Of a stretch of DNA of 64,000 nucleotides, positions 1 to 64,000 are shown one piece after another. The stretch is from Chiloscyllium plagiosum (taxonomy: Eukaryota). The translations under genes and the position numbers were made by a program. The notes under the pieces are model-generated. The model ran no database searches. It had not been told where the DNA came from and saw nothing but the letters and a program-made list of their open reading frames with translations. Within the stretch, counting starts at the first letter, position 1; every line of letters starts with the position of its first letter. The DNA lies in the NCBI RefSeq assembly GCF_004010195.1, contig NC_057718.1:73779931-73843930 (forward strand), in the 5' to 3' direction.

Positions 1-117
1 TAGAGGAATATGGGCCAAATGCAGCAAATGGGACTAGATCTATTTAGGGTATTTGTTCAGTATAGATGAGTTAGACCAAAGAGTCAGTTTCCATGCTGTA
101 CAGCTATATGACTCTAG
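1..117 (+). mobile_element. CR1/HER1 LINE 3' end fragment
   Basis: Ends in the same tail (gtttccatgctgtaca...tatgactcta) as the CR1 at 48062-49285. Confidence 0.8.
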
Positions 118-991
118 AAACCTGGGGAAGAGAGAGACAACTCCATCAACTTGATGTAAGGAAAAAGAAAGTAAAAGCAAGGAGACCAAGGGAAGAATAC
201 ATGTAGAAAAAAAAACAGGCCTACAGTTTGGTGTGGGGGGCCTGTGAATGGACTGGTGGTCACCGAAGCTTAAACAACTGCACAGTGGTGTAAGATTTGA
301 AATAGTGCTAGTTGTATTATGCTTTGGGATCATAACCCCCTCTTCAGAATTATGCCCATCTAAAAATCTGAAATACTATTGCCAACTGATGGGGAAAGTC
401 ATGAGGGATTTCCTGGCCAAGTTCCAGGAGCAAGACAACTAGGGAATCTGGAATGAAAATGAAAACCAAATAAAGCGGACCTGACAAAAGAAGGAAATAG
501 GAGGTAAGGCACTTGGGGCAATAGATTGGGATAGGAGAAATAGCAGGAACTGCTGCCTAGAAACAGGTAGATTTAGAAAGTATGTGGGGGCACAAAGAAA
601 TCACCAGGAGGTAACTGAATGCATTACTATCTAGAACAAACAAATGTTAATTTCATTCAGCACCACTCTCATTAGACCCTTGCAACTTGAACAATTCAGG
701 GAAACATCTTGAATCTTCTTTGAAAACAGAAACAAAGTCCTTATTGAACGTCACTGCCATTTCTCCATTTCCTATTACATGTTCTCAGGTCTCCGCTAAT
801 AATGGACCCACAATTCTCTTTGCTAATTTTTTTCCTTTTTCACATACCTGTCATACCTGTTGAAGATATTACAAATTCTTTGAATGTTTCTTACTATGTA
901 TATTCATATTCTATTCTCTCTTTCTGTAAAAATTCCGTTATACCCTTTTGTTGAATTCTAGAATTCTTCCTATCTTCAGGCTTCCAACTTT

Positions 992-1397
992 TTGGAAAGA
1001 CTGAGACACTTGGGGCTGTTTTCATTAGAGAAAAGAAGGTTTAGGGGTGACTTGATTGAGGTGTACAAGATGATTAGGGGGTTAGATAGGGTTGACAGTG
1101 TGAACCTTTTCCCGCTTATGGAGTCGGGTATTACAAGGGGGCATAGCTTTAAATTAAGGGGGGGTAGATATAGGACTGAAGTTGGGGTAGGTTCTTCACT
1201 CAGCGAGTCGTAAGTTCATGGAATGCCTTGCCAGTAGCAGTGGTGGACTCTCCCTCTTTATGGGCATTTAAGCGGGCATTGGATAGGCATATGGAGGATA
1301 GTGGTCTCGTGTAGGTTAGGTGGGCTTGGATCGGCGCAACATCGAGGGCCAAAGGGCCTGTACTGCGCTGTATTCTTCTATGTTCTATGTTCTATGT
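992..1397 (+). mobile_element. 5'-truncated CR1 LINE 3' end
   Basis: ORF RLRHLGLFSLEKRRFRGDLIEVYK...TRGHSFKL is the CR1 ORF2 C-terminus; (ttctatg)n tail; CpGs retained. Confidence 0.9.
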
Positions 1398-1423
1398 TTT
1401 TAGCAACGTTATAAACATCTCCC

Positions 1424-4400
1424 TGTTGTGATTGTAACAAGATAAGCCAGGTGGACCTCACAGAATATGAGTTCCCTAATTGGGGCTGTTAATCTAGTCC
1501 AATCAGGGAGCCCTGGCTGACAGATAAAAAGAGGAAATTGAGCTGGCTTTGAACAAGTTGGAACAATGTCAAGGACTTCCCACATGTAAATAAAGGATGA
1601 CTTGGTGACGGGATACCAGCCTTCAGTGGAATTATTACAGTGCCAACGAGAGTGGGATGTTCCTGGCGAAACTCGCTCGCAAAGGTCATCTTTGAGTTTG
1701 GATAAGCGTTATAGACATCATGCTGTTATTTAGAGAGCTTGACTTGTTCAACATTGCCATCGAAGACTGGGCCTTGAAAATGGAAAGAATGCATTATTCT
1801 TTTCCAGGCAAATAACATTGGGGCAGATGAAAAGCAATAAGTAATTCACCTGTTAGATTGTGGGTCCACAGCTTTTTTAATTATTAGAAGCCTAATTGCC
1901 TCAGAGGCACCAAACACAAAAACCTTTCAAACATTGATGGATTAGTTCAGGAATATTACGACCTCAACTCTCCTGTAATTCTGAGACACTACTCGGCAAG
2001 TTGAGAATCGGGGAATCTGTGTCAGAATTTTTGATGAGGTTAAAACGACTGGCAGAGGCACGTGATATTAGTTTAACCCTTAATGAGATGCTGAGAGATT
2101 GGTTGGTATGTGGGATTAATGATGTAATCATGCAAATGTGCCTACTAGTTGAAGCCCAAAAGGATTTCAAACAAGCAATACAACTGGTTTTATCATTGGA
2201 AAATGTGGCAAATGGAGCATTTGAGTTTCAGGGTATTCCAATAGAAGTGGACACCCTTGCCAGTCTAAGGTTGGGGAACACCACTTGAGTGAAGAAAATT
2301 GCATAACCTCACTCAGGACATATGTTGAACAGAGGGATTCTGAGTCAGCCCAAAGCAATACCCCAAAACAAAGCTAAGGTTCAACCAAATGATTAAAATT
2401 TGTGTCTGGATCCATGCCAGCAAGCCATTGTCATTACTGCCGGTCTATTGACTTGAGACTGCAAAGGAGTCCCATTTGGCCAAAATTGAGTAAGAGAACT
2501 TACAGGCCAATCCAGGAGACTGCACACTCTGGAAAGTCCACCTACATCTGGTTTAGAACAGCAAATTGCTTAGCAATATCTAAATCAGAAATCAAAATAA
2601 TTTCTGATTAAAAGGTCCTAATGGAGGTCCTAAAACCAGTGCAGTTGTTTCTGTGATCGCAGAACCAATCATCAACAAAATTCGCTCTGGACTCCAACCC
2701 TTAACTTTGCTCAAGACTATGAATGTATACTGGGGAACCATTACAGATTAAGGGTACAACTTCCGGTGTCTTATGACAAGCAGCTGATTCAGTTACCACT
2801 GATTGTAGGAAAAGGCTTGTACCCAAGCTTGATGGGGCAAAATTGATTGACAAAGTCACCTAGAATGGCTCAACATTTTTTGATTAGAAAATGGCTGCTT
2901 CAGTGAAGTTTTAATTAAATACCAAGAAATCTTGCTGTAAGGTCTAGGACTATCATAGGAGCCAAGGCCAACTTGCATGTCAACTAGAACGTAATTCCAC
3001 AATTCTGCAAGGCCCCCCAGTGCCATTTGCCTCTCTGGCAAAATTGGAGGCAGAAATCAGAAGGCTGGAAAGAGAAGGAATCATCAAACCAATCCAGTTT
3101 GAGAAATGGGCAGCACTGGTCATACCGATTTTGAAAACTGATGGGTTGGTTTGCCTTTGTGGGGATTTAAAAACAGTAAACTGCTCTTTGGAGCTGGATA
3201 AATTCCCACTCCTTCATATAGAGGATTTATATGGGGGGGTAGTGGTAGTTCAGTGGTTACCACTGCTGCCTCACAGCACCAGGGACCCAGATCTGATTTC
3301 AGCCACCGGTGACTGTCTGTACAGAGTTTGCATATTCTCCCCCTGCCTGTATGGATTTTCTCTGGGTGCTCAGGTTTCCTCCCACAATCCAAAGATGTGC
3401 AGGTCAGGTGAATTGGCCATGTTCAGGAATGTGTAGGTTAGGTGCATTATTCAGGGGAAATGTAGATCAATAGGATAGGGGAATGGGTCTGGGTGGGTTA
3501 CTGTTCAGAGGGTGTGTGTGGATTTGTTGGGCTGAAGGGCCTGTTTCCACAAAGTAGGGATTCTATTCTATTCTAAGCTGTCGGTGGGGTGTTGGGGGGG
3601 GGGGGGCGTGGTGTCCTTCATGAAGCTGGACATGAACCATGTACACTTGCATTTACATGAGAATCCCCAGAAGTATCTACAATTAATCTCTATAAAGGTT
3701 TGTACCAATATGCAAGACAGTCATTTAGGGTCATCAGTCTTTGCAATTTTTCAGCAGATGATAGAGACCATTTTACAGGGTCTACCACAGTTCGCCATTT
3801 ATCCAGATGATGTGCTAATACAGGGAAGACCAAAATGTGGACATAGTCCTTAGATGATTCTCCCAGGCAGGGAGAAGGGAAAAATGTGTGTTTCAGCATC
3901 CCAAGTGACCTACCTGGGCTGCAGAGTTAACAAGACGGAGTTACACCCATTGGCAGATAAAATGAGGGTTATCAAAGGTGTCCCAGCTCCCATGTCTGTA
4001 TTGGAGCTTAAGTCTTTCCTAGGAATGGTGAATTATTAAGGAAAATTCATACATAGCCTACCCTCTAATCTGGCACCTTTGCATCAACTCCCAAAAAAGT
4101 GTCAGCCTTGGAAAAGTCATGTAGCCAAGCCATAGCTTTCAGGGATATGAAGAAACAGCTATTATTCTCTAAGGTGTTGGCACACTATGATACCAAGTGA
4201 AATATGGTATTTACATGCAATGCCTCCCTGTACCGTATTGGGATAGTATTAGCTCATTGGTGGGCCAATGGAGAGGAACACCTCTCCACTGCATCCAGGA
4301 TTTTGGCAAATGCAGAACGTAAATATGCCCAGATAAAGAAGGACAGTTTCAAGGTCATATTTGGTGTCAGGAAGTTCCACCAATATCTTTATGGATATAA

Positions 4401-5423
4401 ATTTGTTATAATAATGAACCACAAACCCCTACCAGGTCTACTTAAAGAGGACAATTCAGTGCCAGCCATAGCTTCAGGCTGAAAACATGGACTATAATAC
4501 TAAGTACGTATAAAGTTAAAAAACTGTCCGGGAGGCCACATGGTAAATGTGGATGCATTGAGCCACCACCAACGATAAGATACACGACTGGTGGTACTGG
4601 AAACTCCGTAATGGTTTCCAATTTTCTGGACACTTTCAGTCACATCTGACGATATCAGACTCTGGATGTAGAAAGATCCAGTCTTGCCAAAAATGAAACA
4701 ACTGGACATGATGTGGCAAGTGAGAGAGACTGATACTGAGGGGAGACGAAGTTTAGTGTAGGAACCGCAAAAATGACTCCGCATACAAAACAGGCTTGGT
4801 TAACACAAGATGGTCAACACTTGTGATGAAATAAGTTTGGATAGGAGCAAACATTAATGTGGGCTATCTGAAAGCCATGAACTCACAAACAGTGTGGAAG
4901 CAAAATGTGCCCTGCTCCGTGGAACAGTTGGAAACACTATCGGAACCCAATGGACTCTCCTTCTCGTCAAGGGTTGAAGAGACCTCTGAATCTTAGACTG
5001 GACAGAGTGGCTCTCACCAGATCAATGCCTTTGCTACTAGAAGACAGTGAATTTCTCCTGAGAAGCTCCAGGCACAAGAGGCAAGCTCCTGTGTGATACA
5101 TGCTGCCTGTATCCAACACAGAGTCAGTGGAACGTGATCCAGTACCAGGAGGCGTTATAAGAGAAAGGACTTTGAACTCAGAGGGGGAGGGATGTAGTGA
5201 TTGTAGCAAGGTCATCCAGGTGGACCTCATAGAATGATTTCCCTGATTGAGGCTGATAATCTGGTCAAATCAGGGAGCTCTGGCTGACAGATAAAGAGGA
5301 GTATCAGACATTCTGACAGTCTGTGAACTGGCTCTGAGGGAGCTAGACCTGTATCAGGGATTTCCCACATATAAATAAATTATGACTTGGTGATGCGGTA
5401 AAAACTTCTGTAGAATTACTTCA
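1424..5423 (+). mobile_element. Decayed Ty3/Gypsy LTR retrotransposon with both LTRs
   Basis: TG...CA LTRs at 1424-1639 and 5193-5423; PBS-like gtgccaacgag at 1640; PPT agagggggaggga at 5180-5192; gag (EMLRDWLVCGIND), RT (LKSFLGMVNY) and RNase H (AERKYAQI) remnants; integrase largely deleted; imperfect TSD ctccc/ctttc. Confidence 0.9.
3233..3574 (+). mobile_element. HE1-like V-SINE inside the Gypsy RT
   Basis: tRNA-like head (cagtggttaccactgctgcctcacagc), V-core (ggtttcctcccacaatccaaagatgtg), CR1-like tail. Confidence 0.88.
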
Positions 5424-5679
5424 CTTTCATGAATCTAATATTATCTTTAATTTCCCTTGTTGGCAATGAGATGCTTGCATTTCCTATTGAGTACTTCTTA
5501 CTGATAGGAATTTGAAAATCCAGGATTCATTCTTTTTAAATACTAATACCTAACAACTGTCAAACCCTTTAATGTATTTTTTTCAATCCATCACAGGCAA
5601 TTTCTTTCTCATACCTTCGATAATTGCTCTGTTTAGATTTAGAACCTTGATTTAAATTGAACCACACTTTTTTTAAAAC

Positions 5680-7780
5680 ACAGAATCACAAAAGTGATAT
5701 GGCACCGGAGGAGTCAATTTGCCAAAAATGCCTGCACTGCCTTGTTAAATGAGATTAGTACTTAGTGCCAATATCCTGCTTTTCCCCATATTCTTGCACA
5801 CTATCTTTGACCAAATAATCATCCAATCCCTCTTGAATGCCTCAATTGAATCTGCCTATGCCACAATTTCAGGCAGCACATTTCCATTGCCTAACTACTC
5901 ACTAAATGTAGATGTTTTTCCTCAATTCTCTCTTGCTTAATTTGGAGATCACTTTAAATCTATGCCTCTTGTTCTTGTACAACAAGCATGAACAGTTCCT
6001 CCATATATACATTTTTCAGTCCCCTCATGATTTTGAAAACCTCCAGCAGATCTCCTCTTAGATTTCTTCTCTCCAAAGGAAACAGTCCCAATTTCCTCAA
6101 TCCAATCCCATAACTTAAGCTTCTCATCCCTGGAGCCGTTCTTGTAAACTGCTTCTGCATTCACTCCAATACATTCATATCCTTCTTACAATGCGAAGCC
6201 CTGAACTGTACACATTGCTCCAGCATTATGTAAGTTCAACATCACCTCCTCATTCTTGTACTAAACCTGGGATGGCAAGACTAATGCATCAAGACAGACT
6301 GGATCGGTTCAGATGACATTGACTGGAATTTAGAGGAAAGAGGGAAGATCTCATAGAAACCTATAAAATTCTAAACGTAGTAGACAGGGTAAATGTAGGA
6401 AGGATGTTCCCAATGACCAGGAAGTCCATAACTAGGGGTACAGTCAAAGTATACGAGCCATTTAGGACTGAGACAAAAAGAAATTTCTTTACCAAGAAAG
6501 CAGTGAGCCTATTCTCTACCACTGAAAATGGTTAAGACCAATATATTGAATATTTTCAAGAAGGAGTTAGATATACAGTAGTTCTTAACGCTAAAGGGAT
6601 CAAAGGGTATGGAGAGAAAACAAAAACAAGATGCTAAGTTACATGATCAGCCATGAGTATGTTGAATGACGTTGCAGGTTTGAAGGACTGGTTGACCTAA
6701 TATGCTCCTATTTTTGAAGTTTCTTTGTACTCTATGCCTCTATTAATAAAGTGGAGAATACTGTACATTTACTTACTGCTCTGTCTACCTCTCCTGCAAC
6801 CTTCAATGATCTGTGCACATATACATCTCTGTGCTACACCCCTACTCAGAATTGTAGCCCGCATTTTATGTTGCCTTTCAATGTTCTTCCTACCAAAATG
6901 TATCGCCTCACAACTCTGCATTGATACTCATCTGCCTCCTATCTTCCTATTCCATCAACTCATCTATATCTTCTGGAATTCTACATTGTCCTCCTCAGAG
7001 CTTGCAATTCTTCCAAGTTTTGTATCTTCTGCAAACTTTGAAATTGCCCCCTGTACACCAAGATATGTTTTTAATAAATGTCAGTAAAAGCAAGGTTTCC
7101 AATGCTGACACCTGAGGAACTCCACCACAAAACCTTCTCCAGTCCGAAAAATATCCATTGATGAACACTCTGTTTCCTTTCATTCATCCAATTTTGTATC
7201 TTTTTGCTACTGTCCCTTTTATTCTATAACCTATAATTTTCCTCTCAAGTCTGTTTTCTGGCACTGTATGTAGCATCTTCTGAAATTCATGTACAGCACA
7301 TCAAAAGTATTACCCTCATTGAGCCTTCTGTTACCTTTTCAAAAAGCTCCAGCAATTTAGTTTAAAATGATTTCATCTTCTGACTCTTCCTAATCAACCC
7401 ACCATTTTCCAGGTAACTACTAATTCTACCCTGAATAAATGTCTCTCAAAACCTCTCCACAACTGCAAATATTGATCTGTAATTGCTGTGCTTCTCCTTA
7501 TAACCTTTCATGAACAAGGCTGTAATGTTTGTAATTTTTCAATCTTCTGACATCTTCCCAGTCGAAGGAAACTGAAAGATTGTGGCCAATATGCCCGCAA
7601 TTTCCACTCTCACTTTATTTAAAATCCTTGAATGCATCTCATCCAAACCCATGTCTTTTCAACTTTGAGTATCAACATTCTATCCAACATTTCTACCCTA
7701 TCAATTCTGAACCCTTCTATTGACTAAGTTTCTTCCTCTATCAGCGTTGCCTGACGAGTATGTCTTTTTTTGATAAAGAC
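5680..7780 (-). mobile_element. CR1 LINE 3' portion, interrupted at 6263-6724
   Basis: Minus-strand frames LRKLGLFPLERRNLRGDLLEVFKIM and RVFINGYFSDW...GVPQ. Confidence 0.85.
6263..6724 (+). mobile_element. CR1 3' fragment nested in an antisense CR1
   Basis: DLIETYKIL-like remnant; flanked by TSD ttgtact (6256-6262 and 6725-6731). Confidence 0.8.
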
Positions 7781-8688
7781 CCATAAAATCATAGAGTCAT
7801 ACAACATGGGAACAGACTTCTCAATCCAACTCATGCATGCCAACCAAGTATGGTAAACTGAGCCAATCCCATTTGCCCTAATTTGGCCCTTGTCCCTCCA
7901 AACCTTTCTTGTTCATGTACCTGTCCAAATGTCTTCTAAATGTTCTAATTGTACCCCCCTCTATCACTTCCTCTGACAGCTCACTTCATACATGGTCCAC
8001 CCTCTGAATGAAAAAGTTATCTGTGAGGTCCTTTTTAAAGCTTTCCCCTCTCACCTTAAACCTATGCCCTCTAATTTTGGACTCTTCTACCCTGGCTATT
8101 CACCTTATCTATGCCCCTCATTATTTTGTAAATTCGAATAAGGTCCACCCCTCAAGTTCCAAGGAAAAGAAGTCCCAGCCTCTCCAGCCTCTCCTTTTAA
8201 CTATCCCTCCTTATAAACCTTTTTGCACCCTTTCCAGTTTAATAATATCCTCCCTATAGCAAGGTGACCAGAACTGTACACAGTACTCCAAAAGTGAGTA
8301 ACCAATACCCTGTACAACCTCAACATGACTCCTACAATCAATGGTCTACACAATGAAGGCTAGCATGCAAAACACCTTCTTAACCAACCTGTCTACCTGT
8401 GATGCAACTTTCAAAGCACTATGGACCTGAAACCCTAAGTGTCTCTGTTCAATAACATTCATCAGGGCCCTACCATTAATTGTATAGGCCCTGCCCTTGA
8501 TCATTTTACCCAAATGCAATACCTCACATATATCCAAATTAAACTCCATCTGCCACTACTCAGCCCATTGGCCGAATTGATCAAGATCCCTGTGTAATCT
8601 TAGAGGATCTTCTTCACTGTCGACTATAACACCAAGTTTGGTGTCATCCGCAAGTTTACTAACCACGCCTCCTAAATTCTCATCCAAA
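7781..8688 (-). mobile_element. CR1 LINE 3' fragment
   Basis: MEFNLDICEVLHLGK frame and catagagtcat tail. Confidence 0.85.
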
Positions 8689-11600
8689 TAGAGTCATAGT
8701 TTGTACAGCACAGAAACTGACCCTTTGGTCCAACTCATCCATGCCGACCAGTTATCCTAACCTAATCTACTCTCATTTGCCAGCTCTTGGCCCATATCAC
8801 TCTAAACCCTTCTTATTCATATATACATCCAGAAGCTTTTTAAATGCTGCAATTGTACCAGCCTCCACCACTTTCTCTGGCGGTTCATTCCATACCCGCA
8901 CCACCCTCTGCGTGAAAATGTTGGCTCTTGGGTCCCTTTTATATCTTTCCCCTCTTAACCTAAACCTATGCCCTCTAGTTCTGGACTCCCCAGGAAAAAG
9001 ACTGTCTGTTTATCCTATCCATGCCCCTCATAATTTTATAAACCTTTATAAGATCACCCCTCAGCCTCTGATGCTCCAGGGAAAACAGCCTCAGCCTGTC
9101 CCTATAGCTCAAATCCACCAATCCTGGCAACATCCTGGTAAATCTTTCCTCAACCCTTTCAAGTTTCACAACACACTTCCAATAGGAAGGAGACCAGAAT
9201 TGCATGCAATATTCCAAAAATGGCCTAACCAATGTCCTGTACAACAACAACATGACCTCCCAACTCCTATACTCAATGCTCTAACCAATAAAGGAAAGCA
9301 TACCAAATGTATTCTTTACTGTCCTTTCTACTTGCAACTCTACTTTCAAGGAATTATGAACCTGCACGCCCAGGTCTCTTTGTTCAGCAACACTCGCTAG
9401 GGCCTTATCAGTAAGTGTGTAAGTCATGCTCTGATTTACTTTTCTAAAATGTAGCATCTCACATTTATTTAAACTCAATCTGCCACTCCTCAACCCATTG
9501 ACCCATCTGATCAAGATCCCATTGTAATCTGAGGTAACCTTCTTCGCTGTCCGCTACACCTCCAATTTTGGTGTCATCTGCAAACTTACTAACTATACCT
9601 TCTACGTTCACAACTTGTCATTTATATAAATGACAAAAAGTAGTGGACCCAGCACTGATCCTTGTGGCACACCATTGGCCTCCAGTCTGAAAAGCAACCC
9701 TTCACCACCACCCTCTGTCCTCTACCTTTGAGTCAGTTCTGTAACCAAATGGCTAGTTCTCCCTATACTCCATGGGATCTAAACTTGCTAACCAGCCTCC
9801 CATGGGGTACCTTGTCAAATGTCCACCGGTCTGCCCTCATCAATCCTATTTGCTACTTCTCCAAAAAACTTCTTCAAATTCAAGTTCGTGAGACATGATT
9901 CCCCATGCACAAAGCCATGCTGACTATCCCTAATCAATCCTTGCCTTTTCAAATACAAAGGAACCTCGATTATCCGGCATTCAATTATCTGAATATCAGA
10001 TTATCCGGCAAGATTGCAAGATCCCGATGCTTGGCTAAACTATGTTATCCAACATTCCATTACACGGAATTTGATTAACCAAATGAAATACTCCCCACCC
10101 ATGTCCTTCAGATAATCGAGTTCCTCTACACATGTAAATCCTGTCCTTCAGGATTCCCTTCAACAACTTGCACACCACCGATGTCAGGCTCGCCAGGCTA
10201 TACTTCCCTTGCATTTCCTTACCAACTTTCTGAAATAGTTGCACTATGTTAGTCAACATCCAGTCTTCTGGTACCTCATCTGTGACGATCGATGATACAA
10301 ATATCTCAGCAAGAGGCCCAGCAATCACTTCCCTAGCTTCCCAAAGAGTTCTGGGGTACATCTAATCAGGTCCTGTTGATTTATCCACTTTTATGCATTT
10401 CAAGACATTCAGCACCCCTTCCACTGTAATATGGACATTTTTCAAGATGTCACCAACCATTTCCCCACATTCTATACCTTCTATGTCCTTCTCCACAGTA
10501 AACACTGATGCAAAATACTCATCTCCTGCGGTTCCACACATAGGCTGCCTTGCTGATCTTTGAGGGGTCCTATTCTCTCCCTAGTTACCTTTTTATCCTT
10601 AATGTATTTATAAAAACCCTTTGAATTCTCCTTAATCCTATTTGCAAAAACTATCTCACGTCCTCTTCTTGCCCTCCTGATTTCCCTCTTAAATGTACTC
10701 CTACTGCCTTTATATTCTTCTAAGGATTTCCTCGATTCCTCCTGTCTATACCTGACATATACTTCATTCTTTCTCTTAACCAAAACCTCAATTTCTTTAG
10801 TCATCCAGCATTCCCTACACCTTCCAGCCCTTCCTTTCACTCGAACAGGAATATACTTTCTCTGGACTCGTTTTCTCATTTTTGAAGGCTTCCCATTTTC
10901 CAACCGTCCCTTTACCTGTGAACATCTGCCCCCAATCAGCTTTTGTAAGTTCTTGCCTAATACCCTCAAATGTAGCCTTCCTCCAATTTAGAACTTCAAC
11001 TTTTAGATCCGGTCTATCCTCTTCCATCACTATTTTAAAACTAATAGAATTGTGGTTGCAGGCCCCATTGACACCTCAGTCATCTGCCCAACCTTATTTC
11101 CCAAGAGTAGGTCAGGTTTTGCACCTTCTCTAGTTGGAACATCCCTATACTGAATCAGAAAATTTTATTGAACACACACTTAACAAATTCCTCTCCATCT
11201 AAACCATTAACACAATGCAGTCCCAGTCTATGTTTGTCGACAGCCTTGATTCTGACACCAAGGAGACAACACACTATTCTGATTGTTGCTGGCCGCAGAA
11301 ACATCTGTCTGTGCCTCTGCCTAGAGAGTCCCCTATCACAATCAATCACTCGGAACCTGACTTATCCCTCATTCCATTAACGTCTGTCTTGATAGCAGAA
11401 ACTTGACTGTTTGTGCTACATTCCCCTGAGAGCCCATCACCCCCTAAATTTTCCAAAACAGCATACTTGTTTGAAATGGGGATAGCCACAGAAGACTCCT
11501 GCACTACTTGCTCTTCCATCCTACTTTTCCTGCTGTTAATCCATCTACCTGATTGTATGTGCGGCCTTTCTCCTTTCCTAAAACTGCCATCCATCACACC

Positions 11601-12090
11601 CCCTAGCTCTTGTAAATTCCTCAATGCCTCTAACTGTCGCTCCAACCGATCCGATAGGATTTGCAACCAAGCAGACTTCCTGCAGACATAATTATCAGTG
11701 ACATGGAAACTCTTCCTAAACTCCCACATCCAACAGGAAGAGCATATCACTCTACTAAAGGCTTTTTTTGCTCCTTCACAATCTTAGAACCAGAAAATAG
11801 CACTGTCTTTTTGCTCTAAAAAAGTGCTCCAGGCTAACTTAGTACTTATGGTTTATATTTTTAAAATTTAATCAAGAGACAGATTTCAATAAAACATATA
11901 ATCAAGAAAGAACTCACTCTACACACTGTTGCAGACTTATGGCAAGTTTACACATTAAAAACCACGCATTTATCTGTTCCTATGCGATGAACTCTCCCAC
12001 ACAAGTTCCTCCAAGGTCAGCTGTGAATTTCGTTGTTTGTTCATTTTTCCTAGACACACCCTGATGTCCAAGGATACATGAACTCAAACT
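8689..12090 (-). mobile_element. Internally deleted, near full-length CR1 LINE (5' region, ORF1, ORF2)
   Basis: ORF1 N-terminus MICSSCWMWE (11346-11750); ORF2 pieces VEVLNWRKATF, PRTLWEAREVIAGPL, LVRPFLEYC; many stops and frameshifts. Confidence 0.9.
9956..10128. mobile_element. pogo/Tigger-like MITE
   Basis: Terminal inverted repeats caaaggaacctcgattatccg ... cagataatcgagttcctcta; inserted at a TA of the CR1, which resumes after it. Confidence 0.8.
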
Positions 12091-13011
12091 CAAGCGGATC
12101 CAGCACCAATCCCTGCGGAACACTGCTGATCACAGGCCTCCAGTCCAAAAAAGACTCTCCACCCACCATCTGTCTCCTACCATCAATTGATGTTATTTTC
12201 TTTAAATAGTAGAATTTAGGAGTTCTCTGTCACTCATATTTTAATAGATAGCAAGGCGAGCTTTTCTGGGTGTTTGTTACAAATAATAGAGGGGTTCGCC
12301 TCTGTGTTATAACAGTTTGAGGGTTTGTTTTCCAAGATTTGTTCAGGTTTAGACAGATCCACTCAGGGATTTGGACAGATTTGGGATACAAAAGATTTCA
12401 GCAGATTTAAACACTTGGTGATTAGTGTCCTAGATGTTTAAACAAAACTTTGGTGAGACAATTTGTTTAATTTCAATCCCTTTAAATTACAAGAGAAATG
12501 GCTCTTAAGATTGCTAAAGAGATTCGGGGGTTTGAAGATGCCAAATTTGCAAAGTTTAGAAAGACAGATGAAGGATATACTTTTAGAAGTAACCAATAGG
12601 TTAGAACTAGGTTTAACCAGGGACAAAAGGAAAGCTGAAACTGTTAATGGAGTTGGTTAAGCACTCAGGTGTATCAGAGAAACAGACAAGTGCAGTACAG
12701 TTCGAAAAACTTCAATTGCAATTGAGGCAACTGAAGTTAGAAGATAAAGGAAGGGAAAGAAGAGCCATGTTAAAGGAAAAGAAAGAGAGAGAAGGCTGTT
12801 CACTGAGCAAACAGAAAGAGAGAGAGAATAGAAAGGAAGAGACAATTTGAACTCCAGAAGTTGTGAATTAGTCAGGAAAGTCAAGTTAACAGGATGGAGA
12901 TGAAGGGAGAAGGTAAGATGTCGAAGCCTTCTTTATTTCATTTGAAAAATTGGCTAGGCAAAACGAGTGGCCAGAGAGGCCAGAGAACGTGTGGGCAGTG
13001 CTAATTCATAC

Positions 13012-13905
13012 TATGGATGTGGGTTTGCTCGCTGAGCTAGAAGGTTCATTTTCAGACGTTTCATCACCATACTAGGTAACATCTTCAGTGGGCCTCCGGA
13101 CAAAGCACTGCTTGTGTTTCCTGCTTTCTATTCATATTTTTGGGTTTCCTTGGGTTTGTGATGTCATTTCCTGTGGCGACATCATTTCCTATTATTTTTC
13201 TCAGGGGTGGTAAATGGGATCCAAGTCAATGTGTTTATTGATAGAGTTCCAGTTGGAATGCCATGCTACAAAGAGTTCTCGTGCGTATCTCTGTTTGGCT
13301 TGTCCTAGGGTGGATGTGTTGTCCCAGTCGAGGTGGTATCCTTCCTTATCTGTATGTAAGGATACTAGTGAGAGAGGATCATATTGTTTTGTGGCTAGTT
13401 GATGTTCATATATCTTGGTGGATAGTTTTCTGCCTGTTTGTCCAATGTAGTATTTGTTACAGTTCTTGCACAGTATTTTGTAAATGACATTAGTTTTGCT
13501 TGTTGTCTTTCAAGTTGATTAGCTGCTGTTTTAGTGTGCTGGTGGGTTTGTGGGCTACCATGATGCCAAGGGGTCTGAGTAGTCTGGCAGTCATTTCCGA
13601 GATGTCTTTGATGTAGGGGAGAGTGGTTAGGGTTCCTGGACATGTTTTGTCTGCTTGTTTGGGTTTGTTGTTGAGAATTCGGCAGACTGTGTTCATTGGG
13701 TACCCAGCCTTTTTGAATACACTGTATAGGTGATTTTTCTCTGCTCTGTCGTAGTTCCTCTGTGCTGCAGTGTGTAGTGGCTCATTGAAATAATGTCCTA
13801 ATGCAAATTCGTTTGTGGATGTTGGGATGATTGCTTCTGTAGTTCAATATTTGGTCCAAATGTGTTGTTTTCCTGTAGACACTGGCTTGAAGTTCCGCAT
13901 TGGAA
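13012..13905 (-). mobile_element. Penelope-like element 3' fragment
   Basis: Frame TLPYIKDISEMTARLLRPLGIMVAHKPTSTLKQQL is typical of the PLE RT to GIY-YIG linker; pLTR with degenerate hammerhead motif at 13053-13092. Confidence 0.85.
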
Positions 13906-14375
13906 AGAAGTTACAATTTTGAGACATACATGATCTAATCATCTCGAATAGTAAGAGATGAAATTATTTGCACTCTTTCTGACATGTTACCCAAGAGTGG
14001 TAATTAGTGGAATAGATGGACAGAAATTTAGCATTCCACTGTGTACGTTCAGGTTTGCGAGCCGAAACAAGACTGGGGAAGTAACAGTGGGAGTGATTGA
14101 CTGAGTGTCAGTTCCAGGAATTCAGTTTGTTTTTGGGAACTTCCTAGCAGGAATCAAGATGGGAATGACATCTCTTGTGGTGGTGAAGCCAAAGGAAAAC
14201 CAGAGAACCGGGGAGTTAAAAGACAAATACCCTGGAATTTTTCCAGACTGTGTAGTAACAATATCCCACTGTCACAAAGCAAAAAAGAAAAACTAAAGAG
14301 AAATATGAATGAGTTGGGGTTCAGTTAGCTGACACCCTGTTTGATGTAGTGATAAAGGAAAAACCTAACCAAGTA

Positions 14376-14557
14376 CAGAGGAACCTCAATTATCCGACTA
14401 CCAATTATCCAAAAATTGGATTATCCGAAGGAGATCTTGAGGTCCTGATGGAAACATTACATCAAAGTCGTGTTTCCAACAGTGATCGCATCTTTTGTTT
14501 ACAGTGATTAAACAGGCACCATCTCCAAATGACTGCCCCGCCTCTCTCTCTTTATCT
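14376..14557. mobile_element. One end of a pogo/Tigger-like DNA transposon
   Basis: TA followed by cagaggaacctcaattatccg, the same TIR family as 9956-10128; other end missing. Confidence 0.7.
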
Positions 14558-14916
14558 CGTATGGGTTACCCAGAGAGATTCAGTCAGACCAATGGTCTGC
14601 TAATCTGTTTAAGGAAGTCATGATAGCTTAAGGCATACAGTACTTTGAACCATCCTGAATCCCAGGGAGCTTTGGAAAGGTGGCAGCAGATCCTGAAAAC
14701 CATGGATTACCCAAGTGATTGAGCTAAAGATATACCATTCGTATTGTTTGCCATTAGAGATGCCCCAAAGGAATCTACTCAGTTTACTCCCTTTAAGTTA
14801 ATATTCGGACATGAAGTGAGAGGGCCTTTGAAATTAATTAAAGAAAAATTGATAGGAGCAAAGTCGGAGATCCCACACTTGGATTATGTATCTGAGGTGA
14901 GTGGGAGAGTAAATCA

Positions 14917-15393
14917 TAAGACCATGAGACATAGGAGCAGAAATGTTGCCATTCAGCCCATCAAGTCTGCTCAGCCATTCAATCATGGATGATAGGTTTC
15001 TCAATGGGCGGCATGGTGGCACAGTGATTAGCACTGCTGCCTCACTGCGCCTGAGACCCGGGTTCAATTCCCGTCTCAGGCGACTGACTGTGTGGAGTTT
15101 GCACGTTCTCCCCGTGTCTGCGTGGGTTTCCTCCGGGTGCTCCGGTTTCCTCCCACAGTCCAAAAGATGTTCAGGTCAGGTGAATTGGCCATGCTAAATT
15201 GCCCGTAGTGTTAGGTAAGGGGTAAATGTAGGGGTATGGGTGGGTTGCGCTTCGGCGGGTCGGTGTGGACTTTTTGGGCCGAAGGGCCTGTTTCCACGCT
15301 GTAATGTAATGTAATCTAATCAATCCCATTCTCCTGCTTTCTCCCTGTAAGCCTTGATCCCCTTTACAATCAAGAACCTATCCATCTCCGTCT
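14917..15393 (-). mobile_element. Short CR1 3' tail carrying a SINE
   Basis: taagaccatgagacataggagcag tail; TSD aatca (14912-14916 and 15394-15398). Confidence 0.7.
15006..15319 (+). mobile_element. Young full-length HE1-like V-SINE
   Basis: Starts gggcggcatggtggcacagtg; B-box-like ggttcaattccc; CpG-rich; (gtaat)n tail; TSD tcaat. Confidence 0.92.
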
Positions 15394-16589
15394 AATCAGG
15401 TGGTGAATTAGCTAAACAGCACCTGAAAAATGCACAGCATAGAATGAAGCAGGTGGCAGTGCAAACTCTAAAATTCAGACATTTTCCCATGGGGGTGACA
15501 TATTAGTATTGTCACCAGTGGTAAGGGATCCCTTCAAAGCCAGGTTTAGTGGTTCCCTATCAAATTAAGAAAATGTTGATTCACATAAACGATCTGGTAA
15601 AGATGCCAGATAGAAAAAAAACTGTATCAGGTATGTCATGTGAATATGCTGAAACTTTGAGTGATAGGAAATTGGAGAAACACGTGTTAGAACTGCCCCA
15701 CAGAGGAATCAAATCCAGACGACATGGACTTCGATGTGCCTTAAAATATGTTAAATAACGAGGAAGTCCTTGAGATGTGGGATAAGTTAGTGAACTATGT
15801 GGCTCAGGAGCAAAGAAACCAGTTGAAAGGTTTGTTGTAGCAGTATGAGGCCATCTGTAGGAATAAAATGAGGACTAATACTGTTGTGCATGAGGAGCAA
15901 GTAGGGAATGCTGTCCCAATAAAACAATACCCCTACAGGCTTAATCCTCTCAAATCTACACAAATCCAGAAGGAAGTGGATGCGATGTTCAAGGTATCAT
16001 CGAACCGAGACAGAGTGAGTGATGTTTGCTGATTGTGTTAGTTCCCAAACCTAACAGCATGTTATTTTCTTTAAATAGTGAAAATTAGGAGTTATTTGTC
16101 ACTCATATTTTAACAGTTTATGAAGCAAGATGAGCTTTTCTGGGTGCTTGGTTTAATTAAAAGGGGTTCACCTCCATCTCATAACACTAGTATTGCCAAA
16201 ACCCTCAGGACGTTGAGCTAAAAGTTAGGAAATGGATTTAGCCTAGTGAGATCTTTGTTGTCCAGTTCACACAATACGCCGAATAGTCTCCTCCTTTCTA
16301 AGTTTGATGATAGCAAATGTACGACTTGCCACTTTAAACGGAATGTGCTCAAACAGACAGTCTGCAGAAACATGCGGAGGAAAGAGAATGAGAGAAAAGC
16401 GTGTATATTAGAAAGAGAGCGCAATTATCTCCCCCCCCTTTCAGTGCACACCTCTCGTTAACACAGTATAATGAGCAATCAGGAACTGGCCATTCACTCT
16501 ACACAAGAATAGTGTGTCGGACCGATTCTGTCAAACCCTTCCGTCCAACACTAAAATGTGCATCTGTATTTTGTGGCTACTTTGGAGAA

Positions 16590-16663
16590 TACTCTTCGGA
16601 GGGTCGGTGGGACTTATTGGGTCGAAGGGCCTGTTTCCACACTGTCGGGACTCTATGATTCTA
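16590..16663 (+). mobile_element. HE1 SINE 3' tail fragment
   Basis: gaagggcctgtttccacactgt...ctatgattcta. Confidence 0.75.
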
Positions 16664-16974
16664 ACCACGAAGAGTACTAAAGGGAACAGATGTGAGCGAA
16701 GACAGGGAGGTAGAATCCCAAGAGAAAGGCTCTCCTGGTTCCGCTTTGTCCACTCTCCTTCCGGATCCTGGGCTACCTTTTCCGGTTCCAACTCCCTCGT
16801 CTTCCCTCCTGAGGCCGGGAGATTTCCCGTCCCCACTGAACTCCATTTCAAAATCGCAAGTTGGATAAATTCTTACACGATGATTTTATAACCATTTCTG
16901 TAGCGGTTCCCGAATGAGCACTCACACCCTCAACTAATATTTATTGTTTCTCCAATCGCTACTGCTGGAGCATA

Positions 16975-17118
16975 GATATCGCGGCGTCTCCCATCTAAAT
17001 GCGCATGTGCAAATATGCTTGACGTCTTGTTGCGCATGCGTTTGGTGAACGTCACAGGCGGTACTCCGCGGAGTTGGTGTATATAAAGGAAACGGCCATG
17101 TTCGACAGTCTCTTTGTA
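16975..17118 (+). promoter_or_regulatory. CpG-rich Pol II promoter with TATA box and TCT (5'TOP) initiator
   Basis: NRF1-like TGCGCATGTGCA 17000-17011 and TGCGCATGCG 17031-17040; CRE-like TGACGTC 17020-17026; TATATAAAG 17080-17088; YY1-like CGGCCATG 17093-17100; pyrimidine initiator tCtcttt at about 17110, 30 bp after the TATA. Confidence 0.85.
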
Positions 17119-19025
17119 TTCTCTGCCACGTGAGTAAGAACGGAGGCGATGTAGTTGTCTTCAAAAAGTATTTTTCTCAAAACGCTTCCTTTCCTGATGA
17201 TCTGATTATTGTTTCTTATTTTACCATAACAGAATGGATACTACATGACCATAATAAGAAACTAATTCTCTGGGGTGATAATGCGCGCCATGGATGGGAT
17301 CCCTGAGCTTAGTGGGGGAGGTTGTGCGGAGGGAGTCTTGGCACTGGAACAGTGGCTTTCACTTGCCGGAAATCTAGGTAATGTAAGACTGCTTGTATAA
17401 AGTGAATTCACTGAACATTGTTAATTATTAAAAACACCGCTATAACTAATTTGTTAAAATTTCAAACATCCTATTTTTCCGCCCCGTTTTTCGATCATTG
17501 ATCAAGCAAGTTGTAATACTTGAATGCCCCCAGAAAACATGAATTTATAATTTGACGGTTTTTTTTAAACACTGTCGATCTGTGTGTGTGTATATTGATC
17601 TCAATGTAAAACTGAGTCTGAAAGAATCTGTACGTGAAAGTCAGATTTTTAAAAACTTTTAATCTTTTTTTTCCCTTTTTGTTTCGGCCGTGCTACCCAG
17701 GCCCACAACTGTGGAAGCTTCTCTGCCCTGAAGACTTCAGTTGGTAGTATTCGCACCTGGATTTACAAAGTTGTGGGTTCAAGAACCTGAGGCTTGAACA
17801 TCAAAGTAGAAGGAAATCTGTGCAATGTTGTATTGTCAAAAGTGCTGCCTTTCAGTTAGGGTAAGTCCTGATATGCCATACTTTGTGTGTAGGAAAGAGT
17901 TATGACGTCCATATTTCTGAAAGTAAGGTGTCTGGGCTATTATCTCTCCAACTTTACTGAAAACAAGTTTGATTGGTAGATACTAATGAAATAGCAAAGT
18001 GTGCTTTTAAAATCTTTCTGTAAAGAACTGAATTGTCTATAGGATTTTTTTGTACCATGTAACTAAAATTTGTATCTCTTTCTTTTGGGGGGAGACTGTT
18101 CGTCTGTCCTAGTACCTCCAACAATTAATCCATGTGTAGTGGAGGCATGTTTTAAGTCCCAGTTTAAATAGTGTGACAAACTGAATTCCTGGTACTATTA
18201 AATGCTGGAAAGCTTTCCAGGATGCATTGATGCTTACACTTTGAACATTTGACACTCTGGGGCTAGAGCCATGTGTGTTTCTGCATTATCAGTTATTGGT
18301 GTCAGCATGGCTTTTTTTTTAAACTCCTTTTTGGTCAATTAATCCCTTTTGGAAAGTCTGGAGTTTTGTTACCTGGAGTTTATCCTTAGAAATCTGGTTT
18401 TCCAATTCTGCTCTGTCGAGTTCTAGTGGAACGCTTTCCTAATGTTTTACCACTCAGATCTGCAGTGGCACGGTGTTCTTTGCCTGTCTTTCTGCACGCC
18501 CTCATTTAGCTATCGCTACACTTTTCTCCCTTGGTTAGAGTCAATACAGCAGTCCATGTTAAATGTAATTCCAAACTAAACTAGTTTCACCTGCCTGCTC
18601 CTGACCCCTATCCTTTCAAAGCTTTCCTATTTATGTACTTATCCAAATGTCTCAACAGTTATTGTACCCATATAAACTGTTGCTTCAGGAAGTTCATTCC
18701 ATCTGCTAACCAACCTCAGTTTTAAAAAAAAAATAAAATTTCCCTTCATCTTTATTTCAAAATCTCAGTCGCTCCTCACCTTTAAATGTATGCTCACATT
18801 TCTGAATTCATCCACCTGAGAGAAAAGACAACTACCATTAATTCTCTGTACCCCTCGTTATTTTATAAATGTCTATAAGGCTCAACCTCCTATAGACCAG
18901 TGACACAAGTCCCAGCCTTTCTTGTAACTCAAGCGTTCTATACCTGGCAACTCCTGGTAAATCTCTTCTGGACCTCTCCAGCTTAACATACTTCTAGAAC
19001 TGGAGACTGAGGCCTCTTCTAGAAT

Positions 19026-19330
19026 ACAGTGGTTAGCACTGCTGCCTCGCAGCGCCAGAGACCCGGGTTCAATTCCCGCCTCAGGCGACTGACTGTGTGG
19101 AGTTTGCACATTCTCCCCGTGTCTGCGTGGGTTTCCTCCGGGTGCTCCGGTTTCCTCCCACAGTCCAAAGATGTGCAGGTCAGGTGAATTGGCCATGCTA
19201 AATTGCCCGTAGTGTTAGGTAAGGGGTAGATGTGTAGGAGTATGGGTGGGTTGCGCTTCGGCGGGTCGGTGTGGACTTGTTGGGCCGAAGGGCCTGTTTC
19301 CACACTGTAAAGTAATCTAATCAAAAAAAA
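19026..19330 (+). mobile_element. HE1-like V-SINE
   Basis: Near-identical to 15006-15319. Confidence 0.92.
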
Positions 19331-19705
19331 ATAGTGTCTTGTACAACCTCTACCAACTAGTATATTCAAAGACTGAACAATGAGGGAAAGCATGCTAAAC
19401 ACCTTCATAACCACTGTCTGTGACACAAACTTCCAAGAATTATGTACGTGAGCCCCGGTCCCACTATTTTAAACACTATCCAAGGCTCTTCTATTAATTG
19501 TATAAGCCCTACCCTTGGTTGTTCCAAAATGCAATGCCTTTTATCTAGATTGAACTCATTTTTCAGGCTATTGACCCATTTGATAAAGATTCCTTTGCAA
19601 ACTTAGAAAACCTTTTTCACTGTCCACAATGCTACCAGTTTTGGCATCATCCAAAACTTACTAACCATGTCTTCTATATTCTCATCCAAATCATTTATAT
19701 AAACA

Positions 19706-19952
19706 AGAGACCTAAGGGGCAATTTTTTCACGCAGAGGGTGGTACATGTATGGAATGAGCTGCCAGAGGATGTGGTGGAGGCTGATACAATTGCAACATT
19801 TAAGAGGCATTTGGATGGGTATATGAATAGGAAGGGTTTGGTGGGATATGGGCCGGGTGCTGGCAGGTGGGATTAGATTGGGTTGGGATATCTGGCCGGC
19901 ATGGATGGCTTGGACCGAAGGGTCTGTTTCCATGCTGTACATCTCTACGATT
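19706..19952 (+). mobile_element. CR1 3' fragment
   Basis: Matches 49042-49270 (gagacctaaggggcaa...catgctgtacatctct). Confidence 0.88.
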
Positions 19953-22083
19953 CCTGTAGAACACTGTTGATGGGCCTTCCGGCCTGAAAAGCAGTCCTTC
20001 ACTGCCACACTTTTTGTTTTACTTTCTTGCTATTAAGCCAATTATTATCCAATTGGCAAGCTCACCCTGAATCCCATGTAACTAACTTTAATAATTACTT
20101 AAAGCCTTTACAGTCCAAGTAAACACCATTTACCCCACTGCCCTCGATCTTCATAGTAACTACTTCAAATTCAATCAAGTTTGAGACACCATTTTTCTCA
20201 CACAAAACCATGCTGACCATATCTAAGCAATTTGTGCCTCCAAATGTCCATAAAGGCTATATTTAAAAGTCCCCTCCAATTTACCCACAACCACAGTCAG
20301 ACTTGTGGGTCTATGGTTTCCCGGTTTCTCTTTCAACCTTTTTCTTAAAGGTTGAACATTATCACCGCCCAGTCATAGATGTACAGCATGGAAACAGACC
20401 CTCGGGCATCTCATAGTTTTATGAGGGAAAAGTGTCTCTAAATTTCTTTGCATTATAGATGATAGAAGTACTTCTACAAGAGGTCTTGCAATTTCCTTCT
20501 TACTTCAATGTTTTGGGACATATTGGATCAGGTCCCAGAGATTTATCCACCTTTTTTATATTCTCAAAGACCTGAACTTGTCATGCAAGCTATTTTTAAA
20601 ATATCAATTACATCTACATCTTGATCTCTTTCTTCCTCACAGCACAAACTCTAAATTTACATTTAGTACCTACCATCTCGAGTTTTGACACAAGCAACCA
20701 CCTTGATCTTTAAGGGGGCCCTTGTCTCTTACATCACTTAATAATATATTTGTAGAATGTCTTGGATTATCCTAAACCTTGTCTGCAAATGCTATTTCAT
20801 ATTTCCTGTTTGCCTTCCTGCATTTTTTTTAGGAATGCCCCTATGCTCTTTATATTAAGAGATTGGGTCTTTTTCAGGTGAAATGGCATTTCACTGTACC
20901 ACCTCCAATCTTGTTTTTGCTACACACAATGTGGCCTATTGTGCCCCTAACTAGTCGGTGGTCTTCCACTATCAATTGCTTGGGTCTTGCCTAACCCTGT
21001 TCTACAGCAGAGCCAGCTGTAGTACCATAGGCCTGGCTGCTGATGTTACACTCCCCAGTGACAGTATCCAAAATGATACCCCTGTTAGAGGGGAATAGTC
21101 TTACCTACCTGCCCTTCCTGGTGGTCACCCCTCTACCGTACTGAACCCATTGGTGTGGCCACCTCTGTAACGTCTCTTATCACACTCTGCCCCCTATAGG
21201 CTCCTCAGTGTCCAACTGAACAACCTCCTCTTTGAGGAGCTGCAGCCAATCACACTTCTTCCAGAACTGTTGTCAGGGACATTAGACTGCTCCCTAACCT
21301 CACATCTTGCAGGAATGTGTCACTTTAGCCCAGTATCACTCAGTGAAGCCCAATTTTCACCTAAGCTGTGCTTATGCCAACTAGGAACACTAACTGGTTA
21401 CTTATATTACAATGCAATCTTCATAAACAGACTAAATACCCTCTCTAGGCTACAACACAACCCTTTAAATTAGAGGATGAAGTACAACAATGTTTGGGTT
21501 TTACTATTCCTTGACACTGGGTTCTTCCTCACTCTGCTGATCAGTTGTGTTAACTGAGCTGACTTCTCCCAGAATGCTCTTTGAAGTCTTGCTTCTGTCC
21601 TCCATTGGGCTTTGTACATAAAATGAAAGGTATGTTAAAATGCAAAAAGATTAAAAATATATCAAACACCAATAAAATCAATCACTTAGGTGATTAAGAA
21701 TTAACTGAATTAAAATGACCACTTTTTTCAATAAAGTCTTTGAAGAAAACAGCTAACTGTGTAGGGAAACAGTTTTAAAATGCATATCTTGTAGCTTCTG
21801 AACTAAGGTGTGGCAAGTATACTTCAGCTATTCAATGAAGGCCTCTAAAGCTAATTTTTTTCAAAAAACGTTCATGGTGTGAAAGATGCAATTTTTGAGT
21901 TTTCAAATGTTAATGCAACAAAATCAATTAAAATCTTGAAATTTTTTTAAACTTAATTGTTTAAACCTGCAATTCCGGGAGCAGCTGCAAGCTCTGCTCA
22001 TTGATTACTGAAATGTAAATGAAGTACACTACTACTTAGATATAGGCCAGTAGTTGAGCTACTGGTTTTTTGATTCTGGTCTT

Positions 22084-22149
22084 ATCAATGATGAGCAAAT
22101 CCCGAACCTGAAGTTCTGATGAGAAAGGTACGGATCTGACTGCTGAGAT
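22084..22149 (+). ncRNA. SNORD50: Box C/D snoRNA, SNORD50 (U50) family, copy 1
   Basis: C box ATGATGA 22088-22094, D' CTGA 22108-22111, C' CTGATGA 22116-22122, D CTGA 22143-22146; guides ATCCCGAAC and TACGGATCTGACT match human U50 as I recall it; short terminal stem atc/gat. Confidence 0.92.
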
Positions 22150-23351
22150 TTGACTGAATAAGTACAAAAGCTTAAAATTACAGGTGATCGAAACTCTGCT
22201 AGTCAGGCAGCATTTGTGGGAAAAACAATAACATGTCAGGATTCAATGGAAAGTCACTACCCTGAAATATTATTTGTTACGAGACGTATTGCTTCCTGTC
22301 CACCTTATTGACTTACTATGTAACAAAGTGACCTAATTTCTTTCCCTGTCTTCTGTTTAATTCTGACCCCCCCCCCCCCCCCCATGTGCAGATGTGACGG
22401 CACAATCCGTTCTACATGATGGATGACCCTCCAGAAGTTTGATCCTTGTTTTAGCAATTTGCATAGGTAACTGTTTTATTTAAATCTTCTCTGCTTTAAG
22501 ATGGCACATGATTAAGACCTGTGTTTGTAATTTGAATGGGATGAGCCAGTGATATATCTCCTTGGTGTTTCTGCAGTCCAGATGTAGTATCTTTATATAA
22601 AGGATGTCAAATTTCTGTAATTGAATGTTTCTGACTTTTGGACTAAGACTTGACATTGTGAAAACATGCTTCTGTTCATGTCATAGTCATAAATTTATGT
22701 GCAAACTTGACACTGCAATCCCAAAAGGCAATCTTTTATCTTGCCCACCAAGTCAGTGCCACTTTCAAAGAACAATAACATACTGAACTTAATGGCATTT
22801 GCAATTCTGTATGAGCACAAGTCAAAAATCAACTTTACTTTTGTAACATCTCCTAGCCCTTTTGACTTTTTCTGATAATGGGGAAACACTGGAACACTTG
22901 TGTCCTGTTTGCAACCCTTCTTGAGATTGTCTACTTATCTACTATTGCAGAATATGATTGAAGTTCAAGTTGCAATTTTACCTAAATCAGCTTAAGTGTG
23001 TAAGTACAAGTGTGGCGACTCGTGGCTTCCAGCTTTCACCTGCATTGTGATAATATACTCATACTACATGCTTTTTAGGTGGCCTGGCTATGCCTGAACT
23101 ACACTGAAGAGAATCTGCATTGACTGAATCTGATATGTGCTACAATAGAACGAAGTAAGCTTATTGTACAAATTTCAACATTTTGAAATTTTAGTCATGA
23201 TACTGGTATGATCCACTTGAGATTATTTTTTTCTTTTCCACAGTACTTTGGTAGCAGATGGAAGTTTGTTCTGATTTCAGGGTAATTGCAACACATACTT
23301 TGCAACACTAATTTTGAAGAAAATCTGTTTAGCTACATAGTTAACTAAAAT

Positions 23352-23432
23352 GGTCTAATCAGTGATGTTACTATCCCGAACCTGACATTTGTGATGAAAC
23401 ACTTAAACGGATCTGACTGCTGAGATTAGACC
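23352..23432 (+). ncRNA. SNORD50: Box C/D snoRNA, SNORD50 (U50) family, copy 2 (terminal stem included)
   Basis: C box GTGATGT 23362-23368, D' CTGA 23382-23385, C' GTGATGA 23391-23397, D CTGA 23420-23423; same two guides; perfect 9-bp stem ggtctaatc/gattagacc; lies in a short GT-AG intron (23282-23525). Confidence 0.93.
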
Positions 23433-23744
23433 TCAAATACACTTTTCAGTTATCCAGTATTATTTTGGTTATGCTAATATGGCTATACACTTAATTGGCC
23501 TTGTATGAATCCACGTGTCTTCCAGAACAAGTCAGTAGCAGTTAGCAAAATGTTGGGTAATTTCAGGATTTACTTTGTGTCAGCCATATCTTGTAGTCTC
23601 GTGCAGATCAAGTCAGACTTCTTTAATAATGTTAAGTCGGGTCTGCATTTGACAAGCTGCCAACATTAATAAATCTGGACTAAATTGCTTGTCATTTTGT
23701 TCACATAGCTGTTATGGTGAGGTTTGTGCACTCTTCCCCAGAAT

Positions 23745-24230
23745 GAGAATTGTTACAGCATGAGGTGGTGACCATTTGGTCTATTGCATCTGCACCGGCT
23801 CAAAGTGCATTCCATATTCTAATAACTTAGTGAATTTTCTCATCATTTTTGCATGTCACTTTAAATTCATGCCCTCCTGTCCCTAATATTTTTTAGGGAC
23901 AGCTCTATTCTGTCCAGCCCACTTTGGTTTTGAAAACAGTTATCAAATCTCTTAGCTCCCTTCTCTCCAAGGAGGACAGTCTCAATTTCACTCATCTATA
24001 AAATTACTTCAGGTTTCTAATTTCAGAAGCAATTCTATTAAATTGCTTCTGTTCTCCAATGTATTTATACTTTTAGTATAATGTGGCATCCACTGACAAA
24101 GTCAAATTGTGTACATCTCATGTTCACATCACTTTGCTCTTTGTACTGCATAAAGCTGAAGACACTGCTCTCTCCACCTGTTGTACCAACTTCAAATATC
24201 TGTAAATATATGCTCAGATCCCCCTGCTTC
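23745..24230 (-). mobile_element. Old CR1 3' fragment
   Basis: Degenerate similarity to 5680-6260. Confidence 0.65.
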
Positions 24231-25335
24231 TGCTTATCCCAGGCTCCTGTCCCAGAGGTGCATGACAAAGTAGCATTTGGTGTCAAGGCATCTTAAAGTA
24301 GTCAGATGAGTTGAGCTTTTAACTAGTTTTAAGTTGCCTTACCTGCAAAAGATTGGGGGTAACGTCTAGGTGGAAAGATCTGGACACTGCAGATATTCCT
24401 TGAGGGTAGTGTCCAATGCTGATCCATCTACAGGTGCTTCAGTAACCTTCCCTCAAAATCCAAAGTACAGATGTCTGTCAATGATTAAAATTGTTTGACT
24501 TTTTGTGCTTTCTCATAGCTGAAGCATACAGTATCTGCATACAGCAATACCTTGGGCTGTAAGCAACAACTGGCATGGTCTAGAAAAACTAATCTCATCC
24601 ACTATTAAGAGTAGCAACAGTGTGCAGATTGTTGTAAGAACTAGTTTGTTTTTGTCTTTTGTGGATTAAAATGGAAAAGGAACTATCTGTCTTCTGGTAG
24701 GTGGGTTGCACGTGAGCTGAAACAAAGCTGTCCAAATGGGATTGTTTGATCTCTCAGGCACAATTTGATCTCTCAGGCTTAAGTCTGACCTTGTACCACC
24801 TGAAAACAAGTGAAAGCATTAAAGAAGCAGGATTCTAATCAACACAATCGGTTAGCAAAACCTGTGAACAAAGACCACTGAGCTGCTTTCAGTTTCCCTC
24901 TTCCTAAGATGTGCAATGTTTTTCCCCCTGTGTGTAAAGGGACTAAAGTTAAATAATAAATACTTGCTATTTAGTTGTAGCTAAATTTTTTTTACAATGA
25001 ATGTACTTCTCCAGTAGTGAGTCATTTCTGGGAACCTGGATCCAAAAGTCAGGTTAACTTGGGAATTCTTGTACTGTAACTTTTTAGTGGTCACTGCAGA
25101 AACTCAGTTTAAATCAATTGAGGTTTGAGGCCTAATTAGAAACCTTATCAGTTTATCTTTGTTATAAAGAAAACAGTTGAATTAAAGCTGTAGCTTCCCT
25201 AATCTTGTCCATTTTATTCTCTCAGGTGTCATCTATAATCTGAAGACTCTGTAACCAGATATGCAGTTGACTTTGTCTTGGTGCACATTCTTGGATGACA
25301 ATAGTGTTTCCCAAGTTACAATATAACCAACAATT

Positions 25336-25341
25336 AATAAA
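25336..25341 (+). terminator. Poly(A) signal of the snoRNA host gene
   Basis: AATAAA about 110 bp after a strong acceptor (ccctaat...attttattctctcag, 25225), followed by T/GT-rich sequence. Confidence 0.6.
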
Positions 25342-28300
25342 ATTTTGGTTTTAAATCTGCCTTTGGTCAGACTGTTGTGCTATATTACAGAGCCTCTCTG
25401 TACAAAAAGGCTCACTGCATCTTGTTAAAAGCAGAGGACCAACCCCCCAAAATACAACCAAATCACCCAAAGAGTAGCACCTCTCCCTACAATCTGTTAA
25501 GTAGTGGGAGAAGGGGTTGGTAATCTGATTTTTTGTTTTTGCTTCAGCAAATTCTAGTGGTTAAGAGATCCCTGATGCTCACTTTGCAATCCACAAATAA
25601 CAATTTAATTATCTAACTCTTAATGAACAAATTAACTAAACTGTTAACAGACTGAACAATTCCCTTCTGATTGCTCTGAATAACATGATTCTGATAGCAT
25701 GCTATTTCAATAACTCCTACTTCTATAACAAAGAATTTACGCTCCATTACAGTTGGGTTAACATCTTCTCTAACTTCATTTTCTGACTGATCCTTCTATC
25801 AGGACTGTTTCCTCTGGATTCTTTTGTCCAGGAATTTAAATGGTGTACCATGTAAATGTTTGAGCTCTTATCTCCAAACTGATAACTCGCATTCTTCTCT
25901 GCCCCCCACCCCCGATTATATTTTTTTTCCCAAATGCCTCAATCTTTTATACCCTTGACCTATCAATATTTTTACAGTTGGATTGGTCCTAGGTTGACGA
26001 AACTCAGGTTTAAATTTAATGGGTTTTTGGTAGCTAAGGGTCTGATTTAAAAGCTGGTATCTTTGGTAGAAGTGCTGCTTTGCCTGCTAACAATATAGCC
26101 TCTTGATACAAACTTTTCAATTCAGGTGCTCTAAACACCTGAAAGCTCAACTTTGCATTTTAATCTCTAAGTTTAAAATAACTAAGTTGTCTTTCAATTC
26201 CACGCATCTTTCTATAACACAGCTCCCAATACCTACATCACCTGTGTTGATGGCAATTTTAAAGTTTCAAAATTTGCCACACTGATTTTTAAATTCTCCA
26301 AAATGCCTCCTCGCATTGTTCCAATCATAGTAATTGTGTTCTTTTTCAACAAATTAGCTAATGGTGCCACTAAAGTTTGGTACAGATTTCCTTTAGAATC
26401 CATCCACTCAGTCCTAAAATTGTAGCACTTTTTAAATGGTCTTGGAAATTCTCTGGCTTTTGTCTTTGAGTTTCTTGGTGTTATCCATCCATCTGTGTCC
26501 TAAGAATGTCGCTTTTGCCTTTACAAACTGTTTTTTGCCAAGTTTTATGACCAGTGTGGCTATCTATAGTCTGAGCTCTGCAAAATGCACCATCTGATCT
26601 TTCCACAAATGACAAAAGATCACTAAGTCATCTATGTAGATGTTGGAATTAGTAAATCCTGCAACAACAGTTCATACTACTTTGAAAAGTGGCTGGTGTG
26701 GTCTTTGTTTCAGAAGACATTACATTAAATTGATATGGCCCATTTGAGGTCACAAAAGCAGATTTTCTTTTGGTTTTGATTTCTCTGACAATGGTACTTG
26801 CCAGTAACCAGGAAATATTGGATTGTCCCACTAATTCCACACTAATCCTCTAGCTTTGGAGTTGGGTGTGAGTTAGATTTTTGTCACAGCATTTACATTC
26901 TGATAAACTATGCAGAATTGTTGAGTACCACCAGTTTTGGGGACCAACTTGACTGGTGAACTCAACTCGCTTGATTCATGTCTGTCCTCTTCCTGGAGCA
27001 TCACTTTCACTTCCTTCTGAACCTGCACTAATTAAGAGATTAAACCTGTTTATCAAAACAGCATTCCCTACATCGTCCTTGTGTGTGATTGCATTAGTTC
27101 TCTCCATTCTACTCCCACATAGGTCCTCATAGCACTGTAATAAATTTTTCAATTCAGTTTTCTGTTCCAGGGATCGATAACTCACTACCCTATCCCATTC
27201 CTTCAGGATTTTGTCATTGAATCAATTTATTCTGAGGCATGTTGATCTGGATTTGATTCCTCAGAGTGGCAGTAACTAATACCTGTTTTTTTCTGGTTTC
27301 CTTTCCTTTCCCTGTCATAATAATTCAGAATGTTCACATGGCATATGCTAGATAGGAAAAAAATTAATTGTATCTTTATCAGGTAATTCAGCTAGCTTAG
27401 CCCTTCGATCTGATAGGGATCACTAAACCTTGCTTTGAAGAGATCTCTTACTACTGGTAACAGCACCAATACTTTATCCCTACAGGCAAACATGAGTTTT
27501 GCATTTCTTATCTGCCTCTTGCTTCATTAGATACTGTGCCACCTTTCAAATGCTGTCTTGATAATTCACCTACTCTGTTTAATCTTTCCCTCACCTCAGA
27601 TACATAATCTGTCAGTGAAATCTGATTTTTGACCTATCAATCTTTCCTTAATTTAAAGGCTGTCTTACTATGTGTCCAAATATCAATTCAAGTGGTGTAA
27701 ACTGGGTCAATTCATTTGGAGCATCTCTTAATAACAATGAACATAAATGGGATACAATTTTCCCACTCATTGGGTAATCCTGGCAATAAGCCCTCAACTT
27801 TAAGGTCTATTGCCACCTTACCATTGCTTTGTGGGATTCAGGATGGTATGTACTTGATGTGAGGTGTGTAGTGCCTAAACTATCCATGACTTCCATAAAT
27901 AATTTGTCAGTAAAATTGGACCATAGGTCTGACTGAATCTCTGGATCCACAACGTCTGAAGAAAGTAGGCAATTCTTGTGCAACCTTTTTTGACTTGACA
28001 TTTCATATTGGAATTGCTTCCAGAAACATGGAAGACATTAGGGTTAGATACTGATTCCCACTCTTGGTTTTAGGGAGGGACCTATGCAATCAATCATTAC
28101 CCGTGTAAACAGTTCTTAGAATGCTGGAATTGGCATCAAAGGTGCTGGTTTCATCAATGCCTTTCCTACAATCTGAAATGTGACACGAATGGCAAAATTC
28201 AATCTCATTTCTATGTGATCCAATAACAATTGGTCAATAGAACTGCTTTTGTATCTTAGCCTGAATCTTCCTCATTCCTCGATGACCTCCTAATTTGTGT

Positions 28301-29837
28301 GCTACTCTCAATACTTGTCTGTATTCTACAGGCAACATAATGTGATGAACTTCTCCCCATTCCTCCTCTGCACTAATTTGCGAAGGTCTCCATTACTGCC
28401 TTAAAATTCCAGAATATATTCAGATATAATTCTATTATCATCTCATCTTTTTATTGTAACTCCATCAATCTGTCAGAACTAAACACCTCTGTCTGATTCT
28501 CTACCTGCTCAAAATTTTCCTTTACCATCTCACCAAACAGCAAACTGGAAACCAACTCCTTCATCTTTCTCTTTTTGTTTTACCTTCTTGTTTACCTGCT
28601 GTGGAATCTTGTGACCACACAGCCCCAGAAAAGTTCTAGGGTATTTTTCTTTTAACTCTTAAATTGCCTGGTTTTCTTTTGGCTTTTCCACTACAATGGA
28701 CATCACTCACACCTGTGATTCTACTATATCATTTCCAAAAATAATCTGTATTCCTGGAATAGCCAGTTTTTCTATTACTCCCATTATCACTTCCCCAATC
28801 TTAATTAGACTTCTCAGCCTTGTCTTACACAGGGGAAAATTACTCCTCTCTCCATTTATTCCACAGATTACCACTCTCAGGCAATATTTCAGAAGGAGTG
28901 CAAATCTTTTCATGTCTTACTATTACAAACTGACTAGCTCCCATATCTCCATTCTACCCGTGTAAATCGTAACCACACAGATGACAATTGGATGCTACCT
29001 TGCTATCCAACCCCTGAGTAGGCTTTGCACTCTCCTGCAGCTCCTCAACTTCTCAGGATTTCCTTCACTACCTTAACTGATTCCACTCTTTTAACCTCTT
29101 TTATCACATACTTTTTCCCAGTGTTTTTCTTAAACCACCAGCACTGTGACTGTGTCTCTCATCTTATTGTAGTCAAAACGCCTGGGGTCTTTCACCTCTT
29201 TTTCTACCCTTTTGCGTTTCTTTTATCACTTGTGGCAAATTGTGATCTACTTTTTGTTTTTCATTGAAGGATCTCCCTCTTTTCCAATTTCTATCCCTTT
29301 GGAATGAAATTGCTGTCAGAAGCTAGGTTTTGATTTATGCACTAATGCGTATTTATCTGCCATCTTTTCGGCTCTTGTGTTTTAACTTACTGTTCCTCAA
29401 CAGGAGTTCTTACCACTTCTGGAAGGGAGTTTTTAAATTCAGCCAGCAGAATAATAGCTCCAAGAGTCTTGTATATCTTTTCTATCTTTAACGCTCTCAT
29501 CCATCTATCACTTTACAATCCATAAGTAAAAAATTATTTATTAAATTCTAACCATGAACAAATTAACTAAATATTAACAGACCAAACAATTCCCCTCTAA
29601 CTACTATCAATTTCTGAATAACACAAGATTCTAATGATATGCTATGTGTGGCCGGCCGAGCCTCTCAAAATGGCTGACTTACGAAAAATCGGATAATAAA
29701 TAAAGCATGCTGGGTAATCGAGCCAAGCATCAGACAAAAGAGTCTGTGCTAAAAACATCTATCAAAGTTGCTCTGACTAATTCTTTCAAATTCGAAATAA
29801 GTCGAACCTGGTTCCTTTCTTATATTTTTGAACTGTT

Positions 29838-30145
29838 TAGACTAGATTACTTAGTGTGGAAACAGGCCCTTCGGCCCAACAAGTCCACACCGACCCTCCG
29901 AAGAGCAACCCACCCATACCCATTCCCCTACATTTACCCCTTCACCTAACACTACAGGCAATTTAGCATAGCCAGTTCACCTAACCTGCACATTTTTGGA
30001 CTGTTGGAGGAAACCGGAGCACCCGGAGGAAATCCATGCAGACACTGGGAAAATGTGCAAACTCCACACAGACAGTTGCCTGAGGTGGAAATTGAACCCC
30101 GGTCTCTGGCGCTGTGAGGTAGCAGTGCTAACCACCGTGCCGCCC
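29838..30145 (-). mobile_element. HE1-like V-SINE
   Basis: Full length; TSD actgtt. Confidence 0.9.
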
Positions 30146-31642
30146 ACTGTTGTTGATGTGCATCTCATTCTAATTGATAGGTACTCAAAATAGCCTTGTT
30201 TACTTACTCATATTCTTCTGACCCTTCCGCTAACAATGCTGCAAACACTGCACTACCTCTACCTACCAACTTTATTTAGATTAACATTACCCACAGTCAT
30301 CTGTAACGAATTTCTCAAAGGAAATGAAAAAGGCTTCTGCATCTTTTTCATCAAGTTTTGATAATGTGTGGACATAGTTGTACACCTGGCTGTTGGCTAT
30401 GAAGAGTTTGCTCATCATCACTTCTATCCTGTACTTGTACTTCTGACATTTGAAGACTTTTTGCTTCAAGTTCCAACTTCATTCTTTCCAACTTGAACAT
30501 TCTTTCTCTTTCTTTATCTTCTGCTACGGCCTTTCTCTCCTTTTTGTTTTTGTTCTGCCAGGGTGTTTCTTTCCTTTTCTCTGCTTTTAACCATAGTTCA
30601 AACTGTTTCAGTTCCCTTTCTCTTTTTCCCTTTGTTCTACAAAGCAATTCTTTCCGTTTCTTTATCTATAACTGAATCACCCAAAGGGGACGCCTTGCCC
30701 TATAATCTTAAAAAGGTGTGAGAGAAGGGATGTAATCCATTTTTTTAAGCAATGGTTAAGAAATTCCTGCCACACACTTTACAATCCACAAGTAAAACAT
30801 TATTTATCAAATTCTAACAGTGAACAAATTAACTAAACTATTAACAGACCAAACAATTCTCCTCTAACTACTAACAATTTCTGAATAACACAAGATTCTA
30901 ATGGTATGCTATTTGTGGCCAGCCGGGCCTCTTAAAATGGCTGACTTACGAAAAGTCGGATAATAAATAAAGCATGCTGGGTAATCGAGCCAAGCAACAG
31001 CCAAAAGTATCTGTGCTAAAAACACTGAAACACAAGTTACAGACCCAGACAGGCTGCAGCTGCAGACAGCACAATATACAATTGACCTAGCCCATTCCCA
31101 GGACAATAGGAAACATTGAGTTGTTTTCCAGAAAAAAGGGGCACCTCACATCCTTATCTGGGAATGCTCCCTGCCCTAACACCTTCAGGGATAGAGGCCC
31201 AAGGACCACCCCACCATCGACACATCAACGTCTGATTGGGCCTGATCAATCCATTGATAGGAATTGAAGACCTTTCAAAGACCTTGAAACCTTTTAGCTG
31301 TAAGAATCATTGCAAAACCATTCTCAGGATCTGTAACTTGAGACCAACAACTGTGAAGATGAGGTGACCCTGGGACCACCGGAAGAAGATGACCAGATAA
31401 TCATCGCCACATGGATCAAGGCCAAGATCTATGTGGTGGGTATATGATTATCCAGGGTAAGTTAAAGTACAAGATATTTAATTAGTTTATAGCATTAACT
31501 GTTAGTTGATAGTGTATTTGTTATTATAGTATTAATTGTGTTGAAATAGATAAAGATCATTCCTTATTACTGTTAAGAGTCAACTCGTAGTTCTTTGCTG
31601 AATATAAGGGTCATAACACACAGTGTGACAGGCACAACAAAT

Positions 31643-31662
31643 TGGCGACTCCGTAGGACTCG
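31643..31662 (+). promoter_or_regulatory. Primer binding site, tRNA-Arg(UCU)-like
   Basis: TGGCGACTCCGTAGGACTCG resembles the complement of the vertebrate tRNA-Arg-TCT 3' end (TGGCGACTCCGCCGGGACTCG, recalled). Confidence 0.7.
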
Positions 31663-34028
31663 ATAAGAAGTGACTTCATTGCCCCAAAACAGAACCCCAT
31701 GGAATCTAATATTCCCGAGAATTAGCCTGAATTATGAGGACGACGTTCTATGTGACAGCCAGGAATTCAAGTAAATCGTAGGGAACAATATGGTCTATGT
31801 TGGACTGTTCTTCAAAGGATGAAGCCAACAGGGGTTCACTTTTAATCAAGCAAAGTACTGTTTCTTTGTGTGTGTCTGAGTGGGGGGGAAAGATAGGTAA
31901 GGTAGCATACCATTAGAATCTTGTGTTATTCAGAAATTGTTAGTAGTCAAAAGTCGCTAGAGACTCGATGGGATTAGGACTGGAATGTAATGAAAGCTGT
32001 ATCCTCAGTTTGATCCACTCCCTATACCCCTTAGTTTAGTCGAGAATGGCAGAGAAAGGCACCAGAGTAGAGGATTATCTCATATGGGAAATTAAGCTAA
32101 GACAAAAAAAAGTGGCCCATACGGGCAGAATTTGCTGTAATGATGAAACGGGACCAGAATTCCTAAGACAAAAATATTGGGAGGATTTGAGAAAAATTCA
32201 AACAAAGTGGTCTTCCAAACTTGAAAAGGTTAGCGCAATAATATGCTGTCTGGGAGAATTGCCAGGAACTGAGCAGGAATTGAAAAAGATTTGTAAAGAA
32301 TTAGAGGATGCAAGGAAAGAAGTGACGGAGTTGCAATAGAAAAACATGACTCAAGACCAAAGAAATCAAGCTAACCTATTATCCATTGGACAATTCCAAA
32401 CCCAATGTGAGAAAGCACACCATAACACCCAGTGCGAAGTGCTAGCTAAAGAGGCCGCTGAGAACAAAGTAAACCAGTCAAAAAATAAATGTGCAGATCA
32501 ACAAACAGCAGTAAAGGTAATGTACCAATCAAATAAGGAAAAGAAACAGGCAGCTGCAGACCATACTAAGTACCTGCAGGAGACTGAGATGTTAAAATCC
32601 TAATTCTCAACTTTCAACAGAGTAATGTGCGCATATGGGGATGTTAGAAGTAAAGGACAGGAGATAGACTAGGATGAGCTCGGGGAAGACGCACAGCATT
32701 ATACCCCACCCTCCTTCAGTACCCCTGGGGACAGCCCCTGTTGCAACGAACATGATTACCAACGAGAGACAGATCGGAAACACCAATACCCCAGCGATAA
32801 CATACATCATCCCATTTACGGTGACACAGTTAGTGGAAATCACTAAAAAGATTCCAGGTTTTGAGCAATCTGAGCAGATCCATATGCATTCTTTGAGAGG
32901 GTCAGACGACGAAATGTTTTTCACCAAAAGGTGAGAGAGAGGAGTTAGTACTCATCGTAATGTGTTTCAACCAGGAGTACATTACTGAGTGGGTACATGG
33001 GTTTTCTCCAGGTGCTCCGGTTTCCTTCAACAGTCCAAAGATGTGTGATCCCAGTCCTCCTAAATGTAGGAGACAGAACCCTAGCCAATATGACAGAGGG
33101 AATCCTAACTGTAATTGGGTACAAGAAAGGAGATCCTGTAGATGGGTTAAACAAGTGTAGACAAAAGAAGGGAGAACATCTGACTGCCTTTGCCAGTCAT
33201 TTATGGGTGCACTTTTCAGGAGTCCACGGAGACTTAAAAGGGGTCAGTTATCTGAGGCTGACTTGGCTAAGTAGGCGAGGACTTTAGCTTCCCATGCCAC
33301 TGAAGAAAGCAGGAAGGCATGTGTGAGCTTCGATCCCACAGAGCCAAACCACAATAAGGCAAGAGTTCTGAGGAGAATGTCCTGGGTATGGAAGAAAGAA
33401 GTCCATGAACTAAACAAAAATAAAACAGATAAAGGCGGGAAAATATTTCTTTTCTGAACTTTCAGCCCGGGTCTGGTGTGGAGGATTGAAGACAGAGGTG
33501 GATCTCTTACCAAAGGAACCCAGTTCCACCTTACACAGCCACGGGGAGAAACAGAGGGGCACAGCAGGGATATACATGGCAGCCAGTATGGTGCTACCAC
33601 TGTGGGTACACAGGACACTATGCGTGAGAACGTAGAGCCCATGCACGGCCGCACTCACAGCCACAGGACCACCAGATATAGCAGGACCAAGGGATGATAA
33701 AGGGAGTCACCGACTCTCATTAAAGGCCCAATTCAGCAGGGTCTGGTCCATGCCATGGACACTCGCCAATCTATGTACTCCCCACTCCCAACCTAGGAGG
33801 TATCCACATGACACGATCAGGCTTCTGCCTCCCTAGTGTGGGTTTGCAACACGAAGTGGGATAGTGGAGGTAGACCACAATGCAAGGTAGGAGGGCACCC
33901 CGTAAAACTTCTTTGGGATACTGAAAGTTTCCACGCAACCTCAAAATTTAATGTTCGTTCTTGGTGGACCATTGGTCTATTGTTTTAAGAGGATTTACTT
34001 GTCATGTACAGGAGGAGTACATTACTGA

Positions 34029-34271
34029 GTGGGTACATGGGTTTTCTCCAGGTGCTCCGATTTCCTCCCACAGACCAAAGCTGTGCAGGTTAGTTGAATT
34101 GACCATGCTAAATTGCCTATCGTGTTCATGGATGTGTAGGTTAGGTGCATTAGTCAGGAGAAATGTAAAGTAACAGTGTAGGGGAATTGATCTGGGTGGG
34201 ATACTCTTTGGAGTGTCAGTGTGGACTTGTTGGATCAAAATGGCCTGTTTCCACACTGTAGGGATTCTATA
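34029..34271 (+). mobile_element. 5'-truncated HE1-like SINE in the ERV protease
   Basis: V-core and tail; TSD attactga (34021-34028 and 34272-34279). Confidence 0.85.
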
Positions 34272-34769
34272 ATTACTGAAACAATTTGAACTAGATGATA
34301 TTACATGCCAACACCCTGCTATATTAGTTGACCTTCCCCCGGCGCAGAACACATTCTTAGGGCTGTCTTTATGACTAGATGTAACCTTGCCATTGATCCA
34401 ATAAATTCTTGCATAGGGCACATATCTCCATTTAGCAATCCTCTTTCCATCATTCCAACAGGAAGTTAGGCTAATCAGAACAGCACAATAAGGGAGTTTT
34501 GGTTCAATTCCCTAACAATGACCAAGGATCCGGCTAAGGGAATTCAAGATGGCGGCAATCTAGGAGGGTTGCATTGCTGGGCTCCACGCCACAACATCAG
34601 CTGGACAGAGCTAGAACCCATCCCAACCAAGTCATTGTAAGCCACAAAACTATTAAAGAGCTATAGAACTAAAAAAAACTCATGTACCTTTGTTTCGGCT
34701 GCGAGAGGAGGGAGTTCTTCTGAGGCCAGGGCCGCAGCTCAATCCTCTGGGGCGGTGGGTTGCTTACTC

Positions 34770-35079
34770 TAAGTTAGATCCCCTACAGTATGGAAATAGG
34801 CCCTTCGGCCCAACAAGTCCCCACCGGCCCTCCGAAGAGCAACCCACCCAGACCCATTCCCTTAACCTAGGTTTTCCCCTGACTAACACACCTGGCACTA
34901 GCACGGCCAATTCATCTGACCTGCATATCTTTGGACTGTGGGAGGAAACCGAAGCAACTCCACACAGATACGGGGAGAATGTGCAAACTCCACACAGACA
35001 GTTGCCCAAGATGGGGCTTGAACCTGGGTCCCTGGTGCTGTGAGGCAGCAGTGCTAACCACTGAGCCACCGTGTCGCCC
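34770..35079 (-). mobile_element. HE1-like V-SINE in L1
   Basis: Head, V-core and tail on the minus strand. Confidence 0.88.
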
Positions 35080-35340
35080 CGAGCTCACCAGGCCTTGGTT
35101 GAGGAGCTTGCCAAATCTCGAAAGGTTCTAGGAAAACAGATCAAAGGATAAATCGAGGCCAAGCTGGCCCCGGTCTCTGCTATGCTGCAAAGCATGAACA
35201 GCACCTGGAAGACCTGGGGGAAAGGACTGCTGAGCTCGGATGCCGAGTTACAGGGGTAGAAGCTGAGGCTGATTCATCCAAGAGTCAGATTGAAGCCATG
35301 GAAATTCAGGCCTGTGGTTTGCTGGTTCTGGTGGATGATG

Positions 35341-35652
35341 GGGCGGCATGGTGGCTCAGTGGTTAGCACTGCTGCCTCACAGCACCAGGGTCCCAGGTTC
35401 GATTCCAGCTTCGGGTGACTGTCTGTGTGGAGTTTGCACATTCTCCCTGTGTCTGTGTGGGTTTCCTTCGGGTGCTCTGGTTTCCTCAAATGGTCCAAAT
35501 ATCTGCAGGTCAGGTGAATTGGCCATGCTAAATTGCCCATAGTGTTAGATGCATTATTCAGAGAGAAATGGGTCTGGGTGGGTTACTCTTTGGAGGATCG
35601 GTGTGGACTGGTTGGGCTGAAAGGCCTGTTTCCACACTGTATGGAATCTAAT
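35341..35652 (+). mobile_element. HE1-like V-SINE in L1 ORF1
   Basis: Starts gggcggcatggtggctcagtggttagc. Confidence 0.9.
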
Positions 35653-37606
35653 CTGGAAAACTGGGCAGAAGGAAGAAGCTCCGTGTTGTCATTCTGCCGG
35701 AGTGGACAGAAGGTGAGCAGCCATTGGAAATTTTTGAGAAGTGGTTGTTGGAATTCCTTAGCTTGGAGGCTGAAAAGGGAAGGATAAAGATTGAGAGAGC
35801 CTACTGGGTTGTGGCACAGAGGCCAGGAATGGACCAGCGCCCTTACCCTGTCCTGGTATGGTTCCATCATCATGAAGACAAACAGAGTCATGGAAGCTTC
35901 CAGAGCCCAGGCAAGGATCCGAGGGCATTGGTGTTTGAAGGCACCGGGGTCATATTCTTCCAAGACTTTTCAGTGGAGGTGATCCGGACAAGAAAATCCT
36001 TTGACAGCATCAAGAAGAGATTGAGAGAGCTTGGGATCTAGTATTCTCTAAGATACCTAGCTTAACTATAATGGATCTGTACACTTATTTGACTCGCCAG
36101 AGAAAGCCAAGAACACACACCTGACAATTGAATAGGTACAGATAACAATGTTGTTCCGGTCTGTCCTTCTTTAGAGAGGATTTGGTGGAGTCTCCTTTTT
36201 GTTGGTAATAAGTTGCATTAGATTATGCTTGGGATGGATAGAGTGTGTATCTTTAATTTCTAACTTAAGCTATACCAAGGGATGGGTGACATATTTACTT
36301 TTAACGTACTTGTGTATAGTATTAAACTTACTCTTTTTTTGCCACGTTATCTTGTATTGCCTGTGTTTGTGGCATTACCCAAGCTAGGAAGAGTTCAGAG
36401 GGTGGTTGTGATGGCTAGGAGGGTTTTGGGATATGTAGGTGCCCCCTTTGGATGGAGGGTAAATTCCTCTAATCAGTGCCTTTGGCACTTTTTTGCTTTT
36501 TCATTTTTGATGTACAATGTTTTTACAAGTTTTGTGTAGGTTTGTTGGTTGTAGCTGTTTTAGTTTGTAGTTTTTATGTTTTGTGTATTTGCTTTTACTG
36601 AAGTTCAGCAATTCATAATTCAAGTTTTTCCTCTCTGGAGTTTAAATGTTGATGTAGAATGTTTTGGCTAAGGAAGTGTTTAAGTGATGTACTTGGAACA
36701 TTAAGGGGAGCCACTTGCCGATCAAGAGGAGAAAGATACTCTCCAGTCTTAAAAAGGAAAGGGTGGATCTCACTTTGTTGCAAGAGACACACTTAGATGA
36801 TGCAGAACATTTGAAATTACAACTCGATTATAATCGAGTTTAGGAACTCATTGGGAAGCATCTCCCATTTAAGTTGTTAGGGTGTATTAAAGACACACAC
36901 GGGAGATTTGTAATCCTTAAAGCTTTGATAAATGGGGAAGAATACGGGATCATAAATGCTTACTGCCCCCGGCCCACCCCCTCAAGTTCCTGGTGGACAC
37001 ATTTTTAACTTGATTAGCCTCGCATCTCAGCATATTATAGCGGGCAATTTTAATTGTTTAACAGATCCTATGCTAGACCAATTGCCTAAAGGCTCCCTGA
37101 TATCTTCTTCATGATCTAAACAATCAAAGGATTTGTGTGTTGAACTAGAACTGGTAGATGTTTGAAGGCATGTTCACACTACAAGCAGAGATTTTACATT
37201 TTCTTCTAGTCCGCGCAAATGTCATACTAGGATTAATCTCTTTTTGACTCCTCCAGCGCATTTGGGCTTGATGGCGTCATGTACAATTGGCTACTATCTC
37301 TGATCATACTCCAGTGTACCTAATGGTCAAGAGTAAGGACACTATGGTAGTTTTGAGGCACTGGAGACTAAATCCCTTCATCCTTAGGGATAGCAAGTTT
37401 ACTGAATATCTTTCCACTGAATTCAGGGCTTCTTTAGACATTAAGTCAGATTCAGCCAGTAATCCATCCATTCTTTGGGAATCTGCTAAAGCCTATGCTA
37501 GATAGTCAGTTATTTCCTATTTTGCCAGTAAGAAGGGTGAGCAGCCACAATTGGTCAAAACATGGCTGAAGGCAGCCAAGAAGGCATACTTTGAGAGACC
37601 CTCGTT

Positions 37607-37726
37607 TGCATTGGATAGGTATATGGAGGATAGTGGGTTAGTATAGGTTAGGTGGGCTTGGATCGGCGCAACATCGAGGGCCAAAGGGCCTGTACTGCGC
37701 TGTATTCTTCTATGTTCTATGCTCTA
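37607..37726 (+). mobile_element. Short CR1 3' tail in L1 ORF2
   Basis: Nearly identical to 1276-1390. Confidence 0.85.
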
Positions 37727-40229
37727 AGTTACAGAAGATCACAGCGCTCCGGTCCACATTGAACTCCATGCTCACACGAACAGTTAAGAAGGAGCTTGCA
37801 TTTGCAGAACAAAGGCTGTTTGAGCATGGAGACAAACCGGGCAAGTACTTAGTGTATCTTGCCAGGAAAAGGAGTGCTCCTTAAGCCATCACCTCGATCA
37901 GGGAAGGTACTGGAAAATTAACTCATGATTCTAAAAGGATTAACGTGGCATTTTAGAAATTTTACTCCAAACTATACCAATCTGAAAGTTGTGAGGATGG
38001 GTGGGCTAGGATGGAGTCTTTTTTCAAGAATTTGGAACTCCTGGGTTTGACCCCTGAACAAGAGACTCTCCTTAATGTCCCATCGTCAGTGCAAGAAGTG
38101 AAGGAGGCTGAGTCACCTCCAGGATGGAAAGGTGCCTGGTCCCAATGGACTTCCCAGGGAATTTTTTAAGGAATTTATAAACATACTGTCAGGACCGATG
38201 CTTAGTATGTTCAATGATTTACACAGTCATGGCCTCCTCCCGCCATCTTTAAGGGAGGCAAACATCTCTCTCATCCTTAAAAAAGGGAAGGCCCCAGAGG
38301 AGTCTGCTTCCTATAGACCATTTCACTCCTGAATGTCAATTTCAAAATCCTACGTAAGACTCTTGCACAAACACTAGAAACTGTGTTGCCCTCCATCATT
38401 AAGGAGGATCAGACGGGTTTTATAAATAGTTGCAGATCATCTAATCATGTCAGAAGGTTGCTTAATATGATCCAAATTTGTCAAAAACAATCAGTACACG
38501 GATTAGTGATCTCTCTAGATGCAGAGAAGGCGTTTGATCAGGTCGAATGTCCATACTTTTTTTTATATACTTTAAAGCGGTTTGGCTTGGGTGAGGTCTT
38601 TATCAGATAGGTAAGGTTCTTTATGATGACCCTCTGGCTGCAGTTCTCACTAATGATGTACTGTCAAGCAATTTTAATATCCTTAGGGGCAGTCGACAGG
38701 GCTATTCCTTATCACTATTGCTTTTCACATTGGTGATTGAACCACTGGCAGAGGCTATATGTAGGGATCCTAATATATCTGCTCCAGAAGTGGGGACAAA
38801 GTCACATAAGATTGCATTGTATGCAGATCTTTTTATCAAAGCCAACAGTTTCGGTGCCTCATCTGATACAATGCATTAACTTGTTTGGCAGTTTCTCAGG
38901 TTACAAGATCAACTTTACGAAATCAGAGACCATGCCCATGGGTGGCCTTCTGAAAATGCCTAGCCCTGAAGGTGAATCGCGATTCCACTTTAAATGGTCA
39001 CAGGAGGGTTTTCTTCACTTAGGTATATTCATTACTCCCTGTCTTTGATCGGCTATTTAAAATCAATTTTGTCCATTTATTCAACAGAATTAACCAAGAC
39101 CTTCGAAGATGGGATGCACTTCCGATCTCCTGGCTAGGTTGGATAGCCTTCATTAAAATGAACATTCTCACCCGCCTGCTATACCCTTTATGAATGCTTC
39201 CTTTGATCTTTACTAAGCAACATTTAGGAGACTGAACGGTTGGTTCAGTTCTTTCATCTGGTATTGCAAGCGACCCCTTATTAAACTAGCTAAATTACAG
39301 CTACCCCACAGATTGGGAGGAGTGGACCTCTCGGATATTAGAAACTATCAATTAAGCTTGTTATCTTACTTGGATGACTGGGCCAAGGGGACCCTCACTC
39401 ACTAAAGTTAGACATCAAAGTTTTTCAGGCAAGATGCCCCCTTACCAGCTTACCATTCTTGGACAAAATGAGGACAATTAAGGAATACTGCCCAATAGTT
39501 ATTAATACTGTTAAAGCATGGCAATGCACAGAGTGAGGACAACACTGCCAAAACATCATTTTTTTTACATCCATAGTTGGTCTGCTGGGCTTTCAGCCGG
39601 GGATGATGAACTCAGGGTTTAAACTATGGACAGCTATGAGAGAAGGAGCTGGATGTTGAGATCTCCTCTGAAATGTGGGGGGTTATCTGGGAAAATGCAA
39701 GAAGGATCTCAATTTGCAATAGGACCCATGCCTTGCAATTGAAGATTCTCCACAGGGTCCACTTAGCTCCAGACCATCTCTCAAAATTTAAAGTGAGAGT
39801 ATCCCCTATATGTCCCAAGTGCAAAATAAGTGCGCTCACTCGTTGTCTCTGGTCCTGCCACAGGCTCCAGACATACTGGAGTGTTGCGGTCGGTGAAATA
39901 GAGAGGGTCTTGGCGACAGAGGTGGGGATGGACCTGGTATCTCTTCTTCTTGGCCTAGTTAATCTACTTCCTTTAGACATGCACAAAAAAAAGCTTTTCA
40001 GTATCCTTACCTTTTGTGCGAGAAAGAACATTCTGTTAGGGTGGGTGTCTGAAAACTCCCCCGGGGATTGTCGGGCTGGTGTAAGCTAGTCATGGAACAC
40101 ATACTTTGGATTTTCTTACAAGTTTGGTGCACCATAAAACTGAGAATTTTTATAAGACACAGCAATCCTTTTTGGACTACTTGGGTACAGATTTGTCTGC
40201 CATACTAATAAGGGCCTTTACATAGCCAT

Positions 40230-40980
40230 TGTTGGGGAGATTTCACTGGGGTGTTTAATGTAGGGCTAGGGAGGGTGACACTTCCAGCCCTGAAATGGTT
40301 AACAACAGCCAAGCGAGCTGCTGCAGGCGACTGCATGACTGCTGGAGCTTGTAAGGGATATGCATAATGTTAATTAAATCTTGGAGCCTGTAAATACCAG
40401 CCAGTATCAATTGCCCCATCGAAACTCGGGATTAATAAAGAAACCGATCGGAATCTGTAACTGTTAGACAAGTGTGAATTGCTCTATCGGAACCTGTAAC
40501 TATTGAGTGTGAATGGCTCTATTTAAGTCTAAAGTTGATAAGTGTAATTGACAATTTAGTTAAACTGAAACTATTGAAAATGGCTAGCCTGTCAGACGCA
40601 TAGTAATTCCTTGAAACAATGAACTATTGAATACGGGATCAGAACCGCTCCGGGGATGGCTGAGCCATTGTCAAGCACAGCAGGAGCTGGACAGGCACTT
40701 TGATGCGGCCAATAGGAGGACGGATCCCCAGCGCGCGCAGATGAATGGACCAACGGGGAAGGCGAACTGACCGGGGACTCCAGGCAGCGCGAAGTATAAT
40801 TGTGTCAAGTTTGAACGGGAAGACAGAACGCCTTCTCCAATGAATGCATGCTTGTAGATTCGTTGTACCAGTTAAGATTCTGTGAATAAACTGCTGTCTG
40901 CGTCTAACCATAGTTGCCAGTGTGAGTCTCTCCTTCCGAAAGAACACGCAAAGACGGGACCCCGCGGGTCCGTCTTAACA
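40230..40980 (+). mobile_element. Solo LTR
   Basis: TGTT...AACA ends, perfect 5-bp TSD gccat, TATA-like element at about 40795, AATAAA at about 40886, CpG-rich. Confidence 0.9.
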
Positions 40981-42692
40981 GCCATGATGATTCAGTTTAA
41001 TGAATCTGGCATCCATACAGAAAGAATTACAAACACGTGAATATGTATGCTCTTGATGGTCTAGGACTAATACTCTGTTTTGCTGAGCTGTATTACATTT
41101 ATAATTATTTATGATTATTATTATCGTCATGAGTTATTAGTTAGTTGTTAGTTATTATTTGTTTATGTAAATAGTGGTTTTCTTTGTACTGTTTTGAATT
41201 GTTTTTTGTATTTGTTGTAATATACAATAAATCATCCTTTTTTTGATATAAATACATACAAAAAAGAACGAGATGATTGTAAAACACAAAGGGCTATTCG
41301 CCCGGCATAAACATAACTGTGAGTGTATCCCGGGAGAAGTGATAATCGAGGGGCCAGACCTGTATCCACAATAATAATAGGGTTTCCCCAGACTGGCAGA
41401 GGGGGAGGTGGCCAAGATGATTGACAGTTTGTTATAGCAAGGAGTGCTGCAACCTGTTGCCTCCACTAATAATGCTCCGATTTGGCCAGTCAGGAAGCCA
41501 GATGGTTCATGGCATTTAACCATCGATTATCGGGAACTTAATAAAGTCACCCCCTCCATCATTGCACCAACAGTAGCCACCAGCCCTGTCACAATAATGA
41601 AGCAAGCCCCGCAATTAGTTGATAGTACTTCATAGTACTTGATATCAGGAATGGTTTCTGGTCCATGCCCTTGAATCGGTCCTATCAGTACAAATTTGCA
41701 CTTACCTTCTAGGAACAGCTTCCTAGATGAATTACCCAACATTTTACACGTGCTAGGTTGTAAAATAAATCGGAAAAAGGCACAAATTCTACAGCCAAGG
41801 GTTACGCACTTGGGAATGATAGTCACCCACGGGAAAAGAGAGATAGACCAAAAGGAACATAGATTCCATAGTGCAGCTCCCAATTCCCTGAGGTGTTAGT
41901 GCATTCTGATTTTTCCTAGGTCAGTGGGATACTGCAGGAACCAGATCGATGAGTTTGCTACCACGGGAGCCCCACTCTCAGAGATGCTGAAAAATACCAC
42001 CACCTGGAATTGGACATCCCAACATACAAAGGCAGTAACTGATTTAAAACACCCTTGTAACAACACCTGCCTCATTAGTTCACAACCCTGACTTACCATA
42101 CATCCTAGAAGTTGCAGACCAGATGATCATTGCTGTTCCACTGCAAGAGCGGCAGGGTAGGCCAGGCGCAGTGGCCTATGTCTCCAGGGTAGGAGCAAGG
42201 GTTTCTATGTGCAAGCGACACCACCTCGCAATCTTTTGGGCAGTCCAGTATTTCGACTGCATAATTGGTTTAAACCCACTGACGAAATTAACTGAGCACA
42301 GCCCAGTCCAGCTCCTGCTGAACAGCTGAATCAAAGATGGCTCAATGAGCCAGTTCAAGCTGCACAATGGACTCTACCACTTTAAGGTCAGGACATCACA
42401 GTCAGATGGACCAAGTGCCCACCTACCAAGCCGATAACCTAAATTATGGGGAAGAAACACAAGACTGCCAAATCATAGCCATGAAACACGCCCTTTTATA
42501 CCAAAGCAACATGAGAGACTGTTACGGACAAGACAAAAGGATAGGCAGGTAGAAACTGTAGTCAAAATCAATGTAGATGGCTCCTTCAAGGTGGAGGACG
42601 GCAGTCAGATCACCAGCTGTGGGAAATATATGACAGACACACAGAGACAACCACAAATTGAACTCGTTTTAAAATTACCCGGCTATCTAAAT

Positions 42693-42790
42693 TGAAACTT
42701 TATTGCTGGAATAGCACAGCAGGTCAGGCAGCATCCAGGGAACAGGAGATTCGACGTTTCGGGCACAGGCCCTTCTTCAGGAATGAGCAG
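42693..42790 (-). mobile_element. Short Penelope pLTR-like insertion with minimal hammerhead motif
   Basis: Minus strand attc-CTGAAGA-a-gggc-ctgt-gccc-GAAAC-GTC-gaat; 9-bp TSD tatctaaat. Confidence 0.85.
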
Positions 42791-44360
42791 TATCTAAATG
42801 CCCATGCTGTCGAACTAGCAGCTGTAGCTTAATGAAGTCAGCCACCCCGATCTGTTCCCTTCACCCGCAGATATGTACTTTGATAGCATATATATGTGCA
42901 ACAGCCTCACTGAAGTTTTACCATTATGGGAAGCTAGAGGTTTTATTTCTGCCAATGGGAAACCCCTATTATCAGTCTCCTTATTAAAGTATGTACTACA
43001 GGCCGTCAACGGAAGGAAATATGGCATAATTAATGTTAGGAGCCACCAGAAAACATCCTCAGAAAGTAACCACAGAGCAGATGAGTTAGCTAAGCAAGGT
43101 GCTCGTGTAGGGGAATTCTGGCAGCCACCCACAAGAGAGCAGCCAAATACAGTGCTTGTGAGCCAAACGAACATACAGGGCCTTAGACAAACACAACACT
43201 AATAATTCCTGAAACAGATTTTGGAAGAGTGCTTATGATAAATGGAAAGGTTCCTTACAGGTACAGGATGGATTAGTTTTAAAGGCAGGGGTTTATGTAC
43301 TTCCAATTCAAGACAGAAATCTGATCATATGTCAATACCATGACGGGCATGGGCACCAGGGAATTGAGGCCACTGCCGAACGATTGAAAGAACTGTGTTG
43401 GTGGCCCAAGTTACATAGAGAATTGTAATCCAGATGGGTATGCTCAAAAGGGAGAACTGAGGCACATCCATCCAGTGGAAGTGCCCTGGATAATTGATTA
43501 CATAGGTTCCCTTCCACCATGTAGAAACAGATTTACCTATATTCTACTCATCATAGATACATTCACAAAATGGGTTGAGGCTTTTCCTATTAGGATAAAT
43601 ACAGCCAAAACAACCGCAAAAATCCTAACACAATAGGTATTTACAAGATGGAACCTACCCCGCAGTATCGAGTTAGATCAGGGAATCCATTTCACCGGCC
43701 AAGTCATGCAAAACGTGATGACTATGCTTGGCATTAAGCAGACATTCCACATTGCACACCACCTCCATTCTAGTAGGATTGTGGAAAGGATGAACTGCAC
43801 CCTAAAAGGAATGATTAGGAAGATGGTGCAGCAGAACAATAAAACCTGGGACACAGTACTTCCCGTTTGTCCTTATAATGGTATGGAACATCCATCTCCC
43901 GGTCCACAGGGTATACCCACATTCCCTAATAACAGGCCAATCCATGAAAGCGGTCAATTGCCCATTCGGTCTCAACCTCACAGAACCTGTCCTTACTCAT
44001 GAAAAAGCGGAGCAGCAGCTCAACGAAAATATCAAGGCTACTAAGTTATCAGCAGCTGTCAGATTAAGGACCGAAAGGAAATTAAGTAAGGCTTACTTCA
44101 ACAGTAAAAGCAACCTTATCGAATACCCTATAGGACAGCAGGTGATGCAACAAATATACAACTCTAGTTCCTTTCTCTCCCCTATATATTCAGATCCCCA
44201 CACGCTGTGGTGAATAAGGTGAGCCCCTCAGAATACAAGATTCTACTAGCCACAGGAAAGACAGGCTGGTACCATATAAACCAATTAAAAGCCTATGGCA
44301 CTCAACATAGCAACTTTCACCACCTTGAGATATGCATGGTGGATGACACTAGCCTAGAGG

Positions 44361-45163
44361 TGTTATGGACCAGGCCAGACCCTCTCAAAATATTTTAAGA
44401 AGGTAGCCCAGACCCTATCTTTTTCTTATTTTGAAGGCAGATGTGAAGTGGATACTCCAGGTATGATGCAGCTGGTCAAAGCACTCGGCTATAAGCAAAC
44501 CAGCATTAATTTAAACACAATAGTTGAAACATGAACGAAAGAAAGCGGAATTTAAAATAGCTTAACTATTGGAAAACTTAGCCAACTTGATACAGCAATT
44601 TAACTAAGGAGCTGTTCCAACTCTTGTAACATAAATACATGAGGAGAAAGTGAGGTCTGCAGATGCTGGAGATCAAAGTTGAAACTTTATTGCTGGAACA
44701 GCACAGCGGGTCAGGCAGCATCCAGGGAACAGGAGATTCGACGTTTCGGGCACAGGCCCTTCTTCAGGATTCCTGAAGAAGGGCCTGTGCCCGAAACGTC
44801 GAATCTCCTGTTCCCTGGATGCTGCCTGACCCGCTGTGCTGTTCCAGCAATAAAGTTTCAACTAACATAAATACATCCCTTGGCAAATGGTAAATTCAAA
44901 CTCAGGTTCTTACAGGCAGGAGAGATTTCAGAGAGAAAATCAACCAGGGATCATCTGCTGGAACACTGTAGCAGTTTCTGCTTCAGTTACCAGCAGCTTC
45001 TCTGCTACAAATAAACCAAACTAGAAAAAAAAACCTGAACTGGGAGAACTGGTTACTCCCCTGTCACTGTTAAAGTAGATATTTCAGCACCTCTGCCTTT
45101 ACAACCTCTCTTGAAAAAAGCCCAAGGACAAAATAACCTTTTTAAAGTGACAGCATCGTTACA
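44361..45163 (-). mobile_element. Solo LTR between ERV pol and env
   Basis: tgtta...ttaca ends; unrelated to the flanking ERV frames; no clear TSD; orientation tentative. Confidence 0.6.
44641..44863. mobile_element. Palindromic Penelope pLTR-like insertion with a hammerhead motif on each strand
   Basis: Perfect 93-bp inverted arms 44677-44769 and 44771-44863; TSD taacataaatacat (44627-44640 and 44863-44876). Confidence 0.9.
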
Positions 45164-45566
45164 CAAATTACAAGACCAAGGTTAGCCCAGATACCAAGGT
45201 CACCCCTCGACACATGCTCTCAGTCAGACTGCACCCATGACAAAATTTATGCTCTCCCATTACTACCACCAACTGCACCTTCAACACCAAGGGTCCCCCC
45301 AGATGATGTAATTGATGTAAAGGACTTTATCTCTCTAACAGATTGGAACAACTTGCTAGTGACTGATAGCATTGATGTGTTACACACTCCCAACAGTCTA
45401 GACACAATAGAACTCCCCAATAACTCCCTGATAGACAATGAAATCAAAAGACCCCATATACTTATAACTCAGACCTCAAACAGTGTATCCACAACATGGG
45501 TATGAGGCAATATTAGGAAACTAGTGTGGACAAAGGTAAGACAGACTGAACTGGATCGTGGGATAG

Positions 45567-46980
45567 TGTAGAAATGGATTAAAAATAGCTACAAGACTGT
45601 GAGAGCTAAACTCTACAACACTCAACATAATTCAACAAAATGTGTTCCAGCAAAACAATCGGTCTTTATTAACAAGGAAACTGCATGCAGAGCGGCTGAA
45701 CTTGGAAAACAAGAGAGTTGATCACAACTCTGAGTCTCTCACAAGTTCGCGCTTACAGAGAGAAAAGCATAAGTATTTATACTTAAAACTTATCAATAGC
45801 TATCAACAACTATCATTAGAGGTTAGTCATCCATTAGGCCAATACATTGAATTATGATCTGTGTTATTACTTCAGACGTTTATCAATATTGACCTCCTAA
45901 AACCTGGTGCCACATATGTCATCTCATAATCTTGTCCTTTTTGGGGGCTCAAAGGATTTTGTGGAATGTCTTTAATGGAATGGCTTACTCAATATCTCCA
46001 AATTTATAGGGAGTCAGTCAGATCACGTTCTGCCAAGGTCAACCAAGGTTAAAGAATTTATGTGGATTCAGCTTACTTCAAGTCCTGCTGAGTTTAGCAA
46101 TGCTTCGACCTTTGTTATAGTCTTAACTGTGTCAGGCAGCTCTGGGATCATACAGAGGTCAGTCGAAGTGTATGTTACAATCAGGGTTTGGCCAGTTTTC
46201 CCATCATGCAACTACTTGTTTCACACAATTCCACATTCCCTCCTTTTGTCATATCATGATAGGTATATCAACAATGCAATTGAAAATACATTGGCACAAG
46301 CAACAAGCAATCCTATTCCTACTAGCAATAGTAATCAGTAAAATGGCCTTAAGGATCCAATCAAACATTCTGTGACCAACCAGCCCAACAACCCGGCGGG
46401 TTAAATTTTCAGCATTCAGAGCATTATCACTATGGGAAAGGCAGAACACAAACATGGGGACCTGGAGGATACAATACTGCTAGGCCCACGGAGACAGAGG
46501 ATTCAGGATAAATTGATGTGTCTCCTAAATCATTAATCAGATGATGAAATGGTTCTTGATGGCCACCCAAGGTGAGGTGTAACTGTTTCTGATGATTTGC
46601 ACTCACTCATATGCAATTCACACTTCTCTCTAGGTCCAGTAGGACCAACTCATATTCTTTGAAGTTTTGTTAGGATTTACCAAGTTAGCATAGTCATGTA
46701 CAGATCAAAGATCAGTTGTGTTCAGTTCAGACAATTGCCTGTTCCAGACGTCACTTCTACTCTTTACAGCTACTTTCCTACAGTTGCCATCCAACCTTGT
46801 TTCCCAGCGTAGTACAATTTCTATGTTCAGATGTGCCTCATTTTATTGCTAATTCTTGGTCAAAGCAACCACTTCATAGTACCAAACGAAAATTTTTAGG
46901 GTCCACATTGACTGTCTCATTCCAGCCTTTTCTGACTACTCCACAGCCAGGCCATTTAAACCTACACATTTGACAAACCC
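45567..46980 (-). mobile_element. Possible 3' LTR plus internal remnant of a second LTR element
   Basis: Minus-strand AATAAA at about 45665, purine run at about 45930-45942 before an LTR-like start, hydrophobic Cys-rich frame FDWILKAILLITIA...CCLCQC; boundaries uncertain. Confidence 0.4.
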
Positions 46981-47499
46981 CTACCACTAGGAAACAAGGC
47001 CATAACCACTAGAAACCAATGTTGGAACTTACCAGGCATCTACACCCGAATTAAAATTACATATGGGGTTCCATTCCTATAGAAAAAACAATGGGGAAGG
47101 ATTAGGATGTATGCATTACACATGTTCTAAATTATTCAGATATTAGACAAGAATAACAACAGAAATATCTCTCCCCACAACAGCTATGACACATAATCAC
47201 GATCTGCTTCATCAAGATCATCATCATCGCGAGAAACAACACACAAGAAACACCTGACAGACCAGGTTGTATATGCCCAGAATAATTATGGTCTGTCCCA
47301 CCAGAAGCAGGCTGATGTGAGGATGGTGTGTTGTGGGTTCAGCCCAATAAAAGTATCATGTTCAGAATCAACAACCAACAGGCAATTAATAATAAAACAA
47401 ATGGGAACTCAGGTGATTGCTACCCGAGCATAAAAATCACAGGTGATTAGTGGGGATTCTCAACCAATGAGATAGGATGTTTAGCAAGCAGCCTGGAAA

Positions 47500-50330
47500 A
47501 AGGATTGGAACTCGAATAGCAATGCCCTGGGAAGCTCAGAGGGGAAGTTTGTTTGGAACAAGATTAAAAAAGGCCCAACACCAGCCACAGAGGCACCCCA
47601 AACTGTTTGTCCTGAAGCCACACCCAGTTCACAAAACGGGCTACTTTTGAAACCTATTGGAAAACTTCCATGTGATATTATCCACCACAAATTGGTGCGT
47701 GTTGTCGAATTTAGCAGGAACCCAACTGCGAAATGGTGGTGCTGCCCCCAACGTAAAAGACTATACCTCCATTTGACCCATAGATTATTGGGACGGGAAA
47801 TAGGGACAGACAAAGGGAAGGCTAAACCCAGAACAGGGAAGCGACATTAAAGGGAAATACTGACTGACTTCATCTCAGCATATGGGGCAGGGTTATCAAA
47901 CATTAACCTGATTTTTCCATCCTGACCCAACAAGTGAATCAGGCTTTGGACACAATTAATGAAAATAGTTGGTAGGATGCCGAAGAGGAACTAGTTGGGA
48001 ATAAAGCCAGTAGTCTTGTGGTAGCTGTGTTAGAAGGATATGCCAAAACAATTGATTGAGATTTTTGAAAAAGTAACGAAGAGGATTGATGAGGGCAGAG
48101 CAGTAGATTTGATCTATATGGACTGAAGTAAAGCGTTCGACAAGGTTCTCCATGGGAGACTGATTAGCAAGGTTAGATCTCACGGAATACAGGGAGAACT
48201 AGCCATTTGGATACAGAACTGGCTCAAAGGTAGAAGACAGAGGATGATGGTGGAGGGTTGTTTTTCAGACTGGAGGTCTGTGACCAGTGGAGTGCCACGA
48301 TGATCGGTGCTGGGTCCTCTACTTTTTGTCATTTACATAAATGATTTGGATGTGAGAATAAGAGGTACAGTTAGTACGTTTGCAGATGACACCCAAATTG
48401 CAGGTGTAGTGGACAGCGAAGAGGGTTACCTCAGATTACAACAGGATCTTGACCAGCTGGTCCAATGGGCTGAGAAGTGGCAGATGGAGTTTAATTCAGA
48501 TAAATGCGAGGTGCTGCATTTTGGGAAAGCAAATCTTAGCAGGACTTATACACTTAATGGTAAGGTCCTAGGGAGTGTTGCTGAACAAAGAGACCTTGGA
48601 GTGCAGGTTCATAGCTCCTTGAACGTGGAGTCACAGGTAGATAGGATAGTGAATAAGGCATTTGGTATGCTTTCCTTTATTGGTCAGAGTATTGAGTACA
48701 GGAGTTGGGAGGTCACCTTGCAGCTGTACAGGACATTGGTTAGGCCATTGTTGGAATATTGCAATAGATCTCCTTCCTATCGGAATGATGTTGTGAAACT
48801 TGAAAGGGTTCAGAAAGGATTTACAAGGATGTTGCCAGGGTTGGAGGATTTGAGCTATAAGGAGAGGCTGAACAGGCTGGGGCTGTTTTCCCTGAAGCAT
48901 CGGAGGCTGAGGGGTGACCTTATAGAGGTTTACAAAATTATGAGCGGCACGTATAGGGTAAATAGGCAAAGTCTTTTTCCTGGAGTCGGGGAGTCCAGAA
49001 CTAGAGGGCATAGGTTTAGGGTGAGAGGGGAAAGATATAAAAGAGACCTAAGGGGCAACTTTTTCATGCAGAGGGTGGTACGTGTATGGAATGAGCTGCC
49101 AGAGGAAGTGGTGGAAGCTGGTACAATTGCAACATTTAAGAAGCATTTGGATGGGTATATGAATGGGAAGGGTTTGGAGGGATATGGGTCAGGTGCTGGC
49201 AGATGGGACTAGATTGGGTTGGGATATCTGGTCGACATGGATGGGTCTGTTTCCATGCTGTACATCTCTATGACTCTATGACTCTAATTAACCAGATAAT
49301 AAAAGGGAAATTGGAAGATGACAGCAGACAACAGAACCAGACCCTGTGCATAAGTGGATAATGGACAGTAGAGTAGTTGAGAGAAAACCTCATTCAGGTT
49401 AGCCAGGGACAGGTGACGAACAGATAGAGCATTTATTTAGGGGAAAGAAACATCCCAAATTATCAGGCTGCCAACTGAAGCAACTGACCAGTTCAATGAC
49501 AACTGCAAAGGATCTCCTGGGAAAGCACTAGGGATGGAATTAGGATTCCCAGTAATCACGGATGATAGAATTGGACTAAGGTGTTCGAGGTAGAAAACAT
49601 AGGCACTATCCAGGAAGGCCTATGGATAGGATATGATGGTATCTTACTGTACACAGTGGAGAAGGAAGGGAGGCTCTTAGGCACTACTCTGGATGGATGT
49701 CAATAAGTTAACACAGTAATAACATGCCCATACCCAATTTATCTGAATGAGCATGCACTGAGTAGCTTCAAGACACACACCAGTCTAAACTGTCCCACGG
49801 AGGCTTGCAAACAGGACACCGACAAAACCTGGGTTGCCTAGAGGGGAGAAGGGAATATTGCCTCACAATCTCACTTAACACATATCAGTATGGGACAGCA
49901 CAGTGCAATGTCACCGACATCACCTTCTGTATTAGGCCTAACTCAGCTGATAAACATACACAAAAGGGAAAAGGTGGCATTTAATACAAGTGAGGAACTC
50001 CAGCAAACTCTGGGGAATACCTGGAGAAGTGCAACACTGGTCTTAAACTCCTGTTGGAGGAGTTACACCAAATTTGAACCTGATTGGCCAAAGCCCAAAA
50101 CAGCTTTCACCAAGGTCATACAGCAGGCCAACGATGCCAAAGAACGAATAAAAGAAATTACAGTTCCAACTTGTTGGGAGCATTTCTGGGGATGGGGCTC
50201 CAACATACAAATCCATCCCTGAGTCCATCTTGTGTCACACCTGTCTGTGTTGTTAATCCTGGTTATCCTGGTATGCATCACCATCCTCACTGTCAAATTC
50301 ACCTGGTGGAAAAGAGAGCTATCATGAAGA
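47500..50330 (+). pseudogene. ERV envelope pseudogene with F-protein-like layout, split by a CR1
   Basis: R-H-stop-R followed by EILTDFISAYGAGLSNIN at 47842-47907; Cys-rich region about 49730-49935; C-terminal TM LVSHLSVLLILVILVCITILTV at about 50229-50294. Confidence 0.7.
48062..49285 (+). mobile_element. 5'-truncated CR1 LINE with a 301-aa open RT C-terminus
   Basis: ORF 48307-49212 LGPLLFVIYINDLD...FADDT; (gactctat)n tail; stops upstream. Confidence 0.95.
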
Positions 50331-51165
50331 CTGAACACAGAGGCCTCACTCAATTCATGTTCTCAACGAGACTATTAAAAAGACACCTTTTGTAAATATT
50401 TGTTTATCCTGTTTGTACAAAATGTTTCTCCAGATCATTTGTACCTGACAACCCTTGTTTAGTCACTGTCTGTATATATAACAGTGGTTTTGTAACATTT
50501 CTCTGATTTCACTACAAATCACAATATGTTATTTATTTCTAATTTACAATGCTTGCTTAATTAGCCATTAAATCCAAATTTTAATATTTCCTTTATGTAG
50601 AGTTTAATGAAGTTTGTTTGATCTTAGTTAGAGGTTGTTTTCCAATATGCTATCTATAAGAGTTTAGTTGTTTGAATGTATGTTGTACTTTGCTTGAGCT
50701 TGGATGGTCATATAGTCACCACACAGAAATTGGTCTGTGATCATGTGATCTATCACGCATTGCATTCAGGATCAGGAGGAGGGACTATGGCCGGATGGGC
50801 TGCTCAAAATGGCAGACCCTATGAAAAACCAAATAATACCTAAAGCTGGGAAATCAAGCCATGCATCAGCCAAAGGTATCTGTGCTACAGACACTGAAAT
50901 AAACAAGTTACAGACCCATACAGGCTGCAGCTGCAGACAGCACAATACAGAATACAATTGACCCAGCCCATTCCCAGGACAGTCGGAAATATTGAGTTGT
51001 TTTCCAGAACAAAAGGGCGCTTCTTACCCTTATCTGGGGTTGGCTACCTGACCTACCTGCCCCAACACCTTCAGGAATGGAGGCCCAAGGACCACCCCAC
51101 CACCACACATGATTAGGCTTGTTCGATCAGGATGATCAAGCCCTGATTAATCCATTGTTAGGAAT

Positions 51166-51316
51166 TAGATTACATTACAGTGTGGAAACAGGCCCTTTGG
51201 CCCAACAAGTCCACACCAACCCGCCGAGAGCGTAACCCACCCATACCCCTACATTTACCCCTTACCTGACACTACGGGCAATTTAGCATGGCCAATTCAC
51301 CTGACCTGCACATCTT
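51166..51316 (-). mobile_element. Truncated HE1 SINE in the ERV 3' LTR
   Basis: Absent from the 5' LTR; TSD ggaat. Confidence 0.85.
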
Positions 51317-52409
51317 TGGAATCAAACATCCTTCTAAAGGGCTGCAAAAGCAGCCAGGTATATGAATCATTGCAACAGTACCCTTGGGAGCCCTAACTTG
51401 AGACCAACAACCGTAAAGGGGAGATGACCCTGGGACCACTAGAAGAAGAAGAAGACCAGATGATCATTGCCATGTGGATCAAAGCCAAGATCTAGTGTGG
51501 TGGCATATGATCAAAGTTAAGTTAAAGTATAAGACATTTAATTAGATTTATATGGTTAATTGTTAGTGTGTAGTATATTATTTATTATAGTATTAATTGT
51601 GTTGAAAAAGATAAAGATAATTTGTTATTACTGTTAAGAGTCTACTTGCAATTCTTTGCTGAATAATAGGGTCAAAACACACTGTGTGGCAGGTGCAATG
51701 TGTTCCAATAAATACAAATCCTATTTCTGTAACAAAATAATAAAATTACAGCTAGGTTAGGTGTTTTCCAGAAGTCGGTGCCTTCTACACTGATTCTTCT
51801 GACAGGAGTTTAGAGGTGTGCCCCAGCACTGTGGTGAATAGATGGTGCTTTCTCTAACAGCTGAGACCTCTCCCCTGATTTTCCAAATGCCTCCATCTTT
51901 TATACCCTTAATAACATAGCAATTTCTTAAAATAGGATTGGTCCTAGGTTGTCAAAACCATCAGATTTAAATTTAATTGGTTTTTGGTAGCTAATGGCCT
52001 GATTTAAATTGATTGGCTAAATTTAAAATCTGTTGTCTTGGTAATAATGCTGTTTTGCCTGCTAGCCTTTTGATACAAATGTTTCAATTCAGGTGCTCCA
52101 TGCACCTGAAAACTCAAGCTGCTCCCAGACATCCATTTTAATCTCCAAGCACAGAAAAAACACCATCTTTTAAAGAAACCTGTATTCTGTCCAGTACCTT
52201 TTTGAGTGTCTCCACCAGTCCTGCTGTAAATTCACCCTGGAGTAGCTATCCCAGTCCATTTTGGTGAAATCCTGCCTTATTTATTCATTTATGGGAGTTT
52301 CTGGATGGCCAGCATTTATTGCCCATTCCTAGTTGCCCTTGAGAGGTTGGTGGTGAACTACCTTTTTGAAATGCTGCAGTCCACCTGCTATGGGTTGACC
52401 CACAATGTA

Positions 52410-52800
52410 ATCTTAGATAACCTTCTTCACTGCCATGATACCACCAATTTTGTTACCATTGACAAATGTATGAACCATGCTTCCCATATTCTCATTCAAA
52501 TCATTTATATAAATGACAACAAAAGTGGAACAGTACTGATCCCTGTGGAACAGGGCTTCCAGTCTGAAAAACCCTCCACCACCACCCTCTGTCTCTGACC
52601 ATAAAGCCAAATTTGTATCCAATTCGCAAGTTCAATGTGAATCCCACGTGATCTAACTTTACTAATTAGTCTACCATGTAGAACCTTATCAAAGGCTTTA
52701 TCTGAAGTTCAAGTTAACAAAGGCCACCAATCAGCACTTATCAACCTTTTTGGTTACTTCCTCAAAAATTCAATCAGGTTTTTGAGATATTACTTATCAT
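52410..52800 (-). mobile_element. CR1 RT fragment
   Basis: FVVIYINDL frame. Confidence 0.75.
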
Positions 52801-52919
52801 GCTTACTAATGAGCTGATTTTGCATTTCTGTAGCCAAATTTCAGTTCTATTTGAGTTCACAGAAGGTTTCTCCACAAGAAACGATAGACCTGTGAGTCTG
52901 ACTTCACTTGTGGGCAAAT

Positions 52920-53570
52920 TAGAGTCATAGAGAAGTACAGCAAGGAAACAGACCCTTCAGTCCAACTCGTCCATGCCGACCAGATATCCCAACCTAATCT
53001 AGTCCCATTTGCCAACACATGGCCTATATCCCTCTAAACCCTTCCAATTCATATACCCATCTAGATGCCTTTTAAATGCTGTAATTGTACCAGTCTCCAC
53101 CACTTCCACTGGCAGCTCATTCTATACATGTACAACTGTCTGTATGAAAAGGTTATCCCTTGGGTCCCCTTTATATTTTTTCCCTCTCACCCTAAACCTA
53201 TGCCCTCTAGATCTGGATTCCCCCACCCCAGGGAAAAGACCTTGTCTATTTACCCTATCCCTGCCCCTCATGATTTTATAAACCTCTAAAAGGTCACTAC
53301 TCAGCTTCTGACGCTCCAGGGAAAACAGCCATGGCCTATTCAGCCTCTCCCTATGGCTCAAATCCTCAAACCCCAGCAACATCCTTGTAAATCTTTTCTG
53401 AACCCTTTCGAGTTTCACAACATGCTTCTGATAAGAAGGAGACCAGAATTGCATGCAATATTCCAAAAGTGGCCTGACCAATGTTCTGACCTCCCAACTC
53501 CTTTACTCAATGCTCTGACCAATAAAGGAAAGCATACCAAACACCTTTTTCACTAACCTATCTACCTGTC
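52920..53570 (-). mobile_element. CR1 3' fragment
   Basis: VRPLLEYCMQFWSP frame and tail. Confidence 0.88.
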
Positions 53571-54570
53571 CACACTGTCATTGCTGTTATATGTGGCACA
53601 GGTCTGGCCTATTCCCAGAACCTGTGCCACTGCAGTCACCCGGGCCATCTTCCAATTTATATGGAGGTCAAAGATGGACCGGGTCCAGGCCGGTCATTCT
53701 GGCCGGAGACTTCAACTGTATCATCGATGCAGATGGACAATCCGGCGAGGGGGACAGGTTTATGAAGAAAAACACCTTTGACCACAAGTCCATCAGGAAG
53801 TGGTCAGCACGTAGTGTCCTTGAGACCCTTCGGGAAAAGGAGAGGGCAGATCCTATCGAGCGGACTGTCAAAGCCATTTGGCAGAATGCCTCATCGCCAG
53901 AACTTTCCAACAAGCACCAAGACATGGCTTGGCTGGTGGTGAGAAGGTCTCTGCCTGTGAGATCCTTTATGCACGCCCAGACTCTCAGCCGCACCGCACT
54001 CTGCCCTCGAAGCGGCTGTGGGGGGGACGAGACTGTCACACACCTCCTTCTGGAATGTGCCTATGCAAAGGAAGTCTGGAGAGGAATGCAGTGGTGTTTG
54101 TTGAGGTTCGTCCTGGTCTACGATCTGTTCCCTGGGACGCACACTGAGACGAACATCAACTGTGCCTGGAGGATCATCAACTTGATGAAGGACGCTTTCT
54201 GGGTGGTCCGAAACCGTTGATCTTCCAGCTGAAGGAGTTGACCCCGACTGAGTGTTGCAGACTGGCACATTCCAAGGTCCAGGACTACGTGTTGAGGGAC
54301 GCGCTGAAGCTTGGGGCAGCTGCCGCCAAGGCGCGGTGGGGAAAGACCACCGTGTAACGTCTGCCTGCCTAAGCACAGGGGGCCTACGCAGTAAAGGGGC
54401 TCTGCTGGCCCCCCAGCTAAATATGTGGATAGTAATTGTACAGACCTGTATATATGAATGATTACTCTGTCTCTGTATGCAAAGAAATGGAATGTTTACG
54501 TATGTGTGGCATGACCAATTGTACAGATCATCAAAATATTTTATGAATAAAGTATATTTTTGAAATAAAA
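53571..54570 (+). mobile_element. Tx1-like non-LTR retrotransposon 3' fragment, rearranged
   Basis: AIFQFIWRSKMDRV; zinc motif CPRSGCGGDETVTHLLLEC; ends aataaagtatatttttgaaataaaa. Confidence 0.85.
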
Positions 54571-55255
54571 GAGACCTCGGAATGTGGGTTCATAGTTCCT
54601 TGAAAGTGGAGTCGCAGGTACACAGGATGGTGAAGAAGGCATTTGACATGCTTTCCTTTATTGGACCAAGCACTGAGTATAGGGGTTAGGTCACACTGCG
54701 GCTGTACAGGACATGGGTAAGGCCACTTTTGGAATACTGTATACAATTCTGGTCTCCCTCTTATTGGAAAGATGTTGTGAAACTTGAAAGGGTTCAGAAA
54801 AAGGTTACAAGGATGTTGCCAGGGTTGGAGGATTTAAGCTATAGTGAGAGGTTGAATAGACTAGGGCTGTTTTCCCAACAGCATTACAGGCTGAGGGGTG
54901 ACCTTATAGCAGTTCATAAAATTGTGAGAGGCGTGGATGGGGTAAATAGACAAGGTCTTTCCCTTGGGTTGGGGGAGTCCCATACTAAGGGGGCAATAAT
55001 TTAGGATGAGAAAGGGAAAAATTTAGAAGAGACCTAAGGGTCAACTTTTTTATGCAGAGGGTGGTGCCTATATGGAATGAGCTGGCGGAGGCTGGTACAG
55101 TTATAGCATTTAAAAGGCACCTAGATGATTATATGAATAGGAAAGATTTAGATGGATACGGACCAAGTGCTGACAAATGGGACTAGATTAGGTTAGGATA
55201 TCTGGGCGGCATGGACGTGTTGGACTGAAGGGTCTGTTTCGGTGCTATACAGACT
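54571..55255 (+). mobile_element. CR1 3' fragment
   Basis: EYCIQFWSPSYWKDVVKLERVQK. Confidence 0.88.
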
Positions 55256-56991
55256 GTCATAGTCATAGAGGTGTACAGCATGGAAACAGACCCTTCGGTC
55301 CAACCCTATCATGCCGACCAGATATTCTAAGCCAATCTAGTCCCACCTGCCAGCACCCGGCTCATGTTCCTCCAAACCCTTCCTATTCGTATATCCATCC
55401 AGATGCCTTTTAAATGTTGCAATTTTACTAGCCTCCACCACTTCCTCTGGCAGCCCATTCCACAGATGTACCATCCTCGGTGTGGAAAAACTTGTCCCTT
55501 AGGTCTCTTTCCCCTATCACCCTAAACCTATGCCCTCTGGTTCTGGACTCCCTCACCCCAGGGAAAAGACTTTGTCTATTTATCCAATCGTACCCCTCAG
55601 CCTCCAACACTGCAGGGAAAACAGCCCCAGCCTGTTCAACCTTTCCCTATAGCTCAAATACTCCAAAACTTAGCAACATCCTTGTCAATCATTTCTGAAC
55701 CCTTTCAAGTCTCACAACATTCTTCCGATAGAAAGGAGACCAGAATTGCACGCAATATTCCAACAGTGGCTAAACCAATGTCCTGTACAGCTACAATATG
55801 ACTTAATACTCTGACCAATAAAGGAAAGCATAGCGAACGCGGCCTTCACTATCCTATCCACCTGCGACTCTACTTCCAAGGAACTATGAACCTGCACTCC
55901 AACGTCTCTTTATTCAGCAACACTTCCGAGGACCTACCCAATAAATGTGTAAGTCCTGCTGAGATTTGATTTCCCAAAATGCAGCACCTCACATTTATCT
56001 AAATTAAACTCCATCTGCCACTTCTCAGCCCATTGGTCCAACTGATCAAAATCCCATTGTAATCTGAGGTAACCTTCTTTTCTGTCCACTACACCTCCAA
56101 TTTTGGTGTCATCTGCAAACTTACTAACTATACCTCTTATGCTCACATCCAAATAATTTATATAAATGATGAAACGTAGTGGACCCAGCACTAATCCTTG
56201 TGGCACTCCACTGGTCACAGGCATCCAGTCCGAAAAACAACCCTCCACCACCCTCTGTCTTCTACCTTTTGAGCCAGTTCTGTGTCCAAATGGCTAATTC
56301 TCACTGTATTCCATGAGATCTAACCTTGCTAATCAGTCTCCCATGGGGACCCTTGTCGAATGCCTTACTGAAATTCATATAGATCACATCTACCAGTCTG
56401 CCCTCATCAATCCTCTTTGTTACTTCAAAAAACTCCACAGTAAATACTGATGCAAAATACTCATTTAGTATCTCCCCCATTTTCTGTGGCTCCACACAAA
56501 GACCACCTTGCTGATCTTTGAGGGGCCCTATTCTCTCCCTAGTTACCCTTTTGTCCTTGATGTATTTGTTAAAAACCCTTTGGATTCTCCTTAACCCTAT
56601 TTGCACAAGCTATCTTATGAGCCTTTTTAGTCTTCCTGATTTCCCTCTTAAGTATACTCCTGCTGCATTTATACTCTTCTAAGGATTCACTCAATCTATC
56701 CTGTCCAAACCTGACATTTGCTTCCTTCTTTTTCTTGACCAACCCCTTAATTTCTTTAGTCATCCAGCATTCCCTATACCTACCAGCCTTTCCTTTCACT
56801 CTAACAGGAATATACTTTCTCTGGATTCTCGTTATCTCATTTCTGAAGGCTTCCCATTTTCCAGACATCCCTTTACCTGCGAACATCTGCCTCCAATCAG
56901 CTTTTGAAAGTTCTTGCCTAATGCCATCAAAATTGGCCTTTCTCCAATTTAGAACTTCAACTTTGAGATCTGGTCTGACCTTTTCCTTCAC
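55256..56991 (-). mobile_element. CR1 ORF2 fragment with internal deletion
   Basis: TSGVPQG...KFADDTK, VEVLNWRKANF; deletion junction SVFTVE/FFEVTK. Confidence 0.9.
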
Positions 56992-57029
56992 TATGACTCT
57001 CTGACTATGATCTGTGTAAGAAATACTGA

Positions 57030-57590
57030 TATGTCATCAAGGGTATAAAAGAAGGGAGCAGTTGGACAAAAACCCCAGAGCAAGCTGCCATCCTTCAGAG
57101 CTAACAGCCCTTAGCTCTTGAGAGAGAATTGGTGGCTCTTACAGCCTCATCTATGTTATTTAGATGTTGCTTTCTCTAATACAATGGGACCAACAATGAA
57201 GGAGGCATTCCTGACAGAAGAATGAATGGCGAAGGCACAGAACATTCCAGAAGACACAAACCTGGCTGTGATTTTGAGATGAAATTCTGGTATTTTGTTA
57301 TATAATTGGGGCTTTTATTTATTGGAACAATATACCATTAGAATCTTGTTTTATTCGGGAATAGCTGGTAGTTGATGTGTTAATAGTTTAGTTAATTTGT
57401 TTACTGTCAGAGTTAGATAAATGAATTGTAACTTATTGATTTTAAAGTGAGTGTCAGGAATTTATTTTATTTAACCACAAGAAATTGCTGAAAAGCAGAC
57501 TACACCACTTTCCACACCGTTTTACAGAGATGCTCCTCTTTGGGTGTTTTGGTTTTAGTTCTCAGGACGGTCAATCTCCACTTTATAACC
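57030..57590 (+). mobile_element. Partial Gmr1-type LTR
   Basis: Similar to the reverse complement of 25423-25920. Confidence 0.6.
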
Positions 57591-57639
57591 GTGCACATAT
57601 TGTCTTTAAAAGGCCATTATGTTCCAGACAAACACTGGA

Positions 57640-58260
57640 ATTCCAAAGCTGCTGTGCTCATTGACAGTTGTTCTAAAGACATCAGAGAAACTTAAATGGT
57701 GCCTTAATTCTTTGATAGCTATCTGGTGGATGTGGTACAGAGGATGGTCATCCTCCTCCCAGAGACTGGCACAGATAGCCATGACACCACACCCTGCCAG
57801 ACTGGTCTGAGGTAGCCAGTCAGTCTATGGTCTGGAGGAATGGCCAGCAATGCTGCAAGAAAGTCAGTAATCTCTGTCAGGGTAAGTGGCCCACTCTCTC
57901 TGCTTATGCTCGGACACACTCACATGCAATATCTTCTCTCTCGCTCTCATTCCCACTCCCACACTAACACCGACCCTGCATGCCCTCAGCACTGTCTGCT
58001 CAAGATAAACACTTCACGACTTTTTGACCACCTGCACGAGTACTAACAGCCAGGCCAACCATTTGCATCTCTCTTGATTCCTCTATTTCTTCTATTACAG
58101 GAAAAAACAGCCCATAACTAGGCAGAAAAGACAAGGATGGGTGGAGGGGGTTTCTGACATTCGGCTTCTCATCTGCTATGAATAGAGAATCCTTTCCTGC
58201 ATGAGAAACATTCCTACTGAGCATGCTGAAACATCTGTGCCCCACAACCTTAGAATGGTT
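57640..58260 (+). mobile_element. PIF/Harbinger-type Myb/SANT gene remnant with an intron
   Basis: WSEVAS...RNGQQCCKKVSNL, GT-AG intron 57882-58100, then EKTAHN-stop-AEKTRMGGG. Confidence 0.6.
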
Positions 58261-58324
58261 CCTCTGCAACTCTTGTTTGTTTCATTTGTTACACACCACT
58301 TCTAACCACTTGCTCTGATGTCTT

Positions 58325-59110
58325 TGTTATGAAGTCAGAGGAGTGTATGTTCACTTTAAGATAGTATTTTCTGAATTTTTAACATAAATTTAAAGTACAG
58401 CTGCAGCTGCTAGAACAGAACAGTGAAGCGACAGGTTGTCCCAAAATGGATACATGTAGCAAATGGCTGTTAAATGGCTATCTGAGTTTTGGTTGCTGTT
58501 TTGACGACAATTCAAATTTAACCAATTAATTTAAATTATGTCCAGGACGCTAAAACCCAACTGAGTTTGAATTTATTGTATTGACAACAACGGCAAAGTA
58601 ACGATGTTGGGGTATACGACATTTTGAAAACTGGTCAGAGCATCTGCCATATAGAGCTGAAGAGCAAATGCCATCCGATATCTTGCTCTCAAAAAAATTT
58701 CAGAAGACAGTATCGATCAAAAAGGTACCTTTTTCTGTAAAACGTAAGAAGACAACCTAGAGAGAAGACAGCAGAATTGGAAGACCAGAAGGAAGACAGT
58801 ATAAGAAGCTCTTTGGACTTTGAGAAATTAAGTTAATGTAATATTTAATAATTTGTTATTGGAGCAACATATTAATAGAATTGTGTTCAGCTAAAGGGTA
58901 GTGGTTAGTTGGGGGAAAGAGTGCTCAGTTTGTTAATAGTTTTGGTTAGTATTCCCAGTTAGGGTTAAATAAATAAATTGTTACTTTTTATTTCAGGGAA
59001 ATCAGGGATCTTCTTTATTTCACACATTCTTAACAGATTTTGAGGCAAGATGAGCTTTTCTAGGTGTTTGGTTTTAATTAGCAGAGAGATTTGTCCTCTG
59101 AGTCGTAACC
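58325..59110 (+). mobile_element. Solo LTR, Gmr1-type
   Basis: tgttatg...gtcgtaac ends; AATAAA at about 58967; 3' part similar to 12191-12314; approximate TSD tctt/cctt. Confidence 0.75.
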
Positions 59111-59209
59111 CCTTTTATGTCTGCAGCTTCCAGCAGGATGGTTGTGGCCTCAAATAGAGAAATGGCTGGCTCTGCCAGAAGGGACTTTCCTGGACATCTG
59201 AGGAAGACT

Positions 59210-59540
59210 TTTGATTTGATTTACTATTGTCACTTGAACCAATATACAGTGAAAAGTATTGTTTTGCATGCTAACCAGACAAATCATATCTTATATACGT
59301 CCAACAGGCTAATAGAATAGAATGCGGAGTATGGTGTTACAGCTACAGAGAAGGTGTGGAGAAAGAGCAACTCTAATAAATGAAAAGTTTGATAACAACA
59401 GGAATGAAGTTGTTCTTGAATCTCTTGGTATCTTCTGCCCGATGGAAGAGGGTGGAAGAGAGTAAAACTATGGTGGGAGGGATTTTTGAATATGTTGGCT
59501 GCTTTCAGAGGTAGCCAGAAGTGTAGACTTGTCAATAGAA
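59210..59540 (-). mobile_element. Rex1/Babar-like LINE 3' end
   Basis: NPSHHSFTLFHPLPSGRRY motif; (tttga)n tail. Confidence 0.65.
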
Positions 59541-59691
59541 GGAACATCAGCAAAGCCTGCTGCATCCATGCATGCCTAATTATCTCTGAAACTGACACCT
59601 CTGTGGAAACATCAACAGTAGAACATTTGTGAGCACAAGCTGGTGAGCACTTCACTGCAAGTGCTCTTCAGCTAGCTATTGAAGAAACACA

Positions 59692-59824
59692 GGGGAAAGT
59701 GAGGACTGCAGATGCTGGAGATCAGAGCTGAAAATGTGTTGCTGGAAAAGCGCAGCAGGTCAGGCAGCATCCAAGGAGCAGGAGAATCGACGTTTCGGGC
59801 ATGAGCCCTTCTTCATGAAGAAGA
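59692..59824 (-). mobile_element. Short Penelope pLTR-like insertion with hammerhead core
   Basis: Same family as 44641; 14-bp TSD attgaagaaacaca; ends in a 16-bp fold-back cttcttcatgaagaag. Confidence 0.85.
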
Positions 59825-59859
59825 ATTGAAGAAACACACTCAGGCTGACACACTACTGG

Positions 59860-60302
59860 GTTTGCAGATGACACCAAAATTGGAGGTGTAGTGGACAGTG
59901 AAGAAGTTTACTCAGAGTACAACGGTATCTTGATCAAATGAGCCAATGGGCTGAGGAGTGGCAGAGCTGGAAATGTGTTGCTGGAAAAGCGCAGCAGGTC
60001 AGGCAGCATCCAGGGAACAGGAGAATCGACATTTCGGGCATAAGCCCTTCTTATGCCCGAAACGTCGATTCTCCTGTTCCCTGGATGCTGCCTGACCTGC
60101 TGCGCTTTTCCAGCAACACATTTCCAGCTCTGATCTCCAGCATCTGCAGACCTCACTTTCTCCTGAGGAGTGGCAGATGCAATTTAGATAAATATAAGGT
60201 GCTACATTTTGGAAAGACAAGTCAGAGCAGGACTTATACACTTAAGTTTTAGGTCCTGGGGAATGTTGCTAAACAAAGAGACTTTGGAGTGCAGGTTCAT
60301 AG
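59860..60302 (+). mobile_element. CR1 RT fragment
   Basis: FADDTKIGGVVDSEE remnant; interrupted at 59966-60162. Confidence 0.8.
59966..60162. mobile_element. Palindromic Penelope pLTR-like insertion, ribozyme core truncated
   Basis: 83-bp arms 59962-60044 and 60050-60132 with one mismatch; TSD ctgaggagtggcaga (59951-59965 and 60163-60177). Confidence 0.88.
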
Positions 60303-60890
60303 TGTTATGAAGATGTGGGTGTACTGTAACTTTAAGAGAGTTAAAAGCTAGCAGAACTACCTGATCGGAACCAAGTGCTCTAAACAAGATATAATGTAGC
60401 CTTTTGGTCGAACAGTTGGATTAGCTGGGTTGCCTGGAGACACCAAAACAAATTCGAATTTGGCCGATCAGTTTCAATTATATCCCAAAATACCAACCTC
60501 CAATCAAGTTTGAATTTAGTCTATTGACAATATTAAAAGCCAATGACACTATCCAATGCTTTGTGGTTTAAGACCAGGAAAAATTGAACAGTTGAGGTAG
60601 AATTGCCAAAAGACCAACAAGATGTAGGCTGCTAGTCAGAACTCTCTGAGAGGTACCTGTCTAGAGAAGGAGTTTGCACAGAGAAAAACATCAACACCGA
60701 ATTGGAGATCAAATCTACAGAGGAAGATAAAGAGAAGATTTGACCGCTGGCTGGTTTTGAAATTTCAGTTTTTCAGTAAATCTTACTCGGGAGTATTATC
60801 GGTCTAGAATTATAGAAGGAAAAGTAAAAGATAGGTTAGAGGAAGGAGTTGTAAATAGTTGTTAGTTAATTATTCTCTGTTTTACTCCAA
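60303..60890 (+). mobile_element. Partial Gmr1-type LTR
   Basis: Starts tgttatgaag like 58325 and shares internal blocks (gtttgaattta...attgacaa). Confidence 0.7.
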
Positions 60891-61477
60891 GTACAGCTGC
60901 ACTAGAGTTTTGTCACTGTTTATATTTTGCCAAAGGCATGAGATACCTTGCTAATATTGCAGTTCCTGCACACCTAGTCTGCTTTTGTAACTCTTTGATT
61001 CCCATTTGCTTACACTGTTACTGACAATACGATTGAAATTTTAACCGTTAACCAGCTACAACTCCTTTGAATGGGAAAAGAGCACAGAAAAGGAGACAGA
61101 GGCATACAATGTTTTTTTTGTGCACAGACTATGAGACCCACTAAACAGGTTTACCATCCGAGACTTCCTGCATGGATCAAAACAGCTGTATTCCTGTAGA
61201 CAGTGCCTCTCCAGAGATGCTAGTATTGAACAGCGAGTTACGATGAAGGTTAAATTGAGCCCTATGGAAGTGGCGAATGCCTAATGCCAATCGGTGTTAA
61301 CAATGAATGTGGCACTGAATTTTTGCATATCAGGTTAATTCCAAGGATCTTCTGGAGATGTCTCTAATAACTCAACAGTCTGTGGATCTTCATAACAGGA
61401 CGACAGCCTGTGGCTCTTCATAACAGGAATACTGTCTTTAAAGAACCGACCAATATTTGTGCTTTGGCACCAATTCA

Positions 61478-62730
61478 GTCATAGAGATATACAGCACAAA
61501 ACAGTCCTTTCAGTCCAATTCGTCCATGCTGACCAGATATCCTGAATAAATCTAGTTCCATTTGCCAGCATTTGGCCCATATCCCTCCAAACCCTTTCTG
61601 TTCATAGATCCATCCAAGTGCCTTTTACATGTTGTAATTGTACCACTTCCTCTGGCACTTCATTCCACACATGCACCACCCTTTGTGTGAACCATTTGGC
61701 CCGTAGATTCTGTTAAAATCTTTCCCCTCTCACCTTAAACCCTCTAGTTTTGGACTCTCCCACCCCAGACAAAATACCTTGTCTATTTGCCCTATCCCTT
61801 TATACAATCCCTACAATGTGGAAACAGGTCCCTCAGCCCAACAAATCCACACCTGCACTCTGAAGTGTAACCCACCCAGACCCATTCCCCACCCTTTATA
61901 CAATCCCTACAATGTGGGAACAGGTCCCTCAGCCCAACAAATCCACACCTGCACTCTGAAATGTAACCCACCCAGACCCATTCCCCACCTTATATTTACC
62001 CCTGTCTAATGCACCTAATCCCTGAACACCATGGGCAATTTAGCACAACCAATTCACCTAACCTGCACATCTTTGGACTGTGGGACGAAACTGTGGCACC
62101 CAGAGGAAACCCACACAGACATAGGGCGAATGTGCAAACTCCACACAGACAATTGCCCGAGGCAGCAGTGTTAACCACTGAGCCACCCTGCTGCCCTTCT
62201 ACCCCTCCATGCCCCTCATTATTTTATAAGCCACTATAATGTCACCCCTTAGTCTCTGACGCACCAGGAAAATAGCCCAAGCCTATTCAGCCTCTCTGTA
62301 TAACTCAAGCCCTCCAAACCTTGACAACATCCTTTCAAGTCTCACAGCATCCTTCCTATAGGAGGGATACCAGAAGTGCATGCAGTTTTCCAGTAATGGC
62401 CAAACCAATGTCCTGTAAAGCTGCAACATGACTTCCCAACTAATATTCAATGATCTAACCAGTAGACAAGCATACTGAATGCCTTCATAACTATCCTATC
62501 TACCTGTGACCCCACTTAGAAGGAATTACGAACCTCTACTCTAATATCCTTTTATTCAGCAACACTCCCCCAGACCTTACCATTAAGTGTATTAGTCCTG
62601 CCTTGATTTACCTTTCCAAATGCAGCAACTCACATTTATCGAAATTAAACTCCATCTACCAATTGGCCCATTGGTCCATGTGATCAAGATCTCGTTGTAC
62701 TCTGAGGTAATCTTTTTTGCTGTCCATGCA
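61478..62730 (-). mobile_element. CR1 3' fragment carrying a SINE
   Basis: Colinear with 55256-56100. Confidence 0.85.
61800..62195 (-). mobile_element. HE1-like SINE with a 96-bp tandem duplication of its tail
   Basis: Units 61796-61891 and 61892-61987 are nearly identical. Confidence 0.85.
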
Positions 62731-62804
62731 CCAACAGTCAGTTAGGCTGCAAGCTCCAAAGCCTTCAGTAGACCACCACAGATGCAGGGTGTTTTTTTTT
62801 CCTT

Positions 62805-63390
62805 TTTATTCACTTGAGGGATGTAAGTGTTGCTGACTGGACCAGCATTTATTGCCTGTACCTAATTGCCTGAGAAGGTGGTAGTAAGGTGCTGTTTGGA
62901 ACCACTGCAGGCCAAGTGCTCTAGGTTGATACCACAATGCTGTTATGGAGGGAATTCCAGTGACACTGCAGGAACAATGATATAGTACCAAGTCACGATT
63001 GTGAGTGACTTGGTGAGCAACTTGCAGGTGGTCGTGTTCCTAAGTATCTGCTGCCCTTGTCTTTCTAGATGGAAGTTGCCATCGATTTGGGAGGTGCTAA
63101 GTATTTTTTGCAAACTTCTACAGTTTATCTTGTCAGTAGTACACTACTGCTGTTAAGTTTTGGGGTGGTGGAGGAACGTGAGAGCGTGTTTGTGAATATG
63201 ATGCCATTCAAGCCGCTTCCTTTGTCCCAGATGGTGTTGAGTTTTTTGTGTTGTTGGAGCTGCACCCTCCAGGCAAGTGGAAAGTATTCCATCACATTTG
63301 ACGTATGCCTTGTAGGTGATGGTGCTTTGGGAGTCAGATGAATTGTTTGTGGTAGTATTCCTAGGCTCTGACCTGCTCTTGTAGCCACTG
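62805..63390 (-). mobile_element. L2/CR1-group LINE 3' fragment
   Basis: TITYKAYV...MEYFPLAW remnant; tail shared with 52280-52410. Confidence 0.65.
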
Positions 63391-63399
63391 TACAGATTC

Positions 63400-64000
63400 A
63401 ATTTGTGCGGTTTTGTTATCTGCAGTGTACTGCGACCTGAAAATATTAAGTGGAAATGTCTCTTTGTCCTCTGTACCCATGCTGTCAAATTGATTGACAG
63501 AGTGTCAGTTCCAGGAATTCAGTTTGTTCTTGAGAATGATTTGGCAGGATCCAAGGTAGGAGTGACACCCCTTGTTGTGGAGAAACCCAAGGAAGACCAA
63601 GAAATAGGAGTTAAAACAGAAATATTCTGGTACATTCCCAGACTCTGTGATAACCAGATCCCATTATCATAGGTCACAGCACGAAGAAAAAAGAGAAAGA
63701 TGAAGGTGTTGAGGTTCGGTTAGCGGATACCCTGTTTATCGTAATGGTGCAGGAAAAACCTGAGCAGGCAGAGGGTCAGGCAGAAGTATTTAGTCCTGAA
63801 AGGTTAAGGGACTTGCTATAGCAAAACAAGACGATAAAAGATATTTATGTGGATGTGTACTCCGAAAAGGAGGCAGAGAATATTCCTGAGAGTTATTATC
63901 TGAAAAATGCCTAAGACTGAAAAGGAGACCACGGCAGCTTAGTGCAGAAGAAAAATGGGCTGAAGTGCACCAGATTGTGTTGCCGGTAGCATATAGACAG
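63400..64000 (+). mobile_element. Gmr1-type Gypsy pol fragment (protease and linker), runs off the window
   Basis: VSVPGIQFVLENDLAGSKVG, colinear with 14095-14370. Confidence 0.8.

Follow-up and report, generated by a model that had tools for sequence, protein, structure and literature searches.

The closest described relatives of the locus considered here are non-coding genes of mammals: human U50HG (SNHG5) and mouse mU50HG-b, both non-coding 5'TOP hosts of U50 (PMC3753356). In the zebrafish compilation, SNORD50A and SNORD50B are instead listed as intronic in the protein-coding gene rpl13a, beside SNORD34 and SNORD33 (PMC7668251, Suppl. Data 4). In the Xenopus tropicalis table, four copies of SNORD50 are interspersed among SNORD34 and SNORD35a-c within 4.7 kb at chr3:31.91 Mb. 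Their targets are C2377 and G2392 of 28S rRNA, and the table maps the human 6q snoRNAs SNORD100/101 to chr5 and the SNORD50 cluster to chr3 (PMC6984369 supplement). The table names no host for this cluster; we infer that it is rpl13a. Two further non-coding snoRNA hosts, both retained between distant vertebrates, are a gas5-like gene in chicken (PMC2653536) and DANCR in zebrafish, the latter at a conserved position between named neighbours (PMC12694859). U50 and SNORD50 were not found in the supplements of PMC2653536 and PMC3349704, nor SNHG5 and SYNCRIP in that of PMC12694859, results that are uninformative because other identifiers are possible there.

The shark locus lies in a 64-kb stretch of Chiloscyllium plagiosum DNA, called the window below. 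The original prediction held that it is a non-coding 5'TOP host of two SNORD50 copies. The gene kind, that of GAS5, UHG and U50HG, is well known, and the shark locus is probably a further example of it. Two SNORD50 copies are genuinely present, as follows.

22083..22149, plus strand: SNORD50 copy 1, with box C at 22088, box D' at 22108, box C' at 22116 and box D at 22143
23357..23426, plus strand: SNORD50 copy 2, with box C at 23362, box D' at 23382, box C' at 23391 and box D at 23420

Both align to the full Rfam SNORD50 model (RF00278, positions 1-72 of 72), copy 1 at 70.8 bits (E 2.7e-13) and copy 2 at 63.4 bits (E 3e-11), against a gathering threshold of 42 bits, and this bears out the two U50-like snoRNAs that had been claimed. 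They are the sole gathering-level matches in the 64 kb by a default Rfam scan; since that scan detects both, the further suggestion that the locus is easily missed is weak as far as the snoRNAs are concerned. A box C/D scan located all four boxes in each copy and terminal stems of 5 bp (copy 1) and 9 bp (copy 2). Guide pairing was scored on zebrafish rather than shark 28S motifs, those of LSU positions 2848 and 2863 in the zebrafish compilation (PMC7668251, Suppl. Data 4). With these motifs the D guide forms 13 of 13 pairs in copy 1 and 12 of 13 in copy 2, and the D' guides form 8 and 9 contiguous pairs, respectively, compared with 12 nt in zebrafish SNORD50B. The +5 nucleotide falls on a C for the D guide and on a G for the D' guide. 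The D guides of both copies carry the zebrafish-type letters, not those of the Rfam consensus. The two copies can be aligned with each other across the snoRNA and terminal stem only; guides and boxes are preserved, the flanking sequences have diverged, and conservation restricted in this way fits selection acting on both.

A third snoRNA was found neither by Rfam over 16.5-26.5 kb at E values up to 10, which returned 21 matches, nor by the box C/D scan of the host. Apart from the two SNORD50 copies, a single one of these matches exceeded its own cut-off; it is to archaeal sR12, overlaps copy 1 and was rejected as box similarity. No tRNA genes were found. A search with a two-motif SNORD50 pattern gave a single metagenome-contig match, which we attribute to chance, as it falls in the coding sequence of a bacterium and Rfam gives no match there.

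About 5 kb ahead of the snoRNAs is a promoter-like region with the following features.

16251..17750, strand not given: CpG-rich promoter region, CpG observed/expected 0.7-1.07
17080..17087, plus strand: TATA box TATATAAA, 30 nt ahead of the predicted start
17110..17129, plus strand: predicted first exon of 20 nt, with a C start and a 6-pyrimidine tract (TCT/5'TOP)

The CpG-rich region also contains what are presumably ETS/GABP-like (16759, 16780, 17366), CCAAT (16952), NRF1-like (17001, 17032), CRE-like (17020, 17049) and E-box (17127) motifs. The predicted start has the context tCTCTTT, with its C at 17110, and the first exon is bounded by a GTGAG donor at 17130 that ranks at the 98.4th percentile. 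A 5'TOP is defined by a C+1 start and a tract of 4-15 pyrimidines (PMC6954239); the motif here has C at 17110 and 6 pyrimidines, 30 nt past the TATA box. The combination of TATA box, TCT start and 20-nt exon with donor occurs once on the two strands of the window, where 0.025 occurrences are expected from 200 first-order Markov simulations of a pattern that was defined after the site had been seen. The claimed TATA/TCT promoter with its 20-nt first exon is thus present as a set of located motifs, unique in the window and inside a CpG island.

Candidate exons and a candidate 3' end follow downstream. Splice sites were ranked with matrices of approximate frequencies.

17701..17860, plus strand: uncertain candidate exon of 160 nt, acceptor at the 97.8th and donor at the 99.7th percentile
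22392..22466, plus strand: candidate exon of 75 nt, acceptor 245 nt past the box D of copy 1
23079..23154, plus strand: candidate exon of 76 nt, weak acceptor (90.1th percentile)
23244..23281, plus strand: candidate exon of 38 nt, acceptor ranking top
23526..23556, plus strand: candidate exon of 31 nt, acceptor 102 nt past the box D of copy 2
25226..25360, plus strand: candidate last exon, AATAAA at 25336-25341, 3' end assumed

Copy 2 would sit in a predicted 244-nt intron (23282-23525). The several exons of 31-76 nt that had been claimed do exist as four AG...GT units (75, 76, 38 and 31 nt), every site of which falls at the 90th-100th percentile of AG/GT sites, but their density is unremarkable: the 1.2-kb bin that holds all four is matched by 11 of 106 background bins. 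A threshold at the 93rd percentile, applied to both ends, leaves only two of the four units, and a stricter exon-search setting returned no candidate exon in 22.0-25.4 kb. The internal exons around the snoRNAs are therefore not shown to exceed chance. An AG at 22183, 37 nt past copy 1, ranks at just the 39th percentile and was dismissed as an acceptor. The claimed poly(A) signal fares similarly. The AATAAA at 25336 is one of 16 A[AT]TAAA hexamers on the plus strand of 16.9-25.6 kb, and it is plausible solely because it stands 110 nt behind the strong acceptor at 25226 (99.8th percentile). The median snoRNA-to-acceptor distance in human is 247 nt for lncRNA hosts and 109 nt for ribosomal-protein hosts (PMC13736004); the shark distances of 245 and 102 nt are similar to these two values, respectively.

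Taken as a predicted gene, the locus resembles SNHG5 and mU50HG-b in being a non-coding host, in its 5'TOP start (predicted in the shark), in carrying each of two U50 copies in an intron of its own (likewise predicted in the shark) and in having two guides against 28S rRNA. This likeness is one of layout, and there are differences: the D guides in the shark are of the zebrafish type, and the copies are 1.27 kb apart compared with about 0.3 kb in human SNHG5. With the zebrafish rpl13a cluster the shark locus shares two SNORD50 per host, the same 12-nt D-guide core and the same target positions, whereas the zebrafish host is a ribosomal-protein gene with SNORD33 and SNORD34, neither of which was found in the shark locus. 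The Xenopus cluster likewise has several SNORD50 in one transcription unit (predicted in the shark) with the same targets, but there they are mixed with RPL13A-type snoRNAs. More generally, short non-coding exons and intronic snoRNAs (again predicted in the shark) are shared with the chicken gas5-like host and zebrafish DANCR; DANCR differs from the shark locus in having a demonstrated neighbour-conserved position.

How a gene of this layout came to be in a shark could be explained by either of two histories, which we consider about equally likely, each a little short of an even chance. In the first, the shark locus and mammalian SNHG5 are orthologues: the non-coding host would already have been present in the ancestor of jawed vertebrates, bony vertebrates would also have carried U50 in rpl13a, and redundant copies would have been lost reciprocally, the non-coding host in zebrafish and frog and the rpl13a copies in mammals. 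The layout shared with human and mouse argues for this history, a non-coding 5'TOP host with two U50 in separate introns being predicted in the shark as well. Against it, the zebrafish and Xenopus tables list U50 only in an rpl13a-type cluster, and exact host retention across vertebrates is reported to be uncommon (PMC13736004). The window, for its part, yielded no synteny anchor. In human, the neighbour of SNHG5 at 6q14-15 is SYNCRIP; no RRM/hnRNP domain was found in the scanned window ORFs, which leaves the 64 kb with no SYNCRIP or other anchor, and the absence of a SYNCRIP-type domain from the scanned ORFs of the roughly 38 kb downstream also argues against orthology. A CpG island at 40.2-41.2 kb was rejected as a SYNCRIP promoter, as it precedes retroelement domains.

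In the second history, U50 was ancestrally in rpl13a or another host and moved on two occasions into a non-coding 5'TOP host, in cartilaginous fishes and separately on the way to mammals, so that the likeness to SNHG5 is convergent. The agreement of a teleost and an amphibian on an RPL13A-type cluster favours independent origin, as does the well-documented turnover of snoRNA hosts, but the comparison involves two non-mammalian species whose tables may omit copies. The narrower proposal that SNORD50 left rpl13a itself twice, each time for a two-copy non-coding 5'TOP host, is tentative and rather below an even chance. The shark locus hosts SNORD50 copies, as an SNHG5 orthologue would, and the same host was not found in the intermediate lineages, zebrafish and Xenopus (two species only). 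The original prediction that this host architecture predates the split of cartilaginous and bony vertebrates does not follow, because both non-mammalian bony vertebrates checked depart from the SNHG5 arrangement, zebrafish with its U50s in rpl13a and Xenopus with SNORD34/35 alongside.

An unlikely alternative is that a protein-coding gene houses the snoRNAs, within its 5' UTR introns or between exons that escaped notice, or that they are silent copies unlinked to the promoter at 17.1 kb. The weakness of the exon model favours such a reading, and ORFs shorter than 38 aa beyond the host fell outside the Pfam scan. The preservation of boxes, guides and stems in both copies speaks against it, as does the strong terminal acceptor with AATAAA at 25.2-25.3 kb. 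The coding content of the window points the same way. Of 140 plus-strand ORFs of at least 20 aa within the host, none reaches the Pfam cut-off and a single one has any match at all; Pfam on short ORFs may overlook small or fast-evolving coding exons. Among 128 spliced models of the predicted exons the longest ATG ORF is 47 aa, and the core model of 375 nt has none longer than 27 aa. Across the window, 570 ORF submissions (569 distinct) gave no host-protein domain. These scans covered ORFs clear of the intronic repeat and, beyond the host, those with less than 30% of their length within window self-repeats; minus-strand ORFs were taken from starts on either side of 36.2-48 kb. Fourteen ORFs had any match, 11 to transposon-type domains and 3 to non-transposon domains (DUF3302, E1_dh and STING_TM) that were rejected as below the Pfam cut-off, and no domain outside the transposon types comes close to significance. 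That a duplicated ribosomal-protein gene such as an rpl13a paralogue decayed into this host, with its TOP promoter and U50 introns kept, would suit the promoter and the zebrafish location of U50 but is very improbable, given no Ribosomal protein L13 exons or SNORD32/33/34/35 at the locus, no ribosomal-protein Pfam match in the 140 host ORFs, no SNORD33/34/35 match over 16.5-26.5 kb at E up to 10, and a box C/D scan of the host that gives two U50s only.

The locus is thus best regarded as a probable non-coding 5'TOP host of two SNORD50 copies, a reading made likely by the SNORD50 matches, the guide pairing, the unique promoter composite and the lack of a host-protein domain. On the sequence side (Rfam, pairing, promoter and ORFs) the claim of such a host stands; on the RNA side, including the 5-kb link from promoter to snoRNAs, it is still a prediction. 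The predicted shark gene would work like SNHG5/U50HG. Transcription by Pol II from a TATA/TCT (5'TOP) promoter would yield a precursor of about 8 kb with non-coding exons, two introns of which would give rise to SNORD50 box C/D snoRNAs by splicing and then trimming. In 28S rRNA, the D guide of each would direct 2'-O-methylation at the cytidine that corresponds to human C2848, and the D' guide would do so at the guanosine corresponding to human G2863. The short spliced RNA would be a by-product, probably cleared by nonsense-mediated decay.

SNHG5/SNORD50 is a much-studied cancer locus. The shark locus is in itself ordinary, and its value is as an outgroup for SNHG5/SNORD50 history, the comparison of cartilaginous and bony vertebrates spanning about 450 million years. 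A common snoRNA and a TOP promoter are insufficient to prove host-gene orthology. A non-coding U50 host in a shark would mean either that such a gene survived about 450 million years with reciprocal losses, or that this architecture evolved on two separate occasions. If SNORD50 did leave rpl13a twice, the shark gene and SNHG5 would be twins by convergence; SNHG5 itself would be of recent origin, and comparing the two would offer a natural test of how non-coding hosts for snoRNAs arise.

Two SNORD50 (U50) copies are present in the candidate host gene at window positions ~17110-25360 (plus strand), and these are the only two gathering-level Rfam matches in the 64-kb window.

22083-22149, plus strand: SNORD50 copy 1, Rfam 70.8 bits, full model
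23357-23426, plus strand: SNORD50 copy 2, Rfam 63.4 bits, full model

With both scores above the Rfam SNORD50 cut-off of 42 bits, the pair of U50-like snoRNAs put forward in the original prediction is real. Boxes C, D', C', and D are found in both copies alike, and the copies can be aligned with each other over the snoRNA and terminal stem only, their flanks having diverged. No third snoRNA was found in the host, either by Rfam at E values up to 10 or by a box C/D scan. The pair is presumably already marked in public shark annotations via Rfam.

The reference for guide pairing was not shark 28S rRNA but the SNORD50 target motifs catalogued by zebrafish RiboMeth-seq (PMC7668251 Suppl. Data 4). 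Against these motifs, the guide upstream of box D pairs at 13/13 positions in copy 1 and 12/13 in copy 2, the guide upstream of box D' pairs over 8 and 9 contiguous bases, respectively, and the fifth nucleotide of the guide duplexes falls on the expected C and G. Where the Rfam SNORD50 consensus differs, both shark D guides carry the zebrafish letters, which leads us to predict a fish-type 28S target in shark. By the same reference, copy 1 has the longer D and shorter D' guide and copy 2 the reverse; these opposite lengths may be a slight hint of a division of labor.

The proposed start of the host lies upstream of the snoRNAs.

17080, plus strand: TATA element TATATAAA, motif
17110, plus strand: TCT motif with its C at 17110, candidate start
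17130, plus strand: donor of the predicted first exon, from sequence

The TATA/TCT promoter and 20-nt first exon claimed earlier are present as sequence, in a composite with the donor that occurs once in the window versus 0.025 times expected (200 Markov simulations, with the pattern defined after the site had been seen). A CpG-rich island encloses the promoter, and the candidate start has a 6-pyrimidine tract, inside the range of 4-15 in the 5'TOP definition quoted in PMC6954239. As sequence, this promoter is convincing. Two ETS/GABP-like motifs lie in G+C-rich DNA (16740-16830), some 300 nt before the TATA box; they could belong either to the host promoter or to one that is divergent.

The exon model, while plausible, is weak. 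AG/GT-bounded units of 75, 76, 38, and 31 nt do lie where the predicted exon sizes (31-76 nt) point, with splice sites in the 90th-100th percentile by approximate matrices, but as many such units occur in 11 of 106 background bins. Only two of the four clear the 93rd percentile at either end alike, and a stricter setting returns no candidate exons in 22.0-25.4 kb. The claimed poly(A) signal likewise exists, as an AATAAA at 25336 that follows a strong acceptor at 25226, but the region contains 16 hexamers of this kind. The predicted acceptors lie 245 and 102 nt beyond box D, distances similar to medians published for human hosts (PMC13736004). Within the long predicted intron that precedes copy 1 lie a SINE-like and a LINE-like fragment (19026-19953), both many-copy in the window.

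The host appears to carry no coding signal. Pfam matched 1 of 140 plus-strand host ORFs of at least 20 aa, below the cut-off; the longest ATG ORF over 128 predicted spliced models is 47 aa, and the 375-nt core spliced model has 8-9 stops per frame. Window-wide, Pfam returned matches for 14 of 570 ORF submissions (11 transposon-type domains and 3 sub-cut-off), the submissions leaving aside intronic-repeat ORFs, minus-strand ORFs starting at 36.2-48 kb and, outside the host, ORFs shorter than 38 aa or lying at least 30% in window self-repeats. No SYNCRIP-type domain was found by Pfam in the scanned ORFs.

A decayed LTR retroelement, possibly an endogenous retrovirus, occupies ~40200-48000 (plus strand), with a CpG-rich stretch on its 5' side (40.2-41.2 kb) and broken ORFs at 42.0-44.0 kb matching RNase H-like, RNase H, integrase zinc-binding, and integrase core domains. 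A decayed LINE lies at 36688-40086 (plus strand; endonuclease match 36688-36840, RT match 38317-38607), and a 96-bp tandem repeat at 61796-61989 (two copies, 97% matches). Four further fragments have, among them, RT RNase H, weak GIY-YIG (Penelope-like), integrase zinc-binding, and zf-RVT domains.

4201-4479, plus strand: retroelement fragment, domain match
13204-13509, minus strand: retroelement fragment, domain match
28237-28392, minus strand: retroelement fragment, domain match
53519-54217, plus strand: retroelement fragment, domain match

We propose that Pol II would initiate at the TCT element, that splicing would free two introns from which SNORD50 RNPs would be trimmed, and that each SNORD50 would guide the 2'-O-methylation of two 28S nucleotides that lie close together. 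The exons, once joined, would be a by-product, probably removed through nonsense-mediated decay, as reported for the spliced RNAs of UHG and GAS5 (PMC6954239). SnoRNA identity, guide pairing, and promoter motifs are established at the sequence level; the whole scheme of a TCT-started precursor with two SNORD50 introns and an exon by-product, whose RNA-level steps we infer, is quite likely.

Human U50HG/SNHG5 and mouse mU50HG-b are described as non-coding 5'TOP hosts in syntenic positions (PMC3753356), and the shark candidate would also be a non-coding 5'TOP host. The zebrafish catalogue assigns its two SNORD50 copies (chr17:24616631-24617003) to introns of rpl13a, with SNORD34 and SNORD33 coming after them (PMC7668251), whereas the shark host has no SNORD33/34/35 match. 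Four SNORD50 copies in Xenopus tropicalis are interleaved with SNORD34 and SNORD35a-c (chr3:31907635-31912288) in a table that gives no host name (PMC6984369); because mammalian Rpl13a carries Snord32A/33/34/35A (PMC7038934), we infer an rpl13a-type cluster. As one distant anchor, SNORD100/101 (human 6q) are listed on frog chr5, not chr3 (PMC6984369). The teleost and amphibian listings therefore agree on a host unlike SNHG5, and neither of these two species of intermediate lineages has its SNORD50 copies listed in an SNHG5-like host. Given zebrafish rpl13a and the Xenopus SNORD34/35 cluster, it does not follow, as had been concluded, that the SNHG5 host architecture is older than the divergence between cartilaginous and bony vertebrates.

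The shark locus as an SNHG5 orthologue is unproven. If the host gene is granted, orthology with reciprocal losses stands at slightly less than an even chance. An independent origin of the shark host, on the same condition, also falls just short of an even prospect; host turnover, reported as common among vertebrates (PMC13736004 section 10; PMC6984369), speaks for it. That the host is an eroded rpl13a paralogue is unlikely because its ORFs contain no L13 domain by Pfam and Rfam at E values up to 10 finds no SNORD33/34/35. A literature search lying mostly outside subscription journals, and on which some supplements may bear, found neither a shark U50 host nor a SNORD50 host switch.

Overall, the locus is probably a non-coding 5'TOP snoRNA host with two SNORD50 copies. 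Such a host would be of a known gene type, and its mode of working would be like that of SNHG5.

What the first reader, a model, noticed from the sequence alone, without database searches (positions are those of the whole stretch)
44641..44863. TSD-flanked perfect palindrome encoding a minimal hammerhead ribozyme on both strands
Seen: a 187-bp perfect inverted repeat (93-bp arms, 1-nt centre at 44770) inside a 14-bp TSD. From the centre it reads gattc-CTGAAGA-a-GGGC-ctgt-GCCC-GAAAC-GTC-gaatc. That is stem I, the CUGAnGA core, stem II, GAAA, a loopless ACGU helix III and a GUC cleavage triplet. Known: Penelope pLTRs carry such minimal type I hammerheads, which act as dimers, and PLEs often have inverted pLTRs. 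Inference: this is a tiny non-coding insertion made only of the ribozyme-bearing terminus, with a ribozyme motif in either polarity. Identical arms suggest it is young. Caveat: a read-through transcript would fold into a long hairpin that masks the ribozyme and could instead be dsRNA substrate.
Basis: partly seen in the sequence, partly recalled or inferred. Interest (0 to 1): 0.8.

Follow-up and report, generated by a model that had tools for sequence, protein, structure and literature searches.

The report
Palindromic stub of a Penelope retrotransposon
This palindrome is one of about 2,400 near-identical head-to-head stubs of a Penelope-like jumping gene in this genome; it is ordinary as an object, but the stubs as a group likely record how these elements insert, with two short DNA copies started at two fixed points of the RNA and joined where they stop.

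Summary
In detail: 93-bp perfect arms, a 14-bp target-site duplication (TSD), and a minimal type I hammerhead core on both strands. Corrections: the insertion is 222 bp (44641-44862), 36 bp of it is a non-palindromic 'tail', and the minus-strand hammerhead has a mismatched stem I. The arm is the terminal repeat (pLTR) of an abundant Neptune/Nematis-type Penelope-like element (PLE); other copies run into RT and GIY-YIG coding sequence. The genome holds 19,339 exact arm ends and 2,378 similar palindromes, with differing centres, so this is no separate mini-element. Population pattern: in 24 of 24 sampled palindromes one end carries the tail and the other does not (both tails: 39 of about 2,378 genome-wide; about 584 expected if independent). 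59 of 100 sampled copies stop within 10 nt of the hammerhead's first base and only 2 near its cut site. Best reading: twin priming from the two target nicks at the two internal RT start sites, run-off at the RNA 5' end, then end-joining. The ribozyme is a passenger here, predicted to be buried in a -200 kcal/mol hairpin. The architecture is in print; the run-off mechanism was not found in my searches and is inferred.

The parts
44627..44640 (+). Left copy of the 14-bp target-site duplication
   Evidence: target single in paralogous host copies
44641..44676 (-). 36-nt PLE 'tail' (sense positions +96..+131, counted from the first base of hammerhead stem I); its outer end is site B
   Evidence: 44 of 100 sampled ends lie at this end +/-1 nt; in tandem copies the sequence continues into the element body
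44677..44769 (-). Tail-side arm: pLTR sense +3..+95
44736..44771 (-). Minus-strand hammerhead motif: core 44767-44761, predicted cut between 44740 and 44739; stem I mismatched because its 5' strand is the junction
44769..44770 (.). Head-to-head junction: the two copies share the single A at 44769 (1-nt microhomology); 44770 is the formal centre
   Evidence: sequence; the same centre occurs in L069 and L098
44769..44862 (+). Tail-less inverted arm: pLTR sense +1..+94; its outer end is site A
   Evidence: 37 of 100 sampled ends lie within 0-4 nt of this point
44768..44805 (+). Plus-strand minimal type I hammerhead: stem I ATTC/GAAT, core CTGAAGA 44773-44779, stem II GGGC/GCCC, GAAA, palindromic ACGT, predicted cut after C44800
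   Evidence: cleavage not tested
44863..44876 (+). Right copy of the TSD; its first T also matches pLTR +95
42828..45100 (+). Host: decayed multi-copy LTR-retroelement-like relic (RNase H at 42828-43199, weak integrase core at 43637-43999); extent not mapped
   Evidence: Pfam RNase_H E 5e-10; rve E 0.0078, below cutoff; 40 scored paralogs at 76-83% identity

Best explanation
This is a TSD-flanked, head-to-head pair of short terminal-repeat copies of an abundant Penelope-like retrotransposon, likely made in one insertion event by twin priming. [quoted passage not shown] Shown: the anatomy, the TSD, family membership, the one-tail rule, the pile-up at +1 and the variable centres. Inferred: all enzymatic steps and the identity of +1 as a transcript start. 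The copy is predicted to be a dead end, and its hammerheads inactive inside a long hairpin.
For: Family: 19,339 exact 28-mer ends and 2,378 palindromes of span 170-200; the arm runs into a GIY-YIG ORF end in L022/L024 and RT is present in L026. Two fixed outer ends: 43 of 100 ends at site A (0-12 nt) and 57 at site B or beyond. One-tail rule: 24 of 24 pairs are A/B (two of them, L043 and L063, look like duplicates of one event); genome-wide 2,357 tail-on-one-given-side matches and 39 both-tail matches versus about 584 expected if independent. Either site alone can start a TSD-flanked single arm: 10 A and 12 B among the 22 single arms with a TSD of 8 nt or more, and 18 of those 22 end at +/-4 nt of +1 (counted). 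Inner ends: 59 of 100 fall in a 10-nt bin, 12.1 ends per 100 nt at risk versus 0.3-1.2 elsewhere; 2 of 100 lie near the cut site. Centres: 13 microhomologies of 1-3 nt, 2 blunt joins, 9 insertions of 1-135 nt; L109 has both arms ending at +1 with 135 nt of filler between them; the A arm is longer in 15, the B arm in 6, equal in 3. Published in vitro work on an anole PLE shows both strands cut and extended, two adjacent internal RT start sites bounding the tail, uncleaved RNA as main template and a predicted dimer (PMC11167929). Geometry agrees: site B is 119 nt from stem II here versus 111-118 there. +1 sits in TCA+1TTCC, an initiator-like word (consensus recalled), 166 nt before the ORF's ATG.
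Against: No transcript 5' end was observed: the only raw RNA run with reads (poly(A) single-cell, about 2% read) showed no start pile-up, and 94% of laid reads run on into unlike sequence, i.e. embedded copies. The genome-wide drop across +1 is weaker than in the sample: 12,127 matches at +3..+24 versus 5,825 at -9..+13. The second pattern also catches sister subfamilies; of the first 100 listed +3 matches, 29 read through (hand count). The sample is the first 17.7 Mb of one contig, not a random draw. In vitro the two strands showed no difference in RT start site, so the strict A/B pairing is not explained by that assay. The anole element is Poseidon clade and this one has the Neptune/Nematis linker. 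+1 is also an ATT, the anole enzyme's preferred cut word.
Confidence: 0.65

Rival explanations
1. Fold-back self-priming: a single cDNA (or an antisense template) folds back on itself and is copied to give the inverted arm, as proposed for rotifer PLEs.
For: Proposed in PMC3846280 (passages). Arms are usually near-identical (0-2 mismatches in 22 of 24 pairs; the other two have indels), and a rare variant is shared by both arms in 3 palindromes, including this one.
Against: The window's centre would need a 1-nt loop. Either arm can be the longer one (15 A, 6 B, 3 equal). L109 has 135 nt of filler between two arms that both end at +1. Site A also starts TSD-flanked single arms. Four palindromes carry a two-variant haplotype on one arm only, which needs two different template copies.
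Confidence: 0.13
2. Twin priming is right, but the inner boundary at +1 is made by endonuclease cutting at ATT or by RT arrest at the hammerhead, not by the RNA 5' end.
For: The anole PLE enzyme prefers 5'-ATT-3' near the ORF-pLTR junction; +1..+3 is ATT; no transcript start was seen. Sister subfamilies also show copies beginning at ATTC (by eye).
Against: Another ATT on the opposite strand near the cut site, and the AT-rich run near site A, gather few inner ends (2 of 100 and none scored). A structural arrest would be expected at the 3' edge of the hammerhead, not after it (inference).
Confidence: 0.15
3. A self-propagating non-autonomous palindromic mini-element (MITE-like or retrozyme-like) whose two-way ribozyme is functional.
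For: High copy number and narrow size range; some centres recur, including this one (L069, L098) and one 3-nt join seen four times; 224-bp tandem units recur at several loci.
Against: Centres differ across copies. The stub lacks the ORF-start sequence that the anole protein needs (first 172 nt of the ORF), and only 365 copies carry 21 nt beyond the tail. The hairpin masks both cores and the minus-strand stem I is broken. The ends are unequal, not terminal inverted repeats.
Confidence: 0.04
4. Post-insertion rearrangement or assembly artefact: a longer inverted insertion lost its middle, or the assembler mirrored one arm.
For: Some palindromes show internal deletions (window 59962-60164). No public read set was laid across the centre.
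Against: TSD-flanked single arms end at the same +1 boundary without any partner arm. A mirror artefact would not give one tail, a clean TSD and an unpaired centre in thousands of loci.
Confidence: 0.03

Closest known systems
EN+ PLE insertion units with an inverted 5'-truncated pLTR and a one-sided 30-40-bp tail (Craig et al. 2021, PMC8557442; Arkhipova et al. 2013, PMC3846280)
   Same: Head-to-head pLTRs, tail at one end only, short TSD, microhomology joins.
   Different: Reduced to the minimum, with no ORF sequence at all. The one-tail rule is quantified here (24 of 24; 39 of about 2,378 with both), and inner ends pile up at one position.
[quoted passage not shown]
   Same: 4-bp stem I, extra A before stem II, G-C closing pair, palindromic loopless helix III. 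That paper already reports paired motifs 100-700 bp apart on opposite strands in Schistosoma and many solo motifs from truncated PLEs.
   Different: Stem II is 4 bp rather than 7-8. The two motifs here overlap at their 5' strands and one is damaged. Activity untested.
Poseidon element of Anolis (PAc), internal initiation at two sites (Frangieh et al. 2024, PMC11167929)
   Same: Two fixed outer ends bounding a tail; similar distance from stem II to the distal site; read-through of the uncleaved ribozyme.
   Different: Different clade (CX4CXXC linker here); the ATG lies after the tail (+167), not at stem II; in the genome the two sites are paired one per end, whereas in vitro no strand difference was seen.
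LINE-1 twin priming and retroviral minus-strand strong-stop DNA (recalled, no call)
   Same: Two primers give a 5' inversion; priming near the RNA 5' end gives a short run-off cDNA.
   Different: L1 twin priming inverts non-overlapping segments and leaves a poly(A) tail; here both copies cover the same 93 nt and there is no poly(A). Strong-stop DNA is tRNA-primed and is not integrated.
Metazoan non-LTR retrozymes (Cervera and de la Pena 2020, PMC7229834)
   Same: Short, non-coding, type I hammerhead, linked to PLEs.
   Different: Retrozymes are head-to-tail tandems with canonical ribozymes that yield circular RNAs; this is a head-to-head pair homologous to an autonomous PLE end.

Membership tests
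EN+ Penelope-like element (fragment of) | Arm is contiguous with a C-terminal GIY-YIG ORF in other copies | tested here: met
   L022 and L024 arms run into the ORF end; L022:2296-3045 hits Pfam GIY-YIG, E 1e-4, above cutoff
EN+ Penelope-like element (fragment of) | Reverse transcriptase in the same family | tested here: met
   L026:1707-2513, next to an identical arm, hits RVT_1 at E 1.1e-7; longer homologs carry RT plus GIY-YIG (P0005). That RT stretch may come from a sister subfamily, and no intact full-length copy was read in one piece.
EN+ Penelope-like element (fragment of) | CCHH zinc finger with two cysteines between GIY and YIG | tested here: met
   IIYCIRCSRCGLLYIG ... EHL ... QHF in the L022 translation; definition
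EN+ Penelope-like element (fragment of) | pLTR with an optional 30-40-nt tail, tandem or inverted arrangement, TSD | tested here: met
   36-nt tail and 14-bp TSD; partial tandems
Neptune/Nematis clades of PLE | CX2-5CxxC linker between RT and EN | tested here: met
   CNRRRCNTC in L022; definition in PMC8557442
Neptune/Nematis clades of PLE | RT phylogeny places it in the clade | not tested
   No reference set was built, so Neptune versus Nematis is not resolved
Penelope/Poseidon clade | No CX2-5CxxC linker | tested here: not met
   Linker present
Minimal type I hammerhead of PLEs | CUGAnGA, extra base, stem II, GAAA, NUH cut site | tested here: met
   Both strands; 0 hits in 5 shuffles
Minimal type I hammerhead of PLEs | Paired stems with compensatory change; palindromic helix III | tested here: met
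   Across three families in this genome: stem II GGGC/GCCC, GGAG/CTCC, GTTAC/GTAAC; helix III ACGT versus AGCT; stem I ATTC/GAAT versus TCAC/GTG; loop II varies. The automatic alignment was off by one column, so no formal covariation count was run.
Minimal type I hammerhead of PLEs | Intact stem I in this copy | tested here: inconclusive
   Met on + strand; A-A mismatch on - strand
Minimal type I hammerhead of PLEs | Self-cleavage as a dimer | not testable with these tools
   The cofold minimum is a stem-II-swapped duplex (-19 kcal/mol); a partial active-type dimer (own stem II plus intermolecular ACGU, stem I left open) scores -16.3. Not decisive.
Rfam hammerhead families | Covariance-model match | tested here: not met
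   No hammerhead family at E<=10 over 44000-45500
MITE / non-autonomous DNA transposon | Terminal inverted repeats at both ends and a fixed internal sequence | tested here: not met
   One end has a 36-nt overhang; centres differ
Non-LTR retrozyme | Head-to-tail tandem units with a canonical type I hammerhead | tested here: not met
   Head-to-head single unit with a minimal hammerhead

The most novel reading that the evidence does not exclude
Penelope-like elements integrate through a two-primer complex in which the two target nicks are obligately assigned to different RT start sites (one tail, one tail-less), and most events end as strong-stop run-offs at a transcript start that coincides with the first base of the hammerhead. 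The inverted pLTR, the one-sided tail and the thousands of solo hammerheads in animal genomes would then be one phenomenon, and full-length copies would need a template jump or the downstream pLTR. The palindromic helix III might pair the two template RNAs.
Probability: 0.45. Interest if true: 0.65.

Novelty: new member of a known kind. Interest (0 to 1): 0.38.

Why it matters
The single locus matters little: it is a dead stub among thousands. The family matters because how PLEs make tandem and inverted ends is stated to be unresolved (PMC8557442), and this genome gives thousands of young events with two countable rules (one tail per insertion; inner ends at the hammerhead's first base) that a reconstituted system can test directly. 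It also warns that perfect ribozyme-centred hairpins in shark-like genomes will be mis-called as MITEs or miRNA precursors (Rfam's best hits were miRNA models). About 2,400 long perfect hairpins could be a source of double-stranded RNA, which I did not test.

Tried and rejected
Rfam search for a hammerhead: none. Ribozyme cleavage as the source of the inner ends: rejected, 2 of 100 ends near the cut site. Site A as a poly(A) site (it follows AATAAA by 8-9 nt): rejected, because older copies without AATAAA end at the equivalent point (59962-60164) and no A-tails are seen. A splice acceptor at the boundary: rejected, no common upstream exon follows +1. Expression: no RNA holder listed; X20 gave no reads; X19 reads come from embedded copies on both strands with no start or end pile-up and none lay on the window's left flank; I draw nothing from this on transcription or cleavage. 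Automatic alignment of hammerheads from three families was misregistered and not used for pair counts. One RNA versus two as template: unresolved; 3 palindromes share a rare variant on both arms and 4 are discordant. Literature: 10 searches; 'Penelope + strong-stop + reverse transcription + GIY-YIG' and 'Penelope + palindromic + non-autonomous + shark + hairpin' gave 0 papers, and 'Penelope-like + twin priming + inverted' gave 2 listings that look off-topic and were not read. Lunse et al. (PMC5785218) is not held; subscription papers, Repbase and Dfam were not searchable.

Full report
1. Observation. The window holds a 222-bp insertion at 44641-44862 between two identical copies of TAACATAAATACAT (44627-44640, 44863-44876), with 93-nt perfectly complementary arms around 44770. 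In 10 of 11 paralogous copies of the host repeat the two flanks abut with the target present once, and both window copies share differences from those paralogs, so the duplication arose at insertion. The first 36 nt are outside the palindrome. A CTGAAGA-A-GGGC-CTGT-GCCC-GAAA-CG-TC motif occurs on both strands. Stem I is intact on the + strand and carries an A-A mismatch on the - strand. Rfam finds no hammerhead. My descriptor finds 165 contexts in 530 kb of fetched DNA, which is enriched for this family, and none in 5 shuffles; three families show compensatory changes in stems I and II and a palindromic helix III (ACGT or AGCT).

2. What it is. The arm is the pLTR of a PLE. In L022 and L024 it continues into the end of a GIY-YIG ORF, and L026 has an RT next to an identical arm. 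The endonuclease has the CCHH finger and a CX4CXXC linker, which the Penelope/Poseidon clade lacks; my first guess of Poseidon was wrong. The closest named homologs are from carpet sharks and a ray. Counting from the first base of stem I (+1): stem II +13, predicted cut after +32, site A +94/95, site B +131, ATG +167. The window copy is +131 to +3 on the minus strand joined to +1 to +94 on the plus strand through one shared A.

3. Abundance. A 28-mer of the arm end has 19,339 exact matches (control 0). Palindromes spanning 170-200 bp number 2,378. Only 365 matches carry 21 nt beyond the tail. The window has three more copies.

4. Population rules. I analysed the first 100 listed 28-mer matches on contig C1, all 100 of them. 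Outer ends are bimodal: 43 at site A (37 within 0-4 nt) and 57 at site B or beyond (44 at 36-38 nt; 2 internal to tandems). The 24 pairs with both 28-mers exact are all A/B; 8 further inverted copies with only one exact 28-mer were not scored, and L043 and L063 look like duplicates of one event. The script found a 12-17-nt TSD in 19 of the 24. Genome-wide, 1,205+1,152 matches have the tail on a given side and 39 on both, against about 584 expected under independence; the three patterns differ a little in stringency. At least one of the 39 (L139) continues into a tandem copy and ends at site A, so its outer ends obey the rule. Inner ends: 59 of 100 fall in a 10-nt bin around +1 (28 at +1 or +2), 2 near the ribozyme cut site, 15 further upstream. 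Genome-wide the count falls from 12,127 (+3..+24) to 5,825 (-9..+13); the second pattern is not subfamily-specific, and 29 of the first 100 listed +3 matches read through (hand count). The drop is real but smaller than my sample suggests. Centres are 13 microhomologies, 2 blunt joins and 9 insertions, several of which look copied from the arms; L109 holds 135 nt of filler between two arms that both end at +1.

5. Mechanism. In vitro, the anole PLE protein cuts and extends both strands, starts RT at two adjacent internal sites that bound the tail, uses uncleaved RNA and is predicted to be a dimer (PMC11167929; I read the main text; supplement 2 gave only labels; supplements 1 and 3 were not read and may bear on 5' ends). 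Applied here, one nick primes at B and the other at A, both cDNAs pass through the hammerhead and stop at +1, and the ends are joined. +1 lies in an initiator-like word (consensus recalled), and Drosophila Penelope has an internal TATA-less promoter with Inr and DPE in its pLTR (PMC2377424, passages), so I read +1 as the probable RNA 5' end. That step is inferred: the RNA reads available could not show a start. Fold-back self-priming (PMC3846280, passages) fits the identical arms but not the 1-nt centre, the filler case, either arm being longer, or the four haplotype-discordant palindromes. Both arms here share a variant found on both arms in only 3 palindromes, so both came from the same source element; one RNA versus two is not resolved.

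6. Fate and age of this copy. A read-through transcript folds into one hairpin (-200 kcal/mol, z -28.9), which would bury both cores. The stub lacks the ORF-start sequence that the anole protein needs. Arms and TSDs are identical, so it is young. That fits an empty allele, but the letters were not shown.

7. Comparison with what is known. Inverted 5'-truncated copies and a one-sided 30-40-bp tail are described for PLEs, and their origin is called undefined (PMC8557442, passages). Minimal hammerheads in pLTRs, many solo motifs and opposite-strand pairs 100-700 bp apart are described (PMC4209133, Results and Discussion read). Dimer cleavage I know only through a review (PMC6765202, passages). 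Retrozymes differ (PMC7229834, passages). I found no paper describing the +1 pile-up or twin priming in PLEs, but the library lacks most subscription papers and repeat databases. Earlier AI notes on this genome reached the same reading; I saw them after my analysis, and they are not independent evidence. Two notes from other genomes put breakpoints at the cut site instead, so the +1 rule may not be general.

8. Verdict. Observation confirmed with corrections; interpretation partly supported. New member of a known kind. Interest 0.38: low for the locus, moderate for the testable insertion rules that the family shows.

Noticed in passing
window 42693-42790: Single tail-less arm of the same young subfamily with a 9-bp TSD (TATCTAAAT), inserted in the same host relic 2 kb upstream; it has an intact native stem I.
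   Followed up: partly
window 59691-59825 and 59962-60164: Two older-subfamily copies: a tailed single arm with a 12-bp TSD, and a one-tail inverted pair that lacks its centre, with a 14-bp TSD.
   Followed up: partly
window 13048-13095 (minus strand): Minimal hammerhead of a third family (5-bp stem II, longer loop), also seen in L074.
   Followed up: partly
L133-L136, L158-L159 and further places listed: A 224-bp head-to-tail unit with the same junction recurs at several loci (up to five matches in a row at 194-224-bp spacing on C8). It could be a tandem derivative that yields hammerhead-cut monomers, retrozyme-like.
   Followed up: partly
L109 (G000:C1:17444263-17444583): 135 nt of non-element DNA captured between two arms that both end at +1.
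   Followed up: partly
L004, L006, L015, L016: Palindromes with a two-variant haplotype on one arm only, showing two different template copies in one insertion.
   Followed up: partly
window 44425-44640 on run X15: A contig identical to the left flank stops matching exactly at the end of the TSD: possible empty allele, i.e. a polymorphic insertion.
   Followed up: partly
window 42828-45100: The host is a decayed multi-copy LTR-retroelement-like relic; its paralogs are about 80% identical, so it is much older than the PLE stubs inside it.
   Followed up: partly
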